The translations under genes were made by a program, and so were the position numbers. The notes beneath the pieces are model-generated. The model searched no databases. It was given only the letters and a program-made list of their open reading frames with translations, and had not been told where the DNA came from. A DNA stretch of 55,930 nt from Clostridia bacterium (GTDB taxonomy: Bacteria; Bacillota; Sulfobacillia; RBS10-35; JADGHG01): positions 1 through 55,930 of the forward strand of contig JADGHG010000001.1 of the NCBI GenBank assembly GCA_019689585.1. The letters run 5' to 3'. Shown in pieces: positions 1-55,930 of the stretch. Every line of letters begins with the position of its first letter. Positions within the stretch are counted from its first letter, which is position 1.

Positions 1-12
1 CCCCCTACGCCT

Positions 13-45
13 TCGTCGGCAGCGTCAGATGTGTATAAGCGACCG
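13..45 (+). other. Illumina Nextera/Tn5 adapter remnant (read-1 adapter plus 19-bp mosaic end) at the contig edge
   Basis: tcgtcggcagcgtcagatgtgtataag(c)gac(c)g matches TCGTCGGCAGCGTCAGATGTGTATAAGAGACAG at 31 of 33 positions. It lies 12 nt from the window start and is compositionally unlike the surrounding DNA. Confidence 0.85.
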
Positions 46-46
46 G

Positions 47-190
47 GTGGCGGGGCTCTCGGTGGAGATCGCGGGCGAGGCCGGGACGGCCGATGCCGTC
101 CGCGCCCTCCTCGCCCGGGAGGCCGGGCTTCCGCCGGAGGCGGTGCAGGTGAGGGCGGAGGCCGACGCGACGCGGGCGGCCTCGCGCTGA
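47..190 (+). CDS. spoIIIAF: stage III sporulation protein AF, C-terminal fragment (5' end lost at the contig edge)
   Basis: The frame ending at TGA 188-190 reads ..SVEIAGEAGTADAVRALLAREAGLPPEAVQVRAE... It sits directly upstream of spoIIIAG. Identification is mainly by synteny. Confidence 0.4.
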   Translation: MAGLSVEIAGEAGTADAVRALLAREAGLPPEAVQVRAEADATRAASR

Positions 191-248
191 GGGGCGCGAC
201 AGGGCAGTCGGAAGGCGTCGACCGACCCTCGGGAACGGAGGTCCTGAC

Positions 249-881
249 ATGCCGGAACTCGGACCGTGGCTCGAGCGCATCCCGCTTCGCGGCCGCTCGC
301 TACGCCTCGGGATGTGGCTTCTCGCGCTCGGCCTCTTCGGCCTCGCGCTCACCGTCGCCTCGCACGCCCTGGGCCCGCCCGCGCCGCCGACCGGCGCGAC
401 GGGGCTTCCGCCCGGGGTGTCCGCGACGGCAGGAACCGCCCCGGCCCAGGCGGGCGGCGGGGCTGGGCCCGACCCGATCCGTCAGGCGGAGGCGGCTCTC
501 GAGGCGAAGCTCGCCGCCGTGCTCTCCGAGGTGCGCGGCGCGGGACGCGTCTCGGTCGTCGTCACGCTCGCGGGAAGCGACGAGCTGACTTTCGCCCGCG
601 AGACGCAGACAAGCCGCGAGGAGAACGAGACGCGCGGCGCCGACGGGGCGCTTGAGACCTCCACGCAGGAGACGAGCGACGAGCGGCTCGCGCTCGTCCA
701 GTCGGGGGCGGGCGAGGCGCCCGTCCTCACGGAGGCCCGCATGCCCGAGGTCGAGGGCGTGCTCGTCGTGGCCGAGGGAGCGGGCGACCCGACGGTGCGC
801 GAGCTCCTGACGCGCGCCGTCGAGGTGGCGCTCGCCCTGCCGCGGAGCCGCATCCTCGTCGTCCCGGGAGGGGGGAAGTGA
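249..881 (+). CDS. spoIIIAG: stage III sporulation protein AG
   Basis: ATG 249 lies 8 nt after GGAGG (236-240). N-terminal TM helix, then the SpoIIIAG-type C-terminus PEVEGVLVVAEGAGDPTVRELLTRAVEVALALPRSRILVVP. Followed by spoIIIAH. Confidence 0.8.
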   Translation: MPELGPWLERIPLRGRSLRLGMWLLALGLFGLALTVASHALGPPAPPTGATGLPPGVSATAGTAPAQAGGGAGPDPIRQAEAALEAKLAAVLSEVRGAGRVSVVVTLAGSDELTFARETQTSREENETRGADGALETSTQETSDERLALVQSGAGEAPVLTEARMPEVEGVLVVAEGAGDPTVRELLTRAVEVALALPRSRILVVPGGGK

Positions 882-1465
882 AGGTGTACGTCGTGAAACG
901 GCCTCGGCCACTCCGGTTCCTTGTGCTCCTCGCGCTCGTCCTTTTGGCCCTGGCCTACCTCGCCGCCACCTGGCGCGTGGCGCGCGAGACGCTCGGCGGG
1001 CCGACGGCCGGCGCGCCCGCCGGGTCGGAGCCCGGCGTCCTCTCGCCGGGCGAGGTGCTCGTGCGCGGGGCGAGCGAGGCCGGCGGGGAGGCGTCTCTCC
1101 CCGCCCTCGCGCCCGCCGGCGACTTCTTCGTCGAAGCCCGGCTCGAGCGCGACCGCGAGCGCGCCGAGAAGGGCCGGATGCTGCAGGCGATCGTCGACGA
1201 CCCGCAGTCGACGGCACAAGCGCGCGAGGTGGCCGAATCGGAACTGGTCGAGCTTGCGCAGGCCGCGCTCGCCGAGGGCCAGGCCGAGGCCATCCTGAAG
1301 GCGAAGGGCTACAAGGACGCGCTCGTCATCCTCACCGGGAAGAGCGCCACGGTGGTGCTCCAGACGGCCGGCATCTCGGCCGCGGACGCGGCCGTCGCCG
1401 CCGACGCGGTCGCCCAGGCGGCCGGCCTGCCGCGGGAGGCGGTGAACGTCGTCGCGCACCCGTGA
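878..1465 (+). CDS. spoIIIAH: stage III sporulation protein AH
   Basis: GTG 878 overlaps the spoIIIAG stop (GTGA). TM anchor, FFVEARLERDRERAE, and AILKAKGYKDALVIL..ATVVLQ are typical of SpoIIIAH. Confidence 0.8.
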   Translation: MKVYVVKRPRPLRFLVLLALVLLALAYLAATWRVARETLGGPTAGAPAGSEPGVLSPGEVLVRGASEAGGEASLPALAPAGDFFVEARLERDRERAEKGRMLQAIVDDPQSTAQAREVAESELVELAQAALAEGQAEAILKAKGYKDALVILTGKSATVVLQTAGISAADAAVAADAVAQAAGLPREAVNVVAHP

Positions 1466-1483
1466 GGCCGGCGGAGGGGACCG

Positions 1484-1489
1484 TATAAT
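1484..1489 (+). promoter_or_regulatory. -10-like TATAAT hexamer 9 nt upstream of the asp23 ATG
   Basis: A perfect TATAAT in GC-rich intergenic DNA. No convincing -35. It would give a near-leaderless asp23 transcript. Confidence 0.25.
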
Positions 1490-1498
1490 GGACGGGAC

Positions 1499-1882
1499 AT
1501 GGACGAGGCGACGGAGGCGCCGGGCGGGTTCCGCATCTCCGAAGAGGTGGTGGCCGCGATCGCCGGGCTCGCCGCCTCCGAGGTGCCGGGCGTGGCCGGC
1601 CTTACGGGCGGCTTCGTCGGCGACATCACGGAGATGCTGGGCAAGCGCTCCTTCGGCCGCGGCGTGCGCGTCGAGCTCGGCACGCGCGAGGCCGCCATCG
1701 ACCTGTCGCTCGTCGTCCAGTACGGCATCTCGATCCCGGCCGTGGCGCAGGCGGTGCAGGAGCGCGTCAAGGCGGCGGTCGAGTCGATGACCGGCCTCGC
1801 GGTCGTCGAGGTGAACGTCCACGTGCGCGGCGTGAGCTTCGAGGGCGCCGAGCCCTCGGGGCGCGAGGTCCGCGTCCGCTGA
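1499..1882 (+). CDS. Asp23/Gls24 family envelope stress (alkaline shock) protein
   Basis: ISEEVVAAIAGLAASEVPGVAGL...GVRVELGTREAAIDLSLVVQYGISIPAVAQAVQERVKAAVESMTGLAVVEVNVHV is the Asp23 family pattern. ATG 1499 is the first in-frame start after the upstream stop. Confidence 0.85.
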   Translation: MDEATEAPGGFRISEEVVAAIAGLAASEVPGVAGLTGGFVGDITEMLGKRSFGRGVRVELGTREAAIDLSLVVQYGISIPAVAQAVQERVKAAVESMTGLAVVEVNVHVRGVSFEGAEPSGREVRVR

Positions 1883-1907
1883 CGCCCGGACGAGGGAGGG
1901 CCGCAGG

Positions 1908-2447
1908 GTGGGCCTCGTCGACCGCGTGATCCTGACGATCTACACCTTTGCGCTCGCCTTCATCTCGCTCCTGAGCGTGCTCCTCTCGCTCGGCTGGGAG
2001 GAGCCCGAGCGCGCCCTGCGCCTCGCCATGACGACCCAGAGCGGCCGGGTCGCCGTCGGCCTCGCCGGACTCGTCTTCTTCGCCGTCAGCGTGCGGCTCC
2101 TCTACTTCGCCTTCCACCGGCCGAACCGCGCGCGCGCCGTCGTGCACCAGGCGGAGCTCGGGGAGGTGCGCGTGAGCCTCGAGGCCGTCGAGAGCCTCAT
2201 CAGCCGGGTGGCCCGCGGGGTGAAGGGCGTGCGCGAGGCGCGTCCGCACGTGCGGCCGGCCGAGGGCGGGCTGGATGTGCGCCTCGTCGCCGCGGTGAGC
2301 CCCGACGTGAACATCCCCGAGCTCTCGCGCCACCTTCAGGAGGAGATCGCGCGCTACGTCCGGAACGTCGTCGGCGTGGCGGTGACGAACGTCGACACGT
2401 TCGTCGAGAACATCACGAGCGAGTCGCGCCGGGCGCGGGTGGAGTAG
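1908..2447 (+). CDS. amaP: alkaline shock response membrane anchor protein AmaP
   Basis: GTG 1908 lies 7 nt after GAGGGAGGG. Two N-terminal TM helices, then an Asp23-like domain (GEVRVSLEAVESLISRVA...VRNVVGVAVTNVDTFVENI). The position after asp23 is canonical. Confidence 0.7.
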   Translation: MGLVDRVILTIYTFALAFISLLSVLLSLGWEEPERALRLAMTTQSGRVAVGLAGLVFFAVSVRLLYFAFHRPNRARAVVHQAELGEVRVSLEAVESLISRVARGVKGVREARPHVRPAEGGLDVRLVAAVSPDVNIPELSRHLQEEIARYVRNVVGVAVTNVDTFVENITSESRRARVE

Positions 2448-2450
2448 CCG

Positions 2451-2678
2451 GTGGACCGACAGGCCTGGCAGGAGCTCCTCTCCCGGCACCGCGGCAAGCT
2501 GGTCGGCGCCCTCATCGGCCTCGCGTTCGCGCTCATGACGATCTGGCTCGGCCTCTGGTGGACGCTCTTCGTCTGGGGCTGCGTCCTGCTCGGCTACCTC
2601 GCCGGCAAGCACCTCGACGACGAGGACGCGACGGTCGCCGACGTGCTCGACCGACTCCTGCCGCCGGGCCGGCGCTAG
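2451..2678 (+). CDS. DUF2273-type small integral membrane protein
   Basis: 75 aa with RHRGKLVGALIGLAFALMTIWLGLWWTLFVWGCVLLGYLAG (two TM helices). This is the usual third gene of asp23-amaP clusters. Confidence 0.6.
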   Translation: MDRQAWQELLSRHRGKLVGALIGLAFALMTIWLGLWWTLFVWGCVLLGYLAGKHLDDEDATVADVLDRLLPPGRR

Positions 2679-2694
2679 GTCCCGCGGAAGGGGA

Positions 2695-3135
2695 GTGAGG
2701 CCGTTGGGCGGGGACCCGCCCGTCGACCGGCACAAGGCGCGCGAGATCGCCATGAAGGCGCTCTACCAGCTCGACGTCGGGGGAGGCGACCCCTTCGAAG
2801 CCGTCTCGTACCTCGCCTTGGACGACGGGGCGGCGGAGGCGACGCGCGCCCTGGCCGAGCGCATCGTCGAAGGGGTCATGGCGCATCGCGCCGAGATCGA
2901 CCGGCACATCTCCCTCCGCTCGCGCGACTGGCGGCTCGAGCGCATCGCCCCCGTCGACCGCAACATCCTGCGCATCGCCGTCTGGGAGCTCTGCCACCGG
3001 CCGGACGTGCCGGCCCCGGTCGCCATCGACGAGGCCGTGGAGCTCGCGAAGACGTACGGCGGGCAGGACTCGAGCCGGTTCGTGAACGGGATCCTCGGCC
3101 AGCTGGCGCGCGCGCTCGCGGAGTCGGAGACGTGA
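2695..3135 (+). CDS. nusB: transcription antitermination factor NusB
   Basis: KAREIAMKALYQLDV...RLERIAPVDRNILRIAVWEL...PAPVAIDEAVELAKTYGGQDSSRFVNGILG. TTG 2704 is better spaced from the GGAAGGGGAG SD than GTG 2695, so the start is uncertain by 9 nt. Confidence 0.9.
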   Translation: MRPLGGDPPVDRHKAREIAMKALYQLDVGGGDPFEAVSYLALDDGAAEATRALAERIVEGVMAHRAEIDRHISLRSRDWRLERIAPVDRNILRIAVWELCHRPDVPAPVAIDEAVELAKTYGGQDSSRFVNGILGQLARALAESET

Positions 3136-3989
3136 CGGCGAAGGCGCTTCCCGGCCGACCGGCGGCCGAGGCGGCGCTCGCCGAGGTGCGGGCGCGGCTC
3201 GCGCGCCGGGCCGCCCGGGGGTTCCCTCCGCCTGAGCTCGCGATCGTCTGGGTCGGCGACGACGCGGCGAGCGCCAGCTACATCCGCGCGAAGGAGCGGG
3301 CCGCCCGGGCGCTCGGCGTCGCCTCCCGCCTCGTGCGCCTTCCCGCGACGGCGGGCGAGGCGGAGATCGCGGGCCTCGTCCGTCGGCTGTCCGAGGACCC
3401 GTCCGTCGACGGCGTGCTCGTCCAGGCCCCGCTGCCCGCGGGCGTCGACCTCGAGCGCGTCGTGGCCGCCCTCGACCCGGGCAAGGACGTCGACGGCTTC
3501 CACCCGGAGAACGCCGGGCGGCTCTTCCGGGGCCGCCCGGCCGTCGTGCCCTGCACGCCCCGCGGGATCATGGAGCTTCTGCGGCACTACGGGATCGCGG
3601 TGCGCGGCCGGCGCGCCGTCGTCCTCGGGCGCAGCAACCTCGTCGGCCGGCCGCTCGCCGCGCTGCTCGAGCAGGCGGACGCCACGGTCACCCTCTGTCA
3701 TTCGAAGACGGAGGGTCTGGCGGAGGTCGCGCGCGAGGGCGAGATCCTGGTCGCGGCCGTCGGCCGGCCGGGGTTCGTCACGAGCGGCATGGTGCGCCCG
3801 GGCGCCGTCGTCGTCGACGTCGGCGTGTCGAGGGTGGGAGGCCGGCTCGCGGGCGACGTGGCGGCCGAGGTGGCCGAGGTGGCGGGGGCGCTCACGCCCG
3901 TCCCGGGCGGCGTGGGGCCCATGACGGTCGCCATGCTGATGAGGAACGTCGTCGAGCTCGCCGAGGCGCGACGGGGGGCGACGGCGTGA
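3132..3989 (+). CDS. folD: bifunctional methylenetetrahydrofolate dehydrogenase/cyclohydrolase FolD
   Basis: ASYIRAKERAA, GVLVQAPLP, DVDGFHPENAGRL, PCTPRGIMELL, VVLGRSNLVGRPLA, PVPGGVGPMTVAMLMRN. GTGA overlap with nusB. Confidence 0.95.
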   Translation: MTAKALPGRPAAEAALAEVRARLARRAARGFPPPELAIVWVGDDAASASYIRAKERAARALGVASRLVRLPATAGEAEIAGLVRRLSEDPSVDGVLVQAPLPAGVDLERVVAALDPGKDVDGFHPENAGRLFRGRPAVVPCTPRGIMELLRHYGIAVRGRRAVVLGRSNLVGRPLAALLEQADATVTLCHSKTEGLAEVAREGEILVAAVGRPGFVTSGMVRPGAVVVDVGVSRVGGRLAGDVAAEVAEVAGALTPVPGGVGPMTVAMLMRNVVELAEARRGATA

Positions 3990-5248
3990 GCCTGCCGCCC
4001 GGGCGCGCGCTCACTGTGAGCCAGCTGACGGCGCGCGTGAAGGCGGCCGTCGAGGGCGCACCCGAACTGCGCGACGTGTGGGTCGAAGGCGAGATCTCGA
4101 ACTACAAGCACCACCCGTCGGGACACCGGTACTTCTCGCTGAAGGACGAGGGGTCGGTCGTGCGCGCCGTCCTCTTCGAGCGGGCGGCGCGCGAACAGGC
4201 GGGAGCCTACGGCCCCCTGCCGGCCGAGCTCGGCGACGGGCTGCGCGTCCTCGCCCACGGCTACGTCGGCGTCTTCCCCCGGGCCGGCCAGTACCAGCTC
4301 TACGTCGACGCCCTCCTGCCCGCCGGCGTGGGCAGCCTGCACCAGGCGTTCGAACAACTCAAGGCCAAGCTCCAGGCCGAGGGCCTCTTCGCCGCCGACC
4401 GCAAGCGCCCGCTGCCCTTCCTGCCGCGGCGGCTCGGGGTCGTGACCTCGCCCTCGGGTGCGGCCGTGCGCGACGTCATCCGCGTGGCGCGGCGGCGCTT
4501 CCCCGGGATCCGGATCCTCGTCGTGCCGGTCCTCGTGCAGGGCCCGGGCGCGCCTGAGGACATCGTGCGGGGGCTCGCCTGGGCCAACCGTCCGGAACTC
4601 GGCCTCGACGTCATCATCCTCGGGCGGGGCGGCGGTTCCCTCGAGGAGCTCTGGGCCTTCAACGACGAGCGCGTCGTGCGCGCCGTGGCCGCCTCGCGGG
4701 TGCCCGTCGTGGCGGCCGTCGGCCACGAGACGGACGTGACGCTCGTCGACTTCGCCGCGGACGTGCGAGCGCCCACCCCGTCGGCCGGGGCCGAGCTCGC
4801 CGTCCCGGACGTGCCCGCGCTGCGAAGCCACGTCGACCGCCTCACGGGCCGCCTCGCGCAGGCCTTGCGCCGGCGCGTGCGGGAGGACCGGCGCCGGCTG
4901 GAGCTTTTGCGGGCGAGGCTCCCGGTGCGGCGGCCGCTTCCCCCGATCGCCCACGGCCGGCAGGCGCTCGACGACCTCCGGTCGCGCCTTCAGAGGGCCT
5001 GGGCGCTCCGCCTGGCCCGGGGGCGAGAGCGCCTCTCGTCGGCCGCCGGCCGGCTCGAGGCGCTCTCGCCCGTCGCCGTCCTCCGGCGCGGCTACGCCGT
5101 CGCTCGGCGGCCGGACGGGCGCGTCCTCCGGCGGGCTGGGGACGCGACGGTCGGCGACCGGGTCGAGGTGATCCTCGCCGAGGGCGGTCTCGACTGCGAG
5201 GTGCGCGCGATCGGGGCGGGGCTCGACCCGGCCCCGCGCGTCGACTGA
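3986..5248 (+). CDS. xseA: exodeoxyribonuclease VII large subunit
   Basis: VWVEGEISNYKHHPSGHRYFSLKDE, LGVVTSPSGAAVRDV, RGGGSLEELWAFNDE, GHETDVTLVDFAADVRAPTPSAGAE. GTGA overlap with folD. Confidence 0.95.
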   Translation: MSLPPGRALTVSQLTARVKAAVEGAPELRDVWVEGEISNYKHHPSGHRYFSLKDEGSVVRAVLFERAAREQAGAYGPLPAELGDGLRVLAHGYVGVFPRAGQYQLYVDALLPAGVGSLHQAFEQLKAKLQAEGLFAADRKRPLPFLPRRLGVVTSPSGAAVRDVIRVARRRFPGIRILVVPVLVQGPGAPEDIVRGLAWANRPELGLDVIILGRGGGSLEELWAFNDERVVRAVAASRVPVVAAVGHETDVTLVDFAADVRAPTPSAGAELAVPDVPALRSHVDRLTGRLAQALRRRVREDRRRLELLRARLPVRRPLPPIAHGRQALDDLRSRLQRAWALRLARGRERLSSAAGRLEALSPVAVLRRGYAVARRPDGRVLRRAGDATVGDRVEVILAEGGLDCEVRAIGAGLDPAPRVD

Positions 5249-5262
5249 AGGGAGGGGCGGCC

Positions 5263-5523
5263 GTGGAGCGGCCAGTGGGCGAAGCGCCGGAGCCGCGCTT
5301 CGAGGAGGCGATCGCCGAGCTGGAAGCCGTCGTCGCGCGGCTTGAGGGGGGCGACCTGGACCTCGAGGAGGCGCTCCGCCTCTTCCAGCGCGGCATGGAG
5401 CTCGCGCGGCTGTGCGCGCGCCAGCTCGACTCCGCCGAGAAACGGGTCGAGATGCTGATCGCGGAAGCGGGCGGCGAGCCGGTCGTGAAGCCGTTCGAGG
5501 ACGGGGAGGGCGCGCGCGCGTGA
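5263..5523 (+). CDS. xseB: exodeoxyribonuclease VII small subunit
   Basis: FEEAIAELEAVVARLEGGDLDLEEALRLFQRGMELARLC. GTG 5263 follows GAAGGGAGGGG. Confidence 0.9.
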   Translation: MERPVGEAPEPRFEEAIAELEAVVARLEGGDLDLEEALRLFQRGMELARLCARQLDSAEKRVEMLIAEAGGEPVVKPFEDGEGARA

Positions 5524-6470
5524 TCGCCGCGCCCCGGCCGGCGCCCGCCTTCCTCGCGGCCTGCGCCCGCGAAGTCGAACGCGAGCTCCGCCGCCGGGCA
5601 CCCTGGGCGGCGGCCGGTGCACCGGGCGCGGGCGGGGCAGGCGCGGCGGCCTCGGAGTCCCCGGGCTGCCCCGAGCGGCTCGCCGCCGCGATCGAGCTCG
5701 CCCTCTTCGGCGGAGGCAAGCGCGTGCGCCCGGCGATCGTCCTCGGCGCGTGGGAGGCGGCCGGCGGCGCCCCGGGAACGCGGCCCGCCGCCCTCTCGGC
5801 CGCCTGCGCCGTCGAGTGCGTGCACGCGTACTCGCTCGTCCACGACGACCTCCCCGCCATGGACGACGCCGAGCTCCGGCACGGCCGGCCGGCCGTGCAC
5901 CGGGCCTACGGCGAGGCCACGGCCGTGCTGGCGGGCGACGCGCTACAAGCTCTCGCCTTCGAGGTCCTCGCCGCGGCCCCCTGGCCCGATCCGGCGGCGG
6001 GGCTCGCGGCCGTCCGCGCCCTCGCCGAGGCGTGCGGCGCGCGGGGGCTGGTAGGCGGTCAGGAGGACGACCTCCACGCGCGCGGGGCCGATGCGGCCGC
6101 GCTGCTCTCGCTTTACGGCCGCAAGACGGGCGCGCTCTTCCGGGCCTCGGCGCGCCTTGGCGGGCTCGCGGCCGGCGCCGGGCCCGAGGCGCTCGCGGCG
6201 CTCGAGGCGTTCGCCGACGCGTTCGGCCTCGCCTACCAGGCGGTCGACGACGCGCTCGACGTGACGGGCCTACCGGGCGAGACGGGAAAGGACGCCCGGC
6301 GCGACGAGGAGCTCGGCCGGCCGACGCTCGCCTCGCTTCTCGGCGTCGAGGGCGCGCTCGCGCTTGCGCGGCGCAAGGCCGAAGAGGCGGCGGGCGCGCT
6401 TCGGCCCTTCGGCGCGCGCGGCCGCCACCTGCGCCAGCTCGCCGCATGGGCCGTCGCGCGCTCGTCCTGA
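5520..6470 (+). CDS. ispA: polyprenyl (farnesyl/geranylgeranyl) diphosphate synthase
   Basis: The first and second Asp-rich motifs, HAYSLVHDDLPAMDD and GLAYQAVDDALD, are present. GTG 5520 overlaps the xseB stop (GTGA). The longer ORF from 5412 is an upstream frame extension. Confidence 0.85.
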   Translation: MIAAPRPAPAFLAACAREVERELRRRAPWAAAGAPGAGGAGAAASESPGCPERLAAAIELALFGGGKRVRPAIVLGAWEAAGGAPGTRPAALSAACAVECVHAYSLVHDDLPAMDDAELRHGRPAVHRAYGEATAVLAGDALQALAFEVLAAAPWPDPAAGLAAVRALAEACGARGLVGGQEDDLHARGADAAALLSLYGRKTGALFRASARLGGLAAGAGPEALAALEAFADAFGLAYQAVDDALDVTGLPGETGKDARRDEELGRPTLASLLGVEGALALARRKAEEAAGALRPFGARGRHLRQLAAWAVARSS

Positions 6471-6499
6471 ACACGCGGCGGCTCGCTCCGCCAGGCGTC

Positions 6500-6528
6500 T
6501 TGCGCGCAAGGTCGAGATCGCGTACGAT
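6500..6528 (+). promoter_or_regulatory. sigma-A-type promoter, TTGCGC-17 nt-TACGAT
   Basis: -35 at 6500-6505 and -10 at 6523-6528 with exactly 17-nt spacing, 30 nt after the ispA stop. The predicted transcription start is near 6535. Confidence 0.4.
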
Positions 6529-6534
6529 CTATTG

Positions 6535-7175
6535 CCCGCGTGTACCGCGGCCTGACAACCGATCTTGCACGGGTGGCGCAGTATCCTAGTCGCCCGACCG
6601 CGCCTGAAGGCGGGCCTAAAAATCCGTCGAAGGGCACAGCGATGAAGTTCCTGGCGCCGGCTTGCGACGCCCAGTCGCGGGTCGGTGCTGGGAGTTAAGA
6701 GGGCGGGGCGACCCGCAACGGCATGCGGGCGTGGACCCTGCCCTCGCGGAGGCCCGCGCTCTTGGCGCGCCGCCTTCGGGCGGCCGCTAGGACGCGGGGA
6801 CGAACCTGCATGCGGTCGAACCCTGTGTGCAGCGTAGCCTGCCCTGCGTGGGCGCGGTGGAATCCGGGTTCGTGCCGTCGGCGCGGGGCCCAGCGCTGGC
6901 GGCATCTGCCGGGGAAACCGCGCCTGCAAAAAGGGCTAGGGCGCGCGTCCGGGCGCCGGGGAAATCCCCTAGGCTGTTCCCGACCTCAGGGAGTCCGGGC
7001 GGGGATTACGGTGCGCGCTAAGTGGCAATCCAGTCCCGCGCGCGGCGACGGCGCGGCGGCGCCGTAAAGGGAAACCGCCGGGGCGGCGACGCCCCGGAGG
7101 CGCCGGGGAAAGCCTGCTGGACCTGAAGCCGCAATGTTTACCCGTCCGGTGCCACCCGTGCCCACTTTTGCGAGC
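6535..7175 (+). ncRNA. ole: candidate OLE (ornate, large, extremophilic) RNA, about 640 nt; boundaries approximate
   Basis: No credible ORF across 770 nt. Dense GC helices with tetraloops (C(UUCG)G hairpin 6769-6784; CCCGCA/TGCGGG 6712-6729) alternate with A/U-rich islands. It has its own promoter. The ispA-[RNA]-dxs position is the known OLE locus. The sequence was not compared to a covariance model. Confidence 0.55.
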
Positions 7176-7176
7176 C

Positions 7177-7210
7177 TCGGCCCGCGGGAGACGAGAACCC
7201 CGCGGGCCGA
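7177..7210 (+). terminator. 12-bp GC stem-loop without a U-tract (possible 3' end or processing hairpin before dxs)
   Basis: tcGGCCCGCGGG-agacgagaac-CCCGCGGGCCga. It lies 19 nt upstream of the dxs SD (GGAGGA 7229-7234). Confidence 0.3.
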
Positions 7211-7241
7211 CGCGTTACACTGGCCTGCGGAGGATGGGCCG

Positions 7242-9185
7242 ATGGGCTGGCTCGACGCGATCGAAGGCCCGGAGGACATCCGCGGGCTCTCGCCACGGGA
7301 GCTGCGCGAGCTGGCGGACGAGATCCGGGAGACGATCATCGACACCGTCGCCCGAACGGGCGGCCACCTGGGCGCGAGCCTCGGGGTCGTCGAGCTGACA
7401 CTCGCGCTCCACCTCGAGTTCCAGAGCCCCGAGGACAAGATCGTCTGGGACGTCGGCCACCAGGGGTACCCGCACAAGCTCCTCACCGGGCGCAGGCGCG
7501 TCTTCCACACCTTGCGCCAGCCGGGCGGCATCTCGGGGTTTTTGCGCCGCGCGGAGAGCCCCCACGACGCCTGGGAGGCGGGACACGCCTCGACCGCGAT
7601 CTCGGCGGCCGTCGGCTTCGCCAAGGCCCGTGACCTGCGCGGGGAACGGCACCACGTCGTCGCCGTCGTCGGCGACGGGGCGCTCACGGGGGGCCTCGCC
7701 TTCGAGGGGCTCAACAACGCCGGCGCCCTGAAGAGCGACCTGGTCGTCGTCCTCAACGACAACTCGATGTCGATCGCGCCGAACGTCGGGGCGATCCACG
7801 CCTACCTGAGCCGCATCCGCAGCCTCCCGAGCTACCGCAGCCTGCGCGACGAGGTCGAGCGGGCGCTCCGGCACATCCCGCGCGTGGGCCCGCGCGTGGC
7901 GGAAGCCGTCGAGCGCGTGAAGGACAGCCTCAAGTACCTCGTGCTGCCCGGCATGCTCTTCGAGGAGCTCGGCTTCACCTACCTCGGCCCCGTCGACGGG
8001 CATAACATCCAGGCGGTGCGCGAGGCCTTGCGCCAGGCGAAGCGCGTCGGCGGCCCGGTCCTCGTCCACGTCAAGACCCAGAAGGGGCGCGGGTTCGAAC
8101 CGGCCGAGAAGGCCCCCGACGCCGGGCACAGCTTCAAGCCCTTCGACCGGGCGACGGGCCGGCCGCTCGCGAAGCCGGGGCCGCGGCCGCCCGAGTACAC
8201 GAAGGTCTTCGCCGAGACGCTCGTGGCGCTTGGGCGCGACCGGCCCGAGGTCGTCGCCGTCACGGCCGCCATGCCGGACGGGACGGGGACGCAGAGGTTC
8301 AAGGAGGCCTATCCCGACCGCTTCTTCGACGTCGGCATCGCCGAGCAGCACGCGGTCGTCTTCGCCGCCGGGCTCGCGCTCGGAGGGCTGCGCCCCGTCG
8401 TCGCCATCTACTCGACGTTCCTTCAGCGCGCCTACGACCAGCTCGTCCACGACGTCGGCCGCATGAATCTGCCCGTCGTCTTCGCCGTCGACCGCGCCGG
8501 GCTCGTCGGCCAGGACGGCGACAGCCACCAGGGGAGCTTCGACATCGCCTACCTGCGCTCGATCCCGAACTTCGTCGTCATGCAGCCGAAGGACGAGGAC
8601 GAGCTCCGCCACATGCTGCGCACGGCGATCGAGTACCGCGGAGGGCCTGTCGCCATCCGCTACCCGCGCGGCGAAGGGGTGGGCGTGCCGCTTTCGGGCG
8701 AGCCGGAGCTCCTGCCCATCGGTCGGGCCGAGCTCCTGCGGGCGGGCGAGGACGTCGCCATCCTGGCCCTCGGCCCGGCCGCGTACCGGGCTTTGGCGGC
8801 GGCCGAGGCGCTCGCCCAGGACGGCGTCTCGGCGAGGGTCGTGAACGCCCGCTTCGCCAAGCCGCTCGACCGCGAGGCCGTCCTGGCCGCGGCCGAGCTC
8901 GGCGCCCTCGTGACGGTCGAGGACGGGACGCGGCTCGGCGGCTTCGGATCGGCCGTGCTCGAGCTCCTCGCCTCCGAGGGCCGCCTCGTGCCGACGGCCG
9001 TCCTCGGCTACCCCGACCGTTTCATCGAGCACGGCGAGCCGGCCGCCCAGCTCGCCTCCTTCGGGCTCGACGCGGACGGCATCGCCCGGGCCGCCCGGAG
9101 CGTGCTCGCCGAGGCCCGCAGCCGGCGTTCGGCCGAGGTCTCGGCGGCCGCCCGCGACGGCCAGGGCGGCCCGGGCGCGGCGTGA
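7242..9185 (+). CDS. dxs: 1-deoxy-D-xylulose-5-phosphate synthase
   Basis: MGWLDAIEGPEDIRGLSPRELRELADEIR, GHLGASLGVVELTLALH, WDVGHQGYPHK, VVGDGALTGG, FDVGIAEQHAV. ATG 7242 has the SD 7 nt upstream. The 36 codons before it in the ORF track are a frame extension. Confidence 0.95.
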   Translation: MGWLDAIEGPEDIRGLSPRELRELADEIRETIIDTVARTGGHLGASLGVVELTLALHLEFQSPEDKIVWDVGHQGYPHKLLTGRRRVFHTLRQPGGISGFLRRAESPHDAWEAGHASTAISAAVGFAKARDLRGERHHVVAVVGDGALTGGLAFEGLNNAGALKSDLVVVLNDNSMSIAPNVGAIHAYLSRIRSLPSYRSLRDEVERALRHIPRVGPRVAEAVERVKDSLKYLVLPGMLFEELGFTYLGPVDGHNIQAVREALRQAKRVGGPVLVHVKTQKGRGFEPAEKAPDAGHSFKPFDRATGRPLAKPGPRPPEYTKVFAETLVALGRDRPEVVAVTAAMPDGTGTQRFKEAYPDRFFDVGIAEQHAVVFAAGLALGGLRPVVAIYSTFLQRAYDQLVHDVGRMNLPVVFAVDRAGLVGQDGDSHQGSFDIAYLRSIPNFVVMQPKDEDELRHMLRTAIEYRGGPVAIRYPRGEGVGVPLSGEPELLPIGRAELLRAGEDVAILALGPAAYRALAAAEALAQDGVSARVVNARFAKPLDREAVLAAAELGALVTVEDGTRLGGFGSAVLELLASEGRLVPTAVLGYPDRFIEHGEPAAQLASFGLDADGIARAARSVLAEARSRRSAEVSAAARDGQGGPGAA

Positions 9186-10024
9186 GGCGCCGCCTCGACC
9201 AGCTCCTCGTCGAACGGGGCCTCTTCGCGACCCGCAGTCAGGCGGCGCGCGCCATCCTGGCCGGAGAGGTGCGGGTCGCCGGGCGGGCGCGGCCGAAGCC
9301 GGGGGAGCGCGTGCCGCCCGACGTCGAGGTGACCCTCGTCTCGCCCGAGCCCCCCTACGCGAGTCGCGCCGGCCGGAAGCTCGCGCACGCGCTCGACCGC
9401 TTCCGCCTCGAGGTCCGCGGGCTCGTCTGCCTCGACCTCGGCGCCGCGACGGGCGGGTTCACCGACGTGCTCCTGCGCCGCGGCGCCCGGCGCGTCTACG
9501 CCGTCGACGTCGGCTACGGCCAGCTCCTCTGGCGCCTGCGGCAGGATCCCCGCGTGGTCGTGCTCGAGCGGACGAACGCCCGCCGGCTCGACCGGAGCCA
9601 CGTCCCGGAGCCGGTCGACTTCCTCACGGTCGACCTCTCGTTCATCGGGCTCGAGAAGGTGCTGCCGGCCGTGGCGCCGCTCCTCCGGCCGGGGGCCCTT
9701 GGGGTGGCGCTCGTGAAGCCCCAGTTCGAAGCCGGGCCGGAGAAGGTGGGGGCGGGCGGCGTCGTCCGGGACGCGGCCGTCCACCGCGAGGTCTTGACCC
9801 GGATCGTCGCCTCCCTCCCGGCCTGGGGGCTCCGGCCGCTCGCCCTCGCCGCCTCGCCTATCCGCGGCCAGGACGGGAACGCCGAGTTCCTCCTCGCGTT
9901 CTGCCGCGAGGAGCGGGAACGCCCGCCGGAGGAGGCGCCCTGCGCGTCGTCACCCCCGGCTCGGGCGACGGACGACTGGGCCCGGGCGATCGAGGCGGCG
10001 CTCGCCGAGGTGCCGCCCGCGTAG
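9182..10024 (+). CDS. tlyA: TlyA family rRNA (cytidine-2'-O)-methyltransferase
   Basis: S4-like RLDQLLVERGLFATRSQA, SRAGRKL, and the SAM motif CLDLGAATGGFTDVLL. GTGA overlap with dxs. Confidence 0.9.
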   Translation: MRRRLDQLLVERGLFATRSQAARAILAGEVRVAGRARPKPGERVPPDVEVTLVSPEPPYASRAGRKLAHALDRFRLEVRGLVCLDLGAATGGFTDVLLRRGARRVYAVDVGYGQLLWRLRQDPRVVVLERTNARRLDRSHVPEPVDFLTVDLSFIGLEKVLPAVAPLLRPGALGVALVKPQFEAGPEKVGAGGVVRDAAVHREVLTRIVASLPAWGLRPLALAASPIRGQDGNAEFLLAFCREERERPPEEAPCASSPPARATDDWARAIEAALAEVPPA

Positions 10025-10078
10025 GGCGGCCGGATAGCGATAGCGGGCGAAGCCGTTCCCCTCGCTCGGCCGGGGCGC

Positions 10079-10107
10079 TATATTAGGCCTGAACAAACGA
10101 TTGTTTG
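10079..10107 (+). promoter_or_regulatory. -10-like TATATT (10079-10084) followed by inverted repeat CAAACGATTGTTTG (10094-10107), a candidate TetR/PaaR operator
   Basis: This is the only AT-rich patch in the tlyA-TetR gap. The repeat arms are CAAAC/GTTTG. It overlaps the TTG start of the TetR gene. Confidence 0.4.
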
Positions 10108-10770
10108 GATCCTGGGCGGGAGGCGGTCGCGATCGCAAGCCTGGGCGAAGCCGTCGAGCGCGCGGGCTCGAAGGGGGCGCTCCGCCCGAGCCGGAGGCGC
10201 GACGACGTCCTCCGCGCGGCCCGTCGCGTCTTCAGCCAGAAGGGCTACCACGGCGCCTCGATGCGCGACCTCGGCGAGGCCGTCGGGCTCCGCCGGGGGA
10301 GCCTCTACGCCCATATCGCCAGCAAGGCCGAGCTCCTCTTCGAGGTGATCGACGCCGGCGCGGACGAGTTCCTGCGCGCGCTCGCGCCGATCGCCGCCTC
10401 CCCGCGGCCGGCGGCGGAGCGGCTGCGGCAGGCCTTCCGCGCGCACGCCGAGGTCGTCGCCGGCCACAGCGAGGCGGCGACCGTGTTCTTTCACGAGTGG
10501 CGCTTCCTCGCGGGCGAGGCGCGCGCCCTTATCCTCGCGAAGCGCGACCGCTACGAGGCCCTCTGGCGGTCGATCGTCGAGGACGGCATGGCCGCGGGCG
10601 AGTTCCGCCCGGGCGACGCGCGGCTTGTGACGATCTGGCTCCTTTCGGCGGCCAACTGGCTCTACCAGTGGTTCCGCCCGGACGGGCCGCTCTCGGCGGC
10701 GGCGGTCGCAGACGCGTTTGCGGACCTGGCGCTTTCGGGGCTCGCCGGGCGAGGACCGGGGGAAGCGTGA
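10105..10770 (+). CDS. TetR/AcrR family transcriptional regulator (PaaR-like by context)
   Basis: HTH region LRAARRVFSQKGYHGASMRDLGEAVGLRRGSLYAHIASKAELLFEV. TTG 10105 is the only canonical in-frame start. paaA follows 14 nt downstream. Confidence 0.85.
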   Translation: MDPGREAVAIASLGEAVERAGSKGALRPSRRRDDVLRAARRVFSQKGYHGASMRDLGEAVGLRRGSLYAHIASKAELLFEVIDAGADEFLRALAPIAASPRPAAERLRQAFRAHAEVVAGHSEAATVFFHEWRFLAGEARALILAKRDRYEALWRSIVEDGMAAGEFRPGDARLVTIWLLSAANWLYQWFRPDGPLSAAAVADAFADLALSGLAGRGPGEA

Positions 10771-10784
10771 AGGAGGTCGGGAGG

Positions 10785-11744
10785 ATGGCGCAGACGGAGG
10801 TCGAGAGGACGGAGGCCGAGGACCCGCGGCTTCGCGAGTTCGAAGCGCGCATCGAGCGGGGCGAGAAGATCGAGGCCGACGACTGGATGCCCGAGGAGTA
10901 CCGCCGGCAGTGCTTGAGGCTCATCCTCACGCACGCCAACTCCGAGATCATGGGCGCCCTGCCCGAGGGCGAGTGGATCACGCGCGCGCCCACGCTCCAC
11001 CGCAAGCTCGCCGTGCTCGCGAAGGTGCAGGACGAGATCGGCCACGCCCAGCTCATCTACCGCGTGGCGGAGGACCTGGCCCAGCCGTACGGGAAGACGC
11101 GCGAGGACTTCATCGAGGACCTCGTCGCCGGGCGCGCCAAGTTCCACAACGTCTTCTCGTACCCGGCGCCGACCTGGGCCGACGTCGGCGTGATCGCCTG
11201 GCTCGTCGACGGGGCGGCGCTCGTCACCCAGAGCTCGCTCCTCGAGACGAGCTACGGCCCCTACGCGCGCATCCTGAAGCGGATCTGCGCCGAGGAGGCG
11301 ATCCACCTGAAGCACGGCGAGGACATCGTCCTGACGCTCGCCGGCGGGACCGAGGCCCAGCGGGCCATGCTTCAGGGCGCGCTCGACCGCTGGTGGAGGC
11401 CGCTCCTCCACTTCTTCGGACCGCCGGACGAGGTGAGCCCGAACACGGCGCGGGCGATGCGCTGGCGGATCCGGCTCAAGTCGAACGAGGAGATGCGCCA
11501 GCAGTTCCTGTCCCGCTACGTCCCGAAGATCTGGGGCATGGGCTTCACCGTCCCCGACCCCGGGTTGCGGCGCGACGAGGCGACCGGCCGCTGGGAGTAC
11601 AGCGACCCGGACTGGGACGAGTTCTGGCGCGTCGTGAAAGGCGACGGGCCCCTCACCGCGAAGCGGCTCGCGCTCCGCAGGCTGAGCCACGAAGAGGGCC
11701 GCTGGGTGCGCGAGGCGCTCGCGCGGCCGAAGGCGGCGGCGTAA
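10785..11744 (+). CDS. paaA: 1,2-phenylacetyl-CoA epoxidase catalytic subunit PaaA
   Basis: MAQTEV..EADDWMPEEYRRQCLRLILTHANSEIMGALPEGEW, with di-iron ligand motifs QDEIGHAQL and AEEAIHLKHG. ATG 10785 follows AGGAGG. Confidence 0.9.
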   Translation: MAQTEVERTEAEDPRLREFEARIERGEKIEADDWMPEEYRRQCLRLILTHANSEIMGALPEGEWITRAPTLHRKLAVLAKVQDEIGHAQLIYRVAEDLAQPYGKTREDFIEDLVAGRAKFHNVFSYPAPTWADVGVIAWLVDGAALVTQSSLLETSYGPYARILKRICAEEAIHLKHGEDIVLTLAGGTEAQRAMLQGALDRWWRPLLHFFGPPDEVSPNTARAMRWRIRLKSNEEMRQQFLSRYVPKIWGMGFTVPDPGLRRDEATGRWEYSDPDWDEFWRVVKGDGPLTAKRLALRRLSHEEGRWVREALARPKAAA

Positions 11745-11755
11745 GGGGGCGGCAC

Positions 11756-12079
11756 GTGCTCGAGGTCTACGAGGTGTTCGGCCAGAAGGCGTCGGGCGAG
11801 CCGCATATGCACGTCGGCAGCGTGCTCGCCGGCGACCGCGAGCTGGCGTACGTCCTCGCGAAGGAGTGCTTCGCCCGGCGCGAGGAGTACGTGAGCCTCT
11901 GGGTGGTGGCCCGCCGGCACGTGCGGAAGACGAGCCCCGAGGACGCGCAGATGATCCCGCACACGACGGACCGGCGCTACCGGCTCGGCGAGGGCTACCG
12001 CATCTCGGTCGAGCGGTGGCGGGCATTGCAGGCGCGGCGCCGCGCCGAGGCGGCCGCGAGGGATGGTGCGGAGCCGTGA
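11756..12079 (+). CDS. paaB: 1,2-phenylacetyl-CoA epoxidase subunit PaaB
   Basis: VLEVYEVFGQKASGEPHMHVGSVLAGDRELAYVLAKECFARREEYVSLWVV. GTG 11756 lies 6 nt after AAGGGGG. Confidence 0.9.
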   Translation: MLEVYEVFGQKASGEPHMHVGSVLAGDRELAYVLAKECFARREEYVSLWVVARRHVRKTSPEDAQMIPHTTDRRYRLGEGYRISVERWRALQARRRAEAAARDGAEP

Positions 12080-12891
12080 CGGGGCGCGGAGGCCCGCTGC
12101 GCCACGTCCTCCTCTCGCTCGCCGACGACGAGCTCGTCCTCGGCCACCGGGACTCGGAGTGGACGGCCTTCGCGCCCTTCATCGAGGAGGATGTCGCCCT
12201 CGCCTCGATCGCCCAGGACGAGCTGAGCCACGCCGCGGTCTACCTCCGCCTCCTCGCCGAGGCGGAGCCGGATGCGCCCGAGGACGAGCGCGACCCGGAC
12301 CGGCTCACCTTCCTGCGGGGGCCCGAGGCGTTCCGCAACGCCCGCCTCCTCGAGCGGCCGAACGGCGACTGGGCCTACACCTGCGTGCGGCATCTGGCCT
12401 ACGACCTGTTCGACGACCTGAGGCTCAAGGCGCTCGCGCGGTCGGGGTACCGGCCGCTCGCCGAGGCGGTCGACCGCCTCGCGCGCGAGGAGCGGTACCA
12501 TCTCGTCCACGGGCGCACTTGGCTCGCCAGGCTCGGCGAAGCCGAGGGCGAGGCGCGCGAGCGGCTCGCCCTGGCCGTCGGCGCCGTGATGGCGGACGCG
12601 CCGGGGCTCTTCGAGGAGTCGCCCGAAGACGAGCTCGCCGTCGCGGCGGGGATCGTGCCGGCGGGCCCGGCTGCCCTCGCGGCGCCGTGGGCCGAGGCGA
12701 TGCGGGCCGAGCTCGCGCCGATCGGGCTCGCCGACCGCGTGCCGCCGCCCGAGACGCTCGTCCGCGACGCGCGGGGGGACGGGCCCAAGGGGCCGCTGGG
12801 CGGCCGGCGAGGCCGGCACACCGACGACCTCTCCGCTCTCCTTTCCGCCCTGGGGGAGGTGTACCGAAGTGATCCCCGAGCCAGCTGGTGA
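12076..12891 (+). CDS. paaC: 1,2-phenylacetyl-CoA epoxidase subunit PaaC
   Basis: LLSLADDELVLGHRDSEW, IAQDELSHAAVY, LAREERYHLVHGRTW. GTGA overlap with paaB. Confidence 0.85.
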   Translation: MTGRGGPLRHVLLSLADDELVLGHRDSEWTAFAPFIEEDVALASIAQDELSHAAVYLRLLAEAEPDAPEDERDPDRLTFLRGPEAFRNARLLERPNGDWAYTCVRHLAYDLFDDLRLKALARSGYRPLAEAVDRLAREERYHLVHGRTWLARLGEAEGEARERLALAVGAVMADAPGLFEESPEDELAVAAGIVPAGPAALAAPWAEAMRAELAPIGLADRVPPPETLVRDARGDGPKGPLGGRRGRHTDDLSALLSALGEVYRSDPRASW

Positions 12892-13363
12892 AGGGCTCGT
12901 CGAGCGCGTCCGCGAGGCGCTCGCGACCGTGCACGATCCCGAGATCCCGAGCGTCAGCATCGTCGACCTCGGCCTCGTCGAGACGGTGCGGGCGGACGAG
13001 GCGGGGCGCGTCGAGGTCGAGCTCCTTCCGACCTTCACCGGCTGTCCGGCGCTCGACATCATCGCCCTCGAGGCGGAGCGGGCCGTCCGCGCCACGCCGG
13101 GCGTCCGCTCGGCCGAGGTGCGCTTCGTGCTCCACCCGGCCTGGACGACCGACCGCATCAGCCCGGAAGGCCGGAGGCGGCTCCGCGAGTTCGGCATCGC
13201 GCCGCCGGCGCCTTCCGCCGCCCGGCCCGCCCCCGACGTCGCCTGTCCCTTCTGCGGGTCGAAGGACACGGTCGTCGAGAGCGCCTTCGGGCCCACCCGC
13301 TGCCGCTCGATCTACTACTGCCGCGCCTGCCGGAACCCGTTCGAGAAGATCAAGGAAGTCTGA
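12869..13363 (+). CDS. paaD: phenylacetate-CoA oxygenase subunit PaaD (DUF59 plus C-terminal zinc ribbon)
   Basis: VHDPEIPSVSIVDLGLV, LPTFTGCPALD, CPFCGS..YYCRACRNPFE. GTG 12869 lies 7 nt after GGGGGAGGTG. Confidence 0.85.
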   Translation: MIPEPAGEGLVERVREALATVHDPEIPSVSIVDLGLVETVRADEAGRVEVELLPTFTGCPALDIIALEAERAVRATPGVRSAEVRFVLHPAWTTDRISPEGRRRLREFGIAPPAPSAARPAPDVACPFCGSKDTVVESAFGPTRCRSIYYCRACRNPFEKIKEV

Positions 13364-13776
13364 TGCGCAACCCGGTCCCCGTCGGAACGGAGGCCGAGGT
13401 CCGCTTCGAGGTCCGCCCCGGCATGGAGGCGGCCTTCGACGGGCGCGTCGTCCACCGGGTCCTCGCCACCTGGTGGCTCGTGCACTACATGGAGTACGCG
13501 GCCCGTCGCGTCCTCGAGCCGTACCTCGCCGAGGACGAGGAGGGGGCGGGCGTCGGGATCAACGTGCGCCACCTGGGCCCGGCGCCCGTCGGGGAACGCG
13601 TGCGGGTCGTGGCCCGCGCGACGCAGATGGAGGGCCAGAAGCTCGTCTGCTCCGTCTTCGCCGAGTGCAGCCGGGGGCCGGTCGGCGAGGGCGTCGTCTA
13701 CCAGGCCGTCTGGCCGAAGGGAGCCCTCGCCGAGCGGATGGCCGGGCGCGCCTCCGGCCGCTCCTCCCAGGCCTGA
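13363..13776 (+). CDS. hotdog-fold thioesterase (COG5496-like)
   Basis: VLATWWLVHYMEYAARRVLEPYLAEDEEGAGVGINVRHLGPAPVGERVRV. The ATG overlaps the paaD stop (TGATG), with an AAGGAAG SD. Confidence 0.7.
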   Translation: MRNPVPVGTEAEVRFEVRPGMEAAFDGRVVHRVLATWWLVHYMEYAARRVLEPYLAEDEEGAGVGINVRHLGPAPVGERVRVVARATQMEGQKLVCSVFAECSRGPVGEGVVYQAVWPKGALAERMAGRASGRSSQA

Positions 13777-14945
13777 GGCGCCGCCGGGTCCCAGATCCGC
13801 CCGGCGACCACGACGCGCTCGATCTCGAGCTCCGGGGAGACGACGAGAAGGTCGGCGTCCGCGCCCGGCTCGATCGCGCCCTTGCGCGGGAGGCCGAGGA
13901 TGCGGGCCGGGTTGCGCGTCGCGAAGGCGAGCGCCGTCGCGAGGGGGAGGCCCGCCCGGACGGCTTTCTGCAGGCTCTCCCAGAGCACCCGGAGCGAGCC
14001 GACGCCGACCTCGACGACCCGGCCCGCGGCGTCGAAGACCGGCAGGCTGCCGTTGCCGTCCGAGCTCAGCGTGAGCCGCGCCGGGTCCACGCCCTCGCGC
14101 AGGAGGAGGGGCAGCGCCTCCTCCGGGGGCACGGCCTCGGGTTCGCCGAGCTCCGGCCGGCAGGCGGCCGTGACGTCGAGGGGGGCCCCTTCGCGCGCGA
14201 ACGCCGCCGCCTCGTGGAGGAGCGGCCGCCGGCGGTTGACGTGCGTCGGGTAGAACTGGGCGGCGGGCAGGTCGCTCGCCGCCACGGCGGCCCGCAGGCG
14301 TCGGAGGCCGGAGGGGGCGTCTCCCACGTGAAGGTGGAGGAGTCCCGGCTTCCCGGCGAGGAGCCCGCCGATGCGGGCGCGCGCCGCGAGGCGCACGACG
14401 TCGGCCGGGTCGGCCTGGGACGCGCGGGCGTCGGCGATGGCCACCTCGCCGACGCCGACCACCTCGCCGACGAGCGCGATGTCGCGCTCGACGTCGCCCG
14501 TGATCGTCGCGGGCGGGATCTGGTAGGAGCCCGTGTAGATCCAGGCCGCGACCCCTTCCGCGGCGAGCGCCCTGGCCTTCGCGAGGAGCGAGGCCAGAGA
14601 GCGCATCACCCCGTCGAAGCCGAGAAGCCCCACGACCGTCGTCACACCGGCGGAGAGGAGCGCCGTCGCCGTCACCTCGGGTGCGCGCGTCGCGGGTCCG
14701 CCCTCGCCCCCGCCGCCCAGGATGTGGACGTGGCCGTCGACGAGGCCCGGGAGGACGTAGCGTCCGCGGGCGTCGACGACCTCGCAGGCGAACGGGGGCG
14801 GCGGCTGGGCGAGGTCCGGGCCGAGGGCGGCGATCCGCCCGAAGACGCAGAGGATGTCGACCCGGCCGAGCGGCTCGGGGGCGAACACGGTCCCCCCTCG
14901 CACGAGGAGGCAGGGGACGCCGCGGGCGGCGCGAAGGTCGGCCAC
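13698..14945 (-). CDS. iadA: beta-aspartyl/isoaspartyl dipeptidase
   Basis: Amidohydrolase signature [52 protein letters not shown] start. The 3' end overlaps the converging thioesterase gene by 79 nt. Confidence 0.85.
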
Positions 14946-14949
14946 GACG

Positions 14950-14979
14950 CTAACATGCCCCGCCGCCTCGCGGTATCAT
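14950..14979 (+). promoter_or_regulatory. possible sigma-A promoter for icd (CTAACA-18 nt-TATCAT)
   Basis: Located in the divergent iadA/icd gap. The -10, TATCAT, is at 14974-14979. The -35 matches 4 of 6 positions. Confidence 0.25.
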
Positions 14980-15030
14980 GGGCGCCGGACCGGCGGGGGA
15001 GCCCCGGCCGGAAGGCGAGGAGGATGGCGC

Positions 15031-16272
15031 TTGGCGTACCGTCCCGAGCCGCCCGCCGACGGGCGGCCCATCGAGTACCGCGAGGGCAGGCTCGTCGTCC
15101 CCGACCGGCCGATCGTGCCCTTCATCGAGGGGGACGGGACGGGGCCCGACATCTGGCGCGCTGCGCGGCGCGTGCTCGACGCGGCCGTGGAACGGGCTTA
15201 CGGCGGGGCGCGCCGCATCGCCTGGATGGAGGTGCTCGCCGGCGAGAAGGCGTACCGGACGGTCGGGAGCTGGCTGCCGGACGAGACGCTTTCGGCCATC
15301 CGGACCTTTCGCGTCGCCATCAAGGGACCGCTCACGACGCCCGTCGGGGGCGGCATCCGCAGCCTCAACGTCGCCCTCCGCCAGGAACTCGACCTCTACG
15401 CCTGCATCCGGCCCGTGCGCTGGTTCCCGGGCGTGCCGTCGCCCGTCCGTCACCCGGAGCGGCTCGACGTCGTCATCTTCCGCGAGAACACCGAGGACAT
15501 CTACGCCGGCATCGAGTGGGCGGCCGGAAGCGCCGAGGCGGAGGAGCTGGCCGGCATCCTGAAGGAGCGCTTCGGCCGCGAGGTGCGCCCGGGCAGTGCC
15601 CTCGGCGTGAAGCCGATGAGCGCCTTCGGCTCCAAGCGGCTTGTGCGCATGGCGATCCGCTATGCGCTCGAGCGGGGCCGCCCGAGCGTGACGCTCGTGC
15701 ACAAGGGGAACATCATGAAGTTCACCGAGGGCGCCTTCCGCGCCTGGGGCTACGAGGTGGCCCGGGAGGAGTTCGGCGACCGCACCATCACCTGGGAGGA
15801 GGTCCAGGCGGCGGGCGGCCGCGCGCCCGAGGGTCGCCTCCTCGTCAAGGACGAGATCTGCGACGCCATGTTCCAGAAGCTCCTTTTGCGGCCCGAGGAC
15901 TACAGCGTCATCGCCACGCCGAACCTGAACGGCGACTACCTCTCCGACGCGGCCGCGGCGCAGGTCGGCGGCATCGGCATGGCGCCGGGGGCGAACGTCG
16001 GCGACGGGTACGCCGTCTTCGAGGCCACGCACGGGACGGCGCCGAAGTACGCGAACCAGGACAAGGTGAACCCGGGAAGCCTCATCCTTTCGGGCGTCAT
16101 GCTCCTCGAGCACCTCGGCTGGCAGGAGCCGGCCGACCGGATCGTGCGCGCCGTGGAGGAGACGATCCAGGCCGGGGTCGTCACCTACGACCTGGCGCGC
16201 CTCATGACGGGGGCGCGCGAGGTGCGGACGAGCGAGTTCGCCGACGCCGTCGTCGCGCGGCTCCGAGCCTGA
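15031..16272 (+). CDS. icd: NADP-dependent isocitrate dehydrogenase
   Basis: [89 protein letters not shown] 15031 lies 6 nt after GAGGAGGA. The ATG at 15024 is out of frame. Confidence 0.9.
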
Positions 16273-16355
16273 CGCGGCGGAGGAATCGCCCCCGCCGGCT
16301 CGAACCTGGCAGTACGCCCGGCTTCCTCTCGGCGCGGAGGGAAGGGGAGTCCCCC

Positions 16356-17198
16356 GTGCGCGTCGCCGTGCTCGCGAACGCCGACAAGAAGGACGCGCTC
16401 GCGCTCGCTGGGGAGCTCGCGCGTTGGCTGCGCGCGCGGGGGGACGAGGCTGTCACCTGGCCCGAGCTCGGGCCCGTTCTCCCCGGCGTCCGCGCCGAGC
16501 CGCCCGATGCTTGGGGCGACACGGCGCTCTGCGTGGTGCTCGGCGGCGACGGCACTCTCCTACAGGCCGGGCGGCGCCTCGCCCCCTTCGGCGTGCCGCT
16601 TCTCGGCGTCAACCTCGGCCATATCGGCTTCCTCACGGAGCTCGAAGGGGACGAGCTCTTCGACCGGCTTCCCGACTACCTCGAGGGGCGGGCCGAAGCC
16701 GAGGAGCGGACGCTCCTCTCCGTCGAGAGCCCGAGCCTCGGCCGCGCGAGGCTCGCCTTCAACGACGCGGTCGTAAGCCGCGTGCCGTTTTCGCGCCTGC
16801 TCCGCATCGAGATCGAGGCGGACGGCCAGCCCTTCTCGCGCTACCAGGCGGACGGCCTGATCGTCGCCACCCCGACCGGCTCGACCGCCTACTCGCTCGC
16901 CGCGGGCGGCCCGATCGTGGAGCCGGGGCTGGCCGCGATGGTCGTCACGCCGATCTGCGCGTACAACGTGGGCGCGCGGTCGATCGTCGTCCCCGCCTCG
17001 CGCACGCTCACGGTGCGCGAGACCTCGGGCGACCGCGACGTCGTCCTGACCCTCGACGGGCAGGAGTCGACGCGCCTTTCCGACGGCGAGCCCGTCGCGA
17101 TCGCCGTCTCGCCGCTCAGGGTGCGGCTTCTGCGTTCCCCCGGGTGGAACTTTTACGCGGTCCTGCGCGAGAAGCTCTACGAGGCGTCGGCGGGATGA
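16356..17198 (+). CDS. nadK: NAD kinase
   Basis: CVVLGGDGTLL, GVNLGHIGFL, NDAVV, DGLIVATPTGSTAYSLAAGGPIV. GTG 16356 follows GGAGGGAAGGGGAG. It forms the 3' end of a 1436-aa artefactual ORF. Confidence 0.9.
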   Translation: MRVAVLANADKKDALALAGELARWLRARGDEAVTWPELGPVLPGVRAEPPDAWGDTALCVVLGGDGTLLQAGRRLAPFGVPLLGVNLGHIGFLTELEGDELFDRLPDYLEGRAEAEERTLLSVESPSLGRARLAFNDAVVSRVPFSRLLRIEIEADGQPFSRYQADGLIVATPTGSTAYSLAAGGPIVEPGLAAMVVTPICAYNVGARSIVVPASRTLTVRETSGDRDVVLTLDGQESTRLSDGEPVAIAVSPLRVRLLRSPGWNFYAVLREKLYEASAG

Positions 17199-18937
17199 GG
17201 CGGACGCTCCTCTGCGAGCTGCGCGTGCGGCGCTTCGCGATCATCGCCGAGGCGCGCGTGACGTTCGGCCCCGGCTTCAACGTGCTGACGGGCGAGACGG
17301 GCACCGGCAAGTCGATCCTCGTCGACGCCCTCGCGATGGCGCTCGGCGAGCGCGCGACGGCCGAGGTCATCGCCTCGGGCGACGAGGAGGCGGAGGTCGC
17401 CGCCGTCTTCGAGCTGGGCGAGGAGCCGGCGCTCCTCGAGCTCCTCGCGCGGGAGGGCTTCGCGGACGAGGGCGAGGGGCTCGTCGTCCTCGGCCGCACG
17501 ATCTCCCGGAGCGGCCGGCACCTCGCGCACGTGAACGGGCGCGTCGCCACGGCCCGGCTCCTGCGCGAGATCGGCCGGCTGGTCGTCGAGGTCCACGGCC
17601 AGCACGAGCACCAGCAGCTCCTCTCGCCCTCGAGCCAGCGCCGCCTCCTCGACCGGTACGCCGGCGAGGCCGGCCGCGACTGGCTCGCCCAGGTGCGGGA
17701 GGCGTACGACGCCTGGCGCGAGATCCAGGCCGAGCGGGAGTCGCTCCTCGGCGACCCGCGCGAGCGGGCTCGGCGGGAGGACCTCCTCCGCTTCCAGGTG
17801 AAGGAGATCGACGCGGCCCGCCTCGCGCCCGGCGACCTCGAGCGCATGGCGGCCCGGCGCGAGGTCCTGCAGCACGCGCAGCGGCTCTTCGAGGTGGCGG
17901 CGCTCGGCTACCAGCGCCTCGCGGAAGGGGGAGGCGGCGCGCGCGCCATCCTCGACGGGCTCGCCGAGATCGCGGCCGGTGTCGCGCAGGCGGCCGAGAT
18001 CGACGAGGCGCTTGCGCCGACGGCGGGGCTCCTCTCGCAGGCGCTCGTCGAGCTCCGCGAAGCGGCCCACGAGCTCCGCGCCTACCGGGACGGCGTCCGC
18101 TTCGATCCCCGGGAACTGGCCGAGATCGAGGAGCGCTGGGACCTCGTCCACCGCCTCCTGCGAAAATACGGCGACTCGATCGAGGACGTGCTGCGCTATC
18201 GCGACGAGGCCGCCGCGACCCTCGAGCGCTGGGAGCGCGCCCGCGAACGGGCGGAGGTGCTCGACGTCGAGGAGCGGAAGGCCCGCGAGAAGCTGAGCCT
18301 CGCCTGCCTCGGGCTCCGGCGCGCCCGCGAGGAGGCGGCGCGACGCCTCTCGCGCGAGGTGAGCGAGGAGCTCCGCCAGCTGGGCTTCCCCGAGGCCGCC
18401 TTCCAGGTGACGGTCCAGCCGCGGCTCGCGCCCGAGGGCGTGCGGGTCGGAGCGCAGACCTGCGCCGTCGACGCGACCGGGGCGGACGACGTCGAGTTCT
18501 GGCTCGCGCCCAACCCTGGCGAGCGGGCGCGCCCGGTCCGCCAGGCCGCCTCGGGCGGGGAGCTCTCGCGCGTCATGCTGGGCGTGCGGGCGTCCTTCGC
18601 CGGCGGGGACGACGTGCCCGTGCTCGTCTTCGACGAGATCGACAGCGGCATCGGCGGCGCGACGGCTCAGGCCGTCGGCGAAAGGCTCTCCCGGCTCGGC
18701 CGCGACCGCCAGGTGCTCTGCGTCACCCACCTGCCGCAGATTGCGGCGCGCGCCGATCACCACGTCGCGATCCGCAAGCGACAGTCGGCGCGGCGCACGA
18801 CCGTCGAGGTGCGCTCGCTCGACCGCGCCGGGCGCCAGCGCGAGATCGCGCGCATGCTCTCGGGCGTCGAGACGCCGGCGTCGCTCGCGCACGCGCGCCA
18901 GCTGATCGACGGCGGCGCCAGAAGAGACCGGCTCTAG
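17195..18937 (+). CDS. recN: DNA repair protein RecN
   Basis: FNVLTGETGTGKSILVDAL (Walker A), ASGGELSRVMLG (signature), LVFDEIDSGIGG (Walker B). ATGA overlap with nadK. Confidence 0.95.
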   Translation: MRRTLLCELRVRRFAIIAEARVTFGPGFNVLTGETGTGKSILVDALAMALGERATAEVIASGDEEAEVAAVFELGEEPALLELLAREGFADEGEGLVVLGRTISRSGRHLAHVNGRVATARLLREIGRLVVEVHGQHEHQQLLSPSSQRRLLDRYAGEAGRDWLAQVREAYDAWREIQAERESLLGDPRERARREDLLRFQVKEIDAARLAPGDLERMAARREVLQHAQRLFEVAALGYQRLAEGGGGARAILDGLAEIAAGVAQAAEIDEALAPTAGLLSQALVELREAAHELRAYRDGVRFDPRELAEIEERWDLVHRLLRKYGDSIEDVLRYRDEAAATLERWERARERAEVLDVEERKAREKLSLACLGLRRAREEAARRLSREVSEELRQLGFPEAAFQVTVQPRLAPEGVRVGAQTCAVDATGADDVEFWLAPNPGERARPVRQAASGGELSRVMLGVRASFAGGDDVPVLVFDEIDSGIGGATAQAVGERLSRLGRDRQVLCVTHLPQIAARADHHVAIRKRQSARRTTVEVRSLDRAGRQREIARMLSGVETPASLAHARQLIDGGARRDRL

Positions 18938-18973
18938 CCCGACGCACGCGCGGAGAACCTAAGGCGAGGCCGA

Positions 18974-19012
18974 GCGAAGGCGGCGCGCGCCCGCGCGCTC
19001 GCGCGCCTTCGC
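18974..19012 (+). terminator. GC-rich hairpin after recN (candidate terminator lacking a U-tract)
   Basis: GCGAAGGCG (18974-18982) pairs with CGCCTTCGC (19004-19012), and further inner pairs follow a 1-nt bulge. Confidence 0.3.
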
Positions 19013-19069
19013 GCGGCCGAGGGGGAGGTGATGCGCGCGAGACACGCCAGGCGAAGGGCGGGATGACAA

Positions 19070-20164
19070 TTGCAGAGCAAACGGCGCCTGAGCGCGGCGG
19101 CGGCGCTGGTCGCGGCGCTCGTCGCCTCGCTCCTCTCGGGCCTTTCGCCGACCGGCGCGCCGTCGGTCGTGGCGACGGCGCCTCTTCCGCTCGTCGTGCC
19201 CGGCGGCCAGTCGATCGGCGTCGTCGTCCGCTCCGACGGCGTGAGCGTCGCGGCCGAGGCCGTGCTCGTCGACCGGGCCGGGCACAGGACGCGGCCGGCC
19301 GCGCAGGCCGGGGTCCGGCCGGGGGACGTCATCCTCCGCGTGGACGGCCGGCCGGTCGCCGACACGCGCACGGCGGCCCGGCTCATCGGGGCCGCGGCCG
19401 CCACGGGCCGGCCCGTCACCCTCACGCTCCGCCGCGACGGGCGCGAGTTCGAGGCGCGCGTGGCGCCCGTGTGGGACGCCCGCGCGGGCCGCTACCTCAT
19501 CGGCCTCTGGATCCGCGACGCGGCGCGGGGCGTCGGCACCCTGTCCTTCTACGACCCGGCGACCGGGCTCTTCGCCGCCCTCGGGCACGTCGTGAGCGAC
19601 CCCGACACGGGGAAGCCCTTCCCGCTCCGCGAAGGCCGCATCGTGCGCGCGGTCGTGACGGGCATCGACCGCGACGGCCGCGGGGCGGCCGGCGAGAAGG
19701 TGGCCGCCTTCCGCGCGGGCTCGCCGCCGCTCGGCGAGTTCCGCCGCAACACGCCGTTCGGCGTCTTCGGGCGGCTCTCGTCCGAGCCGCCCCCAGGGCC
19801 GGGCGCGCCTGTGCCGATCGCCGCGCCCGACGAGGTCCACCCGGGCCCCGCGCTCCTCTTCACGGTGCTCTCCGGCGAGGACGTCGAGGCCTACGCCGTC
19901 GAGATCGAGCGGGCCGAGCGGCAGCCCCGTCCGGCGCCGAAGGGCATCCTCCTCCGCGTCACCGACCCGCGCCTTCTGGCGGCGGCGGGGGGCATCGTGC
20001 AGGGGATGTCGGGGAGCCCGATCCTGCAGGACGGACGGCTGGCGGGCGTCCTCACGCACGTCCTCGTCGGCGACCCGGCGGAGGGCTACGCCGTCTACGC
20101 CTACTGGATGGCCGAGGCCGCGGGACTCGTCGCGGCCCCGGCCGGGGAGGCCGGGGGCGGGTGA
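19070..20164 (+). CDS. spoIVB: SpoIVB peptidase (S55)
   Basis: Signal anchor, PDZ region (AGVRPGDVILRVDGRPV), LGHVVSD, and the catalytic-Ser motif GIVQGMSGSPIL. TTG start. spoIVB-spo0A synteny is conserved. Confidence 0.9.
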   Translation: MQSKRRLSAAAALVAALVASLLSGLSPTGAPSVVATAPLPLVVPGGQSIGVVVRSDGVSVAAEAVLVDRAGHRTRPAAQAGVRPGDVILRVDGRPVADTRTAARLIGAAAATGRPVTLTLRRDGREFEARVAPVWDARAGRYLIGLWIRDAARGVGTLSFYDPATGLFAALGHVVSDPDTGKPFPLREGRIVRAVVTGIDRDGRGAAGEKVAAFRAGSPPLGEFRRNTPFGVFGRLSSEPPPGPGAPVPIAAPDEVHPGPALLFTVLSGEDVEAYAVEIERAERQPRPAPKGILLRVTDPRLLAAAGGIVQGMSGSPILQDGRLAGVLTHVLVGDPAEGYAVYAYWMAEAAGLVAAPAGEAGGG

Positions 20165-20249
20165 CCCCCGCCTCCCCGCTTTACTACCGAAGTGGACAAG
20201 GTTTGCCCCTCGGCCCCGCGAACTGTGACGCGCAGGCGAACGAGGGGGA

Positions 20250-21035
20250 GTGGTGCGGGTGTCGGTGGCGGCGGTCCCGAAGGCGGAGACGATCCGCGTC
20301 CTCATCGGCGACGACAACCGCGAGTTCTGCCACATGCTGCGCAACTACCTGGGCGGCCAGGCCGACATCGAGGTCGTCGGCGTGGCCCAGAACGGCCGCG
20401 ACGTGCTCGAGCTCATCCGCCAACGGCCCGACGTCCTCATCCTCGACATCGTGATGCCCCAGCTCGACGGCATCGGCGTGTTGGAGCGCATCCGCCGCCA
20501 CTACGGCGACGAGCGGCCGAAGGTGATCGTGCTCACGGCCTTCGGCCACGAGCACGTCGCGCAGCGGGCCGTGGCGCTCGGCGTCGACTACTACATGCTG
20601 AAGCCGTTCGACCTCGCCACCCTCGCCGCCCGCATCCGCGAAGTGGCGCGGCGCGAACCGTTGCCGGCCGTGCCGCAGCCGGCGAAGGACCTCGACCGCC
20701 AGGTGACCTCGCTCTTGCACGAGATCGGCATCCCGGCGCACATCAAGGGCTACCGCTTCCTGCGCGAGGCGATCGCCATGGTCGTCGAGCGCGTCGAGCT
20801 CCTCAGCGGGGTGACGAAAGAGCTCTACCCGACGATCGCCAAGCGCAACGGGACGACGCCGAGCCGCGTCGAGCGCGCGATCCGGCACGCGATCGAGGTG
20901 GCCTGGAACCGGGGGAGCGTCGAGGCCATCCACCAGATCTTCGGGCACACCGTCAACTCCGAACGGGGGAAGCCGACGAACTCGGAGTTCATCGCCATGG
21001 TCGCCGACCGCATCCGTATGGACCGGGGCGTATAA
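20250..21035 (+). CDS. spo0A: sporulation master response regulator Spo0A
   Basis: Receiver domain [11 protein letters not shown]...[12 protein letters not shown]...LTAFG. Spo0A-specific [19 protein letters not shown] and [18 protein letters not shown] 20259 is better spaced from the GAGGGGGAG SD than 20250. Confidence 0.95.
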
Positions 21036-21055
21036 TGGGCGCGGAGGCCCGGCCG

Positions 21056-22123
21056 TTGGACGTGTTCTCGGAAGTCGGCCGCTACGGCCACGAGCAGGTC
21101 GTCTTCTGCCGGGACGAGGCCTCCGGCCTCCGAGCCATCATCGCCATCCACAGCACGGCGCTCGGCCCCGCCCTCGGCGGCTGCCGCATGTGGCCCTACC
21201 GCGACGAGGAGGAGGCGCTCGTCGACGTCCTCCGCCTCTCCCAGGGCATGACGTACAAGTGCGCGGCCATGGGGCTCGACTTCGGCGGCGGGAAGTCGGT
21301 CATCATCGGCGACCCGCGCCGGGACAAGTCCGAGGCGCTCTTGCGCGCCTTCGGGCGGTTCGTCCAGACGTTGAACGGGCGCTACTACACGGCCGAGGAC
21401 GTCGGCATGACGAGCGCCGACCTCGTCCATATGCGCAAGGAGAGCGAATACGTGCTCGGCCTCCCGGGCGCGAGCGGCGACCCGGCGCCGGCGACGGCCT
21501 ACGGCGTCTACTGCGGCATCCGCGCCTCTTTGGCCGAAGCGTTCGGCGACGACGACCCCAAGGGCCGCCGGGTGGCGATCCAGGGGGCGGGCCAGGTCGG
21601 CCGCCACCTGGCGCGCCGGCTCGTCGAGGCGGGGGCGGAGGTCGCGATCGCCGACATCTTCCCGGAGAAGGCGGAGCGCGTCGCGCAGGAGACGGGCGCG
21701 CGCGCCGTGCCGGCCGACGAGATCTTCGAGGTCGAGTGCGACGTGTTCGCCCCCTGCGCCCTCGGCGGGGTGATCGACGACGACACGGTCGGGCGGCTCA
21801 CCTGCCGCATCGTCGCCGGCTCGGCCAACAACCAGCTGAAGGAGCCGCGCCACGGCGACATGCTCCACGAGCGCGGCATCCTCTACGCGCCCGACTTCGT
21901 CATCAACGGCGGCGGCGTGATCAACGTCTCCATGGAGCTCGCCCCGGGTGGCTACGACCGCGAGCGGGCGTTCGAGCGGATCGCGGGGATCGGCGACCAG
22001 CTGCGGGAGCTCTTCGCGCTCGCCCGGCGCGAGGGCATCCCGACCTACCGCGCGGCCGACCGGCTGGCGGAGGAGCGCATCGGACGGGTGACGCGCCTCC
22101 ACCGCATCCACGCGCCGAGGTAG
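21056..22123 (+). CDS. leucine (branched-chain amino acid) dehydrogenase
   Basis: YGHEQVVFCRDEASGLRAIIAIHSTALGPALGGCRMW, FGGGKSVIIGDP, and the Rossmann motif IQGAGQVGRHLA. TTG 21056 lies 8 nt after GGAGG and gives an N-terminus colinear with Bacillus Bcd. ATG 21035 (TAATG overlap with spo0A) is the alternative start. Confidence 0.9.
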   Translation: MDVFSEVGRYGHEQVVFCRDEASGLRAIIAIHSTALGPALGGCRMWPYRDEEEALVDVLRLSQGMTYKCAAMGLDFGGGKSVIIGDPRRDKSEALLRAFGRFVQTLNGRYYTAEDVGMTSADLVHMRKESEYVLGLPGASGDPAPATAYGVYCGIRASLAEAFGDDDPKGRRVAIQGAGQVGRHLARRLVEAGAEVAIADIFPEKAERVAQETGARAVPADEIFEVECDVFAPCALGGVIDDDTVGRLTCRIVAGSANNQLKEPRHGDMLHERGILYAPDFVINGGGVINVSMELAPGGYDRERAFERIAGIGDQLRELFALARREGIPTYRAADRLAEERIGRVTRLHRIHAPR

Positions 22124-22214
22124 CCGAGAAGGTCCCAATTTCACCGGCGCCGACAGGGTTTTCCACCGCCGTTGCGAACTCGTCCGCGAGGCGCCCGTCG
22201 GAGGGATCTGGCCC

Positions 22215-23351
22215 ATGCCGCGCTTCCAGCCCGACGCTTCCTGGCGAGGCCGGCGCCGGACGGTGTCGGTCGTCCAGGTCGAGGACCTGATCCGCGAGCT
22301 GCCGGGTGTCATCGACTGCCGCGTCGTCATCAACCGGCGGGGCGGGGTCGAGGAGATCCACGTGCTCGCCGACGCGACGCGCCCGGCGCGCGCGTACTCG
22401 CGCGACGTCCAGAGCGCGCTCGCGGCCCGCTGGCAGCTGCTCGTCGACCACCGGAAGATCTCGGTCGCCCGGCTGCGCGACGTCCCGCCGGCGGACAAGC
22501 AGGTGCGGTTGCGCGTCGCGCGGGTCGGGCTCCGTCAGGACGCGCGGCTCGGCCGGGTCGAGGTCGAGGTCGAGCTGCGGCCGGCGCCCTTGCGCGACCG
22601 CCTGGGGCGGGAGTACGACGACCCCGACCTGCCGCCGGGCCCGTTCACGGGACGGGTGGCGGGGAGCGGCAACCAGGCCTCGCTCCATCGGCTCGGGGCG
22701 CGCGCCGCCGTCGAGGCCGTGAACGGCTGCCTGCGGCCGGGCCACTGGATGGAGGTCCTGGCCTGCGAGCGCCACGCCCTCGGCGGGTGCGAGGTCGCGA
22801 CGGCGCTCGTGCTCTATCGGAACCGGCGCCAGGAGGAGCGGCTCCTCGTCGGGTCGGCGCTCGTCCACGAGGGCGACGGGCTGGACGCGGGCGTGCGCGC
22901 CGGGCTCGCGGCGACGAACCGGGTCGTGGCCCGCCAGATGCGGCGGGTCGTCGAGCCCGTGGAGGAGGAGACGAAGGAGGTCGGGAGCCGCGAGGCCGTG
23001 GAGGCGGCGATCGCCGAGGCGCGGGCGCGCGAGCGCGAGGAGCTCGAGGAGGAACGGCGGCGCGAGGAAGAGGCCCGCCAGGCCATGGCGCGGCGCGAGA
23101 CTGAGGTGGCGCCCGGCGAGTGGCGGGGCGAGGCGGGCCCGATCCGGCGCGTGCCGAAGGGGCGGCGGCCCGTCCCCTGGCCCGAGGAGTGGTCGGAGCG
23201 GGCCGAGCGCGAGGACGCCGGCCGCGACGCCCCGCGCGTGGCGCGGCGCTGGCCCGGCGAGGCCGGGCCGGGCGAGGCGGCCCCGGGGCGCGAGGCCGCC
23301 GGCGGTACGGGCGAGGCTATAGAGGACGGCTCGTCGGGCGAAGGGTCGTAG
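22215..23351 (+). CDS. hypothetical protein (two alpha/beta modules plus a Glu/Arg-rich tail)
   Basis: ATG 22215 lies 8 nt after GGAGGGA. The frame is GC3-rich. LPGVIDCRVVINRRGGVEEIHVLAD..SRDVQSALAARWQLLVDHRKISVARL looks like a conserved module. No family was recognised by eye. Confidence 0.6.
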   Translation: MPRFQPDASWRGRRRTVSVVQVEDLIRELPGVIDCRVVINRRGGVEEIHVLADATRPARAYSRDVQSALAARWQLLVDHRKISVARLRDVPPADKQVRLRVARVGLRQDARLGRVEVEVELRPAPLRDRLGREYDDPDLPPGPFTGRVAGSGNQASLHRLGARAAVEAVNGCLRPGHWMEVLACERHALGGCEVATALVLYRNRRQEERLLVGSALVHEGDGLDAGVRAGLAATNRVVARQMRRVVEPVEEETKEVGSREAVEAAIAEARAREREELEEERRREEEARQAMARRETEVAPGEWRGEAGPIRRVPKGRRPVPWPEEWSERAEREDAGRDAPRVARRWPGEAGPGEAAPGREAAGGTGEAIEDGSSGEGS

Positions 23352-23374
23352 CCCGGGCGGACGGCCGAGCGGGG

Positions 23375-24511
23375 GTGAGGGGCGCGTTCCGCGCGGCGTG
23401 GGCCGAGGTCGTCGCCGTCTCGCCCCGGGCTGGCCGCCTGGATCTCGAGGTCCGCTTCCCCGACGGCCAGGCGGCCGCGGCCGTCGCCTACCCGCGCCTC
23501 ACCGGGGCGGTCGCGGCCGGCGACCGCGTGCTCCTCAACGTCACCGCCGGCGATCTCGGCCTCGGCAGCGGCGGCCGCCACTTCGTCCTCTGGGTCGACG
23601 GTCGGCCGCCCGAGGCGGAGCCGGGTCCGGGCCACATCGTGAAGTGGCGCTATACCCCGTGGCAGCGGGCCTTCCTGCACGTCGAGGAGGAGGGGGCGCC
23701 GGGCCACCCGCTCCTCCGGGAGGCGAACGACCTCGCCGGCTCTGTGGTCGCGGCGCTCTCGCTCCATAGCCAGCTCCTCCCCTTCGCGCTGGGCTTCACG
23801 CGCGAGGCCGGGCGCCTCGGCCGTCCGCTCGCGCTCGCCTACGTCCACACCGACGGCGGCAGCCTGCCTGTGGCCTGGAGCGACACGGTCGCGAAGCTCA
23901 AGGCCGAAGGGCTCATTGCCCGCGTCCTCTCCGTGGGGCACGCCTTCGGGGGCGACGACGAGTGCGTGGCCCTCCCCTCGGCGCTCCTCGCCGCCCGTCT
24001 CGTCCACGGGGCCGACGCGGTGGCGGTCGGCATGGGGCCCGGCATCGTGGGGACGGGCACGCGCCTCGGTCACACCGGCACGGAGCAGGCCTGGTCGCTC
24101 CAGGTGGCGGCGGCGCTCGGGGGACGACCGCTCGCCGCCCTGCGCCTCTCCGGCGCCGACCGGCGAGAGCGCCACTTCGGCCTCTCCCACCACGCGCTGG
24201 CCGCGCTCTCGGACCTCGCGCCGCCGTCGTCGCTCGTCGCCTGGCCGGCGGGCCGGTCGGTGGCGGGCGAGCCCCTCCGGCGCGCCGAGGCCGCGTGGCG
24301 ATCCTCGCCCGCGGCCCGTCGTCACCTCTCCGTCCTCGTCGACCTGGACGGCGACTGGGCCTGGCTGGCGGCCCGCGCCGAGGGCTGGCGCACGATGGGG
24401 CGGGGCGTCCGCGACGACCCCCTCGCCTTCGCGGCCGGGGCGGCGGCCGGTGTCCTCGGCGCGCGCCTTGCGGCCGGAGGGCCCGGTCTTTCGACGACGG
24501 ACGCGTCATAG
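23375..24511 (+). CDS. DUF3866 family protein
   Basis: GHIVKWRYTPWQ, ALSLHSQLLPFALG, YVHTDGGSLP, VGMGPGIVGTGTRLGHTGTEQ resemble DUF3866 proteins as recalled. GTG 23375 lies 23 nt after the previous stop. Confidence 0.65.
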   Translation: MRGAFRAAWAEVVAVSPRAGRLDLEVRFPDGQAAAAVAYPRLTGAVAAGDRVLLNVTAGDLGLGSGGRHFVLWVDGRPPEAEPGPGHIVKWRYTPWQRAFLHVEEEGAPGHPLLREANDLAGSVVAALSLHSQLLPFALGFTREAGRLGRPLALAYVHTDGGSLPVAWSDTVAKLKAEGLIARVLSVGHAFGGDDECVALPSALLAARLVHGADAVAVGMGPGIVGTGTRLGHTGTEQAWSLQVAAALGGRPLAALRLSGADRRERHFGLSHHALAALSDLAPPSSLVAWPAGRSVAGEPLRRAEAAWRSSPAARRHLSVLVDLDGDWAWLAARAEGWRTMGRGVRDDPLAFAAGAAAGVLGARLAAGGPGLSTTDAS

Positions 24512-24553
24512 GGTGGCGCGGGGGAGGGTCGTCCGACGGCCGCGCGGTCCCGC

Positions 24554-25198
24554 GTGCGATCCTGGCTCGGCGTGCGCACGGGACCCTGGCCGGGCCTGGC
24601 CAGGCTCGGCCTGGCCGCGCCGGGGCCGGCCGTGGCCGCCTGCGTGGGCGCGATCCTGGCCGGGCTCTTGGCAGGCGCCCTCGCGGTCGGCGGGATCGGC
24701 CAGGCGGCCCGGGACGAGGTGGCGCGCTGGCTTGTCCTCGCCGTCCACCACCCCGACGGCCCGGAGGCGGCGCTCCGGCGCGCGCTCCTCCTGCATGGGG
24801 CGACGTTCGGGCTCCTCTGGCTCGGCGGCGCCACCCAGGCCGGCCTCTTCCTCGTCCCCTCCGTCCTCGTCTTCCGCTCCTTCTCGCTCGGCTTCACGGT
24901 CGCGTTCCTCACCTACGAGGGCGGCTGGCCCGGGCTCGGGGTCGTCTTGGGGTCGGTCGCGCCGTCGTACCTCGTCGCGCTGCCGGCGTGGCTCGTCCTG
25001 GGGGCGGGCTCGCTCGCCGACGCCTGGCGCATCTCGGCGGCCCGGCTCGCGCGGCGTCCGACCGGGGCCGGGGACGTCGTCGGCCGCCTCGTCGTGCGCC
25101 TTCCGGCGGCCCTCTCCGCCACGGTCGCCGTGAGCGCCCTCGACGCCTACCTGGCGCCGGCGGCCCTGCGCGCGCTCGTGCGCGCGCTCGGCATCTGA
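24554..25198 (+). CDS. spoIIM: stage II sporulation protein M
   Basis: 214 aa and polytopic. VFRSFSLGFTVAFL and SVAPSYLVALPAWLVLGAGSL align with the SpoIIM core (KGIVVGFTVGFL). The neighbourhood with xerD is as in Bacillus. Confidence 0.65.
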   Translation: MRSWLGVRTGPWPGLARLGLAAPGPAVAACVGAILAGLLAGALAVGGIGQAARDEVARWLVLAVHHPDGPEAALRRALLLHGATFGLLWLGGATQAGLFLVPSVLVFRSFSLGFTVAFLTYEGGWPGLGVVLGSVAPSYLVALPAWLVLGAGSLADAWRISAARLARRPTGAGDVVGRLVVRLPAALSATVAVSALDAYLAPAALRALVRALGI

Positions 25199-25267
25199 CC
25201 CCGCCTTTTGCGACCGGTGTATACTGGCCGCGGCTTGAGCCGTTCCAGGCGCGGGGGCGGATGGCGC

Positions 25268-26380
25268 GTGGTCGTCGGGGTTCCGAAGGAGATCAAGGCG
25301 GACGAGTACCGGGTCTCGCTCACCCCGGCCGGCGCGCGGGCGCTCGCCGCGCGCGGCCACCGGACGCTCGTCGAGCCGGGCGCCGGCCGGGGGAGCGGCT
25401 TCGCGGACGAGGAGTACCGCCGGGCGGGCGCGGAGCTCGCCCCGCGCGACGAGATCTTCGCCCGCGCCGAGATGATCCTGAAGGTGAAGGAGCCGCAGCC
25501 CGAGGAGGTGGAGCGGCTCAACGAGGGCCAGGTGCTCTTCACCTACCTCCACCTCGCGCCCGCTCCCGAGCTGACGCGGGGTCTCCTCGAGCGGGGCGTC
25601 GTCGCCATCGCCTACGAGACGGTGACGGCCGCGGACGGATCGCTCCCCTTGCTCACGCCGATGAGCGAGGTGGCCGGGCGCATGTCGGTCCAGATCGGGG
25701 CCCATTTCCTCGAGGAGCCACAGGGCGGCTCGGGGGTGCTGCTCGGCGGCGTGCCGGGCGTCGAGCCCGGCCACGTGGTGGTTCTGGGCGGCGGCGTCGT
25801 GGGGACGAACGCGGCCAAGATGGCGGTCGGCGTCGGCGCCAGAGTGACGATCCTCGACGTGAACGCCGAGCGGCTCCGCCAGCTCGACGACCTCTTCGGC
25901 GCGCGCGTCACGACCCTCATGTCGAACGAGTACTCGATCGGACAAGCCGTCCCGACGGCCGACCTCCTCATCGGCGCCGTCCTCATCCCGGGGGCGCGCG
26001 CGCCGCGCCTTGTGACGGCCGAGATGGTGCAGGAGATGCGGCCCGGCTCCGTCATCGTCGACGTGGCCATCGACCAGGGCGGGGTCGTCGAGACGTGCGA
26101 CCGCGTGACGACGCACGCCGACCCGGTCTACAAGCGCTACGGCGTCCAGCACTACGCGGTGGCGAACATGCCGGGCGCCGTGCCGCGCACGTCGACCTTC
26201 GCGCTCACGAACGCGACGCTTCCGTACGTCCTCGCGCTCGCCGCCCGCGGCTGGCGCGAGGCCGTGCGGGAGGACCCCCACCTCGCGGCCGGCGTCAACG
26301 TGGCGGCGGGGCGCGTCGTCCACCCCAAGGTGGCGGAGGCCCACGGGCTTCCGCACACGCCCTTGTCCGATCTCGTCTGA
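25268..26380 (+). CDS. ald: alanine dehydrogenase
   Basis: [61 protein letters not shown] 25268 follows GGGGGCGGA. Confidence 0.95.
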
Positions 26381-26436
26381 GGACGCCGGCCCGGCCTCGC
26401 GGCGCGGGCCGGCCGGAGCGGCGGAGGAGGCCCCGC

Positions 26437-27321
26437 GTGCACCGGGTCGTCGCCGAGTACCTCGCCCACCTCCGCATCGAGAAGGGGCTCCTCGACAACA
26501 CGGTCGAGGCGTACCGGCGGGACCTGGCCGACTTCGACCGCTTCCTCGCCCGCGCAGGCGCCGAGCTGCCCCTCGCCCGCCGCGCGCACGTCCAGGACTA
26601 CCTGCGCTCGCAGCGCGAGGCGCACCGCGCTCCGGCGACGGTCGCGCGCCGCATGGCGGCCTTGCGCTCGTTCTACCGATACCTCGTCCACGCCGGCTGG
26701 CGCCCCGACGACCCCACGAGCGAGCTCGCCGGTCCGTCCCGTCCGCGCCGCCTGCCGCGCGTGCTCTCCGTCGCCGAGGTCGAGAAGCTCCTCGGCCAGC
26801 CGAAGGCGGAGACGGCGGCGGGTCTCCGCGACCGCGCCATGCTCGAGCTCGTCTACGCGGCCGGGCTCCGGGTCTCGGAGCTCGTCGGGCTCGACTGTCA
26901 GGACCTGCGCGCGGAGATCGGCTGCGTGCGCGTCCTTGGGAAGGGCGCGCGGGAGCGCATCGTGCCGGTCGGCTCGCACGCCCTCGGGGCGCTCGCCGAC
27001 TACCTCGCCCACGGCCGGCCGGCGCTCGCCCGCGATCCCCGGGAGACGGCGCTCTTCCTGAACCACCGGGGGCGCCGGCTCACGCGCCAGGGCTTCTGGA
27101 AAGTGTTGAAGCGGTACGCGCGCGAGGCCGGCATCGCGCGACCGATCACGCCCCACGTGTTCCGTCACTCGTTCGCGACGCACCTCCTCGAGAACGGCGC
27201 CGACCTGCGGGCCGTCCAGGAGATGCTGGGCCACGCCGACGTCAGCACGACGCAGATTTACACGCACGTGAGCGACGCGCGCCGCAAGGACGTCTACGCC
27301 GAGACGCACCCGAGGGCCTAG
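26437..27321 (+). CDS. xerD: site-specific tyrosine recombinase XerD
   Basis: GLRVSELVGL, GKGARERIVPVG, HVFRHSFATHLLENGADLRAVQEMLGHADVSTTQIYTHV (R..HxxR..Y). GTG 26437 follows GGAGGAGG. It forms the 3' end of a 1119-aa artefactual ORF. Confidence 0.9.
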   Translation: MHRVVAEYLAHLRIEKGLLDNTVEAYRRDLADFDRFLARAGAELPLARRAHVQDYLRSQREAHRAPATVARRMAALRSFYRYLVHAGWRPDDPTSELAGPSRPRRLPRVLSVAEVEKLLGQPKAETAAGLRDRAMLELVYAAGLRVSELVGLDCQDLRAEIGCVRVLGKGARERIVPVGSHALGALADYLAHGRPALARDPRETALFLNHRGRRLTRQGFWKVLKRYAREAGIARPITPHVFRHSFATHLLENGADLRAVQEMLGHADVSTTQIYTHVSDARRKDVYAETHPRA

Positions 27322-27357
27322 CCGGGTGCCGTGCTAGACTCCACGAGGGGGTAGGCC

Positions 27358-28149
27358 GTGCTCATCCCCGGCATCGATCCCTATCTCGTCCACCTCGGTC
27401 CGATCGGGATCCGCTGGTACGGCTTCTTCATGGCCGTGTCGATCGCGATCGGCATCGTCTGGTTCGTGCGCGAGGGGCGCAAGCGCGGGGTCGACGAGGA
27501 CTTCCTCTACAACGTGAGCTTTCTCGGCATCGTCGGCGGGGTGGTGGGCGCGAGGCTCGTCTACGTCGCGACGAACCTCCCGTATTTCGTCGCCTTCCCG
27601 GGCGAGATCGTGCGGGTCGACCACGGCGGCCTCTCGATCCACGGCGCGCTCCTCGGGGGCGCCGTCGCCCTCTTCGCCTACGCCTCGCGCCACCGCGTCC
27701 CGGTCGAGCCGCTCTTCGACTGGGCCGTGCCGGGGGTGGCCGTCGGGATCGCGCTCGTCCGCATCGGCAACATCTTCAACCAGGAGATCCTCGGCCACCC
27801 GGCGGAGATCCTCGGGGGCGCGCGCCACCCGGCCCAGCTCTACGGCTCGGCCATCGGCGTGGTGCTCCTTTGCGCCCACCTCCTCGCCTCGCGCCGCCCG
27901 ACGCCCGACGGCTACCGGTTCTGGTCGTTCTTCCTCTGGTACTCCGTCCTGCGCGGGGTGGTCGAGGAGAGCGTCCGCGACAACCCGCTCTATCTGGTCC
28001 ATTACGTAAACCCCGTCTACGGCGTCGGGTTCATGACCCTCACGCAGTGGGCGACGATCGTGCTCGTCCCGTTCGCGGCCCTGATGCGCGCGAGGGCGCT
28101 CCGGCGGAAGCGGTACTGGCGACCCGAGGCCGAGCCGCACCCCGCATGA
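27358..28149 (+). CDS. lgt: prolipoprotein diacylglyceryl transferase
   Basis: GPIGIRWYGFFMAVS, GARLVYV, GGLSIHGALLGG, VRIGNIFNQEILG, HPAQLY. Confidence 0.9.
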   Translation: MLIPGIDPYLVHLGPIGIRWYGFFMAVSIAIGIVWFVREGRKRGVDEDFLYNVSFLGIVGGVVGARLVYVATNLPYFVAFPGEIVRVDHGGLSIHGALLGGAVALFAYASRHRVPVEPLFDWAVPGVAVGIALVRIGNIFNQEILGHPAEILGGARHPAQLYGSAIGVVLLCAHLLASRRPTPDGYRFWSFFLWYSVLRGVVEESVRDNPLYLVHYVNPVYGVGFMTLTQWATIVLVPFAALMRARALRRKRYWRPEAEPHPA

Positions 28150-28261
28150 CGCCGCCCGCCGGCGGGGAAGCCTAGGCCGGGAGGTTCCGGCCCTGGACGA
28201 CCCCCGACAGAGGGCGGGTAAGGCGAGCCGGGCGAGGCCGGGCCAGCCGCGCTCCGGGCCC

Positions 28262-29449
28262 TTGCGCGCAGCCTTCGTCCTCGCGCTCGCCCTCTCCCTC
28301 GCCGCGCCCTCGGCCGTGCGGCCGGCCTTTGCGCAGGGCGAGGACGCGTCCTCGGGCGTCACCGCCCTCGCCCCCGGCGCACCCGCGCTCGCCTCGCCCT
28401 CGGCCGTGCTCATGGACGCCCTCTCCGGGCGCATCCTCCTCGCCAAGAACCCGCACGACCGGAGGAACCCGGCGAGCGTGACGAAGCTCATGACGCTCGC
28501 CGTGGCCCTCGACGCGCTCGCCGCCGGTCAGGTCGGCTGGTCCGACCCGGTGACGACGAGCCCGCACGCGGCGAGCATGGGCGGGAGTCAGGTCTTTCTC
28601 TCGCCGGGGGAGACGTTCTCCTTCGGCGACCTGGTGGCGGCCGTGGCGATCGCCTCGGCCAACGACGCCGCGATGGCGGTGGCGGAGCACGTCGCCGGGT
28701 CGGAGGAGGGCTTCGTCCGGCGCATGCAGGCGCTCGCCGAGGCGATCGGCATGCGGGACTCGACCTTCCGCAACCCCCACGGCCTCGACGCCGACGGTCA
28801 CGTGATGAGCGCCTACGACATCGCGCTCCTCTCGCGCTACCTCATCCTGCGCCACCCGGAGCTCCTCCGCCTCACCCGCACCTGGATGCGGCCCTTCCGC
28901 GAGCCGCCGCGCGAGTTCGTGCTCGTCAACACGAACAAGCTCCTCAAGCGCTACCCGGGGGTCGACGGGCTCAAGACGGGCTGGACGTCGGCGGCCGGCT
29001 ACTCGGTGAGCATCACGGCCCAGCGGGGCGAGACGAGGCTCGTCGCCGTCGTCCTCGGCGCGCCGACGGCCGCCGACCGCTGGTCGGACATCACGCGCAT
29101 GCTCGACTGGGGGTTCGCCAACTTCGCCTCCGTCGTCGTCGCCCGGGCCGGCGAGACGGTGGGGCGGGTCGCGGTCGACGCGGGCCGGGCGCGCGCGGTG
29201 GCGGTCGCGCCGGCTTCGCTCGTCGCCGTGACGGTGGGCAAGGGCGAGGCGGACGAGGTCGAGAGCCGGCTCGAGCTTCCGGCTCGCGTCGCGGCGCCGG
29301 TCGCGAAGGGCGACGTGCTCGGCCGCATCGTCGTCCGCGCCCCCGGCCAGTCGGAGCTCTCGGCGCCGCTTGCGGCGCAGGCCGAGGTGCCGCGGGCCGG
29401 CCTCTCCCTCCTCCTCGTCCGCCTCGTCCGCGCCTTCTGGCCGTTCTGA
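28262..29449 (+). CDS. dacF: D-alanyl-D-alanine carboxypeptidase (S11), DacF-like by position upstream of spoIIAA
   Basis: Signal peptide, SVTKLMT (SxxK), SANDAA (SxN), KTGWTSAAG (KTG). dacF-spoIIAA-AB-sigF synteny is conserved. Confidence 0.8.
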   Translation: MRAAFVLALALSLAAPSAVRPAFAQGEDASSGVTALAPGAPALASPSAVLMDALSGRILLAKNPHDRRNPASVTKLMTLAVALDALAAGQVGWSDPVTTSPHAASMGGSQVFLSPGETFSFGDLVAAVAIASANDAAMAVAEHVAGSEEGFVRRMQALAEAIGMRDSTFRNPHGLDADGHVMSAYDIALLSRYLILRHPELLRLTRTWMRPFREPPREFVLVNTNKLLKRYPGVDGLKTGWTSAAGYSVSITAQRGETRLVAVVLGAPTAADRWSDITRMLDWGFANFASVVVARAGETVGRVAVDAGRARAVAVAPASLVAVTVGKGEADEVESRLELPARVAAPVAKGDVLGRIVVRAPGQSELSAPLAAQAEVPRAGLSLLLVRLVRAFWPF

Positions 29450-29469
29450 GGTCGCGGGCCGCCGACGTC

Positions 29470-29476
29470 TGTCGAA
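29470..29476 (+). promoter_or_regulatory. perfect Spo0A box TGTCGAA upstream of spoIIAA
   Basis: An exact 7-mer match to the 0A-box consensus in the dacF-spoIIAA gap, about 100 nt upstream of the spoIIAA start. Confidence 0.4.
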
Positions 29477-29525
29477 GCGCGCGCTCGATCGACCCGGGCG
29501 CCCCCGCGCCGCGCCCCCCGCGCGG

Positions 29526-29553
29526 GCAGGATGGGTCCCGGTCGCCGCCGAAG
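29526..29553 (+). promoter_or_regulatory. weak sigma-H-like promoter (gcAGGAtgg-N12-gccGAAg)
   Basis: Partial match to RnAGGAwWW-N11-12-RnnGAATww. The position relative to the 0A box and the spoIIAA SD is plausible. Confidence 0.2.
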
Positions 29554-29575
29554 CCTGGCCGCGGAGGTCTCGGGC

Positions 29576-29917
29576 GTGCGCCTCAGGAAGCGGCTGCTGG
29601 AAGGGGCGCTCGTCGTCGCCGTCGAGGGCGACCTCGACGTCCAGGCCGCCCCGGTCTTCCGGGCGCAGGTCGAGGCCTGGCTCGACGAGGCCCCGGGCGC
29701 CCGGCTCGTCCTCGACCTCCGCAAGGTCGGCCTCATCGACAGCACCGGGCTCGGGGCGCTCCTCGGCCGGTACCGGCGCCTCAGCCAGGAAGGGCTCGCG
29801 ATGGCGATCGTCGCCCCGCCCGGCCCGGCGCTCGCCGTCCTCTCCATGGGGGGGCTCACCACGCTCGTCCCTGTCTACCGCTCGCTCGACGAGGCGCTCG
29901 GGGTGCGGGCGCGATGA
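29576..29917 (+). CDS. spoIIAA: anti-sigma F factor antagonist SpoIIAA (STAS)
   Basis: GTG 29576 lies 7 nt after GGAGGT and gives a 113-aa product. LVVAVEGDLDV, and DLRKVGLIDSTGLGALLG with the phosphorylatable Ser. ATG 29531 has no spaced SD. Confidence 0.85.
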   Translation: MRLRKRLLEGALVVAVEGDLDVQAAPVFRAQVEAWLDEAPGARLVLDLRKVGLIDSTGLGALLGRYRRLSQEGLAMAIVAPPGPALAVLSMGGLTTLVPVYRSLDEALGVRAR

Positions 29918-30372
29918 CGCCGAACCGGATGCGCCTCGTCCTTCCGGCCTACGCCGACAACGTCGGCGTGGCCCGCGTCGCCGTCGCCGCCTTCGCGAGC
30001 CAGCTCGACTTCACGGTCGCCGAGATCGAGGAGCTCAAGGTCGCCGTCTCGGAGGCCGTCACGAACGCCGTCATCCACGCCTACCGGGGCCGGGAGCCCG
30101 GCGAGGTCGTCGTCCTCGCCGAGTGCGACGAGCAGGGGCTGCGCGTGACGGTCGCCGACACCGGGGTCGGCATCGAGGACGTCGAGCGGGCGCGCGAGGC
30201 CGCCTACACGACCTCCGACGACCCCGACCACCTCGGCCTCGGCTTCACGTTCATGGAGACGTTCTCGGACCGCGTCGAGGTGACCTCGGCCCCGGGCCGC
30301 GGCACGCGCGTCGTCCTGTACAAGACCCCCCGCGAGGTGCGCGCGCGCGCCGTCCCCGAACCCGGCCCGTGA
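29914..30372 (+). CDS. spoIIAB: anti-sigma F factor SpoIIAB (serine kinase)
   Basis: N-box AVSEAVTNAVIHAY, G1 DTGVGI, G2 GLGFTFM. ATGA overlap with spoIIAA. Confidence 0.9.
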   Translation: MTPNRMRLVLPAYADNVGVARVAVAAFASQLDFTVAEIEELKVAVSEAVTNAVIHAYRGREPGEVVVLAECDEQGLRVTVADTGVGIEDVERAREAAYTTSDDPDHLGLGFTFMETFSDRVEVTSAPGRGTRVVLYKTPREVRARAVPEPGP

Positions 30373-31103
30373 CGCCGCCGGCCGGCGGCCCCGAGCCCCT
30401 CGCCCCGAGCCGGGCGGGGGGAGGCGGGGGCGCCGAGGAAGGCTGGCTCCGCGACCTGGCGCCCGTCGTGCGCCAGGCCGCGCGCCGGTTCGCCGCCTCG
30501 GGAGCGCCCTTCGCCGACCTCGAGCAGGCCGGCTACCTCGGCGCGCTCGAGGCCGTCCGCCGCTACGACCCGGCTCGCGGCACGCCGCTTCGCGCCTTCG
30601 CGACGCCCTTCGTCCTGGCCGAGATGCGCCGCGCCGCGCAGGAGCTCCTGCCCGGCCCCGACGTCGGCCGGCGGGCCGTCCGCCGGCGGAACGAGATCCG
30701 CGCCGCGGAGGAGCGCCTCGCGCAGGAGCTCGGGCGCGCGCCGACCGCGCGCGAGGTGGCGGCGGCCCTCGGCATCCCGGTCGACGAGCTGGCGTCGCTC
30801 CTTTCGGCCTTGCGGCCGCCGGAGCCGCTTTCAGGCGACGGGGAGGAGGACGGCCGCGACCGCCCGCCCCGGGAGCCGGCGAGCCCCTCGTTCGAGGAGG
30901 CGTGGCTTGCCCGGGCGGAGGTCCGCCGGGCCCTCGCGCGGCTTCCCGAGCGCGAGCGCCGCCTCCTCTGGCTCCGGTACGCGGCCGGCCTCTCGCAGAC
31001 GGAGGCCGCGGCGAGGCTGGGCGTCTCGCAGTCGCAGGTCTCGCGCTTGGAGCGGCGCGCCCTGCGGCTCGCGCGCGCCGCATTGGAGGGCCGCGCCGTG
31101 TGA
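30369..31103 (+). CDS. sigF: sporulation sigma factor SigF
   Basis: Region 2 DLEQAGYLGALEAVRRYDP..FATPFVLAEMRR. Region 4 LSQTEAAARLGVSQSQVSRLERRAL. GTGA overlap with spoIIAB. Confidence 0.9.
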   Translation: MTPPAGGPEPLAPSRAGGGGGAEEGWLRDLAPVVRQAARRFAASGAPFADLEQAGYLGALEAVRRYDPARGTPLRAFATPFVLAEMRRAAQELLPGPDVGRRAVRRRNEIRAAEERLAQELGRAPTAREVAAALGIPVDELASLLSALRPPEPLSGDGEEDGRDRPPREPASPSFEEAWLARAEVRRALARLPERERRLLWLRYAAGLSQTEAAARLGVSQSQVSRLERRALRLARAALEGRAV

Positions 31104-31115
31104 ACGATAGCGGCG

Positions 31116-31541
31116 ATGGACGCCTTCCTGCGCCGGGTCGCCGTCCTCGCCCTCCTCTTGACCGCCCTCCTCATCGCCGCGCTCACGCTCCTCTCGCTCG
31201 CGGGCCGTCCCGCGCGCGAGCCGGCGCCGCCACCCGGCGCCGTGCTCGTCGCCGCGCCCGCGCCGCATGGGCTCGGCCGGGCGGAGGGAGACTACCGGGC
31301 GCACGCCACCGGTTGGGAGGTGCGGACCGAGGTGGAGGTCGTGAAAGTCGTCGAGCTCGTAGGCGACTCCCCTTCGAGCTGGCAGGAGGCCGTCGAGAAC
31401 GCGGTGCGCGAGGCGGCGAAGAGCGTGCCCGGCATCACCGGGGTCGAGGTCTACAACCTGACGGCGAACGTGCGGGACGGGCGGCTCGTCGAGTACAAGG
31501 CCAACGTGAAGGTCGCCTACGTGGACGGGGAGCGCCGGTAG
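31116..31541 (+). CDS. membrane-anchored dodecin-domain protein
   Basis: N-terminal TM helix (VAVLALLLTALLIAALTLLSL), a Pro/Ala linker, then VVKVVELVGDSPSSWQEAVENAVREAAKSVPGITGVEVYNLTANVRDGRLVEYKANVKVAY, which matches the roughly 68-aa dodecin fold pattern. Confidence 0.7.
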   Translation: MDAFLRRVAVLALLLTALLIAALTLLSLAGRPAREPAPPPGAVLVAAPAPHGLGRAEGDYRAHATGWEVRTEVEVVKVVELVGDSPSSWQEAVENAVREAAKSVPGITGVEVYNLTANVRDGRLVEYKANVKVAYVDGERR

Positions 31542-32003
31542 GTGGCGAAGGCGGACGAGCGCGAACGGCGCCGGTACCTCGAGCTGCGCAGTCGCGTGGC
31601 GCCGCGTCATCCCAGGCTCCGGAACGCGGCGCGCGCCTTCGCCGTCGGCGGGCTCATCTGCGCGGCCGGCGAGGGCGTCATGACCTATTTCATGCGCCTC
31701 GGCCTCTCGGCCGACCAGGCGGCCCTGCCGACGGCCGCCCTCCTCGTCCTCTTCGGGTCGGTCCTCACGGGCCTTGGCGTGTACGACCGCTGGGTGCGCT
31801 ACGCCGGCATGGGCGCCTCGCTCCCCATCACGGGCTTCGCGAACGCGATCGTGGCCCCGGCGATGGAGTTCCGCCGCGAGGGCTGGGTGATGGGCGTGGG
31901 CGCGCGCATGTTCGAGGTGGCGGGGCCCGTCATCGTCTTCGGCACGCTCGCCTCGGTCGTCGTCGGGCTCGGCTGGTACCTCCTGGCGGGACCGGCCCGG
32001 TGA
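31542..32003 (+). CDS. spoVAC: stage V sporulation protein AC
   Basis: AFAVGGLICAAGEG, GASLPITGFANAIVAPAMEFRREG, GARMFEVAGPVIVFG. Confidence 0.9.
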   Translation: MAKADERERRRYLELRSRVAPRHPRLRNAARAFAVGGLICAAGEGVMTYFMRLGLSADQAALPTAALLVLFGSVLTGLGVYDRWVRYAGMGASLPITGFANAIVAPAMEFRREGWVMGVGARMFEVAGPVIVFGTLASVVVGLGWYLLAGPAR

Positions 32004-33061
32004 GCGCCCTCCTCGCCGGCCCCCGCCCGGCCGCGCGGCGGGTCGGGGCGGGCACGTGGACGTTCCCCTCGCGCCCGCGCCTTGTGCGCTGGGCGAGCGT
32101 CGTCGGGCGGCTCGAGGGGGAGGGGCCGCTCGCAGCCGGCTTCGACGAGGGGGGCCGCGGGCGCCGCCGCGGGCCCCCGCGGGGGGCGGCGGCCGCGGCC
32201 GCGGGGGGGCGGCGCGCGGCGCGCCGCGCGCTCGACGGGCTCAAGGGCGGACCGCCCGAACTCCACCTGGGAGGCGACCTCCTCGACCAGAACACGCCCA
32301 CCCACTTCGCGGCCCGCGACCTCGACATCCCGGCCTTCGGCCTCTTCTCGGCCTGCGCCACCTTGACGGCCGGGCTCGCGGAGGCCGCGCTCGCCGTCGA
32401 CGGCGGCTTCTGCCGGCGCGTGCTCGTCACCGTCTCGAGCCACCACGAGACGGCCGAGCGCCAGTACCGCTTCCCGATCGAGTTCGGACACCAGCGCCCG
32501 GCGACGGCCCAGTGGACGGCGACGGCGGCCGCCGCGTTCGTCGTCGCGGGCGCGGAGGAGGGGGGAGCGGACGGCGTCGCCATCGCCTCGGCCACGCCGG
32601 GCCGGGTGATCGACTACGGGATCTCCGACCCCTACGACATGGGCTCGGCCATGGCCCCGGCGGCGGCCGACACGATCGAGCGCCACCTGCGCGACACCGG
32701 CCGCTCCCCGCGCGACTACGACGCGATCGTCACGGGCGACCTGGCCGAGGTCGGAAGCGAGCTCCTGCGCATCCTCCTCGGCGAGCGCGGCATCGAGCTC
32801 GGCGACCGTCACGAGGACTGCGGGCTCCTCCTCTACGATCGCCGGCGGCACGACGTCCACGCGGGCGGGAGCGGGGCGGGCCAGTGCGCGGCCGTCTTCG
32901 CCGCCCGTCACCTGCCGGCCTTGCGAGCCGGCCGGCTGCGACGCGTCCTCCTCGTCGCGACGGGCGCCCTCTTGAGCCCGACGACCTACCGCCAGGGGGA
33001 GTCGATCCCGGCCGTCGCCCACGCCGTCGCCTTCGAGTCCGGCGCGCCCGAGGCGGGCTGA
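32000..33061 (+). CDS. spoVAD: stage V sporulation protein AD
   Basis: GGDLLDQ, FGLFSACATL, VSSHHETAERQYRFPIEFG, DMGSAMAPAAADTI, VATGALLSPTTYRQGESIPAVAHAV. GTGA overlap with spoVAC. It contains an aberrant Gly/Arg/Ala segment (see the repeat feature). Confidence 0.9.
   Translation: MSALLAGPRPAARRVGAGTWTFPSRPRLVRWASVVGRLEGEGPLAAGFDEGGRGRRRGPPRGAAAAAAGGRRAARRALDGLKGGPPELHLGGDLLDQNTPTHFAARDLDIPAFGLFSACATLTAGLAEAALAVDGGFCRRVLVTVSSHHETAERQYRFPIEFGHQRPATAQWTATAAAAFVVAGAEEGGADGVAIASATPGRVIDYGISDPYDMGSAMAPAAADTIERHLRDTGRSPRDYDAIVTGDLAEVGSELLRILLGERGIELGDRHEDCGLLLYDRRRHDVHAGGSGAGQCAAVFAARHLPALRAGRLRRVLLVATGALLSPTTYRQGESIPAVAHAVAFESGAPEAG
32149..32231 (+). repeat. 83-nt uninterrupted G/C-only tract (low complexity, G-run rich) inside spoVAD
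   Basis: There is no A or T between a32148 and t32232. It encodes [27 protein letters not shown] and has several G3-G7 runs. Confidence 0.9.
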
Positions 33062-33063
33062 CC

Positions 33064-33414
33064 GTGGACTACCTCCTCGCCTTCGCCTTCGGCGGCTTCC
33101 TCTGCGCCGTGGCGCAGCTCGTCGTCGACTCCACGCGGCTCAGCCCGGCGCACGTGCTGGTCGGGTTCGTCGTGGCGGGCGCCCTCGCCAGCGGCCTCGG
33201 GCTCTACGAGCCGCTCGTCGAGCTCTTCGGGGCCGGCGCGACGGTGCCGCTTCCCGGCTTCGGCCACGCGCTCGCCCAGGGGGCGATCCGGGAGACGGCC
33301 GAGCACGGCTGGGTCGGCGTCTTCACAGGCGGCCTCGCGGCCACGGCCATGGGGCTGACGGCGGCCGTCGTCTTCGGGGCGCTCGCCGCGCTCGCCTTCC
33401 GGCCGAAGGCCTGA
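33064..33414 (+). CDS. spoVAE: stage V sporulation protein AE (SpoVAEB-type)
   Basis: AFAFGGFLCAVAQLVVD, GAGATVPLPGFGHALAQG. 116 aa. GTG 33064 lies 2 nt after the spoVAD stop. Confidence 0.85.
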   Translation: MDYLLAFAFGGFLCAVAQLVVDSTRLSPAHVLVGFVVAGALASGLGLYEPLVELFGAGATVPLPGFGHALAQGAIRETAEHGWVGVFTGGLAATAMGLTAAVVFGALAALAFRPKA

Positions 33415-33422
33415 GGGAGCCG

Positions 33423-33452
33423 TTGACGCCTCGCCGCGCGAAGCCCTAGCAT
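33423..33452 (+). promoter_or_regulatory. possible sigma-A promoter TTGACG-18 nt-TAGCAT in front of lysA
   Basis: -35 at 33423-33428 and -10 at 33447-33452. The -10 includes the first ATG of the lysA ORF, which would imply a leaderless start at ATG 33460. Confidence 0.3.
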
Positions 33453-34809
33453 GCTGTCCATGCGCCGAGTGGAGGAGCCGGACACCGCCCAGCTGGGCGA
33501 CGGCCTCGCGCGCGACGAGCGCGGGCGCCTCACGTTCTCCGGCGTCGTCCTCGACGAGCTCGCGAGCCGCTACGGCACCCCGCTTCTCGTCCTCAGCGAA
33601 GACGTGGCGCGGGCGCGCGCCGAGGCGATCCTGCGAGCCTTCCGCGCGCGCCTCGGCCCAAAGGCGCGCGTGAGCTACGCCGTGAAAGCGCTCGCCGTCC
33701 CGGCGTTCCTCCGCGCGCTCGCCGACCTCGACCTCGACTTCGACGTCGTCTCGCTCGGCGAGGTCGAGCTCGCCCGCCGCGCCGGCGTCGAGCCGCGGCG
33801 GATGCGGCTTCACGGCAACAACAAGTCGGCCGACGAGCACCGGCTCGCCCTCGCGGGCGGGGTGCGGGAGATCGTCCTGGACAATCCGGACGAGCTCGAG
33901 CGCTGGACCGCGCTCGTGCGCGGGGGGCGCGAGGCGGCCGAACGGCCGACGGCGGCCCTCGCCCTGCGGGTGGCCCCCGGCCTCTCGCCGGATACGCACG
34001 AGTACATCGCCACGGGAGGGCGCGGGGGCAAGTTCGGCTTCGACCTCGAAAGCGGCGAGGCGCTCGCGGGGCTCCTCAGAGCGCACGCGGCGGGGCTCGC
34101 GCCGGTCGGGCTCCACGCGCACGTGGGCTCGCAGATCGAGGAGGGGGCGATCTTCACGGAGACGCTCGCCCGCCTCCTCGACCTGCGGCGCGCCTACCAC
34201 GAAGCGACGGGCGTGTGGCTCGGCGCCCTCGACGTGGGCGGCGGCGCCGCCTACCGCTACACGGACGAGATCGAGCTCACCCCCGAGGCCTGGGCCGAGG
34301 CCGTCGCGGCGGCCTTGGCGGCCCGGCCGGCCGACGAGCCGGCGCCGACGGTCGGGGTCGAGCCGGGGCGCGCCATCGCCGCGCCGGCCGGCCTCACCGT
34401 CTACACGGTGGGGGACGCTCACCGCGTGCCGGGCTTCACGCCGGTGGTGGCCGTGGACGGCGGCATGGGGGACAACATCCGGCCGGCCCTCTACGGCGCC
34501 CGCTACCGCGCGGAGCTGGCGGGGCCGGCCGACGACCGGCCCCGGGAGCGCTGCCACGTCGTCGGCCGCTACTGCGAGTCGGGCGACGTCCTCCTGCGCG
34601 ACGCGCTCCTGCCCGAGCTCCGGCCGGGCGACCGGCTGGTGCTCATCGGCACGGGCGCCTACGCCTTCCCGATGTCGATGCGGTACAACGCCGTCCCGCG
34701 GCCGGCCGTCGTCCTCGTCCGCGAGGGGCGGGACGCGCTCGTCGTCCGGCGGGAGACGGTCGACGACCTGGCGCGCGGGCAGCGCCTCGCCCCCTGGCAG
34801 ACCCTGTAG
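33451..34809 (+). CDS. lysA: diaminopimelate decarboxylase
   Basis: YGTPLLVLSED, SYAVKALAV (PLP Lys), HAHVGSQI, GGGAAYRY, EPGRAI, VGRYCESGD. The start may be ATG 33460. Confidence 0.9.
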   Translation: MLSMRRVEEPDTAQLGDGLARDERGRLTFSGVVLDELASRYGTPLLVLSEDVARARAEAILRAFRARLGPKARVSYAVKALAVPAFLRALADLDLDFDVVSLGEVELARRAGVEPRRMRLHGNNKSADEHRLALAGGVREIVLDNPDELERWTALVRGGREAAERPTAALALRVAPGLSPDTHEYIATGGRGGKFGFDLESGEALAGLLRAHAAGLAPVGLHAHVGSQIEEGAIFTETLARLLDLRRAYHEATGVWLGALDVGGGAAYRYTDEIELTPEAWAEAVAAALAARPADEPAPTVGVEPGRAIAAPAGLTVYTVGDAHRVPGFTPVVAVDGGMGDNIRPALYGARYRAELAGPADDRPRERCHVVGRYCESGDVLLRDALLPELRPGDRLVLIGTGAYAFPMSMRYNAVPRPAVVLVREGRDALVVRRETVDDLARGQRLAPWQTL

Positions 34810-34821
34810 TAGGCTGACGGT

Positions 34822-35451
34822 ATGATCGTGCCGGACGTGCGCGACCTGATCCTGGGCTTGCCCGGGCTCGTGCTCGCGATCGTCGTCCACGAGTACGCCC
34901 ACGGCTGGACGGCCGACCGGCTCGGCGACCCGACGGCGCGGCTCGCCGGGCGGCTCACGCTGAACCCGCTCGCGCACCTCGACTGGCTCGGCGTCCTCAT
35001 GCTGTGGGTGGCGCACTTCGGCTGGGCCAAGCCGGTGCCGGTCGACCCCCGCCACTTCCGCGACCCCCGCCGCGGCATGCTGACGGTCGCGCTGGCGGGC
35101 CCCGTGGCCAACTTCCTCCTCGCCTTCCTCGCCGCCTTTCTCCTCTCGCGCCTTTTTGGCGCCTTCCCCTGGGCCTACGGCGGGCTTGCGGGAGCGGTCG
35201 CGACCGTCCTCGAGCTCGCGCTCGTCTACAACGTGGCGCTTGGCGTCTTCAACCTCATCCCCATCCCGCCGCTCGACGGCTCCCGCATCCTGGCGAGCCT
35301 CCTCCCGCCCCGGCTCGCCTGGCGCTACCACCGGCTCGACCCCTACGGCTGGGTCATCCTCCTCATCCTGCTCTTCACAGGCCTCGGCGGTCGCTGGATC
35401 GCGACCGTCGTCTCCTGGGCCACCCAGGCGGTCTACGGCGTGTTCCGATGA
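34822..35451 (+). CDS. site-2 protease family (M50) membrane metallopeptidase
   Basis: HEYAHGW (HExxH) and FNLIPIPPLDGSRI. Polytopic. Confidence 0.85.
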   Translation: MIVPDVRDLILGLPGLVLAIVVHEYAHGWTADRLGDPTARLAGRLTLNPLAHLDWLGVLMLWVAHFGWAKPVPVDPRHFRDPRRGMLTVALAGPVANFLLAFLAAFLLSRLFGAFPWAYGGLAGAVATVLELALVYNVALGVFNLIPIPPLDGSRILASLLPPRLAWRYHRLDPYGWVILLILLFTGLGGRWIATVVSWATQAVYGVFR

Positions 35452-36197
35452 CGGCGGACGAGATGGGGCGGGAAGGGGAAGAGGCCTCCCGGCTCCTCGA
35501 GGAGATCGCGCTCGTCGAGGCGCGGCTCGAGAAGGGCGAGCGCGTGCCCGTGGGCCCTATCGCCCGGGCCGCCCGCGACGCCTTCGGGCGGCCCGAAGCC
35601 GACCTCGAGGCGGCGAGCCTCGCGCTCGTCCGGGTGGCGCGCGCCCTCGAGCGCGCCGCCCGGCTCGACCTCCCCGAGGCACCGCCGGCCGACGGCGAGG
35701 CCGGCCCCGAAGGCGGGGACGGGGACGAGGACGGCGAAGGGCCCTCGCCCGACGCCTGGGCCGAGCGGCTTCAGGAGCTCGAGGCCTTCCAGGAAGTCGT
35801 CCAGGCCCTCCGCGCCTTCGAGCGCGAGGCGCGGCGGCGGTTCCCCCGCGGCCAGGGCCCGACCCGGCCGCCGGTCGGCGCGTCGCTCCCGGAGCTTCTG
35901 CCGGACGAACTCGTCCGCGCCTTCGAGGGCGTGTGGCGGCGCGCGGCCGGCCGGCGGGCCACGGTCGCGCGCGACCCGGTCACGGTGCCGGAGCGCATGG
36001 CGGAGATCCTCCGCCTCCTCGACGGCCGGCCGGCCGCCTTCGAGCGGCTCTTCCGGGACGACGCCTCCCGGCGCGAGGTGATCGTCACCTTCCTCGCGCT
36101 CCTCGAGCTCGTGCGCGCGGGCCGCGTGGCCGTCGTCCAGGAGCGGCCCCTCGGCCCCATCACGGTCGTGCCCCGGTCGCGGCCGGACGTCCGGTGA
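35448..36197 (+). CDS. scpA: segregation and condensation protein A (kleisin) with a divergent N-terminus
   Basis: The C-terminal winged helix EVIVTFLALLELVRAGRVAVVQE and the position before scpB support the call. ATGA overlap with the M50 gene. The canonical N-terminal FEGPLDLLL motif was not seen. Confidence 0.75.
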   Translation: MTADEMGREGEEASRLLEEIALVEARLEKGERVPVGPIARAARDAFGRPEADLEAASLALVRVARALERAARLDLPEAPPADGEAGPEGGDGDEDGEGPSPDAWAERLQELEAFQEVVQALRAFEREARRRFPRGQGPTRPPVGASLPELLPDELVRAFEGVWRRAAGRRATVARDPVTVPERMAEILRLLDGRPAAFERLFRDDASRREVIVTFLALLELVRAGRVAVVQERPLGPITVVPRSRPDVR

Positions 36198-36793
36198 ACC
36201 CGCTCCTCCCGATGGTCGAGGCCCTTCTCTTCGCGAGCGAGGAGCCCGTCGGCGCGCGCCGACTGGCCGAGCTCTGCGGGGCCGACGAGCCGGCCGTGCG
36301 GGAGGCGCTCCGCGCGCTCGAGCGCGCGCGGGCCCGGCCCGAGAGCGGCATCCAGCTCGAGCTCGTGGCAGGCGGCTACCGGCTCGTGACGAAGCCCGAA
36401 TTCGCGGAGCTCGTCGCCAAGCTCAAGGGTTCGCGGCCGCCCGCCCTCTCGCCCGCCGCTCTCGAGACGCTCGCGATCGTGCTCTACCGGCAGCCGGTGA
36501 CGCGGGCCGAGATCGACGAGCTCCGCGGCGTGAGCTCCGAGAGCGCGCTCGGCACGCTCCTCGAACGGGGGCTCGTGCGCGAGGTCGGCCGCCGCAAGAC
36601 GGCCGGCCGGCCCGTCCTATATGGGACGACGAAGAAGACGCTCGTCGCCCTCGGCGTGCGGGACGTGCGCGAGCTGCCCGACCCGGGCGCCCTCCTGTCC
36701 CGGGAGGGGCCGCGCCAGCTCTACTTCCGCGTGCCGGAAGGCGCGCCGGGCCAGAGGCGAGGCCACTCCCCGGCGGCGCCCCCCGAAGCGTAG
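36194..36793 (+). CDS. scpB: segregation and condensation protein B
   Basis: VEALLFASEEPV, GYRLVTKPEF, LETLAIVLYRQPVTRAEIDELRGV, GRPVLYGTT. GTGA overlap with scpA. Confidence 0.9.
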   Translation: MNPLLPMVEALLFASEEPVGARRLAELCGADEPAVREALRALERARARPESGIQLELVAGGYRLVTKPEFAELVAKLKGSRPPALSPAALETLAIVLYRQPVTRAEIDELRGVSSESALGTLLERGLVREVGRRKTAGRPVLYGTTKKTLVALGVRDVRELPDPGALLSREGPRQLYFRVPEGAPGQRRGHSPAAPPEA

Positions 36794-36826
36794 GCTCGCC
36801 CGGCGAGGGACACGCTGCCCCCGGAG

Positions 36827-37387
36827 ATGCCTCCCGGGACGGGATGGGCCCTCGCCGGTGCCTTCGCGTTCCTCCTCGTGGCCGCGCTCGCGCGGGCGCG
36901 CATCCGGCTGACCCTCGCGGTCGCGGCGCGCGTGCCGGAGGGGCCCTGGCGGATCGAGCTCGTCTGGCGCCTCGGCCCCGTCCTCCTCCCCATCCGGCCG
37001 CCCGGGCGGGCCTGGGCCGCGCCGGGCCGTCGCCAGCCATGGACGGCGCCGGGCCTCGCGCTCGATCTCCTCGGACGAGCGCGACTCGAGTCGGTCTCGG
37101 TCCGGGCGGAGCTCGCGCTCGGCGACGCCGCCGAGACGGCCGTGGCCGTCGGAGCGCTCGAGGCCGCGCTCTGGAACGTGGCGGCCCTTCTCGCCTGGTC
37201 GGGGCCAAGGCGCGGGCGGTCGGCGCCGCCTGCGCCCTTCGACGTGCGGGTCGCGCCCGACTTCGGCCTCCGGCCGCGGGCGTCCCTCCGCGCCCGCTGC
37301 ATATGGAGCCTCGGCCTCGGGGACCTTACGCTCGTCGGCGCGCGCCGCGTCGTCCGCGCCGTCCTTCGAGGGAGGCCCCGGCCGTGA
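36827..37387 (+). CDS. ytfI: DUF2953/YtfI-like sporulation protein
   Basis: N-terminal TM helix, a GC3-rich frame, and a GTGA overlap with ytfJ. The identity rests mostly on the conserved ytfI-ytfJ pairing. Confidence 0.55.
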   Translation: MPPGTGWALAGAFAFLLVAALARARIRLTLAVAARVPEGPWRIELVWRLGPVLLPIRPPGRAWAAPGRRQPWTAPGLALDLLGRARLESVSVRAELALGDAAETAVAVGALEAALWNVAALLAWSGPRRGRSAPPAPFDVRVAPDFGLRPRASLRARCIWSLGLGDLTLVGARRVVRAVLRGRPRP

Positions 37388-37851
37388 GCGAGCACCCGAT
37401 CCAAGGCCTCATGCAGACGGCGATGGAGAGCCTGAAGAGCATGGTCGACGTCAACACGGTCGTCGGCGACGCCGTCGAGACGAAGACAGGCGCCGTCATC
37501 ATCCCCGTCTCGCGCGTCTCCTTCGGCTTCGCCGCCGGGGGCAGCCAGTGGCCGGGCGGCGGGCGCGAGAACCTCCCCTTCGGGGGCGGCAGCGGCGCCG
37601 GCATCTCCGTCCAGCCGGTCGGCTTCCTCGTCGTGAGCCCCGACCACGTTCGGCTTCTGCCGGTCGGCGACCGCGGCGCCCTCGAACGGCTCGTCGACAT
37701 GACGCCCGAGGTCCTCGACCGGCTGCAGGGCGTCTTCGGGACGACGCGCGCAGCCGATGGGCCGAGGCCGCGGCCGCGCCCGGGCGACGGCCCCACGTAC
37801 CCGACGGACGAGCCGGAGCTCGCGCGGGCCGACGTCCCGCGCGGCGGCTGA
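37384..37851 (+). CDS. ytfJ: GerW/YtfJ family sporulation protein
   Basis: VVGDAVETKTGAVIIPVSRVSFGFAAGG and GGGSGAGISVQPVGFLVV. Confidence 0.85.
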   Translation: MSEHPIQGLMQTAMESLKSMVDVNTVVGDAVETKTGAVIIPVSRVSFGFAAGGSQWPGGGRENLPFGGGSGAGISVQPVGFLVVSPDHVRLLPVGDRGALERLVDMTPEVLDRLQGVFGTTRAADGPRPRPRPGDGPTYPTDEPELARADVPRGG

Positions 37852-37852
37852 C

Positions 37853-38650
37853 GTGCGCGTCCTCTGGAAGGGCGCCGTCAGCTTCGGCCTCGTCCACATC
37901 CCCATCCGGCTCGGGCCGGCGACGGTCGACCGCGCCGTGCGCTTCCGGCAGCTCCACGCGAGAGACCACACGCCGATCCGCTACCGCAAGGAGTGCCCGG
38001 CCTGCGGCGAGACGGTCGGAGACGACGAGATCGTCCGCGGCTTCGAGTTCTCCCCGGGCGAGTTCGTCGTCGTCCGGGACGAGGACCTGGAACGGCTGCC
38101 GCTCCCGACGCGCCGCACGATCGAGGTCCTGGACTTCGTGCGCCAGGACGAGGTCGACCCGATCTACTACGAGCGGCCGTACCGCCTCGAGCCGGCGGAG
38201 GGCGGGGAGCGGCCCTACGCCCTCCTTGTGCGCACGCTCGAGCGGACGGGCAAGGTCGGCCTCTCCCGGCTCGCGCTCCGCCAAAGGGAGCGGCTCGGGC
38301 TCCTCCGGGTCTACCGCGGCTTTCTCCTCCTCGAGACGCTCCACCGGCCGGAGGACCTCCTGGCGGCCGAGGCGGGGGAGGCGCGGGCCCAGCTCCCCGA
38401 ACCCGACCCGCGCGAGCTCGAGGTGGCGGAGGAGCTCGTATCGCGGCTCTCGGTACCGTTCGACCCGAGCCGCTACCGGGACCGGTACCAGGCCGCGCTC
38501 CGCGAGCTCGTCGAGCAGAAGGTCAGCGGGCGGGAGATCGTCCTGCCCGCTCCCGTCGAGGAGGCGCCGCCCCAGGACCTCCTCGCCGCCTTGCGCGAGA
38601 GCGTGCGGCGCATCGAGGAAGGCCGAGCCCTGGCCGGACGGACGGGGTGA
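37853..38650 (+). CDS. ku: NHEJ DNA end-binding protein Ku
   Basis: LWKGAVSFGLVHIPIRL, IEVLDFV..VDPIYYERPY. GTG 37853 lies 1 nt after the ytfJ stop. Confidence 0.95.
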   Translation: MRVLWKGAVSFGLVHIPIRLGPATVDRAVRFRQLHARDHTPIRYRKECPACGETVGDDEIVRGFEFSPGEFVVVRDEDLERLPLPTRRTIEVLDFVRQDEVDPIYYERPYRLEPAEGGERPYALLVRTLERTGKVGLSRLALRQRERLGLLRVYRGFLLLETLHRPEDLLAAEAGEARAQLPEPDPRELEVAEELVSRLSVPFDPSRYRDRYQAALRELVEQKVSGREIVLPAPVEEAPPQDLLAALRESVRRIEEGRALAGRTG

Positions 38651-39633
38651 CGGCCTGGCCCGTGCCGCCCGAGGCGATGGAGCCGGTCGCGTGGCCGCGG
38701 CCCTTCGACGATCCGGCCTTCGCCGTCCAGCCGAAATGGGACGGCATCCGCATGCTCGCCTTCACGGACGGCGCCGGCCGCATCGAGCTCCGCACGCGGC
38801 GCGGGGGGCCGCGCGAGGCCCAGTACCCCGAGCTCCGGGCGCTCGCCGCCGGCCCGCCCGCCGTCCTCGACGGCGAGGTGGTGGTCGTCGCCGGCGGGCG
38901 CGCCGCCTTCCCGGCCGTCCTCCGGCGCGACCGCGCGCGCCACCCGCGCGAGGTCGCCCGTTTGGCCGCGCTCCTACCCGCCGTCTACCTCGCCTTCGAC
39001 CTGCTCTGGCTCGCGCGCGACCTCCGCCGCGAGCCCTGGCGCGCGCGCCAGGAGGCGCTCGCCGAGTCGTTCGGGCCGCTGGCCGGGCAGAGCGGCGGCA
39101 CGTTCGCGCTCGTCGCCACCTTCCCCGGCGAGCGCGCGACGGAGCTCTACCGGGCGGCGGCCGCCCTCGGCCACGAGGGGATCGTGGCCAAGCGACGCCT
39201 CTCGCCCTACCGGCCGGGCCGCTCGGACGATTGGCGCAAGGTGAAGGTCTGGCGGACGCTCTCCGCCGTCGTCGGCGGCTTCCGCCCCGGCCCTTGCGGG
39301 CCGGCCTCGCTTCTCCTCGGCTCGTTCCTGGGAGCGGAGCTCCGCTTCATCGGCCGGGCCGCGCTCGCCGCCGCCCCCGCCGAGGCCGAGGAGCTCGGCC
39401 GCGTCCTTTCGGCGCATACGCGCAGGGAGGCGCCCTTCTCCCCGCCCGAGCCGCCACCCGGGGCGGGCTGGCGCTTCACCGAGCCGGTCGCCGTCGTCCG
39501 CGTCCGGTACCGCGAGTGGACGCCGGACCTCCGCCTGCGCCACCCGCTCGCCGTGGCCTGGCTGCGCCGGGCCCGGCCTGCCGACGTGCAGCTCGTCCCG
39601 GGGGCGCTCGCGCCGGAGGCCGGCGAGGGGTGA
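38647..39633 (+). CDS. ligD: ATP-dependent DNA ligase (stand-alone LigD ligase domain)
   Basis: Motif I QPKWDGIR (KxDG), LDGEVVV, EGIVAKR, WRKVK. GTGA overlap with ku. Confidence 0.9.
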   Translation: MTAWPVPPEAMEPVAWPRPFDDPAFAVQPKWDGIRMLAFTDGAGRIELRTRRGGPREAQYPELRALAAGPPAVLDGEVVVVAGGRAAFPAVLRRDRARHPREVARLAALLPAVYLAFDLLWLARDLRREPWRARQEALAESFGPLAGQSGGTFALVATFPGERATELYRAAAALGHEGIVAKRRLSPYRPGRSDDWRKVKVWRTLSAVVGGFRPGPCGPASLLLGSFLGAELRFIGRAALAAAPAEAEELGRVLSAHTRREAPFSPPEPPPGAGWRFTEPVAVVRVRYREWTPDLRLRHPLAVAWLRRARPADVQLVPGALAPEAGEG

Positions 39634-40538
39634 GTCCCTCCGCCTCGGCGGGCTTCGTCGCGGACGGGGTCCGCCTCACGAACCTCGACAAGGTGCTCTG
39701 GCCCTCGGACGGCACGACGAAGGGGCAGCTCGTCGCCTACTACGCGTCCGTCGCGCGGGCGCTCTTGCCACATCTCCGGGGCCGCCCGCTCGTCGTGACG
39801 CGCTATCCCGAGGGCATCGGCCGGCCCGGCTTCTACCAGAAGCGGCCGCCTCCGGGCACGCCCCCTTGGGTGCGGACGTTCGCCAGCGAGCGCGAGGGGA
39901 GGCCGCCCGTCCGGTACGTCGTCTGCGACGACGAGGCGACGCTCGTCTGGCTCGCCAACCTGGCCGCGATCGAGCTCCACCCCTGGGCCGCGCCCTGCGC
40001 CCGCCCGGCCTGCCCGGACTTCGCCCTCGTCGACCTCGACCCGATGCCGCCCGCGACGTTCGACGACGCCCGCGAGGTGGCGCTGGTACTGGGCGACCAC
40101 TTCCGGCGGCTCGGCGTCGCCGCCTTCCTCAAGACCTCGGGGGCGCGCGGCCTGCACATCTACCTGCCGATCGAGCCGGGGCCCGACCACCGCGAGGTCA
40201 CCCTCGCCGTGCGCCGGCTCGCGACGCTCGTCCGCCGCGCCTGGCCCGAGAAGGTGACGCTCGAGCGGGCGCGGGCGCGGCGGGCCGGCCGCGTATACGT
40301 CGACTACCTCCAGAACCAACGGGGTCACACGCTCTGCGCGCCGTACAGCCTGAGGGCCCGGCCCGGCGCGCCCGCCTCGTGCCCGGTCGCATGGGGCGAG
40401 CTCACCCGGCTGCGCCCGGCCGACTTCACGATCCGCACCGTCCCTCGGCGCCTGGCCGTGGCGGGGGACCCCTGGGCCGACATCCTGCGCTGCCGGCAGC
40501 CGCTTCCCGCCCTCGATCGCGCGCGTCTCTTCGCATAA
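39630..40538 (+). CDS. NHEJ primase-polymerase (stand-alone LigD PolDom)
   Basis: LTNLDKVLWP, VTRYPEGI, DLDP, KTSGARGLHIYLPI, VYVDYLQNQRGHT. GTGA overlap with the ligase. It forms the 3' end of a 996-aa artefactual ORF. Confidence 0.9.
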   Translation: MSPSASAGFVADGVRLTNLDKVLWPSDGTTKGQLVAYYASVARALLPHLRGRPLVVTRYPEGIGRPGFYQKRPPPGTPPWVRTFASEREGRPPVRYVVCDDEATLVWLANLAAIELHPWAAPCARPACPDFALVDLDPMPPATFDDAREVALVLGDHFRRLGVAAFLKTSGARGLHIYLPIEPGPDHREVTLAVRRLATLVRRAWPEKVTLERARARRAGRVYVDYLQNQRGHTLCAPYSLRARPGAPASCPVAWGELTRLRPADFTIRTVPRRLAVAGDPWADILRCRQPLPALDRARLFA

Positions 40539-40592
40539 GGGGGAGGCCGTCGGGGAGGGGAAGGGCCCGCCCGCCGCGAATCGGCATGCTTC

Positions 40593-41768
40593 GTGCGCAC
40601 GGGCTTCGACGTGGCCGTCGTCGGCGCCGGCGTCGTCGGGATGAGCGCCGCGGCCGAGCTCCTGCGACGGGGCGCGGGCCGGGTCGCCGTCTTCGAGCGG
40701 GCGGCGCCCGGCTCCGGCTCGACGGCGCGCGCCGCCGGCATCGTCTCGCGGCTCACCTGGGACGCGACCGACGCCGAGCTCGTCGCCCGCTCGCAGGACG
40801 CCTACCGCGAGGCGGCCTGGACCCACCCCGGCCGGCTCCGCTACGAGGAGACGGGCCTCCTCTGGCTCGCGGCCGCCCTGGGCGACGTCGAGCCGATGCG
40901 CCGGCGCCTCGCGCGGCTCGCCCCAAGCGGCATCAAGGTCGAAACCTTGTCGACGGCCGAAGCGGCCGCCCGCTGGCCGGACCTCGAGGTCCACGACGCC
41001 GCCGCCCTCTGGTTCGCGCCCGGGGACGGGCGCGTCTACGCGCCGGACTACGTGGCGCTCCTCGCCGAGGACATCCGCGCGCGGGGCGGCGAGGTGCGGC
41101 GCGACGACCCGGTCGCGCGCCTCGAGGTCGCGGGCGGCGAGGGCGGGCGCGTCACGGCCGTCGTCTCGGCCGAAGGCCGCTTCCCCTGCGGGGCGGTCCT
41201 GGTCGCGGCCGGCGCCTGGACGCGCAAGCTCCTGCGCGCCTCGCACGCGGCCCTCGACCTGCCGCTCAAGCCGTACCGGACGCAGCTCGCCGTCCTCGAC
41301 CTCGACCGGCCCGCCGAGGTGCCGATGCTCCACGACGTGACGCGCGGCTTCTACTGGATCCCCGAAGGCGGCCGCCTCCTCTTCGGCGACGGCACCGAGG
41401 AGCGCGAGACCGACCCGGACGCGTTCGACGAGCGGAACGACGAGCCGTTCCTCCTCTCGCTGGCCGGAAGCCTCGCGGGCCGGCTGCGCGCCGGTCTCGA
41501 AGCCCGCTACCGGAGCGGCTGGGCCGGCATCTCGGACGGCACGCCCGACCGCCGGCCGCTCCTCGGCCCGCACCCGGCGATGCGCGGCCTCTTCGTCGCG
41601 TGCGGCACGAACGGCTTCGGCGTCATGCGCGGCCCGGCCCTGGGCGAGGCGGCAGCCGCGCTCGTGCTCGGGGAGGAGCCGGCCGTCGACGTCCGCGCCT
41701 TCCGCCCGGCGCGCTTTCCCGGCTGGTTCGACTTCCCCGTGCGGCAGGGGTTCAACACGGCCGACTGA
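40593..41768 (+). CDS. FAD-dependent oxidoreductase, DAO family (glycine/D-amino-acid/sarcosine oxidase-like)
   Basis: FDVAVVGAGVVGMSAA (GxGxxG). The length and C-terminal GTNGFGVMRGPALGE are typical of DAO-family enzymes. Confidence 0.8.
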   Translation: MRTGFDVAVVGAGVVGMSAAAELLRRGAGRVAVFERAAPGSGSTARAAGIVSRLTWDATDAELVARSQDAYREAAWTHPGRLRYEETGLLWLAAALGDVEPMRRRLARLAPSGIKVETLSTAEAAARWPDLEVHDAAALWFAPGDGRVYAPDYVALLAEDIRARGGEVRRDDPVARLEVAGGEGGRVTAVVSAEGRFPCGAVLVAAGAWTRKLLRASHAALDLPLKPYRTQLAVLDLDRPAEVPMLHDVTRGFYWIPEGGRLLFGDGTEERETDPDAFDERNDEPFLLSLAGSLAGRLRAGLEARYRSGWAGISDGTPDRRPLLGPHPAMRGLFVACGTNGFGVMRGPALGEAAAALVLGEEPAVDVRAFRPARFPGWFDFPVRQGFNTAD

Positions 41769-41865
41769 GCCCGGGCTGGCGGCGGGCTCCAGGGATTGCT
41801 ACAAAGGGGCAGGAGCGGCGGGGGTGCGCCCTCGCCGCCCGGACGACGGAACGGGGAGGGTCCCT

Positions 41866-42720
41866 ATGAGGGAGACGAGACGGTGGAACGCCGGGGCGCG
41901 CTCTCTCGCGCTCGCGCTCGCGGCGGCCTCGGCGCTCGTCCTCGCCGCCTGCGGCGGGGGCGGCGGAGGCGCGACGACCGGGGGCGGGTCCGAGGTCCCG
42001 CCGAGCGAGAGCGAGGCCCAGCCGGCCGAGACGCTCGTCGTCGGCACGGAGGCCGAGTACGCGCCCTTCGAGTCGGTCGACGCGAACGGCGACTTCGTCG
42101 GGTTCGACATGGACCTCATCCGGGCGATCGGCAAGGCGGCCGGGTTCACGCCCGACATCCGCAACATGGGCTTCGACGCCCTCATCCCGGCGCTCGTGTC
42201 GGGGCAGATCGACCTCGCCATCTCGGCCATGACGATCACGGACGAGAGGGCGCAGTCCGTCCTCTTCTCCGACCCCTACTTCACCTCGGGCCAGGCGATC
42301 ATGGTGCGCACAGGGAGCCCGATCCGGACGGTCGACGACCTCTCCGGCAAGAAGGTGGGGGTCCAGGCGAGCACGACGGGCCAGTTCGCGGTCGAGAAGC
42401 AGAACGAGGCCTTCCAGAAGGCCGGCAAGGCGGCGGCCCAGATCCAGGCCTACCCGCACTCGCCGGACGCGATCAACGCCCTTCTCACGGGCCAGGTCGA
42501 CGCCGTCGTCATCGATGTGCCGGTGCTCGAGGAGTACCTGAAGAACAACCCCGGGGCCGGCGTCGAGGTGACGGGGCCGCCGTTCACGGTCGAGTACTAC
42601 GGGATCGCGATGGCGCGCACCCGGACCGACCTGGCCGCGCGCGTCAACCGCGCGCTCGCAGAGCTGAAGGCCGACGGCACGTACGACGCCATCTACGCGA
42701 AGTACTTCGGCGGGCGCTAG
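41866..42720 (+). CDS. polar amino-acid ABC transporter substrate-binding lipoprotein
   Basis: ATG 41866 follows GGGGAGGG. Lipobox LVLAACGG. SBP_bac_3 pattern GTEAEYAPFE..GFDMDLIRAIGK..ISAMTITDER. Confidence 0.85.
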   Translation: MRETRRWNAGARSLALALAAASALVLAACGGGGGGATTGGGSEVPPSESEAQPAETLVVGTEAEYAPFESVDANGDFVGFDMDLIRAIGKAAGFTPDIRNMGFDALIPALVSGQIDLAISAMTITDERAQSVLFSDPYFTSGQAIMVRTGSPIRTVDDLSGKKVGVQASTTGQFAVEKQNEAFQKAGKAAAQIQAYPHSPDAINALLTGQVDAVVIDVPVLEEYLKNNPGAGVEVTGPPFTVEYYGIAMARTRTDLAARVNRALAELKADGTYDAIYAKYFGGR

Positions 42721-42729
42721 ACCCGCGCG

Positions 42730-43395
42730 ATGAGCTTCTGGGAAGTCGCGGCGAGGTACTTCCCCTACATCCTCGCCGGCGTCCCGGTCACGCTCGCCCT
42801 CACGGTGCTCGGCATCCTGCCGGGCACCGCCTTCGGGTTCATCCTGGCGATGGGACGGCGGTCGCGGGCGCCCTGGTTCCGGGTGCCCGCGGCCGTCTAC
42901 ATCGATGTCGTGCGCGGCACGCCGCTCGTCGTGCAGGTGTTCTTCTTCGGGTTCGCGCTGCCGTTCCTATTCCACTACTCGCCGCCGCAGTGGCCCACGG
43001 CGGTCGGCGTGCTCGCCTTCAACTCGAGCGCCTACATCGCCGAGATCTTCCGCGCGGCGATCGGGGGCGTGCCGCGGGGCCAGTGGGAGGCGGCCCGCTC
43101 GCTCGGGCTCACGCACAACCAGGCGCTCTTCCGCGTCATCCTGCCGCAGGCGCTGCGGATCGCCATCCCGCCCTGGGGGAACGAGTTCGTGGCGCTCCTC
43201 AAGGACTCGTCGCTCCTCTTCCTCATCGGCGTGGCCGAGCTCACGACGCGCGGCTCGCTCGCCCAAGGGCACAACTTCCGCCCGGAGGTCGACTGGGCGA
43301 TCGTGGCCTTCCTCTACCTCGTCTTCACCGTGCCGCTCATGCACGTCGTGCGGCGCCTCGAGGGGAGGTTCACCGGCGGTGGTCGTGCTTTCTGA
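42730..43395 (+). CDS. amino-acid ABC transporter permease
   Basis: EAA loop [44 protein letters not shown]. Confidence 0.9.
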
Positions 43396-44101
43396 CGTGT
43401 GGAAACGCTTCGGCCCGGTCGAGGTCTTGCGCGGGGTCGACCTGGCCGTCGAGCGGGGCGAGGTGCTCGTGCTCCTCGGTCCCTCGGGTTCGGGCAAGAG
43501 CACGCTCCTTCGGTGCATGAACGGGCTCACGCCCGTCGACCGGGGCCGCGTCGAGATCGCCGGCGAGCCGCTCCCCAAGCGCGAGGCCGACCTCAACCGG
43601 CTGCGGGCCAAAGTCGGCATGGTCTTCCAGCAGTTCAACCTCTTCCCGCACCTCACGGCCCTCGGCAACATCACGCTCGCGCCCCGCCTCGTGCTCGGCC
43701 TCTCGCGCGCCGAGGCGGAGGCGCGGGCGCGCGAGCTCCTGCGGCGGGTCGGCCTGCCCGACAAGGCCGACGCCTATCCGGCCGAGCTCTCGGGCGGGCA
43801 GCAGCAGCGGGTCGCCATCGCGCGCGCCCTCGCCATGGAGCCCAAGGTGATGCTCTTCGACGAGCCGACCTCGGCGCTCGACCCCGAGATGATCCAGGAG
43901 GTGCTCGACGTGATGCGCGACCTCGCGCGGAGCGGCATGACGATGGTCGTCGTGAGCCACGAGATGGGCTTCGCCCGCGAGGTGGCCGACCGGGTGGCGC
44001 TCCTCTTCGACGGCCGCATCGTCGAGCAAGGCCCGCCCGACGAGGTCTTCCGGCGCCCGCGCCACCCGCGCGCCCAGGCCTTCCTGGCGAAGATCCTGTG
44101 A
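43379..44101 (+). CDS. amino-acid ABC transporter ATP-binding protein
   Basis: [46 protein letters not shown] 43379 lies 9 nt after GAGGGGAGG. Confidence 0.95.
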
Positions 44102-45492
44102 AGTCGCGTACGAGCGGGAACCGCGAGGGGCGACCGTCGTCCCAACTGTACGGACGGCCCGCGGGAGAGTTCTCCGCGGCCGGGCACATTCGCGTCTTGG
44201 GGGGCCCCGTCACCTTGTTCCCCGCCAGGGCAGGAGGCCGGCGCCGCCGCGGCCGCGGCTTCCGCCCGCTCCTCGCGGTCGTCTGGATCGTCTGCCTCGC
44301 CTCCCTATCCGTTCTCGTCACCGGGCGACCGTCCGCGGGAGCTGCGGCCGCCACGCCGTCCCAGTCCCCGCCCTCCGAGGCGGCGGGGGTGACGCTCGCC
44401 TTCCCCGAAGTGGCGCCGCCGGCGATCCAGGCGCAGAGCGCCGTGCTCATGGAGGCCGAGACGGGGCTCGTCCTCTTCGCCCTCGACCCCGAGCGGCCCG
44501 AGCCGCCCGCGAGCCTCGCCAAGGTGATGACGGTCGACCTCGCTCTCGAGGACCTCGAGGCCGGCCGCATCGCCCTCGCCGACGAGGTCCCGGTCAGCGA
44601 GAAGGCCTGGCGGCTCGCGAAGGACCCGACGCTCTCGCGCATGTTCATCGAGCCGGGGCTCCCCGTCACGGTGGATCAGCTCCTCTACGGCATCATGGTC
44701 TCGTCGGGGAACGACGCCGCCGTGGCGCTCGCCGAGTACCTCGGCCACGGCAGCGAGGACGCCTTCGTCACGCGCATGAACGAGCGCGCGCAGGAGCTCG
44801 GCATGCGCGGCACGCGCTTTGCCGACGCGGCCGGCCTCGGCCCGGGCGGCGAGACGACGGCCCTCGACATGGCCCGGCTCGCCCGCCACGCCATCCTCGC
44901 CCACCCCGAGATCCTCGCGTACAGCCGGACGAAGGAGTACCGGTACAACATCGCCACGCCGCAGCCGAACTACAACGCCCTCCTCTTCCGCGACCCGCGC
45001 GTCGACGGTCTCAAGACCGGCAACATCGGCGGGCTGTTCCACCTCGTCGCCACCGGGATCGCGGACGGGACGCGCCTCATCGCCGTCGTGATGGGGACGT
45101 CGAGCGAAAGGGCGCGCGCCGACCAGGCCGAGGCGCTCCTCGACTGGGGCTTCCGCTCGTTCGCGGCCGAGGTGGCCGAGGGGCGCGTGGCGCTCCCCGT
45201 CTACAAGGGCGCCTCCCCGCGCGCGACGGCCTCGTATCGCGTCGCCTACGTGGCGCCCCGCGACCTCGAGGCGGCCGGCCTGCGCGTGACGACCGCGCGC
45301 GAGCTGCCGGACTACCTCGTCGCGCCGGTCGAGCGCGGCCAGGTCGTCGGGACGGCCACGGTCCAGGTCGGCGACCAGGCCTTCCGGGGCGAGATCCGGG
45401 CGGACCAGGCCGTCGAGCGGGGCGGCTTCTTTCGCGTCGTCTGGGACAGCCTCCGGCTCGTCCTGAGACGCCTCGTGCACCTGGGGCGCTAG
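44098..45492 (+). CDS. D-alanyl-D-alanine carboxypeptidase (S11), second paralog
   Basis: SLAKVMT (SxxK), SGNDAA (SxN), KTGNIGG (KTG). The start is uncertain: GTG 44098 (GTGA overlap with the ATPase), TTG 44197 or TTG 44215. Confidence 0.8.
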
Positions 45493-45503
45493 GCCTGGAA
45501 CGA

Positions 45504-45529
45504 GGCGCCGCGGCAGGAACGGCGGCGCG
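45504..45529 (+). terminator. 8-bp GC hairpin after the second DD-carboxypeptidase (weak terminator candidate)
   Basis: GGCGCCGC-10 nt-GCGGCGCC, 12 nt after the stop. No U-tract. Confidence 0.2.
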
Positions 45530-45555
45530 CGTCCGGAAGTTAGCGCGCGGCGGAG

Positions 45556-48345
45556 GTGGAAGGGCGGGTGCGGCGGCGCCGGCTCGTCTGGACGTTCGTC
45601 ATCGTCGTGGCGGTCGTCTTCTTCCTGGGCAACCGCTTCGCGCGCACCTACGTCGACCTCCTCTGGTTCGGCCAGCTCGGCTACGCGTCCGTCTTCTGGA
45701 CGTCGCTCCTCTCGCGCTGGCTTCTCGCCCTCGCGGGCGGGCTCGTCTACGGCGTCGTCACGTTCGTCAACCTGTGGGTCGCGCGCGGGAGCCTCGGCCA
45801 GATCCCGCCCGAGGTCGTGCCGCCCGAGTACCAGGCGTGGTTCCGGCAGCGCCGGCTCGGGTTCCTTCTAGCGCTCGCGGCCGCCCTGGTCGCCTTCGTG
45901 GCCGGCCTCTCGATCGGGTCGGAGTGGCTCACGGTGCTCCGCTTCCTCCACGCCACGCCCTTCGGCGGCGAGCCCGACCCGGTCTTCGGGCGCGACGTCG
46001 GGTTCTTCGTCTTCACGCGCCCCTTCGAGCTCCTCGTCTACCGGGCGCTCACCACACTCTTCTTCCTCGACGCCGTGATCGTGGCAGCCGTCTACTTCGT
46101 CGGCGGCTTCCTCAACGTCTTCGCCGGGCGGCTGCAGCTCCACCCGCGCGCGCGGGCGCACCTCGCCGCGCTCGTCGCGGCCTTCTTCCTGCTCAAAGCC
46201 TGGGGCTACGTCCTCTCCGCGTACGGGCTCGACCTCTCCTCGCGCGGCGTCGCCTTCGGCGCGAGCTACACCGACGTGCACGCGATGCTGCCGGCCCTGC
46301 GCGTCCTCACCTTCGCGGCGCTCGCCGTGGCCGCTCTCGCGCTCGCGAACGTCTTCCGGCCCCTCGTGCGGCCGCTCGCATACGGCGTCGGCGCGCTCGT
46401 CGCGCTCTCGCTCGCGCTCGGCTCGCTCTGGCCCTGGGCGCTCCAGGAGTTCGTCGTGAAGCCGAACGAGATCGTGCGCGAGACGCCGTACATCAAGCGC
46501 AACATCGACTTCACGCGGCGCGCCTACCGGCTCGACGCCATCGAGACGCGCGACTTCCCGGCCGACGAGACGCTCACGGCCCAGGACGTCTCGGTCGACA
46601 ACCCGACGATCGCGAACGTGCGCCTCTGGGACTGGCAGGTGCTCGGTCAGGCCTACCAGCAGCTCCAGGGGTTGCGCTCGTACTACTCGTTCGACGAGAT
46701 GGACATCGACCGCTACACGGTCGACGGCGAGCTCCGCCAGGTGCTCCTTGCCGCGCGCGAGATCGACTACACGAAGCTGCCGGTTCAGACCTGGATCAAC
46801 CTGCACATCAAGTACACGCACGGCTACGGCGCGGCCGTGAGCCCGGCGGCGCGCGTCGGGCCGGACGGCTTCCCGGACTACTACGCGAAGGACGTCCCGC
46901 CGGTCGCGAGCGATCCCACGTTCCAGATCACGCGGCCCGAGATCTACTTCGGCGAGCAGACCGACCCCTACGCGCTCGTCAAGACCCGGGAGCAGGAGTT
47001 CGACTACCCGAAGGGCGAGACGAACTCGTACACGACGTACCAGGGCAAGGGGGGCATCCCGGTCGGGCCGATCCTGAACCGGGTGGCCTTCGCCCTCGCC
47101 GTGCAGAACTACAACGTGCTCTTCAGCGGAGCGATCACGGCCGACTCGCGCGCCCTCATCTACCGCAACATCCGGGACCGCGTGACGCGCCTCGCCCCGT
47201 ACCTCTCCTACGACCAGGACCCCTACCTCGTCATCGACAAGGGGCGTCTCCTCTGGATCCAGGACGCCTACACGACCACGGGCGACTTCCCGTACTCGGA
47301 GCCCACGAACGTCACGGGGCCGGTACCGCCCGGCACCAACTACATCCGCAACAGCGTCAAGATCGTGATCGACGCCTACGACGGCGACGTGACCTTCTAC
47401 GTCGCCGACCCGGAGGACCCGCTGATCCGGACGTACGCGAAGATCTTCCCCAAGCTCTACCGGCCGCTCTCAGAGCTCCCGCCCGAGCTCGTCGCCCACC
47501 TCCGCTACCCGGAGTACCTCTTCGACGTGCAGGGCATGGCCTACGCCAAGTACCACATGACCGACCCGCAGGTCTTCTACAACAGCGAGGACCAGTGGCA
47601 GCCGGCCCTCGAGCTCCTCGGGCCCGAGCCCCAGCCCGTCCAGGCCTACTACGCCATCCTCGAGCTGCCGGGCGAGAGCCAGCCCGAGTTCGTGCTCCTC
47701 CGGCCGTACACGCCCCTCCGGCGGACGAACATGGTCGCCTGGCTCGGGGCCCGCTCCGACCCCGGCCACTACGGCCAGCTCATCGCCTTCCTCTTCCCGA
47801 AGGACAAGAACGTCCTCGGGCCGCAGCAGATCGAGTCGACGATCAACTCGACGCCCGCCATCGCGCAGCAGCTCACGCTCTGGAACCAGCAGGGCTCGCA
47901 GGTCTTGCGCGGGAACTTGCTCGTCATCCCGATCAAGACGTCGCTCCTCTACGTCGAGCCGCTCTACCTCCAGGGCACGAACTCGCCGCTTCCCCGGCTC
48001 CAGCGCGTCATCGTGGCCTACGACAACGAGGTCGCGATGCAGCCGACCCTCGAGGAGGCGCTGGCGCAGATCTTCGGGGAAGGCGTCGGCGTGCCGCCGC
48101 CCGGGGGGGCGGGTGGCGGCGGGACGGCGCCCCCGTCCGGCGAGACGGTGCCGGATCTCGTCGCGCAGGCCGAGGCGCTCTACGATGAGGCGCTCGACGC
48201 GCTCCGAAACGGCGACTTCGCCACGTACGGCCAGCGCATCGAAGAGCTGGGAGCCCTCCTCGACCGGATCGCCACCGAACTCGGCCTGCCGTCGGAGGGC
48301 GCCCCTGCGCCGCCCGCATCGGGCGCGGGCGCCCCTTCGCGCTAG
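45556..48345 (+). CDS. UPF0182 family large membrane protein
   Basis: About 930 aa. N-terminal multi-TM region with [12 protein letters not shown], then a large soluble part ([41 protein letters not shown]) characteristic of UPF0182/COG1615. GTG 45568 is an alternative start. Confidence 0.85.
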
Positions 48346-48419
48346 CGGGGAAGCGGCGCCCGAGCACGAGGAATGCGGACCCGGCCGGGGAATCTTGCCA
48401 TACACCGGGAGAGGTGCCG

Positions 48420-49763
48420 ATGGAGCCGGAGCTCGCCGAGCGGGAAGGGAAGCGGAAGGAGGTCGAGGGGCGACCGGTCGTCCGCATCGCGGAGATCGCC
48501 GACTTCGCCGGGCGGGAGGTCGCGATCGAAGGCTGGCTCTACAACCGGCGCTCCTCGGGGCGGCTGGCCTTCCTCCTTTTGAGGGACGGCACGGGCGTGC
48601 TCCAGTGCCTTCTCGCCCGGGACCGCTTGGGCGAGAAGGCCTTCGCCGAAGCGGAGGCCGTGCCGCAGGAGGCGTCCTTGACCGCCTGGGGCACGGTGCG
48701 GGCGGACAGCCGCGCGCCCGGCGGCTTCGAGCTCTCGCTCGCCGGCTTCACCGTCCACCAGGGCGAGCCGGACTACCCGATCACGCGGAAGGAGCACGGT
48801 CCCGAGTTCCTCCTCGACCACCGCCACCTCTGGATCCGCACGCCGCGTCAGGCGGCGATCCTGCGCATCCGGTCCCAGGCCGAGTGGGCCTTCCAGGAGT
48901 TCTTGAACGAGCGCGGCTTCGTTCGCGTCGACGGGCCGATCCTCACGCCGAACGCCGTCGAGGGGACGACGACGCTCTTCCGCGCCGACTACTTCGGCGA
49001 ACCGGCATACCTCACGCAGAGCTCGCAGCTGTACGCCGAGGCGGCCGCGATGGCGCTCGGGCGCGTCTACGCCTTCGGGCCGACCTTCCGGGCCGAGAAG
49101 TCGAAGACGCGCCGCCACCTCGTCGAGTTCTGGATGCTGGAGCCCGAGGTCGCCTACGCGACCCACGAGGACGTGATGCGGCTCGCCGAGGAGCTCGTGG
49201 CGTACGCGGTCGCCCGCGTGCTCGCCCGCTGCGAGCCTGAGCTCCGCACGCTCGGGCGCGACCTGGCGCCCCTCCGGCGGGTCGTCCCGCCCTTCCCCGT
49301 CGTCTCGTACGACGAGGCGGTCGAGCTCGTCCGGCGCTCGGGGCTCGAGATGGAGTGGGGCGACGACTTCGGCGCGCCCCAGGAGACGGCCGTCGCGACC
49401 GCCTTCGACCGGCCCGTCTTCGTCGAGCGGTACCCGGCGAAGGCGAAGGCGTTCTACATGCAGCCCGACCCGGCACGGCCGGAGGTCGTCCTCTGCGCCG
49501 ACCTCCTCGCCCCGGAAGGCTACGGGGAGATCGTGGGCGGAAGCCAGCGCATCCACGACCTCGACCTCCTGCGCGAGCGGATCGCCCAGTTCGGCCTCCC
49601 GGAGGAGGCCTTCCGCTGGTACCTCGACCTCCGGCGCTGGGGCTCGGTGCCGCACAGCGGGTTCGGCCTCGGGCTCGAGCGGTTCCTGGCCTGGATCTGC
49701 GGCCTTCGGCATATTCGAGAGACGATCCCGTTTCCGCGCCTTCTCAACCGGCTGACGCCGTAA
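48420..49763 (+). CDS. asnS: asparagine--tRNA ligase
   Basis: [84 protein letters not shown] 48420 lies 7 nt after GGGAGAGG. Confidence 0.9.
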
Positions 49764-49784
49764 GGCGGGGGCGCGAGGGAGGCG

Positions 49785-50720
49785 ATGGCGGTGGAGGAGA
49801 TCGCCCGCCGCCTGCGCGAGCGGCGGGAGGCGCTCGGCCTCACCCTCGCCCAGGCCCAGGCGGCGACGCGCATCCGCACGCGCTATCTCGCGGCGCTCGA
49901 AGCGGGCGACCTGGCCGCCATCCCGGGCATGGTCTACGTGCGCGGCTACCTGCGCGCGTACGCCGAGTTCCTGGGCCTCGACCCGACGACGCTCATCGAA
50001 GACTTCGAGCGCGCGATGGGGGGGCCGGGCGCGGCCGCGCCGGAGGCAGCCGGCCCGGGGGCGGCCGGTCCCGGCCGCAGCGCCCCCGGCGCCGTGGGCC
50101 GTCCGCCCTCCCGCGAGCGCGGCCGCCGGCCTGCGGCCCAAGGCGGCCGGGGCGAACGGCCCGCGCGCGAATACGGCCTCGCCGGCCCCGAGCCGCTCCG
50201 CCCGCCGCGCCGGGGCTCCGGCTGGTTCGTGCTCGCCGCCTTGGCCGTCGCGGCCGCCCTCTGGTACTGGTTCGGCACGGCCCACGCCGGCCGCACGCCC
50301 GGCGCCGGGCCGCCGGCCTCCGAGGTCGGGGCTGCCCCGTCGGAGGCGGCGCCCTCGGAGCCGACGCCCCCCTCGGAGGCACCACCCTCGGAGGCGGCCC
50401 GCCCGCCGACCGTGACGCGCGCGGTCGCCCAAGACGGCACGATCGTCTTCACCGTGGCCGGCGCCGACGAGGTCCTCGCCACGCTCACCTTCACCGGCGA
50501 CTGCTGGGTCGAGGGACGGGCCGACGGCGCGAGCCTCGGCCCTGGGGTGACCCACCACGAAGGGGAATCCCTCACCTGGCGCGCGGCGCACCGGCTCGAG
50601 TTCGTCGCCGGCTACGCGCCGGCCCTCCACCTCTCGATCGCCGGCATCGACCAAGGACCGCTCGACACGGCCCCCGTCGTCCGCCGGGTGGCCATCGAGC
50701 TCCAGCCCGCCTCCCACTAG
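49785..50720 (+). CDS. rodZ: RodZ-like cytoskeleton protein (HTH plus TM plus DUF4115)
   Basis: LRERREALGLTLAQAQAATRIRTRYLAALEAGDLAAIPGMVYVRGYLRAYAEFLGLD, a low-complexity linker, a TM helix (WFVLAALAVAAALWYWF), and a C-terminal beta domain. Confidence 0.75.
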   Translation: MAVEEIARRLRERREALGLTLAQAQAATRIRTRYLAALEAGDLAAIPGMVYVRGYLRAYAEFLGLDPTTLIEDFERAMGGPGAAAPEAAGPGAAGPGRSAPGAVGRPPSRERGRRPAAQGGRGERPAREYGLAGPEPLRPPRRGSGWFVLAALAVAAALWYWFGTAHAGRTPGAGPPASEVGAAPSEAAPSEPTPPSEAPPSEAARPPTVTRAVAQDGTIVFTVAGADEVLATLTFTGDCWVEGRADGASLGPGVTHHEGESLTWRAAHRLEFVAGYAPALHLSIAGIDQGPLDTAPVVRRVAIELQPASH

Positions 50721-50775
50721 CCGGGCCGACCGCTCCGCCGCGTGGAGGCGCCGCGCGACACACATACTGTCGCCC

Positions 50776-52056
50776 GTGGACGGCTCGTTCGCCGACCCGC
50801 CCCGTCGGTCCGGGGCGCTGTCACGGCTTGTGCGCGCCCTCGTCCCGGGCGTCGTCGCCTTCGGCTTCGTCGCCTCTTCCGTCGCGAGCGCGTCCCCCTA
50901 CTCGTGGGAGGACGACCGCCCCAAAGGGCTCGGCTTCCCCGTGGCCGCGCCGGCCGAGCCCGCGCCCGGGGCGCCCGGGGAGGCGCCGGCCGCCGCGAAG
51001 GAGCCTCCGCCCCGCGTCACGGCCGACGCCTACGTCCTCATGGATCTCGCCAGCGGCCGCGTGCTCGCCCAGCGTAACGCGCACGAGAGGCGGGCCCCCG
51101 CCAGCACCACGAAGATCATGACGGCCGTCCTGGCGTTCGAGCTCGGCCGGCCCGACGACGTCGTGGTCGTGAGCCCGGCCGCGGCTGCCACCCCGGGCTC
51201 GTCCGCGCACCTCCGGCCCGGTGACCGCTACCGCCTGCGGGACCTCGTGCTGGCGCTCCTCCTGCGCTCGGGAAACGACGCCGCCGTCGCGATCGCCCAG
51301 CACCTCGCGGGGAGCGTCTCCGCCTTCGCCGGGCTCATGAACGACGAAGCGCGTCTTCTCGGCCTGCGCGACACGCGCTTTCAGAACCCCCACGGCCTCA
51401 CCGCCCCGGGTCACTACACGAGCGCCTACGACCTCGCCCGGCTGGCCCGGTATGCCATGGCGTTCCCGGAGTTCCGCGCGGCCGTCGCGAGGAGCGAGGC
51501 CGAGATCCGCGGCCAGGACGCGGGCGGGCGCGAGATCGTGCGCCGCCTCCGGAACACGAACCGGCTCCTCGCCTACGGCTGGGTGACGGGCGTGAAGACG
51601 GGGACGACGGCGGCCGCCGGGGACTGCCTCGTCGCCTCGGGCGAGAGGGAGGGGGAGTCGCTCGTGGCCGTCGTGCTGCACAGCGACGACCGCTGGTCCG
51701 ACGCCCTCGCGCTTCTCGACTGGGGCTTCCGCGAGTTCGAGGAGCGGACGCTCGCGACGGTCGACGCGCCGGTCGCGCGGCTACCGGTCGTCGGCGGGAC
51801 GCGGGCGGCCGTCGCGGTGCGGCCGGCTGCCGACCTGCGCCTGGCCGTGAGCCGCCTCGAAGCCCCCGAGGTGCGCGTGAGCCTCGAGCTCCCGGCGCGC
51901 GTCGAGGCGCCCGTGGCAGCCGGCGCCTACCTCGGGCGGCTCGTCGCCTGGGCGGGCTCCGAGCGGCTCGGGGACGTGCCGCTCGTCGCGGGCGAGACGG
52001 TCGCCCGGGGCCGCATCCTGCGCCTCTTCCGGCCGCGGCCGGCCGCCTTCCCCTGA
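50776..52056 (+). CDS. D-alanyl-D-alanine carboxypeptidase (S11), third paralog
   Basis: ASTTKIMT (SxxK), SGNDAA (SxN), KTGTTAAAG (KTG). GTG start. Confidence 0.85.
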   Translation: MDGSFADPPRRSGALSRLVRALVPGVVAFGFVASSVASASPYSWEDDRPKGLGFPVAAPAEPAPGAPGEAPAAAKEPPPRVTADAYVLMDLASGRVLAQRNAHERRAPASTTKIMTAVLAFELGRPDDVVVVSPAAAATPGSSAHLRPGDRYRLRDLVLALLLRSGNDAAVAIAQHLAGSVSAFAGLMNDEARLLGLRDTRFQNPHGLTAPGHYTSAYDLARLARYAMAFPEFRAAVARSEAEIRGQDAGGREIVRRLRNTNRLLAYGWVTGVKTGTTAAAGDCLVASGEREGESLVAVVLHSDDRWSDALALLDWGFREFEERTLATVDAPVARLPVVGGTRAAVAVRPAADLRLAVSRLEAPEVRVSLELPARVEAPVAAGAYLGRLVAWAGSERLGDVPLVAGETVARGRILRLFRPRPAAFP

Positions 52057-53358
52057 GGGCAGGGGCTGGGGGCGAGGCCGGAGGCGACCGATCCGGCGGA
52101 TCAGCCGGCGACGGCGCCGGTCCCACGCCTCGAGGCGACGGCGAGCGGCTTCGGCCCTGCCCGGCGCGGCGAAGACCCGCAGCACGCCGATGGCGCGCTC
52201 GGTCGCGGCCAAGGCGCGCGGGAGGTCGCGGGCCCGGTGCTCGTAGTGCTTCGCCAGCTCCAGAAGATCCTCGGGCGAGGGGAGCGGCGCCTCGCGCACG
52301 GCGCCCTCGAAGCGGAGCGCCGCCTCGTCGTAGTCGCCGCGCCTCTTCAAGGCGCGCCCCCAGGCCGAGAGGGCCCGGGCGCGTTCGCCGGGCGAGCGGG
52401 CCGCGCCCAGCGCGGCCGCGAGGGCCGGCTCGGGCGAACGGCCGAAGCGGCTGCGAAGCCGGGCGAGGCCGAGGAGGTCGGCCGTGGGCCAGTCGGTGGG
52501 CGGCCGCTCGAGCGCCTGCGCCACCTGGTGCGTCAGCCCGTAGAGGGCGAGGAGGTCCTCGGCGTTGTGCTCGAGCGCGGGGGCGAGCCAGCGGGGGTCG
52601 CCGCTCGCGAGGTAGGCGAGGTAGGTCTCGGGCATGGCGCCGCCGCCCGGGTCGCCGGGCCGGTCGAAGCCGAGCACCTCGCGGGCGAGCCGGGAAAGCG
52701 TCACCGAGCCCAGCCTCTCCCGCCAGAGCGAGCGGACGAGCGGCAGGAGGTCGAGGTCGGCGAGGGGCGCGCTGGGCCGGAGCCCGGCGAGGACGTGCAT
52801 GTCCACCCAGAGCGCGAGGTCGAAGGCCCGGCCGTTGTGCGTCACCCAGACGGCCTCCCCGAGGTCGCGACCGACTTCCGAGAGGAACCCGGGGACGCGG
52901 TCGAGGTCCGGCAGGACGTGCTGGATCAGGACGAGCTCGCGCCCGCCGCCCGGGCCCGGCTCCTCGCGCAGGACCCCGGCGAGGAAGGCTTTCACGCCCG
53001 CCCCGGCGCCGAGCCCCGTCGTCTCGAGGTCGAACCAGAGGAAGGCCGACGCCCCGGGCGGACGGACGCCGGCCGGCCGCAGGGCGGGCGCGAGGGCCGG
53101 AAGCGGCCCGACGGGCAGGCCGGGCGGGCGCGGGATGCGGCGCGCGAGGCGGACGCTCGCCAGCACGCCGTCGCGGTACAGGAAGGACGCCTCAGCCGCG
53201 AGCTCCGCCCAGGCGCCCTCGGCCGGCGCGAGCTGGCGGCTTGCCCCTCCACCCGCGCCGAGGGGCGCGGGCTCCGGCGTCGCGGGCGCATGGCGGCGGA
53301 AGGCGCCGAAGCGGGCGGGGAGGTCGGGCAAAGGCGGCCCTTCCGCGCGCAGGCTCAC
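51781..53358 (-). CDS. mrfB: MrfB/YprB-like DnaQ-fold exonuclease with C-terminal TPR-like region; the 3' end is questionable
   Basis: Exo motifs FLWFDLETTGL, VTHNGRAFDLALW, EHNAEDLLAL. The GTG at 53358 overlaps the mrfA stop (GTGA). The recognisable protein ends near 52070, but the frame stays open to 51781, antisense to the converging gene. Confidence 0.7.
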   Translation of the reverse strand: MSLRAEGPPLPDLPARFGAFRRHAPATPEPAPLGAGGGASRQLAPAEGAWAELAAEASFLYRDGVLASVRLARRIPRPPGLPVGPLPALAPALRPAGVRPPGASAFLWFDLETTGLGAGAGVKAFLAGVLREEPGPGGGRELVLIQHVLPDLDRVPGFLSEVGRDLGEAVWVTHNGRAFDLALWVDMHVLAGLRPSAPLADLDLLPLVRSLWRERLGSVTLSRLAREVLGFDRPGDPGGGAMPETYLAYLASGDPRWLAPALEHNAEDLLALYGLTHQVAQALERPPTDWPTADLLGLARLRSRFGRSPEPALAAALGAARSPGERARALSAWGRALKRRGDYDEAALRFEGAVREAPLPSPEDLLELAKHYEHRARDLPRALAATERAIGVLRVFAAPGRAEAARRRLEAWDRRRRRLIRRIGRLRPRPQPLPSGEGGRPRPEEAQDAAPGDRLARDERHVPEPLGARPGDEPPEVGAGCHGRLDARRELEAHAHLGGFEAAHGQAQVGSRPHRDGRPRPADDR

Positions 53359-55730
53359 GCCGACTCCCGTCCCCCTAGCCAGGGGCGCAGGATGGCCCGC
53401 GCGGCGCGCTTCCCCTCTGCGCCTTCGGGGGAAGGCGGGCCCACGCAGGCCGGGCAGCCGGCCTCGCAGGCGCACGACCACACGAGCTCGGCCGCGTCGG
53501 CGAGCACGAGCTCCCGGGCGTGGAAGAGCTTCTCGGCGAACCCGACCCCGCCCGGGACGGTCTCGTAGAGGAAGACGGTCGGCTGCCCCGTGAAGGGCGA
53601 GCGCACCTGGGCCGCGGCGCCCAGGTCGTGGGGGGCGCAGAGGAGGTGGAGCGGGGCGAGGCCGCGCAGGGCGTACGCCACGCCGACGAGCCCGGCGGCG
53701 AGCGCCTCCTCGCCGTCGCGGCCGCCCCGGCCCGGGAGGCGGAGCCGGCCGTCGGGCGCGGCGTCGGGGGCGCCGCCGGGCTTGGGGAAGGTGAGCCAGA
53801 AGGCCGTCGTGTGGTAGGTGTCCTCCGGCAGCTCGATCCGGCCCCAGCCGACGTTCTCGTGCGTGTGAAGGCGCACCTTCTTGTAGACCGTCGCGCGCTC
53901 GGTGATCGCCACCTCGCCCCAGGCGGCGCCGGCCGGCCCCCCTGGGCCCGGACGCCGCGGCCGCGCCTCGGCCTCGACCGCGACGTCGAGGACGCGCAGG
54001 TCCACGGCCAGCTCGGCGTCCGTGTAGTAGTCGACCGCGACGGCCCGCACGTACGCCTTCCGCTCCGCGAAGTCCAGCCGGCGCACCTCGTACTGGCGCC
54101 CCTCGTGGAGGTAGATCGCCCCCTCGTGCACGAAGAGCGGGGCGCTCCGGCGCGCCACCTCGCCGAGGACCTTGGGCGCCGCCGTCTCGTCGACGATGAC
54201 GACGTTCTCCCCGTCGGCCGAGCGCAGGCTCACGTCGTTCGCCGGGAACGACTCAGCGCTCCAGTGGAAGCGGCCGCCCGCCTCGCGCAGGACGCCGGCT
54301 CCGGCGAGGAAGTCGAGGATCTCGTCGACCGGGCCGGGGCCGAAGGGCTCGCCGCGCGCGAAGGGCAGCTCGAACGCCGCGCACTTCACGTGGCTCACGA
54401 GGATCTGGAGGTTGTCGGGGCTCACGCGCGCCGCCTCGGGCGGCTCGGCCAGGAAGAAGTCGGGATGGGTGACGATGAACTGGTCGAGCGGCGCGCTCGA
54501 GGCGACGAGGACGGCCAACGCCGGACCGCCCCGGCGCCCGGCCCGCCCCCACTCCTGCCAGGTGCTGGCCACGCTGCCCGGGTAGCCGGCGAGGACGGCC
54601 GCCTCGAGCGAGCCGATGTCCACGCCGAGCTCGAGCGCGTTCGTGCTGACGACGCCGAGCGCCCGACCGCTGCGGAGGTCGCGCTCGGCCCGGCGGCGCT
54701 CCTCCGGGAGATAGCCGCCGCGGTAGCCGTGCACGAGCGGGGCGCGCTCGCCCGCCGCCGCGAGCGCCTCGCGGATGTACGCGAGCAGGAGCTCGACGTG
54801 CAGCCGGCTGCGCGCGAAGACGATCGTGGCGACCCCGTTCCGGAGGAGGCGGACGGCGAAGTCGCGCGCCTCGTGCAGCACCCCGCGCCGGATGCCGAGC
54901 CGCGGGTTCACAAGCGGCGGGTTGCAGAAGAGGAGGTGGCGCTCGGGCTCCGGCGCCCCGCTCTCCGTGACGGCCTCGACCGGCGCCCCGACGAGCGCCT
55001 CCGCCAGCTCCTTCGGGTTGGCGATCGTCGCCGAGGCCGCGAGCACGAGCGGGTCGGAGCCGTGGAAGCGCGCGACCCGGAAGAGCCGGCGCAGCACGTT
55101 CGCCACGTGGCTGCCGAAGACGCCCGAATACCCGTGCAGCTCGTCGAGGACGACAAAGCGCAGGTTCGCGAAAAGCCGCGCCCAGCGCGGATGGTGGGGC
55201 AGGATGCCGCTGTGGAGCATGTCCGGGTTCGTGATCACGATCTGCCCCGTGCGCCGGATCGTCGTGCGCTCCTCGGGCGGCGTGTCGCCGTCGTAGACGT
55301 GGACGCGCGCGGCGAGCCCGGCCGCCTCGAGCCAGCCGGCGAGCGCCGCCTGTTGGTCGCGGGCGAGCGCCTTGGTCGGGAAGACGTAGAGGGCGCGCGC
55401 CTCGGGATCCTCGCACAGCGCCTGGAGCACCGGCAGGTTGTAGGCGAGGCTCTTCCCGGACGCCGTGGGGGTGACGACGACGACGTGGCGGCCGCTCCGG
55501 GCGGCGCGCCAGGCCTCCGCCTGATGGCTCCATAGGAACGGGATGCCGCTTCGCTCGAGCGCCGAGCGCAGGCGCCCGTCCATGTCGCGCGGCCAGGGCG
55601 CCGGCCGGCCGGGGCGGGGCGGGATCCGCTCCCAGCGCACAATCCGTTCGCCGAGCGCCGGATCGCCCGCCATCGCCTCGAGCACCTGGGCCAGGTTCAG
55701 CCCGACCACCCTCTCCCGGGACCGAAACAC
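53355..55730 (-). CDS. mrfA: MrfA/YprA-like DEAD/DEAH-box helicase with C-terminal DUF1998 zinc module
   Basis: TPTASGKSLAY (Walker A), VVLDELHGY (DExH), SATI, VSTNALELGVDIG, C-terminal CxxxxC..CPACV. The start is uncertain among GTG 55730, 55709 and 55706. Confidence 0.9.
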   Translation of the reverse strand: MFRSRERVVGLNLAQVLEAMAGDPALGERIVRWERIPPRPGRPAPWPRDMDGRLRSALERSGIPFLWSHQAEAWRAARSGRHVVVVTPTASGKSLAYNLPVLQALCEDPEARALYVFPTKALARDQQAALAGWLEAAGLAARVHVYDGDTPPEERTTIRRTGQIVITNPDMLHSGILPHHPRWARLFANLRFVVLDELHGYSGVFGSHVANVLRRLFRVARFHGSDPLVLAASATIANPKELAEALVGAPVEAVTESGAPEPERHLLFCNPPLVNPRLGIRRGVLHEARDFAVRLLRNGVATIVFARSRLHVELLLAYIREALAAAGERAPLVHGYRGGYLPEERRRAERDLRSGRALGVVSTNALELGVDIGSLEAAVLAGYPGSVASTWQEWGRAGRRGGPALAVLVASSAPLDQFIVTHPDFFLAEPPEAARVSPDNLQILVSHVKCAAFELPFARGEPFGPGPVDEILDFLAGAGVLREAGGRFHWSAESFPANDVSLRSADGENVVIVDETAAPKVLGEVARRSAPLFVHEGAIYLHEGRQYEVRRLDFAERKAYVRAVAVDYYTDAELAVDLRVLDVAVEAEARPRRPGPGGPAGAAWGEVAITERATVYKKVRLHTHENVGWGRIELPEDTYHTTAFWLTFPKPGGAPDAAPDGRLRLPGRGGRDGEEALAAGLVGVAYALRGLAPLHLLCAPHDLGAAAQVRSPFTGQPTVFLYETVPGGVGFAEKLFHARELVLADAAELVWSCACEAGCPACVGPPSPEGAEGKRAARAILRPWLGGRESA

Positions 55731-55736
55731 GTGTTC
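55725..55736. promoter_or_regulatory. LexA (Cheo) box-like palindrome AAAC-ACGT-GTTC
   Basis: 7 of 8 match to GAAC-N4-GTTC. It is embedded in the perfect 10-bp palindrome AACACGTGTT (55726-55735) and overlaps the first candidate start codon of mrfA. Confidence 0.3.
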
Positions 55737-55800
55737 GTCCCAGAGACGGCGAATCCTGCGCGACGTGGCCGCAATCGCCGGCGGACGCCGCCCTCGCCTC

Positions 55801-55809
55801 TGGTATAAT
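55801..55809 (+). promoter_or_regulatory. extended -10 promoter element TGgTATAAT
   Basis: A perfect TATAAT (55804-55809) with an upstream TG, in the divergent gap. It lies about 50 nt upstream of GGAGGTG and a TTG start. Confidence 0.4.
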
Positions 55810-55873
55810 GACGTCGCTGCCGCGCACGGAAACCCGCGCCGCTACGCGATTTCCCCGCCCGGAGGTGCACGCC

Positions 55874-55930
55874 TTGCCGTTCGGCCTGCGGCTGCCCGTC
55901 GTCCTCGTCGTGGCGGCGGCCGTCCTCGCC
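55874..55930 (+). CDS. 5' fragment of an unidentified secreted or membrane protein (runs off the window)
   Basis: TTG 55874 lies 6 nt after GGAGGTG and encodes LPFGLRLPVVLVVAAAVLA, a hydrophobic N-terminus. Confidence 0.35.
   Translation, partial: MPFGLRLPVVLVVAAAVLA

Follow-up and report, generated by a model that had tools for sequence, protein, structure and literature searches.

Between ispA and dxs, in a stretch of 55,930 nt of bacterial DNA analysed as a whole (the window), lies an RNA gene that, as judged by its model match and by covariation among homologues, is a genuine full-length OLE RNA (positions 6557-7171) on which selection is ongoing, and the gene of its membrane-protein partner OapA, usually located directly downstream, is not beside it. 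OLE, the ornate, large, extremophilic RNA, is a known bacterial family. In the species studied, it forms a membrane-associated complex with OapA, OapB, OapC and bS21 and helps the cell to withstand alcohol, cold, too much Mg2+ and growth on poor carbon sources; to our knowledge, no biochemical function has yet been established for it. Among its partners, OapA alone is considered indispensable, mainly on account of the side-by-side position of the two genes. In every RNA-level feature tested, the window element is an OLE, and it departs from the family solely in lacking an adjacent oapA.

The gap that holds the RNA measures 771 nt, from the stop codon of ispA (6468-6470) to the ATG of dxs at 7242. 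These limits and the GGAGGA of dxs at 7229-7234, given previously by a sequence-only reading of the window, were confirmed from the sequence, and Pfam assigned the two flanking genes to polyprenyl_synt and DXP_synthase_N (402 bits), respectively. A scan of the whole window with Rfam at gathering thresholds returned a single match, OLE (RF01071), located on the forward strand of the gap, with 408.2 bits (gathering score 50) and an E-value of 1.6e-116. The architecture is full length (model positions 1-616 of 616 across 615 nt) and, with the model structure mapped onto the window, 146 of the 157 model pairs (93%) are canonical. The identification is routine, since OLE is the label that this RNA would receive in any annotation based on Rfam. 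It bears out what the sequence-only reading had put forward as a candidate, by the very covariance model named there as a check, and renders superfluous its fallback of an unclassified structured RNA. Two hairpins singled out in that reading, CCCGCA/TGCGGG at 6712-6729 and a UUCG-capped stem at ~6768-6785, were both found and are model helices of OLE; the A/U-rich islands, likewise all found, are signature single-stranded motifs of OLE in the Rfam alignment. The very high GC content attributed to the host is seen in the 75% GC of the window, within which the OLE itself has 71%. The features of the locus and the comparable loci in other genomes are listed in Table 1.

Table 1. Features of the ispA-dxs gap in the window and OLE loci of relatives and metagenome contigs
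Feature or locus	Position or accession	Strand	Description
Candidate promoter TTGCGC-17-TACGAT	6500..6528	+	Weak
OLE RNA gene, full length	6557..7171	+	RF01071 match, canonical pairs, covariation among 27 homologues
P1, 5' strand (GGGUGG)	6571..6576	+	Pairs with CCACCC; from alignment; covaries
P1, 3' strand (CCACCC)	7152..7157	+	From alignment; covaries
Conserved 5' domain	6578..6647	+	GCAGUAUCCUAGUC, CGGGCCUAAAAAUCCG hairpin, GGGCACAGCGAUGAAGUUCC; columns invariant or nearly invariant
P13-type hairpin (OapB site)	~7025..7045	+	GCGA loop and bulged C; <<<<<-<<<____>>>>>>>> over CCGCG-C-GCG-GCGA-CGGCGCGG (Rfam alignment)
P14.1-type hairpin	~7063..7084	+	GCGA tetraloop (Rfam alignment)
GC-rich hairpin past OLE	7178..7210	+	CGGCCCGCGGG...CCCGCGGGCCG, no U tract; at the site of the canonical intrinsic terminators of L082 and L084
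dxs ribosome-binding site (GGAGGA) and ATG start	7229..7244	+	70 nt past OLE end
L081	GCA_019683875.1		OLE-dxs, no oapA; OLE 475 bits, full length
L082	GCA_018729555.1		OLE-dxs, no oapA; OLE 477 bits, full length
L084	GCA_029960865.1		OLE-dxs, no oapA; contig starts inside OLE, downstream side read
L083 (Thermaerobacter subterraneus)			ispA-OLE-oapA-dxs; OLE 448 bits; Dxs 63%
L085	GCA_020723785.1		ispA-OLE-oapA-dxs; Dxs 65%
L086	GCA_029960955.1		ispA-OLE-oapA-dxs; Dxs 62%
L096, OLE	2768-3364	-	470 bits, full length; dxs directly after
L093, OLE	1802-2403	+	461 bits, full length; dxs directly after

By homology, the window RNA would fold into the conserved multi-helix architecture of the family. 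The outermost helix, P1, is absent from the Rfam structure line and was added by hand from the alignment; across 27 sequences, it is 92.6% paired, with both sides changed in four of its six pairs. The conserved 5' domain that follows corresponds to the region in which the OapA sites have been mapped, in or near P2 and P4a (PMC12265935), and it also contributes one side of the OapC site, a k-turn built from the joining regions that flank P5 (PMC9723947). The k-turn nucleotides (GAUGAAG ... CUGGGAGUUAAG) are invariant or nearly so and are present in the window, at the level of sequence only. The OapB site consists of a GNRA tetraloop plus a single-nucleotide bulge in P13 (PMC7936274), and both features, here a GCGA loop and a bulged C, are found in the window OLE according to the Rfam alignment; a further hairpin is of the P14.1 type, which serves as the secondary OapB site in Halalkalibacterium halodurans (PMC7936274). 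When the 5' domain (P1 to the junction before P5) is compared within the clade of oapA-less loci described below, its identity amounts to 91-94% versus 79-82% for the rest of the RNA.

Covariation was analysed in an alignment of 27 OLE sequences using the Rfam structure plus P1. In this alignment, 85.9% of cells are paired versus 42-46% in slid controls, both sides have changed in 113 of 163 pairs, and none of 500 shuffles reached any of the observed measures; the fold is thus supported by the comparison with relatives that had been proposed from the sequence. Among three oapA-less OLEs, each pairwise comparison yields 14-24 compensatory double changes and few breaks, and the pairing fractions of the oapA-less OLEs (0.88-0.93) rank among the highest. 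In 24 OLEs with an adjacent oapA, which served as the reference, conservation reaches 90% or more in 241 alignment columns. The window OLE matches the signature nucleotide in 235 of these columns and mismatches in 6, compared with 3 mismatches in L081, 7 in L082 and 1-18 in the 24 reference OLEs.

The absence of oapA was assessed with a profile of the protein. A Dxs-based genome scan, in which the relatives listed were at most 60% identical, gave at least 80 loci, with OLE in at least 22 of them. Each of the 22 OLE loci listed contains an ORF of 179-212 aa between OLE and dxs and, since the DVxGD and TVGGKAxGK motifs are conserved in these ORFs, they represent OapA. The profile was built from 21 of the proteins, leaving aside the ORF of L013, which is apparently frameshifted; the 22 loci also supplied sequences for the OLE alignment. 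Run with all filters off against every six-frame fragment of at least 30 aa from the 55.9-kb window, the profile gave no match (best E-value 2.8); the stretch devoid of oapA runs from ~6.5 kb upstream of OLE to ~48.7 kb downstream and contains no remnant of the gene. The earlier observation that no OapA-like gene lies between the RNA and dxs therefore holds and extends to all six frames of the window. Where an adjacent oapA would be expected, the 70 nt that separate the end of OLE from dxs leave no space for one. Pfam and NCBIfam scans of the window genes, every multi-transmembrane protein included, detected no CNNM-like protein; the multi-transmembrane proteins were also considered as a hidden OapA and rejected, being SpoIIM, Lgt, M50 peptidase, ABC permease, SpoVAC, UPF0182, AmaP and DUF2273. 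An adjacent oapA often accompanies OLE but is not among the properties of the RNA as such.

In the protein collection, the best match to the Dxs of the window is 73% identical, followed by matches of 67, 66 and 65% and by Thermaerobacter at 63%. The three closest relatives (L081, L082 and L084, with Dxs 66-74% identical) have the same layout, OLE being followed directly by dxs after ~70 nt with no oapA, and the OapA profile found no match within ~10 kb of OLE in either direction in L081 and L082, nor on the downstream side in L084. Their OLEs are 79-82% identical to that of the window, and L082 and L084 also share with it a TetR-paaABCD insert after tlyA. They are nevertheless different organisms, as Dxs identity indicates, with a lower GC content (64-72%); moreover, in L082 and L084 the OLE is followed by a canonical terminator with a U tract, and dxs is preceded by a TATGAT -10 box. 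By Dxs identity (62-65%), L083, L085 and L086 are the nearest lineages outside this oapA-less clade. They have the same flanking genes as the window, and their OLEs are GC-rich in the same style, with 72-74% nucleotide identity to that of the window, but they carry a gene for an OapA of 172-222 aa between OLE and dxs, which the window lacks. OapA is likewise kept between OLE and dxs in Symbiobacterium. Since the outgroups keep oapA while the closest relatives are without it, the adjacency was lost at the base of one clade and its absence is no assembly artefact.

A scan of metagenomes with a GC-rich OLE motif yielded two further loci of this layout, L096 and L093, both on JGI metagenome contigs on which the OapA profile found no match. 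In L096, dxs starts ~20 nt past OLE, with no terminator, and transcription would be expected to continue from OLE into dxs. Because the Dxs proteins of L096 and L093 are just 55% identical to that of the window, their oapA-less layout looks independent, and on this comparison it appears that the layout arose more than once. In another GC-rich relative, L089 (Logan contig, 1-1256), OLE and oapA are followed directly by tlyA and dxs is missing from its usual place. The OLE locus rearranges in related lineages, as seen in L089, L096 and L093.

The genes around OLE in the window are canonical, with nusB-folD-xseA-xseB-ispA upstream and dxs-tlyA downstream (Pfam assignments), tlyA encoding a TlyA-type S4/FtsJ methyltransferase. 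The gene order proposed by the sequence-only reading stands up to this point, but its direct continuation from tlyA to nadK had to be abandoned, because a TetR-paaABCD-thioesterase-dehydrogenase block intervenes (10.1-16.3 kb). This block, at 10105-16272, comprises TetR, paaA/B/C/D (phenylacetyl-CoA oxygenase components), a FlK-type thioesterase and an isocitrate/isopropylmalate dehydrogenase, and within it, on the opposite strand, lies an amidohydrolase (13698-14945). It is the same in L082, extends as TetR-paaABCD-FlK to the contig end in L084, is absent in L083 and is represented in L086 by the dehydrogenase only; being present in L082 and L084 and not in L083, it marks the oapA-less clade. 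Just upstream of nusB (1499-2678), asp23, amaP (which encodes the alkaline shock membrane anchor) and the gene of a small DUF2273 membrane protein form a trio that is kept in L081-L083, L087 and L097, with asp23 only in L086; since it also occurs outside the oapA-less clade, it is not clade-specific. Further downstream are a Ku-domain protein (37757-38650) and, at 51781-55730 on the reverse strand, an RNase-H-like protein adjoining a DEAD/MZB helicase as an MrfA-type pair, which suggests that DNA-repair modules lie downstream of the OLE operon. Owing to the high GC content, many long ORFs are spurious, for example that at 12888-17198 (1436 aa) and several antisense frames. The sporulation genes of the window (spoIIIAG/AH, spoIIM, spoVAC, spoIIAA/AB, spoIVB and spo0A) identify the host as a Bacillota spore former. 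Typical OLE hosts in this phylum are extremophiles or anaerobes, a lifestyle that is presumed for this one. Its lineage, with 75% GC in the window, is uncultured and related to Thermaerobacter, which supplies its nearest named relatives by Dxs.

As regards transcription, the sigma-A promoter that had been proposed at 6500-6528 did not hold up as such. The sequence exists, but it agrees with the consensus at 7 of 12 positions, a promoter scan of 6300-7400 reported no sigma-70-like site, and the element does not align in position with the clearer -10 boxes found upstream of OLE in relatives (TGCTATAAT in L082 and L086). OLE transcripts of H. halodurans arise from a proximal promoter as well as by co-transcription with neighbouring genes (PMC3413148), and either route is possible for the window OLE, whose transcription would begin at a local promoter of low strength or continue from the ispA operon. 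The transcript would end at the GC-rich hairpin located past OLE. At the same site, the terminators of L082 and L084 consist of a GGCCGCC...GGCGGC stem followed by U8, and beyond them lie a TATGAT -10 box and GGAGG for dxs. The fold of the 82-nt OLE-dxs spacer of the window (7160-7241) has a free energy of -49.9 kcal/mol (z -5.2). In its outer helix, the 3' tail of OLE (GCCCACUUUUGCG) pairs with the Shine-Dalgarno region of dxs (UGCGGAGGAUGGGC); as modelled, this helix could block access to the ribosome-binding site of dxs in transcripts that extend beyond OLE.

Compared with the OLEs of H. halodurans and Clostridium, the window RNA has the same helices, the same signature single-stranded motifs and the same position between ispA and dxs. 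It shares with the studied OLEs the GNRA/bulge (OapB) features, the nucleotides of the putative OapC k-turn and a spore-forming Bacillota host, whereas it differs from them by its 71% GC content and by having no oapA, no recognisable proximal promoter and no U tract in the post-OLE hairpin. A departure from the canonical ribonucleoprotein set-up is also known for the variant 1 and variant 2 OLEs of the TANB77 and RF39 gut lineages, in which P7-P9 are shortened or missing and OapB and OapC are absent while OapA is kept (PMC11332333); in contrast, the window RNA is full length and what is missing is the linkage to oapA.

Other readings of the gap have to be weighed against these data. It could be taken for a cis-regulatory leader of dxs or for the hiding place of a frameshifted protein gene, given the stable outer helix that can join the OLE 3' tail to the dxs Shine-Dalgarno region and the ORFs of 114 and 64 aa that the gap contains; yet the OLE model accounts for the entire gap save two short spacers, a terminator separates OLE from dxs in L082 and L084, and the six-frame OapA search was negative. 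As to the ORFs, GC by codon position is flat in both, 0.70/0.76/0.77 for that at 6723-7067 and 0.71/0.72/0.74 for that at 6827-7021, compared with 0.76/0.48/0.96 in dxs, the pattern of a genuine gene. The gap is therefore non-coding, in agreement with the earlier claim that it has no credible ORF; protein-coding readings are ruled out by this measure, and the leader or frameshift reading as a whole is extremely improbable. That the element is an OLE relic decaying after the deletion of oapA is also very improbable. Such decay would fit the missing oapA and a bit score of 408 that falls below the 448-477 of relatives, but the full model is covered, with a share of canonical pairs equal to or higher than that of OLEs with an adjacent oapA, and, of the six conserved columns that differ, two (374 and 471) are the two sides of one compensatory change. 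Furthermore, the 14-24 compensatory changes occurred in a clade whose Dxs proteins remain 66-74% identical to that of the window, and the spacers flanking OLE have diverged far more than OLE itself. Since the conserved columns, the pairing, the compensatory changes, the 5' domain, the OapB features and the nucleotides of the OapC k-turn are all kept, decay is discarded.

There remains the question of the missing partner. It is probable, in our view, that the OLE is functional and that oapA is encoded at an unlinked genomic site, the lineage having lost the adjacency and not the partnership. OapA is most likely still encoded elsewhere because, in this lineage, the 5' domain to which it binds is better conserved than any other part of the RNA; oapA would then sit at an unlinked place in the genome with the OLE-OapA partnership kept. 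In a survey of the family, OLE and OapA were found to be almost completely mutually inclusive, the exceptions being explained by failures of detection, by assemblies that are incomplete or by OLE genes that are defective (PMC11332333). An OLE that has lost OapA altogether and works with OapB, OapC, bS21 or a substitute such as a CNNM/MpfA-type transporter is unlikely: it runs against the survey, where OLE was apparently defective when OapA was missing (PMC11332333), whereas the OLE here is intact and the domain binding OapA is its most conserved part, and the window encodes no CNNM-domain protein. What speaks for such a loss is that oapA is found neither in the 55.9-kb window nor in the flanks read in L081, L082 and L084, that the RNA is clearly under continuing selection and that a second lineage has the same layout, together with the outcome of OapA homologue searches (word-prefiltered, best 120 matches), in which, among the matches listed, none was attributable to the sister MAGs (MBX547..., MBT925... 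and MDI3269... blocks) or to the name of the organism. However, the inspection covered a small part of each genome and the homologue searches were non-exhaustive; being word-prefiltered, listing the best 120 matches and having missed known OapAs (for example those of L085 and L086 in the first search), these searches are weak evidence either way. It is quite unlikely that the GC-rich, Thermaerobacter-related spore formers keep an intact OLE under purifying selection despite a total loss of OapA, as a second, distant lineage may also do.

In at least four genomes of one clade and in one independent lineage, OLE is fully conserved and oapA is not its neighbour, and this clade-level unlinking of ole and oapA, with its apparent recurrence, suggests a modest but concrete lead for the family. 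If, in line with the reading preferred here, oapA has merely moved, co-transcription of ole and oapA would be dispensable. If OapA has truly been lost, it would not be universally indispensable, and OLE would work through some other membrane anchor or unanchored; the organisms would then amount to natural knock-outs of OapA with a continuing need for OLE, in which the core function of the RNA would be separated from OapA.
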